DNA of 64,000 bases from Nageia nagi. Lineage: Eukaryota; Plantae; Pinophyta. This document shows positions 1-64,000 of the stretch, one piece after another. The position numbers were made by a program, and so were the translations under genes. Every line of letters starts with the position of its first letter. Position 1 is the first letter of the stretch. Location of the stretch: positions 30,070,001-30,134,000 of the forward strand of contig JBITNC010000002.1 in assembly GCA_050084985.1 (NCBI GenBank), written 5' to 3'. The notes beneath the pieces are model-generated. The model saw nothing but the letters and a program-made list of their open reading frames with translations. It searched no databases and was not told the origin of the DNA.

Positions 1-475
1 AAAATATTCTAAGCATGGGACGTCTGCTTCCTTGATCGCATCATTTTGGGGACATGCAAAAGCATGTTTCTCAAAACATGCGACTAGGGGAAAAACATGT
101 TTTTTCTTCAACAACTTGACCAGAATGACTTCTGAATGCAAATGCAACGAAGGGGTGTGAATTTTGCAGCATGTGGGACCTGAAAATGCAACTTTAATGG
201 CCAAAAATGCAAGTCTGAACATCGAAAATGCAGCATGAAGGAGGGTGCACGTTTTAGGGGACGTGCAAAAGCATGTCCCTCAAAACATATGCCTAATGTA
301 AAATGCCAATTTCTTACTAGCTTTCATCATGAAAGTGCAAATTTTGACATGTTTCCTCTAGCTGGACTAAGATGCATGCATTCTCTTAGACAAAATTTCT
401 TCTATGCATTCATGTTTGATTTTACGAGGGTCCTCAAAAATGCAAAATTTTGGTGGGTGTTGTGCAGGCACAACA
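1..475 (-). mobile_element. 5' end of a giant solo-LTR-like element (same family as 8459, 9349, 23305), continuing beyond window start
   Basis: Reverse complement of 425-475 reads TGTTGTGCCTGCACAACACCCACCAAAATTTTGCATTTTTGAGGACCCTCG, matching the start of the 8459 element; the same ACATGC-TTTT-GCATGT motifs occur at ~49 and ~259. Confidence 0.75.
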
Positions 476-1609
476 AGTTTCTTGTACACAGTATATTTGG
501 ATTCTCTGTTTGACATAAAATTTTTGCTGATTGTTGTTTGGGAGGGGTTATCAGAGACCTGTTAGGCCCTTCACCCAGTTGTTCTCCTTTATCCTTATGA
601 AATAATCCTACAATCTTAACCTACAAGCTGTCTTCCAGTCTGGATTTGACTTTTTTTTGGCCCTAAGTTGGGATTTTGAGGGTTTGCCTCTTCTTGCCTT
701 TCCATTGGCAGGTATAGTTCTCACTGTCCTGTTTCTTACAATTCGTGTTTCCCCTGAACAGTAAGATTTCTTGAATCATCAAAAAGAGTAGTTATCTTGT
801 CTAATTCGTTTTCCAATTCCTTGTCTTGCTTTTTGTTAAATTCATTTAGTACCACAGGCTGACATTTTAACTTGTTTGATTAATGTTGAAAGATGCATGG
901 GATAGTGCTAGACTCTTCCGCTCGCTGGATGCAAAAAGCGAGCTTTTTGACTCTATATTCCAAGCATCTTAACTTATGAGAAGATTTTTTATTTAACCTG
1001 ACCAACAATCATAATTTCTCACATTTGAATTGTGGAACTGATAAGAACGAATTGCTGCTGGTGGAATTTGTCAGGCATACAATTTGAAGTTTTTTTCAAC
1101 AACTTGAAATTCACCAATTAAGGATAAATTATAAGTTAAATTCATTCACTCCCAAAATCTACAAGCAGCAAGGTCTGTTACTAATATGTATGACTCTGAA
1201 AGATTTATAAAGAGATAAACACAACAGAATTACACAAAGAAATAGAGAACAACACAACTTTTTCTACTGAATTTGTAAATGGACAACAAAATCATGAGCA
1301 TTCGTGGACTTTGTCGTACATGAACAAGCTGCTGCAATTGCGAAACAACACTACTGGAATGTTATACATGATCATTGGGTGAAAATCCTTAAATAATGAA
1401 TATCCATTAAAACCTTCATACTCGCACTATAAAGTATACATTGCTTGTTTTGAAATCCTATCAAATACACTTATATAACATTTACATGACTTGTTGACAA
1501 TTCAAGTATCTCAATCATTCATGCTCAACTAGTAACTGTTCTACTGTGTTCTAGATTCCGATCTAAGTTCGTTTTTCTTTTCCTTGAGCCTTTTTAGAAC
1601 TCTTAATAG

Positions 1610-2513
1610 CAAGGTTACATGGGATGTGCTTCTCCCCTTTCTTGGGCTGTTTCACATCCCCAACGGGGAAGTAGCTGAGGGGATGTTTCCCCAGCTATTC
1701 CTCTTTGGAGGACCCATTGGGAAGCGGCCAAGGTTTGGCTAGCTCAGTCAAAAAACGTCCTAGGAGCGTTTCTATTGTCTTTAGGGCGCTTCCAAAGCAG
1801 CCAGGAGCCCCAGACGTTCTGCTGTCATGATTGCATTCAGATTGTTTGTTGATCTCTCACACTCTTTTCCTACATAAGAATACCCATCACCTCTACACTG
1901 CCCACTCCATCCACCATTGCTGCACTTTGTAAAGAGGGCCGGTCTCAATGAGGCTGTGTATGTGTTCCCTAATATTCATGACATCGTGGACTCCTCTGCA
2001 TATGTCTATCTTTTAGAGTCCTGCATTTAGAAGAAAGCCTTACACCAGAGCAGGCGTATCCACTTCTATACTTAACCACAATTTGCTGAGATTCACGGAA
2101 GACGAATTTGTGCACAACACCCTTCTTCAAATGGATGGCAGCCTCATCGATTGCCCATGGAGTTTTTGACGGAATTTGTTTTAATGTTTTAATTTACTTT
2201 TAATGTTTTAAATTTTTAATATATTCAATAATTAATTTAAATTTTAATCTTTTTATAAGAATTTTTATTATATTTAAATTTTTACTTTTAATGTTTAATA
2301 TATCTTGTATTTAATTTTAATCGTTTTATATTATTATAATAAAATATTAATACATTTAATAATTTAATTTTAATTTTTTTATAATTTTTTTAATATATTT
2401 AATTTTAATATTTTTAACCTTCCCCTTGACCTCCCTTAAAATGGGTTTTCCTTAGCTCCATCCCTGAAGCTCCTCCCCCATCTCCTGGCATCCCAAGACT
2501 TTGTGTAATCTTG
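1610..2513. mobile_element. Non-autonomous TIR element (hAT-like MITE/Pack element)
   Basis: Imperfect TIRs CAAGGTTACAT (1610) and GTGTAATCTTG (2503-2513); GGGGA/TCCCC-rich subtermini; AT-rich core; no TSD recognised. Confidence 0.5.
1915..2176 (+). pseudogene. PLS-class pentatricopeptide repeat (PPR) gene N-terminal fragment
   Basis: Manual translation across frameshifts and a stop: IAALCKEGR/LNEAVYV...VDSSAYVYLLESCI*KKALHQSRRIH...FVHNTLLQMDGSLID/AHGVFDGI, typical first PPR motifs. Confidence 0.7.
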
Positions 2514-3103
2514 GAGTTTTCCTATTTAAAAAAAAAAAAATATCAGAAGGTTTTCCTTTTCTAATTTATGAAATAATCTGTCTAATAAATATGCAACTGT
2601 ATTATTGCTTTAATAGTTATGTACGATATCTTAATTGAGCTTCAATATAACACAAATGAAAGGCAGAAAGAATACGTGTTATATACTATTTGGTTTTCTA
2701 TGATATATTTTAAAGCGAATTGTTATATAGGCAAGTCGTAACATGTTAGTATCCAAAGTCTTTTTGCATGTTTTTATGTTTTCCTATTTATGCATTCAAT
2801 ATATCTAAGATCCATAGTCAGATGTTTCAAACACCATTAAAGGACTAAGTCTTCGTATTTAATCAGATCTTTTGATGTTTACTTATAATATTTCAGAGTT
2901 GCCAATGTTCAACATCTTTATTGGTATTGATTTTCTGAGAGTGAACAGTGTGTTGCATATTCATCGTATTCTATATTTATGATGTTTTGTCTTCCTTCTA
3001 TCATCATCATATTGGTCCATTTAAAGATAGATAGTAGTGTGACTGTAAAATTCTTGGTAAGCTGTCTTGTAGCATTCACTGATATCTGTGTCAAGATTTG
3101 CAG

Positions 3104-3142
3104 GTAACTCATACAATGATGAAGAACGCTGTATTCTGGCTG
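3104..3142 (+). CDS. WDR92: WDR92 exon ([14 protein letters not shown])
   Basis: ttgcag|GTAAC...GCTG|gtaagc. Confidence 0.85.
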
Positions 3143-6100
3143 GTAAGCTTGCCTTTCTGTTTTTGTATTTATTTTCAAGCTTTCCTGGATGTCTTGGATT
3201 AAATCGACTACTTCCTCAATCAGATGGTGTGAGAAAATAACTTGAAGTGGTAAATATTGGAAGGCCTACATAATTCTGTGTTTCTATGCAGGCTATGATA
3301 ATGGAGATATAAAAATGTTTGACTTAAGGATTGGGAAGGTCCGATGGGAAATGACTGTTAAGAATGGGGTAACTGTTATTATCTTAATTTAACCTGTAAT
3401 ACTTTTATTTGTGTTTGTGAAAGGTTAGCAACGATGAAATATGCTTTTGTTCTACAACTTTCTGAAAATGGACCTGTTCTTTGTTTTAGCGTGATTGGAG
3501 AACGAGCTTACTGAATTGTTTCAGAACGAATATGGTCTTGTTAGGCAATTGATTTGTTAATCAAACTGTTATTGTTCTTTGTTTTGAAGGTATGTGGTAT
3601 ACAGTTTGACCGTAAAGATATTGAGATGAACAAGTGTGTGGCAACTACATTGGAGTCACAGTTTCATGTATGTACAATGTGCTTGTTGAAAGTTTAATGC
3701 CTCTTGTATTTCCTTCGTACTTGTAAGGTAAATTTTTACAAATGGCATTATTCTTTATATGCAGGTTTTTGATCTTCGCATTCAACATCCAGAGAAGGGC
3801 TTCTCTTGTCTGACAGAGAAGGTAAATTTACATTGTTCCAGTTGTAAATTTGCAATCTGTGTTATGAGGTGAATGTGTTGTATTTAAATGTTCTCATCAA
3901 TCACACTAATTATTGTTAAGAGCATTCTATCCAATTCTTTCCTTGACAGACCACTAAGAACATGTTGTCTTAGTTTTTCTTTTTCGATTTTACAAGACAT
4001 TGACTTATTGTGGAAAAGAAGCATGATAGGAATAACATACCGATGACAAGAGCATAAACATAAGTACTATTTTTAATCTTGTGTGCAATATTTAATTAAC
4101 TAACAGACCCATACAAGTATATAGTCATTCTTATAGTTCTAGTTAATATGCTTGAAGTTAATGCTATATTATATATATATATATATATATATTAATTTCA
4201 TTGAGAATCATTTTCCTTTGCAAAATGATTATCTCAGTTGTACACTAAGGTTGCATGGAAGATTTTAGGACACAAGTAAAGAAAGAAAGAAAAGAATATT
4301 AATGTCATTGGGTGACCAAAAGCGGTCAATGGGATTAAAAAGTACAATCATGCATGGTGGAGCCAGCAAAGACCCTACTAGGCCACATCTAAAGAAAGCA
4401 TATAAGTTATATATAAGCCAAAATATCGTACAAAGGTCCAAACCCTAAGAGAGGGAGGAACAAAATCATAATTAGCAAGAGGAAAACTATCCTGGACCTT
4501 TTAGAGGAGAGGAGAAGGAGTGTGCGTGGGGATTGATGTGATCTCATCCAACGGTGTGCAAGGGTGATCCGTGTGCTCTCATACCCGCATCCAAGATTGA
4601 GGTGCCTTGAGATGGGAGTGATCACATCCAATGGCTAGGAATGCCATCGTTGGGTTATGGGAGTCTCCCATGCTCCTAGGTATCACCAACTATGGTCTAA
4701 GAGCCACCAAGGGAGACATGGGTGTCTGTGGATGCCCAACATCCATGTGTGGAGTCTTCCAATGCCACGTAGTGGGTGAAAACACCTTAGTTCATGCTCT
4801 ACCTCAAAAGGGGAACAATTATTACAAGAGAGGCCCATTAAATGTCAATATTACAATCATCAAGGTTAAATATGTGCAACGTTCCATAAATGGTGACTAA
4901 TATTGCATTTATAATTAATTGTTGCCTTGGTATCAGGAATACATCATTATTGACATTAAAATATTAAATAATCCTATTTGTACTAAAAAGGCCCAATGTC
5001 CCATAATTGGAGTAATTACAATTAAAGCCATAATGCTAATAAAGTACTCCTAATTAAATATAAATCACTCCTAGATTGTAATAATTGCACATCTTTAGAG
5101 AAAGGATGTGAACCTTCCAGTGGTCAATTGGAAAGAGAATTTTGGATTCCAGTGCATGTGCGTGATATTAGAAAATTGGTTGGACAGACGAACTTCAAGA
5201 TTCCATAACTCTTTCGTTTCTTGATGAAACCTAGTTGTGTAATCTGTCAAAACGATTGGCACAAGGTCCTCTTTCCATTCCAAGTTACGAAACATTAATT
5301 TCTAGCTTGTAGAAGACGAGACCCTTTTAATACCAAAAATGAATAGAACCTTACAAGTTGGGGACATTACATATACCTCCTAATAGACAAATGACTCTTC
5401 CTAAGCTAGACGATGGGCAATTAAGGAATAATATATTTCCTTAATACAAAACATGGCCCACTTTAATTATAAAATAACAAAGACTCCTAATCTAAATAAA
5501 ATTCACTCCTAATACCCCTCATAGGGTCAGACCATTAATTTTAAGTGTCACAAACGACACTAAATACAATATTAATAATGCGGGTCCCGCACGTGCGATA
5601 GTAGAAACTGTCGTCGGGAGTGAATCTTCAAAATTTCATATCTCCTTCGTTTCTTAGCGGAACCATGTCGTGTGATCTATCAAAACGATTGACACAAGAT
5701 TCTCAATCCATTTCAAAAGACAAATCGGCGATCCATGGATTGTGACAAAAGTTATGCCTTGAACAAGGTTTCTCGAAATTGGGGACATTACATAATTACT
5801 TATACCTATATAGGTGTAACCAACATAGGTCAGATAAGGAGTCATAACACAATGGTAGCTGGCACAGATTCAATGTTGCATTCTAAATAAACAAACTATC
5901 AAATTAGAAAAGATTTCATAAGCGTGCATAAGCACAACATAGACCTTTGATTCAAAGAGCAAGCATTTAGTTTCTTATCCATTATGCATATGAACCTATA
6001 AAATAACAAAGATGTACTTATGTGGGTTAAAGCAACAATCAGATTCTGATTCAAGGTGCAAGTGTTTGAATATTTGTTTTTGCTGAATAATCATCACTAG

Positions 6101-9100
6101 GTGGATAAAATTCATTGTCTGCTGGTTAAATAATCCACGATCTCACATTTTCTATTAACGCAAGGATATACCTGAAATTGTAATGCCTTTGTATCTGTAT
6201 GGATCATAATTGTTACGAGTTTTCATTTGTCCTGTCTATATTGCATAATTAAGTTACTCAAGTCTCATCATTCTTTTTGTGTTGTCTCTGTTTCATCTCT
6301 GAATAAGATCTGCACTCCAATTTCATTGGCATATCAACCTTATATTTTTTTAATCCGTTGTACATTTGGAAGATAGATATTATGGTGTCTGACAGCTGCT
6401 TGCTGATGTAGATGTCTATTGGAACAACAGTGTGGGGAGTGAAGCATCTTCCGCAGAATCCAGAGGTTTTTATGGTTCTTGGAGGCGATGGAACCCTATC
6501 TCTGTATAAATATTCTCACCCTAGTCAACGCTCCTCAAAAACTTTGGGTGGAAAACCTAATGGGGTATTCTTTCTCTCTCTATTTCTCTAGGTTGTGTTG
6601 ATGCATGTTAACACAAACAGAGGTGCATGAAGAAATGTGGAATTTGTCTCCAATATAATACAAGGCTTAGAATCTTGTAGTGTCATGTCTTCCGCTAAAT
6701 TGGATGTGTTAGATAAAGGTCTAAACTGTAAGGGTCCCATCTGGTATTCTGTTAACCTGAATGAAGTAATTTGTTGATACAGTATCTTTCCATTTATACC
6801 TGAGGTGCACCAGACCAGATGGTTTCCTATGGAAATATGTATGATATTTACATACCAATGGGGTAATACTGTAAATAAAATGTAAGAGATATGATTGGTA
6901 CGCCCTTGAATGGTGTGTGCATTTCAACTCACCAAAACACATGCACAAGCACAAAGGGTCTGTATACCTAGTGGTACGTCCCATCATGGTGCCCCTGCAA
7001 AAATAATGGTTAATTAATTACACACATAACATGCCCTCCATAATTGGAAAAGTTTCATCCTTAAAGCTCGAGTAGAATATAACCAATACAGTCTTGATAA
7101 ATATGTGCTGTATTTATATAGCGAGTGTGGTATAATCCAACCAAGGTAAAGTTTGAGTGGCAAGGAATGATTTTGTAATTGAATGAAAAACGCTTTGAGT
7201 GCAAAGATGATGTTCGTGGATCCATGAATATTGTCGATTGTCATCATACTTACGAATATTCAACTATTGATATCGACGATGATGGTAATAATATGCACGT
7301 CATCAAGGTCTCATATCAAACGCATGTGAGATTAATTGAGAATGATCACCATTTTTTTTCATCTCATTGCAATCACTATTGACATGTTTATTTTTTATAT
7401 TATTAGGCACATATTGAGTTCATATATCTGATGTAGTTTGAATGTCTGCATCATTGACGGATGTAAAATTTTCTGAAAAGTAGATATTTAAAACACATTG
7501 GTCTCTTTGGACTTTATGGTTTTTTCTAGTAACATTAATTTTAACATTCTTTGGACTGTCAATTGTTGTTGTTTGTTGTGACTTAAGACACTGAATTTAT
7601 TGAGGAGAATCGTCTTGTTTAACAAGAGATTTCTCAATATATTGCAGGTCACTCACCTATTATCACATTTAATCATCTTGTTTAACAAGAGATTTCTTAA
7701 TTTGATCTTGATCTTGATCTTGTTTAACAAGAGATTTCTTAATTTGATCTTGATCTTGATCTTGTTTAACAAGAGATTTCTTAATTTGATCTTGTTTGAC
7801 AAGAGTTTTCTTCATCTTGTTTAACAAGAGATTTCTTCATCTTGTTTAACAAGAAATTTCTTAATTTGATCTTTTAGGTCACGTACCTATTATCACATTT
7901 ACTTAACAGAGCTTGTAAAAATTCAATGGTGTGTTACTCAGACAAATGATTTGCACACCATTTATTGATAAATAGTACATCTAGTTTGTCATATGTTAAT
8001 TTTCTTTAACTCAATGTTGAGGTTATTCCAGAATAATTTGGAATTAGCTTGAAGACTACCAGGGAAACATGAAAGATGTATGCTTGTAAATTTTCAATGA
8101 TGTTTTACTGCAACAAATATTTTATACACCATTTATTGATAAATAGTCCCATAATTTGCCCTATGTTTATTTGCTTTTAACACATTCCATGATAATTTGG
8201 AATTACCTTGAAGGCAACCTGGGAACTATGATGGATGTGGTGCATGACTTGTGAATCATCCCCACCAATGTTTTGCATCTTCTTTCCCAAAAAAAGATTT
8301 TTATCTTTGATGCATAAAATTAAGCTTTGAGCTAATATCAAACTTTTCTTGTTTACTTAATTTTTATTGACCATTCTACTTTTAATAGAACTGAAAAACT
8401 CTTTGATAGTAGTTGTCCCCTTAAATAGCTTCTATTTGTGGGGTGTGTGTCTATAATATGTTATGCGTGCACAACACCCCCAAAATTTTGGCATTTTTGA
8501 GGACGCTCATTGTATTGAAATTTAAAGGCATTAAAGATTTTTTCTAAGTAAATGCATGCATTGTAGACCAAACAAGGATAGATGTGGTGAATTTGCATCT
8601 TCATGTTAAAACAAGTTAAAATTTTGCCATTTTGTCCATGGTGCATGTTTTAGGGGACATGCTTTTGCATGTACCATAAAAGGTGTGCCTCCCCTTCATA
8701 TTGCATTGTTTTGGGTCAAATCTTGCATTTTCGTTTAAATTGCATCTTTCATGTGCACTTCATACTTGGTCATTCTATGAAATTGCATCCCATTATCGGG
8801 GGTCATCTTGGTCATTTTGAAGAAAATTAGCATGTTTTATGCCTGAGCGCATGGTTTGAGGGACATGCTTTTGTATGTACCAAAATCGGTGCACTTTGGC
8901 GAATGAGGTACTTTGATTAGCAAATTTTGGAGGAAATTTGTCAAAACAGCCTGAGCGCATGGTTTGATGGACATGCTTTTGCATGTACCAAAATCGGTGT
9001 GCCCTCTTTCAGGTACGAAAATTTGGCTAAGTGTGGAATTCTGGACGTTCAACGTGAGGGAGACAGGTGTGTTCACATGCATTGGGCCTTCACTCACACC

Positions 9101-12100
9101 AATTGCTACATGACACCTATCCACTTGAGCAAGTTTATAAAAGGAAGGTCAACTTTGGGATTTAGTTTGTTTGGTTGATTTTAGAGCATTGTGCTATGCT
9201 AAGTCTAGAGAAGCACATCCCCTAAAGGATGCGCTCTGCTTTGGATGGTAATTTTCAAGGTCATTTTCATTAAATATTAATTCGTTGCATTGGAGAATGT
9301 GCCGTGAGATTGTGCGCATGATTTTTAAAGTGTGCTTAGGCACCCACCTATTGTGCCCGCACAACACACCCCAAAATACAAGATTTTGGGGACCTTATTT
9401 TTGCAAAGGCAATGCGGTGCATTGCCTTGAGATTGGCTTTTGACGAGTTCATTCTGAAGACTGCAAACATGATATCAGGGAGCGATTCAAGGAGATCATG
9501 CGACGAAGACCCTGAAGAGTATCATAGTATCCAATCACCGATTTTGGAGCCAAGGAGCTAGGATCTAAGAGAGAGTATCAGAGAATGAATTTTTGGGTCT
9601 AGAGTGAAGCCAATGGAGATGGGGTCATTTTTCATAGTATGTGCTCAAAAATGGCTAGTATGGCGGAAAATGCGTAGTTTGAGCCAGAAATGATCGGAAA
9701 TGCAAAATTTGAGCCGAAAGTGATGGAATATGCAAATTTGGTCAAGTTTGAGCTCAGAAATGGTGGACATGGGTCCAGAATGCAAAAGGTATGCCCTAGG
9801 GCATAGTTTGAGGGTTTTAGTGATATCAGAGCCCAGGTTTGGACACATAGCTCCTAGGAATGGCAAAATATGAAAATTGTTCAAGAGATAAATGCAAATG
9901 GTGTCGAAAATCAAGTCCAAGAGCATCATTGGAGAGATAAGGTTAATTCCAACACAATTAGGACTTGAAATTTTTGATTTTGACCAAGTTTTGAGCCTTC
10001 CAAGCCTAGGTGCATTTTTTCAAGCCAATAGAAATCCAATGGGGCGAATTTTGGCGCTTAGCTACCAAGGAGAAAATGTCATTTGTCTCGAAAAACAAGG
10101 GAGATGGTTTGTTTGCATGTAAAATCCTGTTCTAAGGCACTTTAGGTGTACAAATTTTGATTTTTACCAAGGGAAGTGCCCTAAAATCTTAGGCACATGT
10201 TTTCAAGCCTATGGAAATTCATACACATGCATTTTGGCACCTAAATTGAAGGAAAAAAAATGCATTTTCACTAAAAGACAAAACCAAAGGCATAAATTGA
10301 TGGAAATGGTGATTTCAAGCATCTTTAGGTCTCCAAATTTTCGAATTTGAGCAGGCTTTGAGGCCCAAAAGGCTAGGTGCATGTTTTCAGCTGTATGGAA
10401 TTCCAATGGAGTGAATTTTGGCACCTAGCATGAGAGGAAACGATAAATTTTTGATAAAAGTCAAGTTTGAAGGCTTGGGTACAAGGAAAAAGGCATTTCA
10501 AGAAGGTTTAGGTCTACATTTTTATGATTTTGACGAAGTTTGAGCCTGTGAGGTCTCCCTTGTACATCTAGTGGGACCAGTCTGGTCATCTTGTACTATA
10601 CTTATTTTATGTACTTGCATTATGTAACTTAGGATAGGAGATTTAATGGGTCTAGTGGACACCACTATGAGCCCCAAGTGGGACGTCTCCCTCCTAAGTA
10701 ATAGATTAAGCATGTGTTGCATTGGAGATCCTAGATTGTGAGAATCCCAAGGTGTGTTTATGCATTAGAGTGATGGGTGGCCACCAGCATGCTAGCGCCA
10801 CACTAGGGAGGGCCCCATATCCCCATGTTGGCTCATGAGGACTTTAGGACCCCCACGTTGGCACTTTAAGTGCTAAGGACCCCATGTTGGCATTTTATGT
10901 GATCATGACCCCCACGTTGGCATTATGAGTGATCATAACCCCCACGTTGGCACTTTAAGTGATTGGACCCCCCAAATACCCAATGTTGGATTAGATGGGC
11001 CTGGGATGACTCCTAGGTGAGTTTCGGACACCAGTAATGTATAAATAGACATTGGAGCTTCAGTATTGGACAACCATTATTACACTTAGTACTCTACTTC
11101 GTCCGATGGACAAGACCTTAGTGGAATGCTAAGCGTATTCCTTAGGTGGAGCACCTAAGAGGGTAGTCAAGTGTTGGGATCCTGATTATATACGGCATTG
11201 GTGGAGCATCCCGAGGGTTTACTTCTACCGTTTGATTGGTTAGCCAGGTTTTGAAGAGGGCTCCTTCAGTGGAGAGGATTCGGGATTTGAGGGAGTGAAT
11301 CTATCTCGTGGTTCTACATCTGTTCAGTGTTTGAGATATCAGAGTATTGTGCCTTAGTTGACTCCCTTGAGGCCAACGATTGCCCATTGGCTTGGTATTG
11401 TATTGCATCCTTTGTATATCATTTATATACAGCTAGGGGGCTTCAGATCTCATTATTGTATTTGTACATTCCATACTTGTGCATGCGTTGGGTTGTTTAT
11501 GTTGATTGTACATGCATGAGCCAAACTTTGGCATTTTGATGTGCTATTCATTGTTGTATGCTTGCAAATGCTAGACTTTGGCATGTGGATGTATTAATCA
11601 TTGAATCTTGCGTGTTATACTTAGTCATTGGCATTTTGGGTACCTAAATGTGTAATCTTAATACCCTAACCCTAATGTTGCATGCTTGAGAGTTTGAATG
11701 TGTGAGTTGGATGCCCTAGACTTGACGTTGGGGCTTGATCATCCTATATTGCTAGTTTTTGGTTGAGTTTTAATTTTGGATCATCACAAGTGGTATTAGA
11801 GTCTAGATCTGGCCAGCTTGTGCATGAGACCCAGAATCCCCCGCTACTATACCAGATCTAGCAAAAGATGGATGGCATCTGCTAGGAAGAGCAATAGATC
11901 AGAGGAGACAACAAAGATAGCCTTCTAGGGTGAGGAGAGATGGCCATGGATGAATGAACCGCCGAAAGAGAGGGTTTCTAGAGATGAGGGAGAGGCACAG
12001 GGGGCGCGAGATGATAGGCAGAGGTCTTCCAGGAGGAGGAGCTCCACTTCGGTTCGGGGATCTACTCCTGAATGAAAGTTTGATGAGATCATTTTGGCCA

Positions 12101-15100
12101 TTCACAATATGACTAGAGTGATGAATTATATGGAACAGAAGATGACCAAACATTGGGGAGATCTTGATGAGCCAGAGAGGCGTCGTACACCCCCACGGTA
12201 GGCCAGGGAAGATCGGGAAGCACCGTGCCATGTTCGGGAAGAGAGGGAGCACCCACGTCTCGTTAGGGATGACCAAGAGACCCCACAAATGGCCAGGGAG
12301 GATAGGGAGCACCCACGTTGGGCCAGGGATGAGGAGGAGCAACGTTGAGCTATGGGGATGTTGTATATCCCATGTTGGAGTTGAAGGAGCTGGAGCCACC
12401 CATGTTGAGCCTAGATGTTGCTATGTGCCACACATTGGAACTGGAGGAGTTGGAGCACTTCGCATGGAGCATTGGAAGGTTTGGACATCCCACATTTGGC
12501 CTTGGGATGATGGAGCACCTCATGTGGAGCATTGGAAAGCTTGTGTCCCCCACGTTGAGCTTGGGTGGAGTTTGACATGACGATTGGAGCTTGGAAAAGC
12601 TTTACCACTTCATTTTGCATCTGGGAGGAGGATGTTGGATGGTGATGAGCCAAGGAGTGGTTTGGTGTCTCATGTTGGGAAGTAGGAAGGATTCGTGCAC
12701 ATTGATTTCAGCTCGAGGAGTTGGGGATCCCATGTGGAGGAGGATGAGAGATTGGATTGTCATAAGGAGCTTGAGCTCCACCTATTTACACTCACTCTTG
12801 TTTTCTTGTTTGCAAGAACCCCATTCCAAATACAACATTGCTTTGCCTATTAGTGAAGAGTTTTAGATTTGGACTTCTACATCAAAGGATTCTGGGAAGA
12901 CAATATATTACAATCTTCCACCATTGCTTGAGGGCAAGCAATCTTAGGAGGGAGGTTTTGTGACGTCCTTTTTGTATGATATAAAATATTTGTAATGGCC
13001 AAAAGGCCTATCATTAATGATATTCTATTTGGAGTGTGTTATGTTGTTACTTGGGATAGGAGTTTAGTTGGTCATTGGACCCACTGTGAGCCCCTAGTGG
13101 GACATCTCCCTCCCAAGTGTAGATTAGGATAAATTAAGTGTACTTGGAGATCCCGAACTTGATTTTGGGAATCCCAAGATCTTGTATTCCTTAAACGACT
13201 AGGAATGAGGATTGCATGCTTGCGCCAACCTTGAGGAGTCCCCTAGACCCCACGTTGGTCCATCCTTGACACCTAGGCTTCCATGCATGACACCTAGACC
13301 CGCATGGGCATGCGTGGCACCCCTAGACCCTGTGCTAGCATTTATGGCACCTAGGAATCCCATGTTGGCATGCCTGACACCTAGGAACCCACATTGGGCA
13401 TCTCGGGCCCTCTAGAGGCTAACGTTGGGGTCTTAGAGCCTAGTGATGATTTCGAGGTGAGATCTAGGACCTGGTGAAGAGTATAAAGAGACCTGGAGGC
13501 TCATTTGCTGGATAGACTTGATTATTATTACCTTTACACTTCTACTTCGTCCAATGGACGCAACCTTAGTGGAGCGCTAAGTGTGTTCCTAGGTGGAGCA
13601 CCTAAGAGGGTTGTCAGGCTAAGGGATCTTGGCAATCTACGACATATGTGGAGCACCTTCACCCATCCGATGGTATTATGAGGTGGAGTCTTTACGACTC
13701 GCATGGTTATCTAGATCTGAGGAGGGCCCCTTTGGTGGGGAGGAGTCAGATTGTGAGGAGGTGCTGCTATCCCATTGTCGAGCAACACAAGAAGGGTTTG
13801 TCCGGCCCAATTCAGCTCCCAGGAGGCTGATGTCAGCCATTTGGGCTTGGTTTTGTATTATTTCACATTGTTCATCATAATATAAGCTGTGGACACTTTG
13901 GATCTCAGCTATTGCATTGTACTTGTTCATATTTTGGCATCATTTGGTCTCATTGTGCATGTGTGTGTCGAACGTTGGCATTATTAGCTTGTAATAGTTG
14001 TGTATTGATGTATTTGGCTCATTGTTGGCATTGTGTGGTACATTAGTGCTTGTGAAAAGCCCAACGTTGGCATACTAAGGTTTGTAATGCATATTGTGGA
14101 TGCCCTAGTTTGATAAATTGTAATTAATTTCACTGATATTTGCTTGAGATTTGTTTGGATCATTACAAAATTGTTGCCTATCCATAATTTGCATAGCAAG
14201 TGGATGTATTCTGAGGATTTCTTCATTCTATGACATCAAATTAGATATTCTCATTCGAAATGAAGTTTGTGCGCACGTGTTGTGTTGTGTCTTTCTTTTG
14301 ATTACATTGGTCCTACTTGCAGAGCACTAACAGTCAGCTTTGCTCCCCGCTCCTCTTGAGAATAGATTGGACTTAGGTTATTCTATTTTTAGGTTGGAAG
14401 ACTTCAAATGAGATTTCTTGAATGATCCAGAAGTAAGAAACCTTAGACACTGCTTCACTGTGACCATTTCTTTGTCATCTCACTAGTATCAAAACATTCT
14501 TGTCCCCTTTTCTTTTCTTTATTTTATACTTTCTTTAAAACTTATAGCAACTTTCAAACTATTGCAAGATAAGACACCTCAGTCCCCATAAAAAACGTGC
14601 GTTAACAGTTACCACCTCTACTACACCACTTAGTTGATTCCCAAACAAGACCTACACAATTTAAAACTGATATTAACGACACGAGCTTTCCAATAGAAAC
14701 CTTGGGGTATCGGTCCTTACAAGAGAAGTTTAGTAACGCGTTCTCAACTACATGCTAGGTCGCTTTTCCATCTTGATTGTCTAGCCAATCGCCGAGTAAG
14801 AGGAAAGGTTTTCTTCCCAACACCACCCAAATCGGTTTGCAAGCTTCCAAATGTTCTGGCTCTGGGGTATTTTTTTGACTAAGTATAAGATTTTGTAAAG
14901 GGCCCAGACACGTTTTTTTAGGTACATGCTTTTGCAGCCCTCCAAAATGGTGCGACCAAGTTGCAAGGGTTTGAAGTGTGATGAAATTTGACTAAGTACT
15001 TTTTGATGCATTGAGTTGGTTGGCGCATGTATTTCAGGACATGCTTTTGCACATACCCAAAAATATGTGCCACCTCCCTAGCTTCGTCATTTGACCTCAA

Positions 15101-18100
15101 CATTGACCAATAAGGTGGTGACAAGTGGCATGTTTGAAAGTTATATATATGAGGTCACCCCTTGTACTATTTACCACTTCATTTCATTTTGCATCAAGTT
15201 CCCCAATTGCACCATTTTCGGAACGTGCTTAAGGACTCACTTAAATCGATTGGCCTAGGAGAAATAAGGGTTTGAGAAGGTGTTTGAACTGCCAAAAGCC
15301 ATTTTTCTAAGGGGGTGAGTTGGATCTCAGTGTCCGTTGTTGAAATTCACTTTGCATTTTTCTAAGGTTCGCCCTAAATTTGACCTATGCGCATGTTTTT
15401 TCATTAGTGCTTAAAGGATTCATCCAAATCTGTGAGCTAGGTCCGGATCCGGAGAATTGGCTAACTATTCATGATTATTAGGTGCATTTCATTCTCCTTT
15501 CATTTGTGCATGAAATTTTGAGGCGCATGCTTTGTAGGACATGAAAAAACACGTGCCCAAATTCATGCGCCCTAGAATGAAGTGATCTAACCTTCATTAT
15601 GGAATATTGCTGCCCTAAATTTGACTTCCCAAATTCGTTCGCCCTGGAGTGAAGTGGTGATCTGACCTTTATTATGTAATATTGCTGACCTAAATTTGAC
15701 TAAGTAATGTGTTCCTACATCAGGTGCCCATTCGCATGTTTTTCAAGTAGTAAAAGAGCATGTACCCAAATCCATGCGCCTTAGAGATTGTGAGCTGAAA
15801 TTGGCTAAGTATTGAGGAAGCTAGGAGTCAAAGGGCTAAAAAGATAGGTGGCATACATGCACTGTGCCATGCATAAACCCTCCATGCGACCTCTATAAGA
15901 AGGCTGTCCTAGTTCATTCTTGCAGGACGTTTTTGCAGCTTGGACCTGTACGTTTGGCCATTTTTCTACATTTTCCGGAACACATTCAATTTGGTGCTTG
16001 ACCCTTTTAGGGGCATTTCTAGCTAGAATTCCGACTTTTTACTGTAGTTTTTTGTACATTTTTCAGATGACTTCTAGAATAAGTCCTCCCCCACATAAGA
16101 CCAAAAAGATTCAGATACAACTCTTTGAGAGGCATGTCACAGATGACCAGATGGAGAGGATCATGAGGGAAAGTCAGATAGAGTTCCAAGAAAGAGAAAA
16201 ACCGGAGCTCCCTGAAGCCAAATTTAAAGGGAGATTCATTTTTGGTGGGGATATAGATTGGGGAAACGTTGACCCCATCATGACTATAACCGCCATTGTT
16301 TCCATCAACAAGGAGGACTTGTTGGATGAAGTCATCCATTCTTGTGGGCTATTTAATGTCACCATGATTCTTTTTGCCTTTTCAATTTCTAGTTTATGTT
16401 ATGAAGTTTCCAAATGCTTTAAGTATGGCAAGAGAGTTCTCTTGGACACCAAAGGGAATGTGATCATGTATTGCTCTCCGGAAGGGATCGAAGCCACCTT
16501 TGGCTGCAGAAGATATGGAGATGATTATACACTAGCCCATTTAGAAGAATTCCGTGAGTCCACTGCTCGGCCTGGGGATTATATTAGAAGATGGTTATGT
16601 GAAGTATACAAGAGCATCCAGGGCTAGTGAGTAATTAGTACTCGTAGGGAGGAGTTCCTTCCCATGGTTGCTAATTTGATCACTTTGTTGTCTAGAGTCA
16701 CAGGTCAGGAAAATGACTCCAAGTACAAAAAAGAGTTCACTTGATTTATTTCCATGATCAGCTCAAGGAGAGCTATCCGATGGAGCAGGGTAATCAGTGA
16801 TGCCTTGCGCCACCAGCTAGCCTACTTTGGCTTTTCTAGAAGATTCTACGTGAACTCTTACTTGGTGTATCTGTTGTTACACAACAAGTTAAGGTCGAGG
16901 GAGCATGTAGATGAAAGACATCTAGAAAAGAAGGGCACCCCGGTGTGGCAGGTTTACCCAAAGTGGTGGTATCATAACAAATTCAGGCATTTCTATGAGA
17001 GAAATGACCAGTGGGAGTATGCCATTTATAAGGAGATCAAGGGAGAGTCAGTAGTCAAGAGGGTCTTTGATGCTTCCGTCCAGGCCATAAGTGTACACGT
17101 AGATTTCTACTTGCAGTATACTGATCATACATACATCAAGGTCTATGGCTTGGAAGAACAACGCCTACTCCTACCTAGATACGCCAGTGACAGAATGATC
17201 CTCATGGAGTTTGCCAGATAGTTGTTGTTTTTCAAGGAACGAGTGTGGAGAAAGGACGCAACCATTAACTTGCCCATTTCCATTGCAAGTTATGTTTGCC
17301 AAACTTGGGTTGAGGCTAATAGCATGAAGAAGGGGCTACAATAGTATGTCTTCTTCAAGGAGGCAACAACTAGAAACTATGATCCTAGGGGTGTTATCAA
17401 CCGTTTCTACAACACCGCATTCGTAAAACCTATTGTCTACAAGCATAACTCTTTAGGGAATGCAAAGAAGTTCAAAAATGTGCGAGATGAGGAGGAGATA
17501 GCAAATATTGATACTCTTTGGAGAAGAAACAAAGCCCCTCTTCAGGTAGAAAAGGCACCTCAGAGACCCAAAACTGTGAGAGAAACCCAAAGAGGTCCTG
17601 TTAAGGATCAAAACATCCCCTCCTTCTAGAAGCAATGCACCTCCACAAGTCAAGGCATCCTTGCTTCCCATTGGAAAAAGACAAGTGATGTCGAGAGAGT
17701 GTATCTCAACATAGCCTAGTAAATGTAGTGTTGTGACCTACGAAACAAAGAAAAGCCAATAGGTGGTGGCTAATCTAAGAGATGCTGGTTACCATGATGT
17801 CCCTTTGCGCATGCTGGAGGAAGCTTGTGGTAATGATTCCCCTATTGAACAAACTCCATCGAGACCCACTTGTTCTCCTGGATGTAGAGAGAAAGTTCCC
17901 CCATTGCAGCCAATTTCCAGTTCTTCCAAAAACTCTACTTCTTCCTTTGATGAATAAAGTGGCGAAGAACCCGACTATGCTAAAGAAGGCTCGAAAGAAG
18001 AGACAGAGAGCCAAGGAGATGATGGAGAAGGCCGTGGCGAAGTGGAAGAAGAAGATGATGATGATGTAGATGATACTGCTAGTGAAGAGTACCCCAATCA

Positions 18101-21100
18101 AGAGAATGTAGCTATAGGTGCTTTTGCACCTGATGACACAGAGATTGAAACTCTCTCGGATAATGATGATGACCTGTTCATAGACGTTGAGAGTTATGAT
18201 GAAGAGGTCCATATTGTTGGAATGAAATATGCCAAGGAAGTAGGTTCTTCCAAACCTTCTCCTGTTGTACATAAGAAGACGTCACCCTCGTCTTCCCAAA
18301 AGCCCTATGTAAAGAGGACTAGCCATGAGAGATCCCCTCAATCGCGCAAGAAAGTTCTATCATTAGGTGGTGATGGTGAAGACGAAGAAGATGGAGAGAC
18401 TGAGGAGCTGAAGAAGAAGAGAATGCAGGATGAGCACCAAGGTGAGGAGGTTGCCCTTGTTCAAGCCACTCCAATGAAGGAAGTCAAGAAGATCAGAAAA
18501 GACAGAGTGCTTATGTAGAGGCTCCCTCCCAAGCCAGCTACTGAACATCCAAATCTTGACTTAGATGCCTGCCTAAGAGCCTTAAGCATGAGCCCGACTC
18601 ATGATGAAGAGATCGACCAAGACCTAAGGTTTGAGGATGAAGAAAAGGAGCTCTCTGATTGTGAGAAAGTCAGAAGGGTAGATACCTTTGTTTCTACTTC
18701 AAGAAAGGAGATCTCCATCAGCCACTATTACTCAACATCTACAGATACCTGAGGACTACATGATAGAGACGTTCAAGATGCTTGTTAAGTCTGATAGCTA
18801 GGAAGCATATAGTTACTTAGAATGTTGCTGTCATGGAACAAGAAGGCTATGTAGCTAAGAAGGAGGTGAGAAGACTCAAGAAGGACTCAAGGCTAGAAGG
18901 AAGATCATAAAAGAGTTCCAAACTGTTAGCACCACCCTTGTAGAGTTAAAGAAACAAGCCTCGTTCCATGCAGGATGGGAATTAATGAAGGACCTGTTGA
19001 AGAAAGAGATGATAGAGACCATTGAGAAGCTATCTTCTCAAGTCTCTAGCTTCCTTGAGGAAGGTGTTGAGATTTGGGAGTTGAAGTCCCAAATAAGAGC
19101 CCTCCTTGAGAAGCTGGATGGTGATCTCCCTACTGTCATCCATTTGTAGCAGATCTTTGCGGACAAACTTGAGAAGTTAGTATACTGTCATGAAAGTCAG
19201 GATCCCTTTGAGAAAGGGGGTAGAAGAGCAGATGAGTAAGTATGTATATTAACTGAAGTTTCAAGGGGAAGATAACAACGTGTGTAGAAAGGAAGCGGTC
19301 TTGGAAGAGGCTGAAAATCTAATCCAGGAACATCTTGAGGTCGAGGATCTCAACTTATTGAAGGCAAGGCAATCCATTCGTCATGAAAGATAGATGGTCA
19401 TCTAGAAATTTCAGATGCAGGCTACATCCAAGCAGATTGGAGACTACTTTAGGCAGAATGGCAGCATCGTTGGTATGATTTCCAAGGGAGTACAAAAGAC
19501 CGTGTTGTTCTTGGAAGAGACCATTGCGTCGTACGATCTCACCAACGAGGAATGGAACTCCATCGGTGCCGGATCAGATCTGGCCTAGATTTGATCCACT
19601 TGCAGATTTTGTTTGCGATTATCTTTTCTTTGTTTAATGCATATTGATGGTGGTTGTTGTATTCAGATTTTATTTACTTGATTTGACTGGTTTAGGGATG
19701 AGGTTTTGCTTCTGCCAGATCAAATGTCAGATTCATTTATGAATCTAACCGGTGCAGGGATGAGGTTTTGCTTCTGCCGGTTCATATGTCAAACTTTTAT
19801 TGCATATTTGATTTTCTTTTTACATAGATTAGAGGTAGATTAGACATTCCGCGGTTGTAGCATTTATATTTTGTCAGTTTTTTAAATGTCACTTGCATAG
19901 TTTTTTGTAAAAGATCAGATTTTGCATTGGTATGTGTGTTGCTTGTGAGCACACCATATCAGATTTGATGCCTTTAGGGCAACACTTCTAGTGGCCTATT
20001 TATACCCCACTTGGGCCACTTAGAAGGAGATTTTTGCATATGTCCATTTTTGCATAATACTGATTGCATGTATAAGGATTCTTGCGTACTTTTGATTGCA
20101 TAAGGATTTGCTGCATAAGGGACCCTATGCATATCATTGTTTCAGATCGTCATATCTTTGCTTCATGTTGAATATCATATTAAGAGCTTTGCAATCAAGG
20201 AAGGAATGCTTTTGTTTATACGGTTGAATATCATTGTGAGTTCATTTCCTTCTGGAATGGTTCTGTAAAGTAAATGCTGTGAAGGTTACCATTTGTGGGA
20301 TCATGCATCTTATCTTGTATGATTCTTTTGTTGGTTTGGATAGTTTTTATTGCTTAAGTGCATTCCCTTTGAAAACTTTGAGTTTTAAGAGATCATTGAA
20401 TATCTTTTGAAGTAGTTTAAATTGTTCATTGTATGATTTGCATATAAGTGGATGTTTTTTGTGGCGTATAGCTTATCTCTATGACGTTCAATTCGATTTA
20501 TGTATTCACATATGGTCTTCCTCTTTTCATCCTTTTCAATTGAGGCTCCCACCATAGACCCTACAGCTTCATGCTCTCGTCTGGTAGTAACTTGAGCCTT
20601 TTGCTATTTGATTCTTAGCTTGATTAGTGAATATATTTTCTTAAAGAATCTGGAGATGACCTGCCGAGACATTGCATCACTGGTGATGTCTTCATAAGTT
20701 CATTATTCACATTCCTATGCATTTATCCTTGCATTTGTGATCTTTCTTCGCTTTTGTTCACACTTGCAGTCTTTCCTCTTTGTGGAAACGGATTTTGACG
20801 GTGAATTTCCCTTGTATACGGTTACAACATGCATATCTATCCAATGTACCCTACTCCATATTCCATGTGAGCGGTTGGGGTAACCAGTCCTTTCAGGTGG
20901 AAACAAGTAACGCTGTTTCCTCAAGTCTTGTGCATGTTTTGGGTGAGGAAAGAAAAACATACCAACATAATACGATATCAAAGTTGATGGGAATGACATG
21001 CCTTCTTTCTAGTATATGTGAATCTATGGTTTTGAAACTGAAATGGAAATGATTCGGGTACAATAAAACTTGGATATTATTTTCCCATATATCCATTTTT

Positions 21101-24100
21101 ACCTAGAAATGTGGGGAGATCAATATGGTATAATATTTCATGGAGGTGTATCCAATGGGCTAACATTTAATGGTTTAAAACATATCAAACAGTACCACAA
21201 AGATCTTATAAATGCAATGATAATTTAAATATGAAATAATACTGAAAAATCGATAAATAAAATAAAAATGGTCATCAAAATCATCAATAAGGTTTAATAT
21301 TTCATGGAGGTATATACACAAGGCTAACGTTTAATGATTTTAAAAATATCAAACAGTGCCACAAAGATCTTTCAAATGCAATGGTAAAATAAATGCAAAA
21401 CAATATTGAAAATTTGATAAGTAAGATAAGAAAGATCATCAAAATCACCTCAACTACCTTTTGATTCTTCTCAACTTTCTGTGTCCTTTTCAATTTATTC
21501 TCTATTCAGTGTCTTCCTGCAACTGTTGGGAAATAACTCTTCCTGTGTTGTGGTATGCGGTTGTGCTATATTGTGGTGTTCTCAAGCCTCCGATAGATTG
21601 GTTTGTCAAATCCAGAAGCTTAGAAATTGTAAAGCGTATTAGATTTCCAACTTCAAACCTACGAGTAATTTCTTGGGTGCACTGTAAAGGCCTCCTGAAG
21701 TTTGGAGGAACAAGCATATTAGTCAAACTTCACGTCCCTACTAACCATGGTCTTCCGTTGTGCAAGAGCATAGGTCCAATAGCCCTTTGAGTTTTCACAA
21801 TAGCCAGAAAAAATTCCTTTGATGCTGGAGGGCTTAAACTTAGTCTGTTTCTCAACAGGCATGTGAATTTAAATAAGACTGTCAAAAACACGAAAATGAA
21901 GTACTTGAGGCTTCTTACTAGGAAAGGCCTCCTTCAATAGTTTGGTCTTTTAAAATTTTGTGAGGGCATCTACTCAAGATTGATGACTGTATAACACACT
22001 TCTGGCTAAAGAAACATAGGAAGGTGCATGTCATGAATCATGGCCTTAGCTCGGTGATGGATCTATTCTTCCTTGTTGCAACTCCATTTTGCTGCATGTT
22101 GTATGGTATTATGGACTCCCTCTTAATATCAGCTTCCCAGCAACAAGAATTGAACTCAAGGGACGTATAGTCTCCTCCATTGTCTGATCAAGGAATATTA
22201 TCACTCTTTCCAATCTGATTCTTGAGTAATGCTCTAAACTCTTGGAATTTACTAAAAACTTGATCTTTGGTTTTCATGGAATAAAACCAAGCTTTGTGTG
22301 AGAAATCATGAATGAAGGAAACATAGTAAAGACTACCTGTCAAACAGGGAGAGGACATGGGTCCACAAACATAAGAATGTATCAACTATAGAGTCTTTTT
22401 TGAATTTTACCCATTTATAGGAAAGGTAATCTTGGAGTATTTACCAAGTGGACAATCCTTTGCATACACCGTTCTGCTCAACTTTGATGTTTGGGAGTCT
22501 TTCCACCATATTCTTGAGAAGAGGAAGAGCTCCATGGTGCAAGTGATCAAACTGTTTGCGTCAAAGCTTCTTGTCACTGTCATTCACCAAAGTAGTCAAG
22601 TTTGAAGATCCATCTACGTGGTCACACTCTCTCAGACTTGAGAGATTAGACACATCAAGAATCCTTGAATCAAACAACCAACAAATGAATAAGCTTAAGA
22701 AAACCAATCATAGCTCCGACAACTTTATGAGGCAAATATTTGTTCCAATCATTGGAACACAACTGGTAGCATACCTGTTGAAATCCTCCACTGAAACACA
22801 ACTCCCTCTCTCAGTTTTGCTGATTTTTCCAGTCATTGTAAAGAAGATATTAGAAAAAATAGCTCTGATACCTTGTTGAAGTTTCAGAAAATAAATTGAG
22901 AAATATAAATCATACCAGTCTAAATCAACAAATGTTGCAAGTAGACGCTAACAAACATGCTCAGTAACAGCTGTAAAAATCAAAGTTTTGGAGTAGAAAC
23001 CAACATCGTTTAGATGAGAAAATTTTCATAAAAAGTAGAAAAACTAATGAGAATTAATAGCAAGAAAAACTTTGTATTATTTAGCAAAAAACTTGAACTT
23101 AAAAACTGGTATGTTTGAGACATCCTTGGCTGAATTTTTGAGCAAATAAAATCTCTTACAATCTCATCTAAAACTTGGATTACAATAAAACAAGCATGCT
23201 TTTCTTAAGAAAAACAAAAAAAAAAAAACTCTTTATCTTTAGACAACAGAAAACTCATCTAACCGTGAGTAATAAATCCATGTGACTAACCTAACTGTGG
23301 GTAGTGTTGTGCCCGCACAACACATCTCAAGATGTAGCATTTTGGGGACCCAATTTTTGCAACGGCAATGAGCAACATTGCTTGGGCATGATCAACTTAT
23401 GGCCAGTATGGAGACCCAGAACGGCCAGATGATCAAAGCAGTAGACGAGCATGCCTTGGAGTCATGAAGAGAGTTCAGCTCAGCCAGTGACCAAGTCAGG
23501 GCCTGGTTTCAAGTGACACCTCACAGGATGGAGTTGTGGATCACGACAACAACCAAACAGTGGAGTTTTGAACGAATGGCTATCAGGGCGAAAAAGGCGT
23601 CGTTTTGGCAAGTTTGAGCAACAAAGGTGCCAAGGTGACAAAAGATGCGTTTTTGGTCAAGTTTGAGCCTGGGAGTAGTGGATATAGTTAAGATGACAAA
23701 AATGCGCGTTTTTGTACAAATTGAGCCCAGAAAAGGTATCCACAACCAAATAGCACGTTTTTGTCAATTTTGAGCCCGAAAGTGGTTAGTATAGTAAAAA
23801 TGTGTGTTTTTGCATAGTTTGAGCCTGAAAAGCTCGAAAATGACCAAAATTGCAAAATTGAGCTCAAAGTGCTTGGAAATGGTCGTTTTGCACATCTTGA
23901 ATCCAGAAAGGCCGAAAATTTAGACTTTGAGTTCGAAATGCCAGAAATGATCATTTTTTCACCGTTCAAGCTCGAAAATGTCTGGATAGGTCGGAAATGG
24001 TCAAAATGCATACTTAGAGCCCGAAAACGTCGGAAATGCATCGGTTGGGCTCGTAAAAGACTGGAAAGATTGGGAATATGCAATATAGCCCGAAATGGAT

Positions 24101-27100
24101 GAGGAAAGCAAGTTCGAGTGCCCTTGAGGGGTAAAATAAACAAATGAGCATTTTGGCGTCTGAAAAGCTTTGGGTTGAGCTTGGAAAAGCGAGTTTTTTC
24201 AAAGTGCTCAGAATGAAAATCCAAGAGAGAGGTGTGGTGCCAAATGACAAATTAAGGCCACTTTGCTCTTGGAAATGTCGAAAAAACTCGAGTTTTGACC
24301 CCCAAAAATCTAGGGGGGAGTTTTGCAAGTTTTCCCTCACTTCACCAAATCTCGAAAATGGCCTATTATCTTGAAAACCTGCACCTACCTTTGGGGAGGT
24401 CCAGATTGATCCAAAAGTGGAATTTTTGAGCTTGGGAGTGTGGAGATTGCGATTCTATATCAAATTGGTTTTTCAAGTTTGCGATTTTGACGAGTTTTGC
24501 TCCACCGAAAGTGGAAAAAACAGGAAAATGAGCAAAAGGACAGCCAATAGGAATGCACCAATTTTTTCAAAATTTCAAAAATGTCAAAATGAAAATCGAA
24601 GGAAGAGGTAGGGTGCCAAATCCAATTTTAGGCACCTTTGCTCTTGAAATTTTCGAAAAAAAATCAAAGAATAGCCCTCAAAAAGCTAGGTGCTGGTTTT
24701 GCATGTTTTCCCATGTTTTGCCAAATTTCGAAAATGGCCTATTCCTCCCAAAACCTGCGCCTACCCTTCTTGTGCCCCAATATTGCAAAAAAAATGAAAT
24801 TTTTGATTTTCATGGCATATAGGATGGGATTTCACACAAGTTTGATGATTTGAGTTTTCCAAAAAAATGAGATCTACTTCCTCAAATCATCAAAATTTGA
24901 TCAGCCAATGAGAGAGCTCCAAAATTTTCTAAATTTTCCAAAATTGGCCGAATCAAAAAAGAAGAATGAGGTAGGGTGCAAAATCCAAATGTACGCAACA
25001 TTGCCTCTTGCAATTTTGCAAAAAAATCAATTTTTGACCCCCTAGAGGTAGGTGCTTGTTTTGCATGTTTTCCCCATTTTTCAAAGTTTCTCAAACTTGC
25101 CTAATTTCCCTAAAACCTACGCCTAGCTTGCAAGGGCTCATTTTTGCTCAAAAATTGAAAAATTTGGTCCTAGGTGCATGGGAAATCCAATTTTGCACAT
25201 CATTCATGTTTTAAGTTTTTTGAAAAAAGTGGATCTACTCCCTCAAAATGACAAAATTTGGATCAGCCAATGGGAGAGCTTGAAAAATTTTCAAATTTTT
25301 CAAAATTTTCAAAATCAAAATTGGAGAAAAAGGTAGGGTGGCAAATTCGAAGGAGATCAATATTGCCTTTTGCAAGATTGTAAAAAACTCAAGATTTGCC
25401 TCCCAAAAAGTTAGGGGGGAGTTTTGAAAGTTTTGGGCCAACTTCTCAAATTTCCAAACAGGCCCAAAGCCTTCAAAACTTGCGCCTAGCCTTCTTGGCC
25501 CTCAAAATTGCTGAAAAGTGACATTTAATGCTTCCATGTCATAGGTGGTGTGATTCTACACCATTTTGGTCTCTCACTTGTGCAATTTGGTCCATGAAAA
25601 CTCCCAAAAACCAAATTTTTGCATTCAAAAGGGATTCAAGGATTGAAAACTAAAGAATTTGGATATTTTTCCAAAAAATCTCAAAATTTGAAATCCAAAT
25701 TTGAAGTATGGAGGTTGAATAGCATCCAAAGGCCATCATTTTTGCTTCCAAGCACCCTCACTTTGCTTCAAATATGCTCCCTCTAGACCTAGGTGAAGGT
25801 TTTGCCATATTTCCCATGTTTGGCCATTTTTCCCAACGTTGGCAAGCAGGAGGAAATTCCAAAGTGCAAGTTTTGAACTTAGGGTTAATTTGGTGTTAGC
25901 ATGTGGCACTATTTGACCCCCTAAGTCTATAAATACAACCATACCCCCTCCATTTTTCACCAATCTCATTTTCGCACCCTTATTTTGCCAAATTGTTTGA
26001 GAATTTGAGAGCAAAGTGAGAAAGAGAGCCCATTTTCAGCCTTGGAGGATATTTTGAACACTTAGCACCATTTCCATTCACCCAAATTCCATTGAAATTC
26101 GAAATCCAACATCCTCCATCCCACATGAACTCCATTTTTCAAGTTTTTGAGGATTTTCAGACCAAAACCCCATTTTTCAAACCCACAAACACTTGAAAAA
26201 CTTTTTTTCTAGATTTCAAGATTGATCACATTTTTGGATACCCTTTATCCTTGTGATATGTGATATATGCACGAGGAGCTGTAATTAGAGGTGACACTCT
26301 CTCACCACAAAACACGCAAAGGAGGGCTACGTCTAACAAAAGGGCTTGAAAACAATTACGCCAACATCCACAAATTCGTGAGGAGTGCACATGACACCCA
26401 GGAGTAGAACCAGATTTGAGAGATCTTCACGATGAGTCCGGATGTTTGCAAAAATCCAACCAGCTCTGATACCATGTGAAGATTTGCAAGGAGAGCAAAT
26501 CACATCCAAAAAAGGAAATGCAAGAGCACCACAAGAATAAGAGAGAAGCTGAAATCCTCAAACTGAATTCACTACGGAATGAGAATGGAGTCCAAATAAA
26601 TAGGGAAAATACAAACTAATGGACAACAACATGCCAACCATGCGTGAAGGTAAAATGCACAAAATAACAAGGAAGTGGTTATCACCACAACAAACTAGCT
26701 AGAGAATAGAAAACCTAGGAAATAAATAAAAATACTCCTAAGTGAACTTAACACTCTAACATGATCAACTTCTATTTTCAGCAAAAAAACCAAAAAATAT
26801 ATATGATCCAAGATCTGAGTGCCCAAAATACTCATTTCTTCACAAAAAATTCAAAAACATCTAAAAAAATCTCCAAAAACTTTAAAATTTGTTTTTGAAG
26901 TCTGTTTTGACCGTTTCAAAGTTTAAAACACCTTCCCCGCTCATCTCCCATTCATCTAAGGTGTTAAAACTTGATTCCGGCATCATTTGGCGATTTTGCC
27001 AAATTTCACCATTTGTTCGTGTTGAAAAAGTCAACTTTTTGAGCAAAAAATTGAAAATTCTCCAAAAGTCCTAAATTTTTGCCATGACATTCTCCCCTGA

Positions 27101-30100
27101 GCTAGTTACCTTTGTGTTATCTTCAACTCACCCGAAAGGCCTTGAAAATTGCAAATTTTAACATTTTTCGATGATGGCACACTTGGAGTAAAAAACGCCA
27201 AAAAATCCAAATTTTCAAAAAACTCTCTTTGCCTGCCTAGAAAGTGCCATAGGCTTCCCAAGACTCTTCTAACTCTTGTTGTTCTCTTAGACCGGGACAA
27301 AATGGCATTAGTTGCTCAGAACATCAAAGACTGAAGCAGAGAATGCTCACAATGGACAACACCATTAAGCTCAAACACACAACAGAGCTCGTGATGCCTG
27401 CTGCAAGAATCATTGACCAACTGAGTGAGATTGGGGACATAGATTGTAACTCCCTTGATCCAATAAAAAATCTAATGCAAATACAGACATTGGATCCAGC
27501 TTCACTAGTGAAGGATACATTGAAAACTTCCTTGCTAGTAATAACTTATATGGTGCCATTTGCCACCCCCTTCCCTGAGTTGTGCTACGAGCTAGGGAAG
27601 CATTGTGATACTCGAAGGCGAAGACTCCTCGACGAAAAAAACGAGGTAATCATGGACTTCTTTGAGAAAGGAATAGAAAGCGCATTTGCTTGGACAAGCG
27701 AAGGCATATCGTACAATGTGCAGGACTCCTTAAGATTTTACAAAAGTCTGAAACCTCCAGCTGATTTGATCAAAGATTGGTTGGCCGATGACCGCAAGCA
27801 TCTCATAGGAAGAACCCTAGCAATGCCAAATAGAGGAGAATTCTATCTTGTAGTCTTTGGAATTCGCTGGGTTTATAGAGCTGATCAGCAGTGGTAAAGG
27901 CATAAGGTGGCCTTGGCTCAGCAATTGAAAAATATCTAGAGGAGCAAGAAATTCTATATGAACTCCTACCTGGTTTACCTACTCCTTCATGATAGGGAGA
28001 GGGTAACCTCAATCGCCAATACCAAGTATCTGTATGACCCCATACACCTAGTGTGGGAAAACTACCCACGGTTCTTTGCTCATAATAAATGGAACAATGG
28101 AAACTGGAAGATGATGATTGATGGTTTTGAAGGCAAAATCTATGAAGAGATCATGGGTAGAGCCAATGTACTCAGAATATCCAATGAAGTTGCTGTCGCT
28201 ATCAAGGGACATGCGGACTTCTTTGCAGAAGACAGAGTTCACCTACCTTAGGTTCTGGCTCCAAAGAAGCCCCTTATAAGCTACCTCGTTACGCAAGTGA
28301 CCGCCTCATCCTCATGGAATTTTCAAGACACTTGCTAAACGTATACGACAAGGTATGGGTAAAGAAGGCGGCGACCACTTACCAATTACCTATTGCCATC
28401 GAGAATTATGAATGCACCACCTGGCGTCAGATTGATATGATTAAACAAGAGCTGGCATTGTATGAATTCTCGACCAAGGTAGTTGCGGATCACTATGATC
28501 CCGATGGAGTGATTGGTGCATTTTTTTAGAAGACATGGAACTCATCATATCCACACTAGTCCCTTGGTAGCATTGAGAGGTACAAGAACATTTAGGACAG
28601 CCTACAGGTTCAACAAATTCACAAGGAGCTGAAGAAAGAACAAAAACAGTGAGAAGCCGAAGAAGTTGCCAGGTTAAGAGCTAATGCACAGGTCACCGCA
28701 CCCCTGAGCCATGGGTATATTATTCCCATAATATCACCTTCAGTAACCCTGGCTCAAGGACAAAATGAGCAATATGCTACCAATAGCATCCTCGAACAAA
28801 CCATTGAAACAACTGTCATGGGTACGAAGAATGGAATCCTAGACCTTCGAAGAGCAGGCCTAATCTCTCAACCATTCAAGCACTTGCAAAAAAAAATAAA
28901 TCTCCCGCAAGGTTTGAATCGGAGTGTTATGCGCCTGAATCAAAACCCTAGTACATCATCATCCAGTTCCGACAAGTATGGACTGAGTAGCTCGTCAGAT
29001 ACCTATGAAGAGATGGATCTTAGCTCAATCATCGACACCAACATGGTGATAAACCAAGATATTGCCTTTGATATGGTCGAAACTGATCATTCAGTAGAGA
29101 TCCTTAACGTAGGCAATCCCTCAATTAATATGATTGTACAACAAGCAGTAGGAGTAGGCACTCCAAAATTTGCTCCTCAGAAACATGCGTCACAAACACC
29201 ACCATCTCAAAGGACTACAAGAACATCAACATAGAAGGGTACATCAAGACCCAAAACAATGGCATCATCTTCAGGGGGAGATGATGGAAATCAAGAAGAT
29301 GAGGGAGAAAACAAAGAACTAAGAAGAAAAAGAAGACAAGTAGAGCATGATGTTCAAATCATCGAAGAGGGAGAGATGTTTCCTTATGGAAAACAACCCA
29401 TGGAACCCCGCTTGGACATGGTTGCAGTGATGGCTAATTTGAGTTCAAATCATCCCTACGAAAGAGAAGATTCCGAAGATGAAAATGAGGAACTTTAGCA
29501 GATTGATACTCTTGCTACCATTGTAGGTAAAGTCACCTACAAGGACAAGCTCTACTCCAGAAAGAACAAGGCTAGTACCGAAAAGTTTGCCCTCATAGTT
29601 GAAATAGATAGGCCCCTGCAGAGATTGTTGGCTTATTGGGAATGGAACACAACATCATCACAAATGCACGGGCATTGAGGGAATCCGGTACCCTATTAAA
29701 GCTAGAGATCTGGGAATTGAAGAAGAAAGTGGTGAGTCAGGAAATGGTTGACAGAGAAGTCAAGGATGCTAACTTGACAATTGAAGACATCAAAAAGTAT
29801 GTTGAATTAAACACTAGAATCACCGCCTTGAAACAAGAATGGACCAAGAACCTTATTGAGGCTATCAAAGCACTCCACTCAAACATGACAAATTTCTATA
29901 TTGAGGAGGAGGGGTCGCATTCTTAGACGGAGAAAATAGACTAGTTAATCATCAAATGGAAGAATGGGTACCCCATAATGTTTGACCTATGGAGAAGGGC
30001 AACCCATCATCCATTTGTGCTAGATTTTTGCATAGATTGGTTCCAACTGTATGATTATCTATTCTACATCAAAGTCAAGTCCATTGACTTCATATACACT

Positions 30101-33100
30101 AGGACCCAACTCAAAGTTGTTATTAGTGAGCAAGCAATGGAATATGAATTCTAGGTCCCTTTGTTTGAGGAAAACGACAGCATTAAGGAGTGTATGACGG
30201 TGATGACAGCAGTCCATGCCACCACTGCAAAATAGCTATGTCCCGAGGATCCACACAGCATGAAGACAGGAAGATAGATGAAAGGAGGAATCAAACTCGA
30301 TGCATGGTGCAAGGAAATGGTCAAAACCAATAAGGCCATCCTGGAGCACCTACTACCAAACGAAGGAGTCCTCCAAACAATTCACCAGGCCATCCAGAAT
30401 GTAAAGACATTCATGGGAGATGATTTTGAAGCTAAAATTGCATCAAATGTACAAGTCATCTTCCCACGATCGTCAGAATAGAAGGGTCTATTTTGGCGAG
30501 TTTTTGATATGTAAGCCAAATATTTGGCCAACTTAGTGGATTTCCACTAAGTCCAATTGTAATCTTAATTAACATTTCCAATTAGCTTGTGAATAGTTGT
30601 TAGTATTACAATTAGGGTTAGGGTTTTCAAACTCATTTCTAGGGTTTCAAAAGTCACTTTTAGGGTTTCCAAAACTCTATAAGTAAGAGACCAAGGGTCT
30701 CATTTTTGTAAGGACTTCATTATGAAGAAAACACTTCTTTTCTTGAAGAGAGATATTTTGAGAATTGAGAGCTTATTGTAAATCTTGGCACCTCCCTTTT
30801 CAAAATCTAATACAAAGTGGTTATGCAAAGACTTGAGTTTGACACTTTTCATATTGGTATTATGGATTGATTCTTTGAGGGCACTCATAGTTGGCTTGTG
30901 TACTTTCGTTTTATTCCTTTGAAAACTTTCAAGCTTTAGGGAAGTTATTTTTGAAAAACTTAAAAAAGTGCTTGAAGCTTACCTATTTTTGTTGCTTGAT
31001 CCTTAACACGCAAGTTGATTGGGTATTCTATGTCAGTTTCTACTTTTATGACATCTTGTTAGGTCCTTCACCCAAAACCATGATCCTTTCACTTTGAAAC
31101 ATTCTGTTTCCCTCCATTTGACGTTCCTCCTCGCTCCTCTTTGAAGCAATTCGAATGTGAAGTCGTTTGCTTGCAAGCTTGGATGAATTGGATGCAGAGT
31201 CCTTAACTGATTCGGAAGAGATTAACTCTTAGACACTTTCCCGTCAGTGAACCTCAAACTCATATCCGACCAAGTATCCATTCTTTCTCCAAGGTGTTGT
31301 CCTTCACCTTTACTGTATTGCCTTTATGCTTTCAAACCAAGTACAATCGTTAAATCCACACACATAGGTTCCGAATAAACTCTATACATTAAAGAATAAA
31401 GCATCGTTGGTTAACAGGCTACTATCTCTCATTCCATTCCATTGAGGCTAATTTCAAAGAGGGATACTGCACTTTCTTTATCTATCCCTAGACCAGAAAC
31501 ACTTGCCCAAGCATGAGATTTCGCTTGGCAAGCATACCTACAACGTTAGAACGTTGAGTCGTTGAGTAGGTGCTTCGACAAGAGCCTTGGAGGTACACAG
31601 TCCTTTTCAAATGGGGGCATTGGTAAGCATTCCCAACTATGTTGCTTGGGATCTCTTAAGTTTTGTGCACGATTTTCAGACGGTCTCACATGGGAAAGAA
31701 AAGCATCCCAACAGGTAGTAAATACATACAAACTCACTTAACCGTGTGTAGTAAATATGTACAACTCACCCAACTATGAATGGTAAATAAAACATCGGAT
31801 GGCATAGAACTCATCTTAGTATTGGCATAAGCCTCATCTGGGAGTTGGCAACATCTGAATTTGGATTTTATAGAAAACCTCTAAAAATAGGAAATGCTAA
31901 AAAATAAAAATAAAAGTATACTTTTAGTAAAAGTTCATAGAAAATTCCTAATAACAAATGTTGATCAACAAAAACTAACAGACATTGAGATTCTCATGGT
32001 TTATATGCATCTATAATTTTTCTTGTCCTTTTTGAAAAAGAGATCTTGCTAGGATGTACTACTATAATATGTAGTCTTTTGTGGGGATAATAGTAAGGTT
32101 CCTTATACCCTTGCTGCTTTGGAAATAATTTATCATTAGGATTGTCGATGATATTATTTGTATATTTGTCAGCGATTAGTACCTTAGATTCAGAAGGAGC
32201 AATAGTAACATATGAAGGTGAATGGACACAGGTTAGGGGGAAAAAGACAAAGAAAGGAGGATGATCCTACAATAAATTTGAGAAACACAGTTGGGAATCA
32301 AGTAATGGATGTTGATACTGTGACACCTCAAAGGACATTTAACAATCTGAGAAAGAATCCAAATGTTGGAAAAGATCATGTAGGTAGACCCTTAAGCCAA
32401 CAAGTTCGAAAGAAGAAGACAGAGGAGGACATAGCCAATGGAACAAAAAGAACACTAGAATTTTGTTCATCAACAGAAGAAGAGCAGGCCAAGTGTTCCC
32501 AGCCCACCTTTGGGCTGAGGAAAGGCTTTTTGGATTAAAGCTTTCGAAAGAGGAAGATGTGAATTGGCAACAGTTGGGGTACAATGCCTTTGTATCTTAG
32601 GATTTGAAATGTAGCAAATAGTTAGTAAAATAATTTAGCCTACCAACAGGTTACAGGTCGGTGGCATTTCATTTTTCAGAGCAGATGAATAGTAAATCAA
32701 GGTAGGCTGTTAAATGATAGCAGATATGTTTTGTTATGATCATCAGTAGGTTATTACTAGTGATAGTTTGATTTTTGGATGGTTGTTAGTAGCTTTGTCG
32801 TGATGTTTTAGCCACCAGTTGGATGTAATTGATGTATTGGTGACTATAATTTGAACATTTTTGGCTCAATTGTGGGATTTGATAAAACCCTCCTTTTTAC
32901 CCCTTACCAAAAAACAAAAAGTAGTCCCTTAGATTATGTGGTTCCTTTGTGAAATTCCTTGACAACATTGAGGTTTTGCATGAATAGTGTGGGCTTTGGG
33001 ACGAGCATATGCCAAGATATAATGGAATGTGTTGGATTCTCAAAGGGAGGATTATGATGCATTTCATGCATACCCTATCTTTGGTACCATACTTGTGGGT

Positions 33101-36100
33101 CTGACAAAAATCTTCTTAACATCCATGGATACCCTATGTTAGTTTTCGATACATTCATATTTGTGTTTGATAATTATAAAAGATGATGCTTGTCATCTCC
33201 ACTATGTCTCTATCCAATCATTAGAAACATACTTTCTAATACACGTATTAGAGTTTAGTTAATCCTTCATTAGCAAACATATAGACGTTTAAAATTTGTA
33301 ATAGTAGAATTAACGTTGAGTCAATCTTTTGGACTTTCCATAACCAATATACAACCATAATTGGTCTTTTGATTGTTATATACTTGTGAGATTGTTGCTC
33401 ATCAGATACACCCCTCCCTCGCTTTTTAGCCTATTGATAGTTATTTAAAGTCAATATTTGAAGCTAGCTATTTTGGTATGTGGAAGGTCAATAATGTGAA
33501 ACCTATCTTGCAACACCAGCTAAAGTGTTTCAAGACCATGTTATATCTGTCATATGATTTTTCTTTTTTAAAACACATGCAACATAGTTAATATCAATGA
33601 GTTTGACCTTTTTGATGAAACAAGTAACACTTGCAATGAGACACACATAGAACGTTGTTTGATCTCAATCTCTCTATAAAACGATCAACTTTAAACTTGA
33701 CAATAAAAAATACCAAGAAACCTTTGTTACAAAACATTTATCATTCTCAAGAAATACCTAAATGCAAACATAAAGCATAGGTAACCTTTCAGTTGGCACA
33801 TGTACGAAAACACCTAAGAAAAAGATTATGGGAATCATAAACATTCCTAGGAGAAGAAGAGGATAATTTGTAGCATCTTGAGCCTAGTCAAATAATTGGT
33901 GACAACAGTACACCAATATTGGTTTTGATGGTCCTAAGGTATGTGGCTCATCTCTATCAGCTCTAGTTGGATTTTACCTCTACCTGTACATATTTATATA
34001 TGTTTTATATATGCAAAAGCTGTTATTTATCCACATCTTAGATTGTATATTGGCATAACATGTCATTCCGTATATATTGTTTAAATGCAAAAAGGAAAAG
34101 GGCTAAACAATTCCTATTAGGCTGATGCAGCTGCTACAATGGTCTATATTCTTAATAGGAGTCCAACAAGCTCTTCAGAAGTTGACTCTCATGAAGTATG
34201 GTATGGAAGGAAGCCCAATGTCACTCAAGTGAAAGTCGGTAATTGTTTAACCTATTTTCACATTAGTGACAAGAAGAGGAAGACTGATGCAAAGAGTAGG
34301 CCTCACACTTTCATTGAATATTCTGAAAGTAGAAAAGCCAATACACATTACAATCCAAAGAATCACAAAGTTGAGACTTCAAGGGGTGGTATTTTTGATG
34401 AAAGGGGAGTATTGGACAGACAAAAAGCGAAGTAGGGAAGACCATCCATATAAATAATATTATTGTTGCTGTGGGACAGCTTACTAATTTTCCTACTCCA
34501 TTACATACACCAAGTAGTCTATCAAGCAGCCCCAAGGAAACTTCCTCAAATGATACTTCGATTCCTCTCACTAACCTTATCAACACATAAAAGGGTAAAA
34601 ACAATCTCCAAACTCATCTTCCAAATCAAATACTTATGCTAAGATAGAGTTTTTGAAATAGAGTTCACAAGAAGCCAAGATTATTTTGTGGATCAAGTGA
34701 TAGCAAGGTTTCAAACTTTTATGGAGATGATGAAGAATCTAAAGGTGAGATTGCTAAGAAATTGAGCATTCTTGTTTTCAAAATGCTTGTACTAGTAATG
34801 TGTGGGTGAAAGCTATCCAAGAAGAAATCAGTTTGATCGAAAAAAAATACGTTGGAACTTGTGAAGCTTACCAAGGGAAAAGAAATAGTAGGACCTTAGT
34901 CGTTATACAAGACCAAATAAAATAGTGATGGTAGTGTTGAGACCACAAAGCTAGAGTTTTGGTTGAGGGATTCATTCAAAGGTATGGAATTGAATATGAA
35001 GAGACTTATGCATCAATGGTTTTGGATTGTTGATTTGTTTTCTGGATTGGATAGAGCATCTCGTGCCAAACATTTTGACAGGTTACACGACTTGGTTTAA
35101 TCAGGCAACGAATGAGATATTGCATTTTGAAGTTTGCTTGTCGGACCAGTCTTCTATAGTCGTGCACTCGAGAATTTACTATTTTCTCCCATTTAGTGGG
35201 ATTGGCCTATGTGACGTCCATCTTCTAGGAATGGGCATTAGTTATTGATTGTATCTAGGAGTGAGCTATGTAATTAGGAGTCATTATGTACCTTTTAATA
35301 ATAATGAATTATAATGATGTATTAGTGAGGTTTCGGGATAAGAGATTTATAAGTACAAGGGACCAATTGTGAGCCCCAATGTGGGACATCTCCCTCCTTG
35401 GGTAGATAGGAGTCTTTTAGTAATGTTGTATTTGATAGTTGAGATCCCAAGGTGTGATTGGGCATGATTCCAAGGTCAGATCCAACGTTTGAATATTGAC
35501 GCCATGTTCTTGGTGATTCCTAGGCTAGATCTAGGCACCTAGGCATGAAGTATTCTATATATGGACCTGGCACAACATTGTGAAGACAACTTTTGTTCAT
35601 ACTTGTCATCTTTGACTTTGGGATTGGCATGGAGTCATCTCTTGGCCTCTTGTGGATGAAAACCTGCAGGAGAAGGGTTTAGTGGGATGTAGCCCTTAGT
35701 AGATCCGACTAAGGACAAAATCCCTTAGTCATTGGTTGCATCACTTCTATCCTTTCGTAGTACCAGGAGTTGGGAAGAGCCCTTTGTTGGAACGTCCAAC
35801 CTGTCTAAGGGAGTGTTGCTTCAGCTATTCAGTTTCAGATCTGGGTGTGAGACTCTATTTCCAGACGTCAGCCTTCGAGGAGCATTTTGTCATTGTTACA
35901 TGTTGGATTTGGTCCATTGAGTGAGATGTCAAGCCTATTTTGGCTCTATAGCATTATACTTACTCATTTGTTGATATAATTGAGGCATTATTCATTGTAT
36001 CTCATATCTTTGCTTGTGCGTGGGGGTGTTTTGAGCATCATTTATGTGATTGACATCATTTTTTAGCTTGATGTAATTCATTGAATTTTTGCCATCATAA

Positions 36101-36895
36101 TTTTGGCATAGAAATAATTTTGGCACATCACATATTTTCACCAATGTGGCTTCAAAAGGAGCAAGAGTGAACAACTTTTATTTCAAGAGGGAAGGTAATA
36201 GTCTTATGGTGTGCTTCTGTATGGATGCTCTTATATACAAAGATTCTCTCCATTTTCAGTCATCATCCTGTAGACATTTGGTAATCCTTATATAAAATTC
36301 TTCGTGTCCTCCTTCCTTGAGCTTTGGGTAATTCTTGTTATGTCAATAACAGTGGTATTGCTTAGGCATTTCACTAGTACACCAATTTTGACCAATTTTG
36401 GCTTTTCATATCCAAATTGTATCCAATTTGAAAAATTTAATATTTTCTATTTAGATGAATGAGTGGATAAGTATGGAAATCTGAATTAAGTTATGCCAGA
36501 TGGTAAGACTCTTTTCTGTTTTTAGTTGTTTCATCATTTATAGAAATGGTTTTAGTTGTGGTTATTTCTATTTCTTTGCTTCAATAGGATCTTGTGTTGA
36601 TATAAGCTTATTTATATGCTTCTTTTACAGATAATGGGTAAAGTGAATCTTCTATCATCTAAGCCTTTGTCTACTCAACCAGTAGCATGCTTTGATTGGT
36701 AAAATCTCTTAACTTCCAATGTTTATACACATTGTTTTCTACTCTTCTATATAGTTCTTACAGATTGAAGATGGTTTTATATTAATTATACAGCCATGAA
36801 TTTACAGGAGTCCAGACAAAGAAGGATTGGCAGTAATGGGTTCTTTTGATCAGTGTGTTAGAGTTGCTATTGTCACAAACTTAAACAAGATTTGA
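3104..36895 (+). CDS. WDR92: WD repeat protein 92 / dynein axonemal assembly factor 10, 3' portion (7 exons; 5' exons not found in window)
   Basis: Spliced translation [104 protein letters not shown]...[51 protein letters not shown]; matches the recognisable WDR92 C-terminal half; all introns GT-AG with consistent phases. Confidence 0.92.
3292..3368 (+). CDS. WDR92: WDR92 exon ([12 protein letters not shown]...KNG)
   Basis: atgcag|GCTAT...AATGGG|gtaact. Confidence 0.92.
3590..3667 (+). CDS. WDR92: WDR92 exon ([15 protein letters not shown]...QFH)
   Basis: ttgaag|GTATGT...TTTCAT|gtatgt. Confidence 0.92.
3765..3821 (+). CDS. WDR92: WDR92 exon ([19 protein letters not shown])
   Basis: atgcag|GTTTTT...GAGAAG|gtaaat. 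Confidence 0.92.
4278..4630 (-). mobile_element. 5'-truncated LINE 3' end with (TTTC)n tail
   Basis: Terminal ~60 bp closely match 39582-39650 (AAAG repeats, ATTAATGTC, TGACCAAAAGCGGTCAATGGGATT); right boundary approximate. Confidence 0.6.
4631..5791 (-). mobile_element. Gypsy LTR fragments (two LTR 5' ends)
   Basis: Two GGGGACATTACA ends (~5370 and ~5791; reverse complement TGTAATGTCCCC); 4690-4930 resembles the LTR at 43740-44030 and 5150-5290 resembles the reverse complement of 35030-35170. Confidence 0.65.
6412..6564 (+). CDS. WDR92: WDR92 exon ([11 protein letters not shown]...YKYSHPSQR...NG)
   Basis: atgtag|ATGTCT...AATGGG|gtattc; 51 codons, open frame. Confidence 0.88.
7611..7872. 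repeat. Tandem array of ~7 near-palindromic TCTTGTTTAACAAGA units
   Basis: Copies at ~7613, 7676, 7718, 7760, 7790, 7815, 7840, separated by GATCTT-rich spacers. Confidence 0.85.
9349..14822 (+). mobile_element. Giant solo-LTR-like element B (internally deleted), nested in element A
   Basis: Starts TATTGTGCCCGCACAACA, ends TTCCCAACA; TSD CCACC (9344-9348 / 14823-14827); 5' end similar to the 23305 element. Confidence 0.8.
10547..14167 (+). mobile_element. Non-autonomous Gypsy-type LTR element (probably chimeric), nested in element B
   Basis: 5' LTR 10547-11788 (TGTGAGG...CATCACA); PBS-Met TGGTATTAGAGTC at 11791; repetitive internal region without pol; PPT AGGAGGGAGG ~12946-12955; 3' LTR 12959-14167; LTRs diverged and flanks do not match. 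Confidence 0.75.
16067..19588 (+). pseudogene. Degenerate ~1,170-codon gene inside element A (conserved N-terminal domain, acidic/basic disordered middle, predicted coiled-coil C-terminus)
   Basis: ORF pieces 15920-16627, 16754-17221, 17763-17957, 18042-18518, broken by stops and frameshifts; ATG directly after a tttcag acceptor; colinear with 27302-30481; 3' end approximate. Confidence 0.75.
21790..23304 (-). mobile_element. Degenerate Copia fragment (PBS, pre-integrase/integrase, RT pieces); its LTR is interrupted by element C and resumes at 31714-31853
   Basis: ORF 22188-22385 (IHSYVCGPM...[10 protein letters not shown]...[11 protein letters not shown]) is an integrase core; reverse-complement PBS GCTCTGATACC at 22862-22872; AACTCAC/AACCGTG short repeats continue across the element C insertion. 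Confidence 0.75.
24230..25560 (+). repeat. Diverged ~365-bp tandem repeats inside element C
   Basis: GGTAGGGTG(C/G)CAAAT...AAAACCTGCGCCTA-like blocks recur at ~24231, 24607, 24969, 25332. Confidence 0.7.
26259..26761 (-). mobile_element. Small truncated LTR-element insertion (LTR + PBS) inside element C
   Basis: Reverse-complement PBS GCTCTGATACCA at 26463-26474 next to an LTR-like segment ending CTCTAACA; near-TSD TGATA/TGATC. Confidence 0.5.
27302..30481 (+). pseudogene. Degenerate ~1,060-codon gene inside element C, homolog of 16067-19588
   Basis: Motifs shared with the element A gene: ELCYE..K...RRLLD.K..VIMDF..GIE.AF; FY(M/V)[10 protein letters not shown]; VW..YP....HNK; [14 protein letters not shown]; GGD...EDEGE..EL..KR.Q.EH. 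Confidence 0.78.
32191..32921 (+). mobile_element. 5'-truncated retroposed LINE ORF1 C-terminus + 3' UTR + poly(A)
   Basis: ORF 32212-32538 ([20 protein letters not shown]...QPTFGLRK) is homologous to 58968-59150; A-tail 32909-32920; 14-bp TSD TAGTACCTTAGATT / TAGTCCCTTAGATT. Confidence 0.75.
34100..36240 (+). mobile_element. Degenerate Copia pol fragment (integrase C-terminus, RT) interrupted by a Gypsy-type LTR fragment (~35015-36131)
   Basis: ORF 34139-34435 (YILNRSPT...[10 protein letters not shown]...); RT motif [15 protein letters not shown] at ~34970-35010; RT-like sequence resumes after ...CACATCACA at 36131; the insert shares GAGCCCC..GTGGGACATCTCCCTCC with 10670 and 13088. Confidence 0.7.
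36631..36698 (+). CDS. WDR92: WDR92 exon (IMGKVNLL...[10 protein letters not shown])
   Basis: ttacag|ATAATG...GATTG|gtaaaa. Confidence 0.9.
36808..36895 (+). CDS. WDR92: WDR92 last coding exon (SPDKEGL...TNLNKI*)
   Basis: ttacag|GAGTCCA...AAGATTTGA. Confidence 0.92.
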
Positions 36896-39099
36896 CTTCT
36901 GGTATCTTACAATTTGTAAGATATTTTTGTGAGCTAATGTTATTCTTTGTCATCAAGTTGCCTAAAAACTAAGCTTCAAACCTGTTGTTGATGTGCATTG
37001 TTTTGTATCTATACGATATTGAAAAATAGCCATTGAATCCTGGTTTTGTGGTCTTGAGTCTTGCACTTTATAATACAAAAGTGGATTTTTGTTTATCATG
37101 TTTCACTATCAAAGCATTATCAATAGCCAATATTGACATGTCTTTATATGTTAGATATTTGTCTACATAAACCATATATATTATAGAAATTTCAAATGTT
37201 TTTAAAGAAGCTTTGACTATTCGTCAGGATAAGGATACATACACATAATAAATGTCCACTTTTATATTTCTAATTTTTGAACTTAACAGTATAATCCATT
37301 GTATTGAAAAAATTCAGTGTTAAATGCATTATTAATGGGATTGTGCACTTAACAGGAAAAAGAAAGCAGAAGACCGAAAAGAATATGAATTATAAGGATT
37401 CTTAAAATGAGGGTGTAAAATCTCAAACAAAATGGAACAAAACAAAACTTCGAAACCTTAAACCCTAAACTTCGAAAACATAATATGTTAATTTTATGTT
37501 ATTTTCTATTATTATTTTTTTTTCTTCTTTTTTCACAAACCATAACAATAGAACTATGTTATAACTTGCATAGATAAAACCCAAAAAGTAGAATGGATCA
37601 AGACTCTTTACACCAAAACTAAACTATTGAGTATTCATTGGCTAAGTAGAATCATAAAATGTGGCTGTGTTTGAGATAGAAAAAACCAATGAAGGGGGAC
37701 ATCTTTAATGGTTGTCTTTGAAGGTTGAGAAGGAACGTCCTCAAGCTCCAAAAGGAAGTGGAGATCATTGATTAAGGGAATAGAATAGGCAAAACTCCTT
37801 CAAAGGCATCATCTCAATAAAAAATGTCTAAAGATATGAAGTCCCTAAATAAGAGAACAACCTTAAGGCACATAGTAGAGAAAAAGGAAAACAAATGCAA
37901 ACATGTACTTTGGAAGATGATGGCGATGATAAAGTTCTAAAGAAATACAAGGATAACGGAAAGATAGAAGATGATGAACTAGTAAAGAAGAAGACTTCTA
38001 AAAGATCAAAGGAACAAATGATGAAGATATATAAGAGGAAGTTTTAGATAAAGAGGATGACTCTACTGAAGGTGTAACTCCCCTACAATAAAGTTTGGAT
38101 TTTCTTAAAGCTTCCCATAGTCAATCTAAACCAATGCATACAAACTTAGAATTGGATCATTTGATCCAATTATATGGTTCTAAACAAGCCCCTCTATTTC
38201 TCCTCAATCTTCACAATATCTTGACACATTCTCATTATGATGAAAATGATGACACTATCTCAGGAACTGATGTCATGAGTAGAGATGCAAATCTCCAACA
38301 GGATAATATTTTACTCAATTTGTAAGTGGTTATCCATTGAAAGATAAATCTAATGGGCAATGTAACTTTGGGGAAGGTTACGATGAAGAGAACAAAGATC
38401 AATTTCATCACCTCCAAAAAGAACATTAGTGTTTTGAATAAAATAAAATAAAATAGGAAATCAAGGATCTATAAGTACCAAGGTTAAATTCTAAGGAAGT
38501 CAAATTGCAAGTTGCTCAAGGCTTGACAATGCATCGATAGATATATAAATTTATTGAAGAAATGATATGTTTATTTGAAGCTAGTTGTGTATAACTATTA
38601 TGTAAACCTACAGCTATAAATGGAAGAATTAAATGGGGTGAAAAGGGGAAATTGTTGCTTAAAATCTTCAACGAACATGAATAAAAAATAAGAAGATTGA
38701 CAAAAGTTGTGGTGTCTACAGGAAATATGGAGATTTATAAGAACAATGATAAGCTCAAGGGCCTTCATAATTTTTTATTTGATGTTGAGGGGAAGACAAA
38801 GTACATCATTAATGTTTTGGAAAGAGTTATGGATGAAATCATAGCTACTTTTGATGAATTCTAGTTAAAATTACTAGATAATAAAGGAATGCTGCTAAAG
38901 GTTAAGGAAGTAAAATCCTATGTGGTTTACAACCTTAGAACTTGGTTGTTGATACAAGATGTCAACATCTTCAACTCTAGGATTTATTTTTGGTTAGTGG
39001 TTGATATCATGGTTGTTGGAAACTTGGCATCATCAAGGATCGAAATCAAACCTCAAAACTAAGTTTTTGGCATTTTGCTTAGAAATGCAACCCTGCCTG

Positions 39100-39260
39100 C
39101 GTTTCATTAGCCCAAATGTGGTGCCTACCATGTTTCGAGTAAAATGTGACCACGTTTAAGGAACACGATTGCATTTCTAGTAAAACGTGACCACGTTTTA
39201 GAACATGACAACGTTTCTAATAAAACGTGACCATGTTTCATGAACATGACCACATTTCAA
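39100..39260. repeat. Short tandem repeats with AAAACGTG-AC-CACGTTTT palindrome
   Basis: Three copies of TAAAA(C/T)GTGACCA(C/T)GTTT at ~39140, 39181, 39221. Confidence 0.6.
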
Positions 39261-39581
39261 AATAGAGGTGCATTTCGATTGCATTTTCCAATTTTAGCTT
39301 GTCTTGGTCAGCTTTGGCTAACTATCTTAGTTTAGCTTGATTTGATAGTTATCTATGATTTGAAGTTATAGTGTCTACAATGTTTGGTGTGATTTAGAAT
39401 AGAATCTAAAGCTATTTACAATAGATTTGACTGATTGTGATAAGTCTTAAGATAATTTCTCTCAAACAGTCCATGTCTATTCTAATGTATACCAAAGTCT
39501 ATATAAGCATGTACCCATTTCGATCATCTAGAACATGTAGAACAAGCATGTAAGTGTTACAGAGAGATCTTGAGAGCTCTA

Positions 39582-41030
39582 TAAAGAAAGAAAGAAAGAA
39601 AGAAATATATTAATGTCCACAAATGACCAAAAGCGGTCAATGGGATTGAAGAGTGTACAAGTCTAAAGCAGCATGAAGGGCATGATGGCCCTCACTCGAA
39701 GCAAACTAAAAATCTAAGAACAAAATAGGGACTAGTTCCTAGAAGGGGAAAAATAGTCAAATGGAGAAGCATCTCTCGGTTTGACAGTGCCCTCCTAGGC
39801 TGATCTATGTCTGTATCGATGTTGTTGCGACTAAAGAAGGTCATGATCTGCTACGATCTCATAGAACTAAGGTCGATATGCACCCTCTATCTGGTACATC
39901 AAATATGCTGAGGTGGATCATCAATTCTGCCTACAAACACCCTCTTATGAGGCATCTGGGAAGAAAGAGTTAATCAAGCGATCTCCTATCGGGTGCTGAG
40001 AGTCCAATAATAGATGTTTCCTAAGAAGGAAAGTCTCTTTGAGATAGAGTGCTAAACATCGATGGTTTGGGAACTGGAAGAATGTCTAGATCCAGCTATG
40101 TGCATCCCAAAAAAGACAATGGTACCGCCCTCGAATCTCATAATAAACCAAGCATTGGAAGATGAAACAATCTTCACTCTCAGGCTTTATCAAACATAAC
40201 CGACATACTTGAAGGTCACGTGCCAAGTGGTGATCTGACTCGATCCAAAGTGGATGGGAGCACACTCTGAACTGGCCTAGGAACATTTGTAAGCCAACAG
40301 GAAGGTGTAATCGTACGTAGGTAGGAGGTCGAATCAACCCTCTATCAATCCTTAGGAAGTGATGTGAGTAGTGCACTAGCTTGGGTGTGGGGAGACTACA
40401 GAGTAACCCAAGTGCGTTGAATACAGGCCCTGTAAAGCATGTCTCTAGTCGAATCCAACGTAACCTTAGGTTCCCTGTTAGTGTCTCCCTGGAGTATAGT
40501 TAGGTGGTTTGGTGAAAACTCGAAGCGATGTAATGCCTTGGAGACCTCAGAGAACCAACACCAATGATAACCTTGAATTATCAAGTCCATGGATGATGCC
40601 AAGGCTCTGTAGGGGAGTCGGTAATCTCAGCCCGTAGAAGCAAAGGTGTGGAGATGATGAAGAAAGAGGACCATCAATGCAAGGGACCGTATCTGTAAAG
40701 GCTGGAAGCCAAACTCTGCCAACATAATATGGTGCAGAACATACTGCTTACTTTGAATAGAATGGGATAGGGTGCCAACCAAGAGCCTCTCGACTGTGGC
40801 CCAATTCGAGCTCCTCAAGCTAGGGCCCCAAACCTCAAAACCATATAATACTGTGGGAGTGACCAAGGTGTGGAATAACTGGAGCTTGGATGATTTATCC
40901 TGAAAATGGAGCTAGTCACACTGTCTCTCCATGGAGGAGACTATTGCATATCCACATTGAACTTTGGGTGGGGCTGCTGCTCGCATAGAGAATCGAGGTC
41001 CCGTGAAGAGCATAGTCTTGTTTAGGCTAT
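39582..41030 (-). mobile_element. Degenerate LINE ORF2 3' part (RTE/L2-like) with (TTTC)n tail
   Basis: ORFs 40627-40866 (VTPTVLYGFEVWGP) and 40086-40376 (QFRVCSHPLWIE...CRLC...ESEDCFIFQC..YYEIR) are typical post-RT LINE motifs. Confidence 0.75.
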
Positions 41031-41034
41031 AGAA

Positions 41035-42847
41035 TGTGTGTGTGCTCCATGAGAGCACACCCATATGTATAATGTCATATTCTATTAGAATATACACAAG
41101 GTTCATTGTATATGATTATATGTTTGTTATCAATATAGTGTGTGTTTGCTACAACAATCTTATCATAGTTTATTGCTCCATAAATATGTGTTAATTGTTA
41201 CTCCAAGGTTGCTTCTAAAGGTCGACTCATTACTTCATTGGTTTATTGTGGATGTTTGGTTAAACCCAAACCTGTGATCTTGGGTGAGTTGGTGAGAAAA
41301 TTCATCTCTTGTTAAATGTGTTTATGTTTATGCTTTCGCTTGTGAGAGTTCAATAATCTTATCAAGGTTATTGCAACATTGTTTGAGTTGAACCTTTAGA
41401 ATAATTGATGTAGTGAATCTATTGAGATTCTACATTTAGTATTAGAGTTATGTTGAAAAGTGTGAAACTTTTTTCAGCATTAGTTGTAAATTCTTGTAGA
41501 AGATTTATGAAAGTCTTTACAAAAGTGATTGCTTATTGCTCTTGGTATAATGGATAACAACAACTATGAAGTGGAAGATCCAAAACTTGTTGGAGAGGAG
41601 TATATGTTTTGGAATGTCAAAATGAGGACATTCTTGATTGCTTGTGGGAGAGGAATAAGCAAGAAAAAGGAGCAACACCAAAACTGCTTGGCCTTCTTGG
41701 AGATAAAAAAGAGTATGAAGGAGAACACTTTGCCACACATTACAAGTTAAATGACAACTACAAGTGCATGGAAAATAATACAAGATATTTTTGGGACTTC
41801 TTGTGAGCCTAACTATTGTATGAGCAAGGAGAAGCCTTGCATCCTTGAGGAGCCTTGTGTTGAAGAAACTCTTTTCATGGAAGAGAGTTATAATGAAGGT
41901 TATTGTGAGAAACCTTGTGAGATCCTCATTGTTGGAGGCATGTCTTGTGATGAAGGCATGAAACATTGTAATAGTCAATTCTTTCTCATAAAGGGAGAAT
42001 ATGATAAAAAACAAAAATTGTGTTGATGAATGGCATGTTTAGGAAGCATGGACATTGATGATGAAAGTCTCATTGAATAAACAATTGTTGAAAGATCATT
42101 ATATGAGAATGATGATTGTTGTTATGAAGACCACTCCAAAGTGGAAGATTGCTTTTTTGAAGACCACCAAGATGAGGTGGAGTTCCTGAAGAATGTCTCA
42201 CGAAAGAGGCATATGATGAATTATGTCTTATGGAGGAGTTACCAAAATTTGAAGAAGATTCATATTATGATACCACACTAATTCTCATGGAGGAGAATGT
42301 TGAAGACAAGGAGCCAACACTTCAACACAATGGTTGGCTTGCTTATGTTGAATGGAAGGTTGCTTTATTGAAAAAGCAAATTTGAAAGAGGAAGATGGAG
42401 GAGAAACACTCATGGAAGAGCATGTTTATTTGAAGATGACTCACATAAAATGGATGAATATTTGAGAGCTCACTCATATGGAGTGAGAGATGATTGTCTT
42501 GTTGAGAAGAAAAATATTTTGTGAGATGATTACCCAAGTCTTGAAGAGGAAAAAGAGATGCAAGCTATTAGCTTCATGCTCATTGATGATCACTCACCAA
42601 GAGTGAGGTTTGATGAATATTATCTTATGGATGAGATATAGGAAGAAAACAAGATTGATGAACATCAAGTTGTAATCACTATGGAGACATTAATTGTTGA
42701 AGATGGAGATCACTCACATGGAGTGAATGCAATGAAGAATGGGAGTTTTCTTGGAAAGGTAGCATTGTATGAAGAGGCGCCATGGAGGTACCTTGTTGAA
42801 AAAGAAGAAATGGTTGCTTATGAAGCAACAACACCAAAGCTACAACA
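41035..42847 (+). mobile_element. Degenerate non-autonomous Copia-like element (LTR, PBS, gag N-terminus, acidic/Cys-rich tail)
   Basis: LTR-like 41035-41434 ending TCTACA; degenerate PBS TAGTATTAGAG; ORF PKLVGEEYMFWNVKMRTFL is a Copia gag N-terminal motif. Confidence 0.6.
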
Positions 42848-45130
42848 TGTGATGAGCCATTCTAGGGCTCACTCCTCAAACGTGCCCTACTAGAGGGGTG
42901 TTTGGCTTCAAGCTTCCAAATTAGTCTAGACAACTCAAAAATGCACCAAATATCCAACTTCTAGCTAATTTGAGTAATTAAACACTTTGAACATGCAAAA
43001 ATACCTATAATAATTCAACATTACAGTAGGGAAGCATAAACAAAAGTTAACAATGAAAATATACTTCCAGATCCAATGTCAAACTTAGGAGAAAAATCCA
43101 TATTTTAACAATGCAAAACTTATTCCAAAAATCAACATCCAAGCATAGAGAGATAAATAGCAATATTTCGATAAAAAAATGTAATTGTATTGATAAAATG
43201 ATAGCAGAAGCATAATTATAATATTTTTGCCAACCTAAGGAGTTTGTATTAGGATTGTCTCCAATAGGGTTATTTTGTATGGCTCCAGGGCCTCACTAAT
43301 CCTAGAAGCAGTGAGGCAAAGACCATGTCTCCTTTGTAGCAACTGTGATGGAACCAACAACATTCCTCTTAAAATGGCTAGAGTAAGTTCAAGGGTAGCC
43401 TCCTATCACCTCGATACCTCAAATGCTGGTTGCCCTACAAGTGGCAAAGAAAGAGTTCTCACAATTCAAAAAAGGGATTTATATTCAATAATTAACATAT
43501 CTCACAATGGCTATGAGTTTCCTTTTATACGTGAGGGTGATCATCTTTTAATTTTGCATTGAGATGATCTGACAGTTGAGATATGTGATCCATGTGCTCA
43601 TATATGCAACGTCCAAGATGAACAACCTTGGGATGGATGAAATCACATCTAAGGGCTAAGAATGCCAACGTCCAAGAGGGGGTGATGCTAGAGCATCTCA
43701 TGATCAATGTCATAGGTCCATGTGCCTAAAAGGGCCAACATGGGCTCTTGGGATGCTCCCATGCCCAACATCCATGCTCTGGGATCGTCCACTTGCCTTG
43801 AGATTACCAATGCCTAGTTTGAAGTACCACATCCATCCTTGGATCTCCAAATGACCTCGTAGTCGATGCAATCACCTAAGGGGATACTCTATCTCGATGA
43901 GATGAGCACTAATGATTAGAGATACATTTAATGCCAATATTACAATCATCAAAGCTAAAATATGCAACACCTCGTTTAGGGAGACTAATATTGCATTTAC
44001 AAATGTAGTTGCCTTAGTATTATAAATACAACATTTATTGGTATTCTTGCAATTAATTAAATAAAAATAAATAAATAAAAGGGTCATTTATTCCATAATT
44101 AGAGCTTTGTTAAATCTTCAAGTGGAATTTATAACATTTTGGCCAAATTCTACAATAATAGACAAAATCACTTCTAAATTAATGTTCCCATTTATTAGAA
44201 ATGAAATGAGAAAAACACCATAAAAATGGGGACATTACAAGTCCTCCCTACCCAAATCGCTTGTCCCTAATGGATTCAAATGTTCTCCATATTTACTCGG
44301 GAGAGCATCACTATTTTCCTAGGTGGCATCATCAAGGGGTAACACTTTCCATCTAAATAGGTATTCGATGATGTCATGATTCTTTAGTTTCTTGACTCGA
44401 GTATCCAAGATTGCCTCTTGTTCTAATATTAATTTTCCCTCATCATCCAATGGGGGCAATTTTGAAGAAGGGATCACGTGTTGTCCTAATGCCTTTTTGA
44501 GGTAGGATACATATAAAACATTATGGATCTTGCTTTGGGGTAATAGTTCTAGTTCGTAGGCTCCCTCTCCCACACAACATTGTACCTTATAAGGTCCAAA
44601 GAAACGTGATTTAAGATTTTTTATTTCACTCTTCTTATAGGATGATTGTTTGTAAGATTGAAGATGTAGATACACCATGTCCCCTACTTCAAAGCTTCTT
44701 TCGGTGTGATGCTGGTTTGCATACCTTTTTTGCTGATTATGTGCTTGTTGGATATTGTCTTTTAAAGCCCTCAATATGTCTTGATGTTCTTGAATAAAGT
44801 CATAGGCCTTAGGGACCTTGATTTCATTGATAAAAACATCCATAAAGTGAGGCGCTTCATACCCATATAGTGCTTCAAATGGGGACATCTTAATCGACAT
44901 GTGGTAGGTAGAGTTATAACAATATTCCCCTAGATGAAGCCATTTGACCCAAGTTTATTATTGATTTGAGACATAATTCCTTACGTATACCTCTATCCAT
45001 TTGTTAGCGATTTCTGTTTGTTCGTTGGTTTGAGGATGGTAGCTAGTGCTAAGAGTCAACTTGGTGTTTGCTAAATTGAACACCTCTTGCCAAAATGCGC
45101 TCATAAACTTGCTTTTACGATTCCTAACAA
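42848..45130 (-). mobile_element. Gypsy chromovirus 3' fragment: integrase/chromodomain, PPT, 3' LTR (42848-44239)
   Basis: ORF 44319-44900 (MSPFEALYGY...FEVGDMVYL...FFGPYKV...EYLFRWKVLPLDDAT); PPT reverse complement TCCTCCCTACCC; LTR TGTAATGTCCCC...CTCATCACA on the minus strand. Confidence 0.85.
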
Positions 45131-45159
45131 TGCTCTTGGGTATTTTTTTACCTAAATCC

Positions 45160-47015
45160 TAATTGCTAGGGTTGGTAAATTTATCCTCAATAAGGATTGA
45201 AGTAATGCTTACTTCATCCTTAAGAGGGTTGTGACAATAAGTATTAGCTTGGTATCATCGTGATGACTTATAGGGCACATCTTATCACATTTTATTTCAT
45301 GTTAGGAAGTTATATCCATGACAATGGATTGTTTTTCATATTGCTACTTGTAGTGTATGGAGTGGTTAAAATATTTTTTTCTTATCCAAATTACAATATT
45401 TGATAGAAAATTACATCCTTATTGAATGAATGCTACCTTTTTCTATTATATTCATCTTAACCAGTAGCATGGTTAAGATGGCATCTTAACTCATTTTTGG
45501 TAAAATCAAGTTTATTTTTTGTGGCATCTTGACTCACTCTTGGTAAAGTCAAGTTTATTTACTATGGCATCTTGACTCACTATTGGTAAAGTTAAGTTTG
45601 CTTGTTGGCTCACTCTTGGTAAAGTCAAGTTTATTTGTTGTGGCATCTTGACTCACTTTTGGTAAAGTCAAGTTTATTTTATTTGTGACTTATATTTTAC
45701 CTTATAAATCTTGGCTTTGTATTTGGTCAAGTTGGTATTTGTGGCTTAAAAATTGAAACGTGGCAGTTTATTTAAGTTATTTTTTTATCATTTATAATAT
45801 AATTAAGATAAGATGATCACATAAGTATTTGTATGGTGAAATTGTCATCAAGGGGGAGAATTAAAATTATAAAATATTAAGATGTGATGACACCTTCATA
45901 TACCCTCAACAAATACAAAATAATGATGTAAATAAATAAACATAAACAAATACAAAAATAAAAAATCAATTTTTTTATAAAGATTGATGATATTTTTTTA
46001 TATCTTTGGTTGAGAATGCATTTATATCACTTGATTGATTGTGCATCTGATATTGTTGAGCACATATCATATTGTTAATATCATGTTATGTTTGGTACAT
46101 TTTATTTAGTATGCACATGTGATACATAGTTGATGATGTATATCATCATTGATGTTGTGCATATGTGAAGACTTGATATTTTTTGATTAGTTTATGGATG
46201 ACATCTATATTATATGATGTATCTAAATAATTTTATTTATGAGCTTCTTGTAGCTTGCAAGTTCTTCTTGAGATTGCAAGTTACTTTGAGTATGCAGGCT
46301 CATGGAGGCTCAACATGTCAACATATTATTGAATGACTGTTTTTTACAAAAAAATCATTTTTTGGTTAGTGATTGTATTGTAAAATAATTTATTAAAATA
46401 GTTAAGTAGTTGACCCATTGTAAAACCATCTATATTTTATTACTTTCTCAAATATGTAAAAGTTCTTATCTCCACTTGTATCTCTTTGGAGGAGAACTCT
46501 CTCTCACTCTTTCTCTTTCAACTCTCTACCCAATATTACATTAAAGGAGAGTGTTAGAAATTATAATGTAATATTGTGTAATATTTCTCTTTAATTTAAA
46601 TATTTAATGTATATTTAAATACCTTAAAATATTAAAAGAATAAAAATAAAAATATGATTAAATACAAAAACACCTTTAACCTTACCCTTGGGTAAAAAGA
46701 AGGTTAAAAGGTGGGTTTCTTCTTATAAATAGAGAGGTACCCCTCTCATTATGTAATTTTGATCAAGCACGATAATGCTTTTCATGTAGAATTGTAGGAA
46801 TGCTCGTGTAAGAGTTTTGTTAAGGATTTGTAAAAAAGTTGTCTTGAAAGAAGTAATAAAATGATGGTTCAAAGTGCATGTACTCCTAAGAGATGGAGGA
46901 ACCACTATACATGATGTGTTATTTTTGTGTGATTGTTTCTTATTTTTGCTAGATGGATGAATGCTAGATTTATTGGAGAAACTTCATGGTGATCTTGGTT
47001 ATATGGAATCCTTCA
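45160..47015 (+). mobile_element. Old 3' fragment (pol end, 3' UTR, PPT, LTR 46552-47015) of a relative of the young Copia at 49498
   Basis: 45166-45205 resembles 57045-57084; 45240-45280 resembles 57603-57642; 46215-46560 resembles 57695-58045; LTR TGTTAGAAAT...AATCCTTCA. Confidence 0.8.
45479..45680 (+). repeat. Five ~43-bp hairpin repeats TGGCATCTTGACTCACTCTTGGTAAAGTCAAGTTTA
   Basis: Copies at ~45479, 45522, 45565, 45605 (partial), 45641; stem CTTGACT/AGTCAAG. Confidence 0.85.
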
Positions 47016-47299
47016 ATTCCATCAAGCTTTAGGGTATATTGGATCCTATAATGAATTTCTCATTAGATAATCTAATGGTCCACATAATAATGATATGTTT
47101 ATAGGTATAGGCTAACAATGTGATCGTTACATTGATAATAAATTACTACCTTTATGAGTATAAGTACATATCCTTGTAGCACTAATAGGGTGGGGGCCCA
47201 AAAAAATATCATCTAATACTCAATCATATTTGCAACTACTCTTATGAGTGTATATAGGAATTTACCTCTTCCCAAATTTGACAAGGCATAACAAAGAGT

Positions 47300-48065
47300 T
47301 AATTCCATTGCCTAAGTAAAAGCCACCTTCCATACCAATGTCTCTCTCATCGAGGTCGAAATGAAAATCCTCTTGCATTGATCCTTGTTGTATCAATGGA
47401 ATTTGTATTCTTATCCCTATACAATCATGCAGGTTATTCCCACTTATGTGTTCGATTTATCAAATACTAAATCGATTACCCTTCGAGGTTCAAGTGGTAG
47501 AAATGGTAGATGTACTTAGTAGTAAGTATAATATCCTCTATCAAGAGATAGAATGTATAAATCTTTGGATCCCACCTCTTTTGGAATACCATCAACAATG
47601 GGAGATCAAAGTCAATGCATGATATACAAGGGTCAACCTTGAATCTAACCACTTTCAAATTTGTATGATCTTGCTTACTTAGTACTATTGAGATTTACTT
47701 GAACAATGCTGAATTTAAAATTATCATAAAAGATGCTTTTAAAGGGATTTTAAAACCATCATAAAAGATACTTTTAAGAGGGGTTTGAAACTTTTGTAAA
47801 ATGTTTTTTAAGGAAATTTAAAAATTATTATAAATAATTATTTTAAGGGGGTCTAAACATTCCATAAAAAGTCATGTGTAAGCAATTTGTAGATGTGGTT
47901 TTACATATATGAGGGTGTTTTTATACCACTTATAAGGCATTTTAAACTGCCATCATAGGGTATCAACTTTTAATGATGCCTACATAGATAACTAGCATGA
48001 AATAATCATAAAAGATCTTTAAGGGTGGTTTAAAACCACCATTGAGGATTAATTTTACTTTAGTG
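47300..48065 (-). mobile_element. PMD (plant mobile domain)-like fragment next to CACTA-like subterminal repeats and terminus
   Basis: ORF 47476-47658 KRWDPKIYTFYL..EDIILT..IY....L.LEG resembles the PMD ERW.PETHTFHLP.GE.TITL.DV motif; ATAAAAGAT..TTTAAGGG..TTTAAAACC repeats at 47725-48040; TAGTG (reverse complement CACTA) at 48061-48065. Confidence 0.4.
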
Positions 48066-49497
48066 ATTTTTTACAACTTTGGGTGTAAGGTGATTATCAA
48101 AATTATAGTTATTTTAGTAATATTTTCATTAAATGTGGCATGGCTTTCCTATCATTATTATTTTAATGGAATGTGCGTATTACCTTTGGTTTTGATTGGC
48201 ACTTATAAATCTAACTATGATTAGTTATACTAACATGTTGTAATCTTTATAGTAGCTACTATCTAACAAGGTAGATAATCCTAATCATTTATTGGTTATG
48301 TAATTTTCTAGGGAACTTATCTTCTTAATCTATGTATATATTATTATTTGGGGTTGTTGTTGGTCCTTTCTAATCCTCTTATATCAAATTTGGCACAATC
48401 ACATTATTTTTGAAATTGATGATTAAAATATTTAGTGATAACTTCCTCATGGAATATATCCTTATGAAGTGGTAATTTAGGTTGAATCAATCACTAAGGG
48501 AATGCAACAAATTGGTTTGATCAAGAATAAAGTGTATCACTACATCAAGTATTCTTTTTTTCATGTCATCATCCATATTATTTTTCTCTTTATCTTTCAT
48601 CACCAAAATTGGTAAATTTTTATGAAGTATCTTTTTCTTATTCTTGAGCAAGAAAGGGTTGTTTGACATGTCCAAATAATACCCTACGAAGGTTATATGT
48701 TGAAGATTTGAGAGGGGAATTTTATATGCCTTTATCAAGTAGCAAGTGTCATTGTTATATTTGTATTAAAATAACAACACATAACTCTAAGGCTTGTCAC
48801 CTCTAAAATGTTTGGAACCTCTTTGAGCCTTCGCATCTAACTATCTAGATATCCAAATTTGACACAAAAGTGAAGCTATGAAACCTAATTCTTGTAGTTG
48901 GAACCATAATATACTCCTACAATATAGTATTAGTTTACAATTTATAACCTTTAGATTAAAATTATTGTCTCCTAATCAAACTATCACATTCATGTTTAGG
49001 AGACTATTTGTAACCAAATTACATAAAGGAAAATATATGAATAAAAATATTTTATTTTGAAATATTAAGAGTAATACATATATAATTTAATGTTAAAATA
49101 TATGTCATTATTCCATGCTTCATAATACACATTTAGCATGTGTCAATCCAAATTATCAAATAATAATTTATTTCTAAAATATATTCAATGTTGACAATTG
49201 GAAAATTATGTCATTGCTTCTCTAGGAAGACAAACCTCCTTACTCTTTCTTCTCCTCTCTAAATACTCTCAAATGGATTTAGTTCTATTTGTGATTGTTG
49301 GATGGGTGTCATTATAGTTATTCATATATTGTAGATGATATGGCTTATCATTTTGATAATGTCATCTTATGAAATTTTCATGCATCAACTCTTGGAACAA
49401 CTATTAATTAAACTTTAATGTGTTCTTAATTGGTTGAGGTGGTTGGTAATTTAAATACATGCATGCATTTCTTGTTATGAGTTCCACCTCATCTTTT

Positions 49498-49995
49498 TGT
49501 TAGAATTTGTAATGAAATATTGTGAATATCTAGACTCCTTGTAAATTCAATTAATCACTTAAAGGTATGTAGATACCTTAAGTGATTAATAGAATTCTTT
49601 AATATGTAGACTTTGACTTTACCAAAGGAGTTAGTTGGTAGGTTGAAGTTTGGTGGTACATTTAATGTAACCCTAACCTTACCCTTGGGTTAAAGGAAGG
49701 TTAGGGAGGTGCTCTCAACCTATAAATAGAGGGCCTCTCCTCATGTAAAGATATCTAAGTTTTGAGTAAGATTACTCTACTTGGTTGTGTAGGAGAGAGC
49801 TAGAGAATAGTTGTAAGAGAGACATAGATTTGAGAATAAGAGAGCTAGTTGTGGATGTACTCCCAAGGAGGGAGGAACCACATTATATTGGTGTCATATT
49901 GTGTGAATGATGTTCTTAGAATTATAGATGTGTTATCTTGAGTTTCCTAGTCTAAGGTCCTAGAGGATTTGTTTAGATCTAGTTCAAATCCTTCA
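49498..49995 (+). repeat. 5' LTR
   Basis: Same sequence as 58036-58533 by eye; TATAAATA at 49721; hairpin ATTAATCACTT-A-AAGGTAT-GTAG-ATACCTT-AAGTGATTAAT at 49550-49590. Confidence 0.97.
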
Positions 49996-49997
49996 AT

Positions 49998-50010
49998 TGG
50001 TATCAGAGCC
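49998..50010 (+). promoter_or_regulatory. Primer-binding site (initiator Met tRNA)
   Basis: TGGTATCAGAGCC, 2 nt after the LTR end. Confidence 0.95.
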
Positions 50011-50536
50011 TTGTTGAGGAAGCTCTTTTGGTGTGGAAGCTACATTTTGGAGGTGCTTCATCCTTCTCAAATTTGGAGATCTTAATCCTAATCTTCATTG
50101 TGAGGTAAAAGGTTTGCAAAGGTATAACCTTCTATCCTTCTTTAACTAAGTTCATTATGATACTAATCTTTTGTATGATTATGCTAGCTCAATGTCTTAG
50201 CAATACCATAATATATTTTTGCTATTCTCTTCTTACTAACAATATTTTATGTTAGTCATCTATTTTTCATGTACAAAGAAATGTTTTTTCTTTTGAGCAA
50301 AAATATATTATGATAGCATCTTATTGAAAAGTTTTTTTTTACAAAGTCTTTTGTGAAAAATATCAAAAAAAAAGGAGGAAGGTGCAATTTTTTACATATT
50401 TTATTGTTGAAATAAAGAGGAGGACAAATTTTTTTGGTTCTACCATAATTTTAAGGGGCACACTCCTAGATTCAAAGGCTCAATATATATAGAATTAAAA
50501 TATATATTTTTTTTTGTTTTTCAACAAACATACTCA

Positions 50537-50567
<31 letters not shown>

Positions 50568-53157
50568 CTTTCTTATTTTGCTTTTGTTTAAAATAATCAA
50601 AACAAAATTATAGTTTAAATCTATTTCAAATATAATTAAAAATATATATATATATATCTATATATATGTGTTTATTTTTTAAATTTGTTTCAACACAACA
50701 CAATATATATCTTTGTTATATATATTTTTTATATTTGAAATAAATTTAAAATGGGGGGTCACGTTCAAATCAATTAACATTATATCAATTTATTTCGGGG
50801 GGTTAATTGATAACAATTTAATTCGTATAAATTCATATACATGTTAAAACGGGCCGCGCGCCACCGCAGCTCCTCCTCAACCGCTCTTCCCCCCCCGCGC
50901 CGGCACCACTCGCGCTCCTCCCGCTCGCCACCTCCCCGCCCGCCTGTTCTCCAGGATGCCACGTCCTGCAGCTGCTTCCTAGACTTCACATGATCGCAGG
51001 CACTACCCACTATGGCATATGCACCACAGACACGGACACTACCACCCCTGAACGGATGCTGCACAGTAGGACTGGTTGTCTGATGGTCTACGCTACCTGG
51101 AGTTCGATGAGGGAGGACGCCGCGTCTCCATTCTCCAGCCGAAGCCATGCTTACCACCACTCCGTCCTCACGGCCATGAGCCTCTTCGACTTGGGCAGGC
51201 TGCAGCCCATGCACTGCCATGCTCGCCGGCAACCTGTTTCGTGGACTGAAGTGCTCGCAGGATATGCAGTGGCATCGCTTCAGCCTCCTCCTCTCCGTCT
51301 TCTCCTCCCTCACGTGTGATTTGCTTACAAAAAATGCACGATGCAGACATAGGTTTCTTGTAATGCCAATGATCTCAGGCCATGCACAGAACGGATACGT
51401 TGAATGGGTCCGTAACCTAGTGTAGACACCCTTTCTGCAATGATCACCGGACATGCACAGAATGGATACGTTGCTTGGCTGTTAAGTCTTCCCAGCTCTG
51501 CACAACCCGGCTCACTGGCTTCATTCTCTTTTTAACGTGGCCCTTCTCCCTTCTCGCCCTCACGTCGCGCCTTGGGTGGTCAACCACCGACTGGTCGCCC
51601 CACGCGACCTCCACCGCCTTCCGTGACCTCCTCGCCGACTTTGGCCCCTGCCACCCCTGCCCAGCCTCCTCTTTCTCCTTCCTCCTACTACGCATTTAAT
51701 GCTTATTGACTTAGGAATTTTTTTTAGTCCATAAGGTAGCCAAAGCATTACCATGCATTGAAATTAAGGGCAGGGTCTCCTATTCCACCTTCCAAGTCAA
51801 TTGCTCCCATTAAATGCACTTAGGAGTCCTTCACATAATTTCTTATTTTCTCCTCCAAATTTAATGCTTAATTCAATAAAGGTGCACATGCATAGTAATT
51901 TAGTCTAAAGTATGCTATTTTTTAAGTAAATAAGGGAATTTTTTTACTTAAAATACATCACTTCTAAGACAAGTCTTAGCATACAAGTTGGTTCTCTAGG
52001 GATAAAACTTTCAGTAACAAAGGGGGGGGCCTTGGTATAAATTTTATTACTTAAATTTTATCTAGATGCATGTATCTTGTTTGAAGACTAAAACATGCTT
52101 AGGACTTAAATTTCTAATGCATGATGCATGCTTAAGTAAATTTTAAGTCATGATAGAATGCATGTTATAAGTATGCTTAAATGTTAAGAATGCATAAGTA
52201 TGCTTAGGACTTAAAATTTTTAATGCATGATGCATGCTTACTTAAATTTTTAAGTCATGATACAATGCATGTTATGAATTAAATACTAAGTATGCTTAGG
52301 ACTTAAATTTTTAATGCATGATGGATGCTTACTTAAATTTTTAAGTCATGATATACTAAGTAGGACTTAGTTCCTTGTTTAATTCATTAAGTGCTTGAAT
52401 AAAGTGAGAAAAATATGAACAATGTAAAAGTCCTTTAGGGGTTAGAACAAAACCCATTGGACTCAATTTTTTTTTTTTTTTGGCCTTTTTAAGGTTTCAA
52501 GTTCGTGTGGATGGAGTATTTTTCATCTTACTTTATATTTTTTGCACATTTGCTTATACTTGCAATACGCAAAAATGTGAAAAGTAACCCCTAAAATGAA
52601 TACATCCGCACGTATTTTCCACAACATGACTTGTTTGGGGAGCCATGAGGTGAGGACAGGGCAGACTGGAGCCCTTTTAGTCCGAAGAACCGAGTGGTGG
52701 TAAGTCCGTCTTAATTGCCCCTAAGACCTCTGTTGGATTGGACATAACTCTATTAGGTGGACAGGCATGTGTGTAGTGATACCACATGTCCGCACGTCCA
52801 TTCAGGGATTATCCTGATAACCTAGGAGGAAAACTGAAACCCTTAATCAAGATAATTAAAATGGCCGGTCCAAGATACGTCGGATCCTTGGAAAATAGTA
52901 AGTACTTCTCCTTGTGAGAGTATATCACTGACCAAGGTGAACTGGTTGAGGACTGGTAGTACCTGGGCTCCACCTTGCGGGCATCCAGGTGAAGGCCTAA
53001 TTCTATACAAGAAAACAACCCCAACTTTATCCTTTGATGGATCGTGGTTAATGAGGTTACACATGTGGGACATGTTTGCTTATTAGTTGTTTTATATGTA
53101 TAAATGAAAATTGTAAAAGTTTACATTCTTATTGCATATTTGTTATTTTTTGTAGCA

Positions 53158-56100
53158 ATGGTTGAAACCTTCGTTCCCAAGCACATACTCGATGGTTCCA
53201 ACTTTGGAATATGGGAACCACGTATGAAAGCCGAGTTACAAGCAAGAAAGCTATGGCAGACAGTTAGTGAAGATGCGGTTGCTCCTACCGATGAGAAGGC
53301 TCTTGAAGTATACAACTCAAAGAATGAGTTAGCAACTTCTATGATATACCGTGCAGTTTCAGATGATGTCCTTCTCATGATTTCTTCATCAACTTCAGCA
53401 AAGGAAGCTTGGGATAGGTTAAAGAAAATCTACCTTGGGTCCAAATTTTCAAGGAGGTTTACCATTCTACAAAAGTTGTTGCAGTATCGACAAAGTGAAG
53501 ATGAAAGTGCCTCCATCTACTTAAACAAAATCATTGACCTCAGGACACAACTGGTTGGTTGTGGATGCAACTGGATCAATGATGAGTTCATGGTCTTCAT
53601 CATTCTACAAAGCCTTACTTCAAAGTTCAGCAACTTTGTCACAGTTATGGAAACAAGGCTTGATGATGAAGAAGATGTCATCTCACTAGATAACCTTTCA
53701 AGACTTCTTCTAAAGCATGAGGAAACTTTGAACAAGAAAATGTTGAACCTTTCTCCAAAGGACCATAGCATTGCTCTAGGAGCAACCAAAACTCCTTTCA
53801 AGAAAAAGTTCAAACATTACAAATTCAAAGACAACAAGTCCTCATCTACCTTCAGGAAGTATGACAAAAAGGGCAACAACAACAACAATCATGGCAACTA
53901 CAGGCACAGGAATGATAAAGCAGGATCAAGCAATCCAACACCACAAGAAAAGTTTGATGGGAATTGTAACTTCTGTGGCATCTTTGGGCACAAAGAGTAT
54001 GATTGTCGCAAAAAGAAATTTGCTCAAAAAGGAAAGGGAAATGCAAATGTGAGAAATTTCAATAATAAAAAGAAGAACAAGCATGCTGCTTCTGTTGCCT
54101 ACTACTCAATGACTCAAACTATTTCAAATGACTGGATTGTTGATACAGGATGCACTAATCACATGTGTTATGAAAAAGATAAGTTTGAAAATTTTCATAA
54201 ATACAAAAAGGATGCAGTTGTGATAGGTGATAATACAGTCCTTGATGTTCACGGAATAGGAAGTGTGAAGATTCATGGAAAGACTCTTGACAATGTCTTT
54301 TATGTGCCTAAACTAAGGATGAATCTCATCTCCGTGATTCAAATTACAAGGAAAGGATGCTCATTTGAGTTTACCTCACACTCTTGGTGTGTTAAGAAAG
54401 GACTTGCCACTTTGATGAAAGGATCAGTAAAGAATGACCTTTATATTGTGGATCAAGTACCTTCAAAGATTTGTCTTGCTACAAATGTTTGTTCAAAAGG
54501 TAATCTTTGGCATCAACGATTAGGACACCTTAACCACAAGAGTATTCAAGCTATGAAAACTCAAGAACTTGTGGAAGGTTTACCTAATATTTCACCCACA
54601 GTTGGTCTTTGTGAAAGGTGCATTCTAGGAAAGATGCATAGGCAAAAGTTTGAAAAAGATAAGGCAACTCGGGCTACTTGTCCTCTTCAGCTTGTGCATT
54701 CAGATTTGATGGGTCCTTTTCAGACTAAGTCACTAGGTGGAGCTTCTTATGTTCTGACCTTCATTGATGACTTCAGTAGGATGACATTTGGTTATCTACT
54801 TGAGCACAAGGATCAAACTTTTGACAGGTTTCAAGACTTCAAGGCACTTGTTGAAAATCAAACTGATTTTAAGATCAAACTGCTGAGATCGGACAATGGG
54901 GGTGAATATAATAGCAATGAGTTTAACGCCTTTTGTGTTAAACACGGGATTAAGCGACAATTCACAATCCCTTACACCCCTCAGCAAAATGGAGTTGCTG
55001 AAAGGAAGAATCGCACCATTATGGAAATGGCAAGATGCATGTTGGGTAACCTTCCTAGTTTCTTATGGGGCGAAGCTGTACACACTGCTATTCACACCCT
55101 AAATAGGTGTCCTACTAAGGTAGTTGAAGGTAAAACTCCATATGAAGCATGGACAGGAAAGAAACCTAACCTCTCACACTTCAGAATCTTCGGTTGTGAT
55201 GCATTTGCCTTCATTACCTCAGAGAAAAGAAAGAAGCTCGATAAACGATCAGAAAAATGCATCTTTGTGGGGTATGATAATCAGCATAGAGGTTACAGGC
55301 TCTACTCTTCATCCCATAAAATAGTCTTTGTGTCTAGGGATGTTAAGTTCAATGAACTTTCTGAGGATACGACCTCTCATGCTAAAATGTCTGATACAGA
55401 TGATTCTTCGCCTGCACCTAACTGGTTGGATGAGCATGTAGAGAAGTCACCACAAGAGCAAAATTCTCCGGCACAGAGAATTACAAGAAGTATGACCTTG
55501 AATAAATCCTTATTTGCCAAAATTGATAATATGCATGAGCCATCAACCTTCAAAGAAGCTTCCAAGCAAGAGTGTTGGATGGAAGCTATGAAAGTTGAGT
55601 ATGAGGCTCTCATGAAAAATGAAACTTGGGATTTGGTTCCTTATCCAAATGAGAAAAATGTGATTGGCAATAAATGGATATACAAGGTCAAGTACAATTC
55701 TGATGGAAACATTGAAAAATACAAGGCAAGGTTAGTAGCCAAAGGATTCGCTCAGAAATATGGTATTGATTATGAGGAAACCTTTGCTCCTGTAGCCAAG
55801 ATGCCTACTGTCAGAATAATTCTTGCTCTTTCTGCAGCTCAAGGATGGAAAGCTTTTCAACTTGATGTCAAAAGTGCATTTCTCAATGGGGACTTAGATG
55901 TTGAAATCTACATGCATCAACCAGAAGGATTTATTCCAGAAGGAAAAGAGACTCTTGTGTGCAAACTAAAGAAGTCTTTGTATGGACTTAAGCAAGCACC
56001 TAGAGCATGGTACAAGAAAATTTCAGGATTCTTTGCAGATATTGGTTTTTCTAAGTGCTTCTCAGATTCAGATCTATATGTACTCAATCAAGGACAAGAC

Positions 56101-57084
56101 GTTGTCATAATACTCCTTTATGTGGATGATCTTCTCATAACAGGCAATAATATTGAAATCATCCAAGAGTGCATCTCCAAACTCAAGGCAACATTTGAAA
56201 TGACTGATTTAGGTCTATTGCATTACTATCTTGGGATGCAAGTATACCAACACAAAGATTGTACTTATCTTAGTCAATCTAAGTATATATCAGACATCTT
56301 GCAAAAGTTTGGAATGGATGAATGTAAATATGCTGCAATACCTGTTTCTCCTGGAATCGTTGTCTCATTGAGCTCAGATTCTCAGTTGGCTGATGCTACA
56401 GCTTATAGACAATTGATTGGTAGTCTTCTGTATCTGACTATCTCTCGTCCTGATATTGCCTTTGCAGTGAATCTCATGGCACGATTCATGCAAAAACCAT
56501 ATGTTGAACACCTCAATGCTGTTAAGCAAATCTTGAGGTATGTCGCAGGGACAAAGGATCTTGCTCTTAAGTATTCCAAAGTGCCCTCGATTATTCTCTC
56601 AGGGTTCTTAGATTCTGATTATGGGGGAGATAGAGATGATAGAAAGTCAACCTCTGCATATGTGTTTAGCATTGGTTCAGGTGCTATCTCTTGGGCTTCC
56701 AAGAAGCAACCTACTGTGACTCTTTCTACCACCGAAGCTGAATATCGAGCCATGTCTGTTGCCGCCCAAGAAGCTATTTGGCTAAGACATCTTCTGAACG
56801 AAATTGGGTATAAGCAAAATGGCCCATCTCTTATTTCGTCAGATAATCAATCGGCTATCTCTTTGGCTAAGAATCCTGTGTTCCATCAGCGAACCAAACA
56901 TGTTGAAATCCAAGCTCATTTTATCAGGGAGAAGGTTCTAGATGACATCATACACTTACAGTATTGTCCATCTACTGAAAACTCCGCTGATTTGTTCACC
57001 AAGCCCCTTCCTGAAGCTCAGTTCTGCAAGCTTAGGGATTCTCTCGGGTTGGTGAAGTTGCCCTCAAGGGGGAGTGAAGTTTAA
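53158..57084 (+). CDS. Copia gag-pol polyprotein (gag, zinc knuckle, protease, integrase, RT, RNase H)
   Basis: CNFCGIFGHKEYDC; WIVDTGCTNHM; LWHQRLGH..CERC; HSDLMGP / SDNGGEY / QNGVAERKNRT; QLDVKSAFLNG, LYGLKQAPRAW, YVDD; DSD..TEAEY..DNQ..ADLFTK. The ORF track starts at 53104, but ATG 53158 follows a polypyrimidine/TAG acceptor and is the likelier start. Confidence 0.96.
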   Translation: MVETFVPKHILDGSNFGIWEPRMKAELQARKLWQTVSEDAVAPTDEKALEVYNSKNELATSMIYRAVSDDVLLMISSSTSAKEAWDRLKKIYLGSKFSRRFTILQKLLQYRQSEDESASIYLNKIIDLRTQLVGCGCNWINDEFMVFIILQSLTSKFSNFVTVMETRLDDEEDVISLDNLSRLLLKHEETLNKKMLNLSPKDHSIALGATKTPFKKKFKHYKFKDNKSSSTFRKYDKKGNNNNNHGNYRHRNDKAGSSNPTPQEKFDGNCNFCGIFGHKEYDCRKKKFAQKGKGNANVRNFNNKKKNKHAASVAYYSMTQTISNDWIVDTGCTNHMCYEKDKFENFHKYKKDAVVIGDNTVLDVHGIGSVKIHGKTLDNVFYVPKLRMNLISVIQITRKGCSFEFTSHSWCVKKGLATLMKGSVKNDLYIVDQVPSKICLATNVCSKGNLWHQRLGHLNHKSIQAMKTQELVEGLPNISPTVGLCERCILGKMHRQKFEKDKATRATCPLQLVHSDLMGPFQTKSLGGASYVLTFIDDFSRMTFGYLLEHKDQTFDRFQDFKALVENQTDFKIKLLRSDNGGEYNSNEFNAFCVKHGIKRQFTIPYTPQQNGVAERKNRTIMEMARCMLGNLPSFLWGEAVHTAIHTLNRCPTKVVEGKTPYEAWTGKKPNLSHFRIFGCDAFAFITSEKRKKLDKRSEKCIFVGYDNQHRGYRLYSSSHKIVFVSRDVKFNELSEDTTSHAKMSDTDDSSPAPNWLDEHVEKSPQEQNSPAQRITRSMTLNKSLFAKIDNMHEPSTFKEASKQECWMEAMKVEYEALMKNETWDLVPYPNEKNVIGNKWIYKVKYNSDGNIEKYKARLVAKGFAQKYGIDYEETFAPVAKMPTVRIILALSAAQGWKAFQLDVKSAFLNGDLDVEIYMHQPEGFIPEGKETLVCKLKKSLYGLKQAPRAWYKKISGFFADIGFSKCFSDSDLYVLNQGQDVVIILLYVDDLLITGNNIEIIQECISKLKATFEMTDLGLLHYYLGMQVYQHKDCTYLSQSKYISDILQKFGMDECKYAAIPVSPGIVVSLSSDSQLADATAYRQLIGSLLYLTISRPDIAFAVNLMARFMQKPYVEHLNAVKQILRYVAGTKDLALKYSKVPSIILSGFLDSDYGGDRDDRKSTSAYVFSIGSGAISWASKKQPTVTLSTTEAEYRAMSVAAQEAIWLRHLLNEIGYKQNGPSLISSDNQSAISLAKNPVFHQRTKHVEIQAHFIREKVLDDIIHLQYCPSTENSADLFTKPLPEAQFCKLRDSLGLVKLPSRGSEV

Positions 57085-57140
57085 ACTTTTGTTAGTGATG
57101 ACAACTTCACCTCTAAGAGGCCTTTTTTGATTGTACATTC

Positions 57141-57548
57141 TAGACCTCCGTGGTAAGTTTGCTCTGCGTGACAAACTTGTTGTACAATTGTTGTTATAGA
57201 GTGTTGATTATTTTATACCTCAGTGGTAAGTTTGCTCTGCGTGAGAAACTTGTTGTACAAATTTTGAGCATATAATTAATATACCTCCGTGGTAAGTTCG
57301 CTCTGCGTGACGAACTTGTTGTACATTCTATACCTCCGTGGTGAGTTTGCTCTGCGTGAGAAACTCGTTGTACAATTTTTATGCTCTATACCTCCGTGGT
57401 GAGTTTGCTCTGCGTGAGAAACTCGTTGTACAATTTTTGAGCATATAAATTAATATACCTCCGTGGTAAGTTCGCTCTGCGTGACGAACTTGTTGTACAT
57501 TCTATACCTCCGTGGTGAGTTTGCTCTGCGTGAGAAACTCGTTGTACA
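57141..57548 (+). repeat. Array of seven ~46-nt hairpin units with variable spacers in the Copia 3' UTR
   Basis: Consensus TATACCTCCGTGGTRAGTTYGCTCTGCGTGASRAACTYGTTGTACA at ~57141, 57214, 57280, 57329, 57387, 57454, 57503. Confidence 0.95.
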
Positions 57549-58026
57549 ATTTATGCTCTATTTTTAAAATCAACACATGTCTATATACAACAGGTGACTA
57601 TGAGTAATGGCTTGGCATCTCTGTGATGGCTTATAGTGCACCATTGATCAGTTATTTATAAGATGACATTATTTGATTCTCTTATTTGAATATATGATGC
57701 ATCTAACTGATTTTGTTCATGAGTTACTTGTAGCATGCAGGATCTTCTTTAGAAATGCAGGTTACTCACCTTGTGAAAGCAAGCTCATGGAGACTCACAT
57801 GTCAGCTTAAAGTTGATCGACTACTATGTACAGTGAAACCAGTTGTGGTTAATGATTGTATTGTAAACCATTTTTGTCAAATGGTAATGAAGTGAGTCTC
57901 ATACTAGTTCTCAAAAAGATTCTCAAAAATATGTAAAAGTTCTCATCTCCACTTGTATCTCTATGGAGGAGAACTCTCTCTTACTCTCTCTCTTCTCTCT
58001 TCTACGCTCTATCCCAATATTGCATT

Positions 58027-58035
58027 AAGGGGGAG
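58027..58035 (+). promoter_or_regulatory. Polypurine tract
   Basis: AAGGGGGAG directly before the 3' LTR TG. Confidence 0.93.
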
Positions 58036-58533
58036 TGTTAGAATTTGTAATGAAATATTGTGAATATCTAGACTCCTTGTAAATTCAATTAATCACTTAA
58101 AGGTATGTAGATACCTTAAGTGATTAATAGAATTCTTTAATATGTAGACTTTGACTTTACCAAAGGAGTTAGTTGGTAGGTTGAAGTTTGGTGGTACATT
58201 TAATGTAACCCTAACCTTACCCTTGGGTTAAAGGAAGGTTAGGGAGGTGCTCTCAACCTATAAATAGAGGGCCTCTCCTCATGTAAAGATATCTAAGTTT
58301 TGAGTAAGATTACTCTACTTGGTTGTGTAGGAGAGAGCTAGAGAATAGTTGTAAGAGAGACATAGATTTGAGAATAAGAGAGCTAGTTGTGGATGTACTC
58401 CCAAGGAGGGAGGAACCACATTATATTGGTGTCATATTGTGTGAATGATGTTCTTAGAATTATAGATGTGTTATCTTGAGTTTCCTAGTCTAAGGTCCTA
58501 GAGGATTTGTTTAGATCTAGTTCAAATCCTTCA
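58036..58533 (+). repeat. 3' LTR
   Basis: Same sequence and length (498 bp) as the 5' LTR. Confidence 0.97.
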
Positions 58534-58939
58534 CTTTTATGCTCAACCTAGTCTTCTCTTCGCATTCACATGTTAAGCTAGTGTTAGATTATGCTCCTAC
58601 ATTTTCTTGTAGACCTAATTAAGAACATCAATATTCCTCAATATTAAAATACTATGTTCTTTCCTAAATTTTATGCATGGTCCAAATAGAAAAAGTCTAC
58701 AAAATTTTTAAAAGCATTTCATTTTTTTTCTAGACTCAAAAAATCAATTCTAAGATAATTTCCAAAATAGAAATTGCTACCCACCTATACCTAAGGGTAG
58801 CTAACATAATTTTCAAAAAGAAACTACTAACAAAATAAGTTAATAGGCTACCTAGGTGTAACTTGTTGGTAGCCCTAATGCAACCTATTCTATCAATTTT
58901 ATTACTAAGGAATCAATAAGTTATAGTTGACATGTGTCT

Positions 58940-60490
58940 AAAATACAACCCAACTGCATCTTCATTACTAGAAGATTTTAATCCAAAAATCATTTTTTAG
59001 TCCAAAAGTGGGCTGAGTCTTATTAAATTGATGTATAGTTATTTGTTTTCTATTTGCTATATCTTCTTCGATGCAGTTCTCTCTAATATCACCTTGGGAT
59101 GGTCTCCCCACATATTTCTTTCTAATGTTTGGCATCTTTCTATGGTTCATTATTTATCTTTCTGGGATTTATTCTCTATCTATGACATCTTCTTGTTGTG
59201 TTGTTATTGCATGACTATCTGTAGTCCTTAGTTTTTTTGTCACTCTCTTAATTCTTTCTCTTTCTTGCCCTGCCATGACTTCCATGACTGATGTTTCATT
59301 TTGTGAAAAAATTGATTGAATATCTATTGCTTCTTTATCATTTCCTTCAAAAATTGCTAATGCCCCAAAGGGTTTTGTTATGGGTGTTTTTTTTTTCGTT
59401 GGAATCCCTTTGGAGTTAACTGTTTGCCTAGTGAGGTTCATTTTTTCAGTATTTCAACTATATGTTTACCTTCATTCTTTTGATTTTTCTATGTTTTTTA
59501 TTTTTGAAATATCTTCCACCTTTATTTTTCTTATTTGTCTTAATTCTCATTTTCTTGCTTTTCTTTTTTCCTCCTTTCTTCATCCCTCTTCTTCTTTTCT
59601 AGGCAATCCTTTGCATAGAGCTCATAACACTTATAGATTCCACATTATACTAGTAAGTTTTCATACTCAATTGGTTGCATTCATTCTCTTCAATCTTCTA
59701 TTTTTAATTTGATCTCTTTCATCAAGGGTTTGGAAATATCTAAACTAGTCACAAATATTTCATTTATAAATTTAAGTTTTAGTATTATTTCTCTCTCAAT
59801 TGTGATAAGGGATCCAATTGCTTTCACAATTCTTACTATTACACATGGGTACCAATATGACATGTGAAGTCCCGATAGTGAGACCCATGTTGGAATGAGA
59901 TTGCAATTTTCAATTTCAGGGGTGAAACTTTTCTTCCATTGTTTGATAATTAATCCTTTCTTCCCAAGGAACCATGGGCCCATTTCAATAACTTTTTGTG
60001 TTTCTTCATCGAATTAAAACTTGAATAGAAAAAATTCTCTTAGTAGCACAATTAGAGAAATCATGCCTTTTGTGCACCATCTTGCCTTCATCCAACTTTG
60101 AATCATATCCAAGGAGGGTCATACCCTAACAAAGCAACCAACAAAGGCTATTTTTAGCCCATTCTCTTCCTTCTTTGTTATACTTTTTAGAATTCTTATA
60201 CTAACCTCATCTTTGAGAAATTTTAGTTCTAGAACCATCTCGACTGCTTCATCTACAAATGATTTTTCTTGCATTAAAATGCTTTTCCATTCCTTGGGGG
60301 ATTTGATTTAGATCACACTCTAGATTTGTTCATCTCATTTCAGACATTATTCAACTGAATTTTGATAAGATTACAGCTTTGCTAAGTTGTAATTTTCTTA
60401 ATAACAACCTCTTGTGTTTTCAAAAGAATTTATCTGCACTTCTATTACTCCTTGCTCACGCTTCTATTACTCTTCTCTCTCATGTTGCGC
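58940..60490 (-). mobile_element. Degenerate L1-type LINE ORF1 (DUF4283-like); no ORF2 visible
   Basis: ORF 59690-59983 (GPWFLGKKGLIIKQWK..F.P....IPTWVSLSGL...YW) is a plant L1 ORF1 motif; C-terminus at 58968-59150; GA-rich 5' end near 60480. Confidence 0.8.
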
Positions 60491-61616
60491 TACGTATCTC
60501 ATATTAATATGCAAGGAAGTCATAATTATTTAATAAAATGTTACTTCAATATTTCAATGAAAATTAAAATGGTAATCTTCATAAGTATTTGTGTTTTAAA
60601 ATTTCATATTTGGCTAATTTAGCATAATCTTACACCAAATTGTTGAAATTTCAAGGTGTATATTATATTTTTTTATCAATTCATCAATAGTTTTACAAAT
60701 ATTTAACTCTTTAAAATTTAAATCACCTTCACATGAATGTTAAGAGGTGGGTTTTACCTTAAAATTTTAAAAACTAGATTATATATCTTAAAATATTAAG
60801 GAGGTACCTATCTCATTTCTTTAAAGTTTGATTTCCAAGATAAATGCATCAAGATTAATAACTCTTTAGTATTTTTAGATATATATGTAAGATATCTAAG
60901 CTAGTCTAGATCATTGAAAAATATGAGGGTGCATGCATTTATACCAATGAAAGCATAGACATCATCGCTTTCCATCCCTTATATTCCATTAGATCAAAAT
61001 TACCCCAATGGGACTCATTAAGATCCTTTATTCCTAATAGGGGTACATCTCTTATAATTGTCCCTCCCTGAGCATCTATGATGATGGAGTTAGGTTAGGT
61101 AACTTACTACTGCATCTCATAAATCTTTTTCTTCTCAATATCATCGTACTTAGGTAATGGTAGAATCTCAACTTTCTCTTTACCTCCAAGGGGATCCTTA
61201 TCATATTTCAAGATCCTAATCAACCCATATTCTTTAAGATGATCAACATTTGATAACAATGAACCAACTATTTCAATACCAACCAAATAATTGATTAGGT
61301 ATTTTATGGTTGTCATACAAGAATAAGTACTTACCTTGAATGAGTAAGTAATCATATAAATATTCTTTTGTATAATAATCATCTTACTAAAGGAAGATGG
61401 AAAGTTTTTGTATTTAGCTCTCAATTGTTGAATAGAATGATCAAATAAAAGATCCTTATTAACATCAATAGAAAACTATTTAAACATATGGATATTAAAA
61501 CTATAAAATCCTCATAACCAAACATTAGATTCTTGATGAAATATAACACCTCACACATACGAATTCAAGAAAGAATCTAATTAATATTAAAACAACAAAT
61601 ATATTATTTTATTAAA

Positions 61617-62205
61617 GAGAAAATATCCAAAATACCCTTATAATTTCACATAATATAAAAAAATACCCCTACTTTTTTTTGAAATATTTATTATATTAGA
61701 AATTTATTTTAATATAAAATACCTTTTCTTTTTATTTTTTTTTTTGGTCGGGACCAAAAAAAGGTCATTTGGTAAATTGATTGGTTTTTTTATACACATA
61801 CCCAAAACCTATAAGAAAATAAATTTGTAACAATATCGGAAACATCCTGCCATTGTTTATTTTGTATAGAACATGATGTACATTTAATAACCTACATGGA
61901 ATCCACAACTTGAACCCAAATCTATACATAAACTATTCCAAAATAATTCAACTACCACAATGGTAGTGTTGCAATATAAAGTCCTTGCTTATTTATTTAT
62001 ATTTTTATTAATTTTTGTTTATTTATATTTATTTATTTTTATTTTTTTATAATATCAAAAATACTTTTTTTTAAAAAATTTATTATATTAAATTTTTTTA
62101 CTTAATATAAAAAATACCTTTATTTATTTTTCTTTTTATTTTTTTCTCCAATGATATATATATATATATTATTTATAATTATAGAGACATTTTGAATATT
62201 TTCTC
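61617..62205. mobile_element. Mutator-like MITE
   Basis: TIRs GAGAAAATATCCAAAATA / CATTTTGAATATTTTCTC; 9-bp TSD TTTATTAAA (61608-61616 / 62206-62214). Confidence 0.75.
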
Positions 62206-62621
62206 TTTATTAAATTAGTAAGCACAACTAATACAAAATTTTATGAAATTATCTAGCATAACAATTATAAAATTTTATTAAATTCATTAAAAATTCAACT
62301 AGATTAAAAAATATAGTACATAACACAAGAAACATGTAGTGAGGGCATCTCCGTGCTTATGGTTCTAAAAAGCAAACACCTTAAATAAAGTTTAGATGCC
62401 CTGACTAATTGAAGAAACTGAATGGATTGAAGCATCTCGAGAGACACACGGTCCAACTTTGTACGTAATCTCTCCCTGTGCTGAACCCGTTTCTGATTTC
62501 TAAATTCTGCTTTGACTGAAAATCGATCACTCCAGCTCTATTTCTATAGGCATTTATTGCAGAAATTATCAGACGATTTTATCCCACAGATTAAAAGAGG
62601 GCCTGAAAACATCAGAGGAGA

Positions 62622-63635
62622 ATGGATCCCAAAGTGTTTCACGCTGCCAAAAATGGCGAACTAAACACCCTTCAAGATCTCCACACGATAGACGCCCACA
62701 GTGTGAGCAAAGCAGTTACTTTTCAAGGAAGTAATGTTATCCATATCGCTGCAAGGGAGGGGTATTTGGACATTGTGAGGTGGATGCTTGGCCTCAATTC
62801 CTGCTTGGTTTTGGCTAGGAATAAAAATAAGAACACGCCACTTCATGAAGCTGCAGAGAGCGGCAACGCTGACGTGGTAAGGTTGCTGCTCCAACACAGC
62901 AAGTGCTCCGCCTCCAAACGGAATTTGTATGGAGAGACGCCTCTCATCATAGCTTCCAACCATGGCCATTTACAAGCTGCCAGGCTTCTGTTAAATTCCA
63001 CGCCATTATATATGGTGTTCTGGCCCAGGGAAGACCGTCGAACATGTCTCAACGCAGCAGTTTATGGAGGACATCTAGGTAGACTGCTCTTAATTTCTCT
63101 TATACTCCATGAGTTGAAGTTCAAAATTTTGATGCAAAATTGTATTGCAGATGTGGTGAAGTCGATACTCAATGAGAAGCCCACCTGTTTTAATGTAGTG
63201 CGGCTTATGTTGCTTATCGGTGATAAATTTGATACCACTCCACTGCACGTTGCCGTCCATTGTGGGTATGTGGAAATTGTGCGTGAAATTATAAGAACTA
63301 AGTTAAACCTGTGTTGGGGTATGGAATGTTGGGACAATAGCTTGATGACGAGGAAAGATAATCTAGGAAGGTGTCCGGTTCACATTGCGGCTATAAAGGG
63401 GCATGGGGAGATTATTGAGGAGCTTATGACGGCCATGCCGGACTGTGTGGAGATCCGAAGTGTTCGGCTTCAAACTGCTCTGCACTCCGCTGTGGAGTCT
63501 AATCAGTTTCATATAGTGCAGAAATTGCTTTCAAAGAACAAGGGAGATGTGAATGGTAAGTTTGTGAGCTATGACTGTGACATACGTGGCAACACAGCAC
63601 TGCATTTGGCAGCCATGAATGGAGTTGATCCGCAG
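62622..63635 (+). CDS. Ankyrin-repeat protein, ACD6/ITN1-like (probably ankyrin-transmembrane/PGG family); exons 62622-63078 and 63151-63635, continues downstream
   Basis: Multiple ankyrin repeats (NVIHIAAREG, NTPLHEAA, GETPLIIA, TTPLHVAV, GRCPVHIAA, GNTALHLAA); 72-nt GT-AG intron 63079-63150; donor CAG|gtaaag after 63635. Confidence 0.9.
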
Positions 63636-64000
63636 GTAAAGCTATCATTTCTGAGCTATGTATTTTTTCGAAGTATTATCTGTTTTTAAGATGTATGAAT
63701 TGATTGTATAGAATCTAGAATAGAGAGTTTTGTGAGCGACAACTCCTCCTTGTTGTCTTAACAAGCTGAACAGATTTCCAATTATGGTCTCGCCTTCATG
63801 CTTCTGTAACAAGCTACAGATTTATGTGATTTAGCAGAGCAGGCTTTCAGGACTCCAGCTAATTTAATAACTTTCAATATTCTCCAACGGCCCACGTTTT
63901 CTTCCTTTTCGATCTTTGAAGTACTTCACTTAGACCCACCTTTTTTTTTTCACTCCGAACTGACTTTGTTATTTTGAAGATTAAGATATGTATTTCGGCC

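What the first reader, a model, noticed from the sequence alone, without database searches (positions are those of the whole stretch)
23305..31713. Giant gene-bearing solo-LTR-like element: a ~1,100-codon gene apparently encoded inside an LTR
Seen: this 8.4-kb unit has TGTTG...CAACA ends and a perfect 5-bp TSD (GGTAG), but no second LTR, no PBS or PPT of its own, and no gag/RT/integrase. It is built as 5' repeat blocks, a TATA (25928), an acceptor site then ATG, a long degenerate ORF (27302-30481), a second LTR-type TATA/TTTTGTAA signal (30678), and about 1 kb of tail. Established: TG..CA ends with 5-bp TSDs are the footprint of LTR-retrotransposon integrase, and solo LTRs retain the TSD. Plant extra ORFs (Ogre, Tat/Retand, Athila, SIRE) normally lie between the LTRs, whereas U3-encoded genes are known from retroviruses (MMTV sag). 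Inference: either this Gypsy-like family has ~7-8 kb LTRs with an accessory gene in U3, so that every solo LTR leaves a whole gene behind, or it is a non-autonomous unit mobilised in trans.
Basis: partly seen in the sequence, partly recalled or inferred. Interest (0 to 1): 0.88.

Follow-up and report, generated by a model that had tools for sequence, protein, structure and literature searches.

The report
Giant LTR carrying VANC-fold gene
An 8.4-kb plant repeat with retrotransposon-type ends and no partner repeat carries a decayed but formerly conserved gene of about 1,060 codons that is predicted to fold like the transposon anti-silencing protein VANC; it is likely the giant terminal repeat left behind by a retrotransposon, which would be an unusual place for a plant transposon gene.

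Summary
Unit A (23305-31713) has TGTTG..CAACA ends, an exact 5-bp TSD, no internal LTR pair and no PBS of its own; 508 bp of it is a later insertion. None of 9 3' ends read in long context is followed by a PBS. Units share termini and a TATA module about 1 kb from the 3' end, but differ in 5' repeats and cargo. The ORF evolved under purifying selection (dN/dS 0.25), has 119 homologs (some named in Taxus chinensis) and no Pfam match. A confident model of one homolog matches only VANC21 (Z 8.1, next 2.8). Best reading: solo copies of a 7-8 kb LTR of a gymnosperm Tat-like retrotransposon with a VANC/PMD-fold DNA-binding gene in U3, likely anti-silencing. No full-length parent was seen, so a unit that moves singly is not excluded.

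The parts
23300..23304 (.). Left target-site duplication GGTAG
   Evidence: sequence
23305..23322 (+). 5' terminus; itself a palindrome TGTTGTGC-NN-GCACAACA, shared with units B, C, D
23323..24194 (+). 5' block with short degenerate repeats; about 60% like the 5' block of unit B
24195..25590 (+). About four degenerate copies of a 362-378 bp repeat (U3-like array; candidate binding sites, untested)
   Evidence: families D7, D9, D11, D12
25928..25935 (+). First TATA box (likely promoter of the ORF)
   Evidence: ORF-less nested unit in L064 has a TATA at the like place
26254..26761 (-). Later 508-bp TG..CA insertion: short LTR plus Met-type PBS (26463-26474) and leader; not part of the family
   Evidence: joint and loose ends; I18
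27266..27290 (+). Pyrimidine tract and AG, splice-acceptor-like, 11 bases before the ATG (use not tested)
   Evidence: unit C has CAG|ATG at the like place
27302..28680 (+). Broken ORF, N-terminal conserved domain (about 450 aa), predicted VANC/DUF1985/PMD-like fold
   Evidence: dN/dS 0.19
28681..29609 (+). Broken ORF, Ser/Thr/Gln-rich and acidic linker
   Evidence: dN/dS 0.39 for the first 199 codons
29610..30481 (+). Broken ORF, C-terminal part, no family match
   Evidence: dN/dS 0.25
30613..30711 (+). Three TAGGGTT words, second TATA (30678) and TTTTGTAA: likely core LTR promoter
   Evidence: TATA-type word in 7 of 7 tails, TAGGGTT before it in 6 of 7
30712..31713 (+). R/U5-like tail ending GGAAAG..CCCAACA; homologous to tails of B and C
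31714..31718 (.). Right target-site duplication GGTAG
   Evidence: sequence
22874..31980 (-). Host Copia LTR split by unit A (its PBS at about 22862-22873, integrase remnants to the left)
8459..20967 (+). Unit C: second complete member, TSD TAATA, about 7.0 kb without nested B; homologous ORF about 16067-19590; different 5' repeats
   Evidence: (tblastx E 1e-53)
9349..14822 (+). Unit B: third member, TSD CCACC, nested in C; middle replaced by a foreign LTR insert (10547-14167), no ORF, no second TATA
1..475 (-). Unit D: 5' end of a fourth member (C-type repeats), cut by the window edge

Best explanation
Unit A is one of many single TG..CA units with 5-bp TSDs and is likely the solo remnant of a 7-8 kb LTR of a gymnosperm Tat/Ogre-like Gypsy retrotransposon, whose U3 holds a purifying-selected gene predicted to encode a VANC/PMD-fold DNA-binding protein that likely counters silencing of the family. 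Shown: ends, TSDs, family, shared 3' TATA module, selection on the ORF, no PBS or PPT at any junction read. Predicted: the fold (model of homolog P0024). Inferred: a full-length parent LTR-PBS-gag-pol-PPT-LTR inserts through its integrase; the second TATA starts the genomic RNA, the first TATA starts a separate mRNA for the accessory gene; being in U3, the gene is copied into both LTRs at each reverse transcription; recombination between two 8-kb repeats readily removes gag-pol and leaves one LTR, TSD and gene, which then decays. Inferred function: the protein binds the subfamily-specific repeat arrays upstream of its own promoter and keeps the LTR active, also in trans, so ORF-less derivatives can spread. 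Odds: giant LTR about 0.7; VANC/PMD fold about 0.8; anti-silencing role about 0.5.
For: Exact 5-bp TSDs and TG..CA ends in A, B, C (B starts TA). Only 5 bp of terminal inverted repeat, as in LTRs. TATA-type word 914-1037 bp from the 3' end in 7 of 7 tails from three subfamilies. dN/dS A vs L003 0.25 over 910 codons (bootstrap 0.20-0.32); shifted-frame controls 0.88 and 0.93; L003 vs L065 0.21. 119 homologs at E<=0.001, one an unbroken 1,010-aa protein. Model of P0024, pLDDT 85.9, matches VANC21-DNA at Z 8.1, rmsd 4.4, 235 residues, next of 48,161 chains Z 2.8 (Z 8.0). P0024 aligns to A at E 4e-9 and to L003 at E 9e-28. PMD is structurally like VANC DUF1985 (10.1101/2024.09.27.615353; PMC13547354) and is in 57% of Ogre elements (PMC6317226). 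VANC targets form tandem repeats that differ between related elements (PMC5735166); here A, C/D and the L003/L064 nested units each have their own 5' repeats. ORF-less derivatives keep both termini (L064 9609-7027; L054, whose ORF deletion has a matching joint 27330-30305 in 2 of 4 runs).
Against: No full-length parent seen. 0 of 9 3' ends in long context have a PBS (one TGG is host sequence) and 0 of 6 5' ends have a purine tract (6-9 purines in 15). With A left out, this has probability 0.04 at a solo:full ratio of 2.8, 0.14 at 5.5, 0.31 at 10 (0.005, 0.04, 0.14 if nine short contig ends are added), so the reading needs a ratio well above the genome-wide values printed for Cupressus (2.8) and Taxus (5.5). 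Foldseek alone gave VANC21 only E 1.7, TM 0.25; Z 8 is near the tool's caution line for helical folds; identity is 6%. The model is of a homolog whose DNA context is unknown; the model of the L003 copy was poor (pLDDT 39). Lineage (Tat/Ogre) rests on the cargo fold, 5-bp TSD and recalled terminal motifs, not on RT. The repeat motifs counted were taken from the units themselves, so only their absence from other subfamilies is informative. No binding, methylation or expression data.
Confidence: 0.55

Rival explanations
1. The units never had an internal region: they are whole elements that move singly as DNA, cut or copied at their TG..CA ends by an integrase-type enzyme supplied in trans, and carry a VANC-like gene as their only cargo.
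For: All 4 units with both ends read are single (A, B, C, L064 nested); 0 of 9 long-context 3' ends and 0 of 7 loose-end rows show a clean PBS; internal deletion series with kept termini; conserved 18-bp palindrome at the 5' end; VANC itself belongs to a DNA transposon.
Against: Terminal inverted repeat only 5 bp; no transposase or integrase in the unit; a conserved promoter 1 kb from the 3' end, pointing out of the unit, fits an LTR and has no clear use otherwise; sample of junctions is small and compatible with a solo ratio of 10 or more; one search needed 85% likeness to A's own decayed end and laid only 20 contigs.
Confidence: 0.15
2. Giant LTR as above, but the VANC/PMD-fold protein has another role (for example recruiting chromatin factors, guiding integration or damping transcription) rather than removing silencing.
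For: Same fold is used by MAIN/MAIL1, first described as needed for silencing (PMC5418596) and later as opposing Polycomb; 6% identity to VANC21 says nothing about function.
Against: Gene sits directly behind subfamily-specific repeat arrays, the arrangement expected of a self-binding factor; selection on a transposon-borne gene implies benefit to the element.
Confidence: 0.22
3. A is an ordinary non-autonomous LTR element (LARD-like) with two short LTRs that have decayed beyond recognition and an extra ORF between them.
For: Two TATA boxes in one unit; extra ORFs normally lie between LTRs (PMC6317226; PMC3485330).
Against: Each end is 77-84% identical between copies yet the two ends of one unit share nothing, in A, B and C alike; no PBS or PPT inside.
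Confidence: 0.03

Closest known systems
Tat-clade Gypsy elements (Ogre, Retand, gymnosperm TatII/TatIII) with extra ORFs
   Same: TG..CA ends, 5-bp TSD (TatIII 92%, TatII 51%; PMC6317226 supplement rows), very long LTRs (up to about 5 kb), tandem repeats, accessory ORFs often with PMD
   Different: There the extra ORF is classed as 5' or 3' of gag-pol; here it lies inside the single terminal-repeat-like unit, which is 7-8 kb; no Pfam PMD, Transposase_28 or Athila ORF-1 match; no RT seen
VANC of VANDAL Mutator-like elements (VANC21, PDB 9LNK/9LNJ)
   Same: Predicted fold of the N-terminal domain; transposon-borne gene beside fast-changing tandem repeats
   Different: VANC is in DNA transposons of dicots; 6% identity; binding and demethylation untested here
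PMD-A proteins of angiosperm Gypsy elements; MAIN/MAIL1
   Same: Same fold group by published comparisons; PMD-A is Gypsy-encoded
   Different: No sequence match to the Pfam PMD model; gymnosperm family; position in U3
Rice Retrosat2/RIRE3/RIRE8
   Same: LTRs over 3 kb, many solo LTRs (429 vs 162 complete), an extra ORF0 (PMC3485330)
   Different: ORF0 lies upstream of gag-pol as a separate internal ORF; chromovirus lineage
Retroviral genes in or overlapping U3 (MMTV sag, HIV nef; recalled, no call)
   Same: Gene duplicated with the LTR
   Different: Far smaller; animal retroviruses; unrelated proteins

Membership tests
Solo LTR of an LTR retrotransposon | TG..CA ends with a 4-6 bp TSD | tested here: met
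   A and C exact; B has the TSD and one changed base at its start
Solo LTR of an LTR retrotransposon | No second LTR, PBS, PPT or gag-pol within the TSD | tested here: met
Solo LTR of an LTR retrotransposon | U3-TATA-R-U5 layout | tested here: inconclusive
   Conserved TATA module about 1 kb from the end in 7 of 7 tails; no transcript ends seen
Solo LTR of an LTR retrotransposon | Same sequence occurs as paired LTRs of a full-length element | tested here: inconclusive
   0 of 9 long-context 3' ends with PBS; no genome held
Tat clade (Ogre/Retand/TatI-III) | RT/INT phylogeny and additional RNase H | not testable with these tools
   No internal region recovered
Tat clade (Ogre/Retand/TatI-III) | PBS type (Arg, Asp, Asn, His) | tested here: inconclusive
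   No PBS junction found
LARD/TRIM non-autonomous LTR element | Two LTRs with PBS and PPT | tested here: not met
VANC/DUF1985/PMD fold group | Structural match to VANC21 | tested here: met
   Homolog P0024 model: Z 8.1, rmsd 4.4, 235 aligned, next Z 2.8; moderate strength, Foldseek E 1.7
VANC/DUF1985/PMD fold group | Pfam DUF1985 or PMD sequence match | tested here: not met
   No such family listed for 9 proteins or 17
VANC anti-silencing system | Sequence-specific binding to the element's repeats and loss of methylation | not testable with these tools
   No binding or methylome data
Mutator-like DNA transposon (VANDAL) | About 9-bp TSD (recalled) and MuDR transposase | tested here: not met
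   TSD exactly 5 bp in 3 of 3; no transposase family
Ginger-type integrase DNA transposon | Integrase ORF and long terminal inverted repeats (recalled) | tested here: not met
   Only 5 bp inverted at the ends; no integrase match

The most novel reading that the evidence does not exclude
These units are not LTR remnants but a new class of plant element: single, LTR-shaped DNA units that move intact by a borrowed integrase-type enzyme and encode only a VANC-like protein that binds their own repeats and keeps them unsilenced.
Probability: 0.13. Interest if true: 0.88.

Novelty: new variant of a known kind. Interest (0 to 1): 0.66.

Why it matters
If the best reading is right, a high-copy gymnosperm retrotransposon lineage keeps a full gene inside a 7-8 kb LTR. 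It also gives a direct test of an open question, what Gypsy accessory ORFs do: each subfamily pairs a VANC-fold protein with its own repeat array, so binding specificity can be tested pair by pair, which would extend VANC-type anti-silencing from dicot DNA transposons to retrotransposons.

Tried and rejected
No own genome; record behind L064 not held. No RNA holder listed among public runs, so expression and splicing are open. Pattern or protein scans of viral contigs (one locus, no match to the window) and genome contigs gave no relative. 71 of 75 metagenome loci were chance matches. Pfam gave no family above cut-off for the ORF or 17 homologs; PDB sequence search with profile A3 gave one hit at E 0.19; viral fold library nothing at E<=0.001. 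First fold (8-row alignment, L003 copy) pLDDT 39, not searched. Word-index homolog searches found 1, 5 and 3 proteins. No atlas result was obtained. One flank seen in two runs behind 31711 resembles a Met PBS at 9 of 12 letters but starts two bases before the terminal CA; read as a changed terminal base plus a shared flank, not excluded as a decayed PBS. B as a natural mini-element: rejected, its loss coincides with a foreign insert whose two LTRs are only 63% alike and lack a matching TSD. CpG/CHG depletion along A gave no clear signal. Earlier scan notes: nothing. Literature: searches listed no report of an ORF inside a plant LTR or of this family; two phrase searches returned 0 papers; the library lacks most subscription papers, the VANC21 structure paper was not held and preprint supplements could not be seen.
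Full report
Observation. Unit A runs from 23305 to 31713 with TGTTG and CAACA ends and an exact 5-bp duplication GGTAG. It interrupts the LTR of a minus-strand Copia element whose short repeat continues across the site. Its two ends share no repeat (score 44 vs shuffle max 55; best blastn 18 bp). The ORF spans 1,060 codons and is broken by 13 stops in four frame segments and several frame shifts. A 508-bp piece (26254-26761) is a later insertion, absent from other copies; it holds the only PBS-like word inside A.

It is a family. A fuzzy search for the termini found three more members in the window: C (8459-20967, TSD TAATA, homologous ORF, tblastx E 1e-53), B (9349-14822, TSD CCACC, nested in C, middle lost at a foreign insert) and D (5' end at 475, cut by the edge). 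B and C were delimited by likeness to A, so their TSDs are independent tests (0.0014 each by chance). Contigs of 4 of 4 laid public runs cover every bin of A, with summed depth of 100 to 6,000 against 0 to 3 in the outer flank bins (not a copy number). A scan of metagenome contigs with the 3' terminus returned 75 loci, 4 of them true relatives (L003, L054, L064, L065; 77-84% identity to A for three, L064 like C). These hold six members: four ending at the pattern's own strand position plus, on the other strand, nested or adjacent units in L003 and L064 (one 5' end in L003; one 2.6-kb unit with both ends and one further 3' end in L064), seven if the last is counted apart. The whole nest in the window lies in a roughly 30-kb intron region of a WDR92 gene. 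Named homologs are Taxus chinensis hypothetical proteins (2 of 10 clusters looked up), so the host is likely a gymnosperm; this is inferred.

Shared anatomy. All members begin with an 18-bp palindrome and end GGAAAG..CCAACA or a near form. In 7 of 7 tails examined a TATA-type word lies 914-1037 bp from the 3' end, with TAGGGTT before it in 6 of 7 (B's tail is too short and was not examined). The 5' repeat arrays differ by subfamily: 362-378 bp repeats in A and L054, a shorter repeat in C and D, a palindromic repeat in the nested units (motifs were taken from the units, so only cross-subfamily absence counts, and C gave 2 loose matches to the nested-type motif). Cargo between the two TATA boxes varies: a full ORF (A, C, L003), an ORF with about 3 kb deleted (L054; a matching joint in 2 of 4 runs), or none (L064 nested).

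Junctions. None of 9 3' ends read in long context is followed by a PBS and none of 6 5' ends is preceded by a purine tract; flanks include a LINE remnant, a gene intron and other repeats (labels read by eye). Laying contigs on the 3' terminus gave 7 rows (10 contigs) of sequence beyond it, unlike one another except one flank shared by two runs; two rows are mixed consensus, and only 20 contigs passed the 85% limit. With A left out, no junction in 10 units has probability 0.04, 0.14, 0.31 and 0.54 at solo:full ratios of 2.8, 5.5, 10 and 20. Printed genome-wide ratios are 2.8 for Cupressus sempervirens (10.64898/2026.07.23.736688, passages) and 5.5 for Taxus wallichiana (PMC9364684, passages). 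So either parents are unusually rare, as very long LTRs would favour (inference), or they do not exist.

The gene. Pairwise dN/dS of A vs L003 is 0.25 over 910 codons (0.20-0.32; 16 stop codons skipped), 0.19 in the N-terminal domain, about 0.9 in shifted frames, and 0.21 for L003 vs L065: a real gene, selected while the lineage was replicating. A full HMMER scan with C's N-terminal 520 residues found 119 proteins at E<=0.001, among them an unbroken 1,010-aa protein with the same layout. Pfam names none of them. An alignment of 92 of the 119 hits plus three other rows (shorter and some closer fragments left out) gave a confident model of homolog P0024 (pLDDT 85.9). Foldseek ranked VANC21-DNA first but not significantly (E 1.7, TM 0.25; other listed rows TM 0.12 or less). 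VIA-align gave Z 8.0 and, against 48,161 chains, Z 8.1, rmsd 4.4, 235 residues, next 2.8. P0024 is tied to A by BLASTP E 4e-9, to L003 by E 9e-28, and the profile maps onto A at 27430-28679 (L003 is in the profile). The match is moderate, at 6% identity, and shows fold, not function.

Mechanism. A single unit without PBS or PPT cannot be copied by the standard LTR cycle, and a transcript from the first TATA could not restore the 2.6 kb upstream of it (established knowledge). The simplest source is a full-length parent with two such LTRs. The second TATA would start the genomic RNA; everything upstream is U3, including the arrays, the first TATA and the gene. Recombination between the repeats leaves a solo copy with TSD and gene. 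By analogy with VANC, which binds tandem repeats that change fast between related elements (PMC5735166, abstract and section 9), the protein likely binds the arrays in front of its own promoter and keeps the family active, in trans for ORF-less derivatives. Parent, transcripts and binding are all inferred.

Comparison. Tat-clade Gypsy elements have 5-bp TSDs, LTRs up to about 5 kb, repeat arrays and extra ORFs, PMD in 57% of Ogre, classed as 5' or 3' of gag-pol (PMC6317226, passages and supplement rows). PMD-A is Gypsy-encoded (PMC5418596, passages) and PMD resembles VANC's DUF1985 in structure (PMC13547354 and 10.1101/2024.09.27.615353, passages). Retrosat2 has long LTRs and an ORF0 upstream of gag-pol (PMC3485330, passages). 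The REXdb survey capped LTRs at 6 kb. PMC13477047 (passages) lists TatII/III as gymnosperm-specific and the passages shown describe nothing like this unit. Nine searches (listings only for papers not named above) showed no plant LTR with an internal gene; the library is incomplete and preprint supplements were closed. Likeness of the termini to Ogre LTRs and the retroviral U3 genes are recalled, from no call.

Verdict. A real, high-copy and apparently undescribed arrangement. It works like a solo LTR and is probably one, but membership is unproven until a parent is found. New variant of a known kind; interest 0.66.

Noticed in passing
window 3104-3822 and 36620-36895 (+): Exons of a WDR92 gene (last exon matches human WDR92, E 1.9e-6) enclose about 30 kb of nested transposons. 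WDR92 is recalled as linked to motile cilia, so its presence may bear on which gymnosperm this is.
   Followed up: partly
window 49498-58536 (+): Young full-length Copia element: LTRs 99.8% identical, unbroken 1,326-codon frame with gag, integrase and RT domains, and a 58/73-bp tandem array before the 3' LTR.
   Followed up: no
window 9349, L003 5002, L064 9609 and 11506: Family members often lie inside or next to other members (B in C; opposite-strand units in L003 and L064), suggesting self-targeting or shared insertion preference.
   Followed up: partly
window 23305-23322 and other 5' ends: The 5' terminus is an 8-bp inverted repeat round two bases, which puts a second CAACA at position 14-18; unexplained.
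   Followed up: no
C tail about 19990; L064 7940 and 12430: In C and the nested subfamily the 3' TATA word reads CTATTTATA, which is a TATAAATAG box on the opposite strand and could drive antisense RNA into the ORF.
   Followed up: no
window 10547-14167: LTR insert in unit B with two LTRs only 63% alike and no matching TSD; likely a recombinant of two insertions that removed the middle of B.
   Followed up: partly
window 62607-63689 (+): Ankyrin-repeat ORF (Pfam Ank_2 E 1e-42).
   Followed up: no
window 44319-44954 (-): Chromovirus-type integrase tail remnant (SH3_Tf2-1, weak chromodomain).
   Followed up: no
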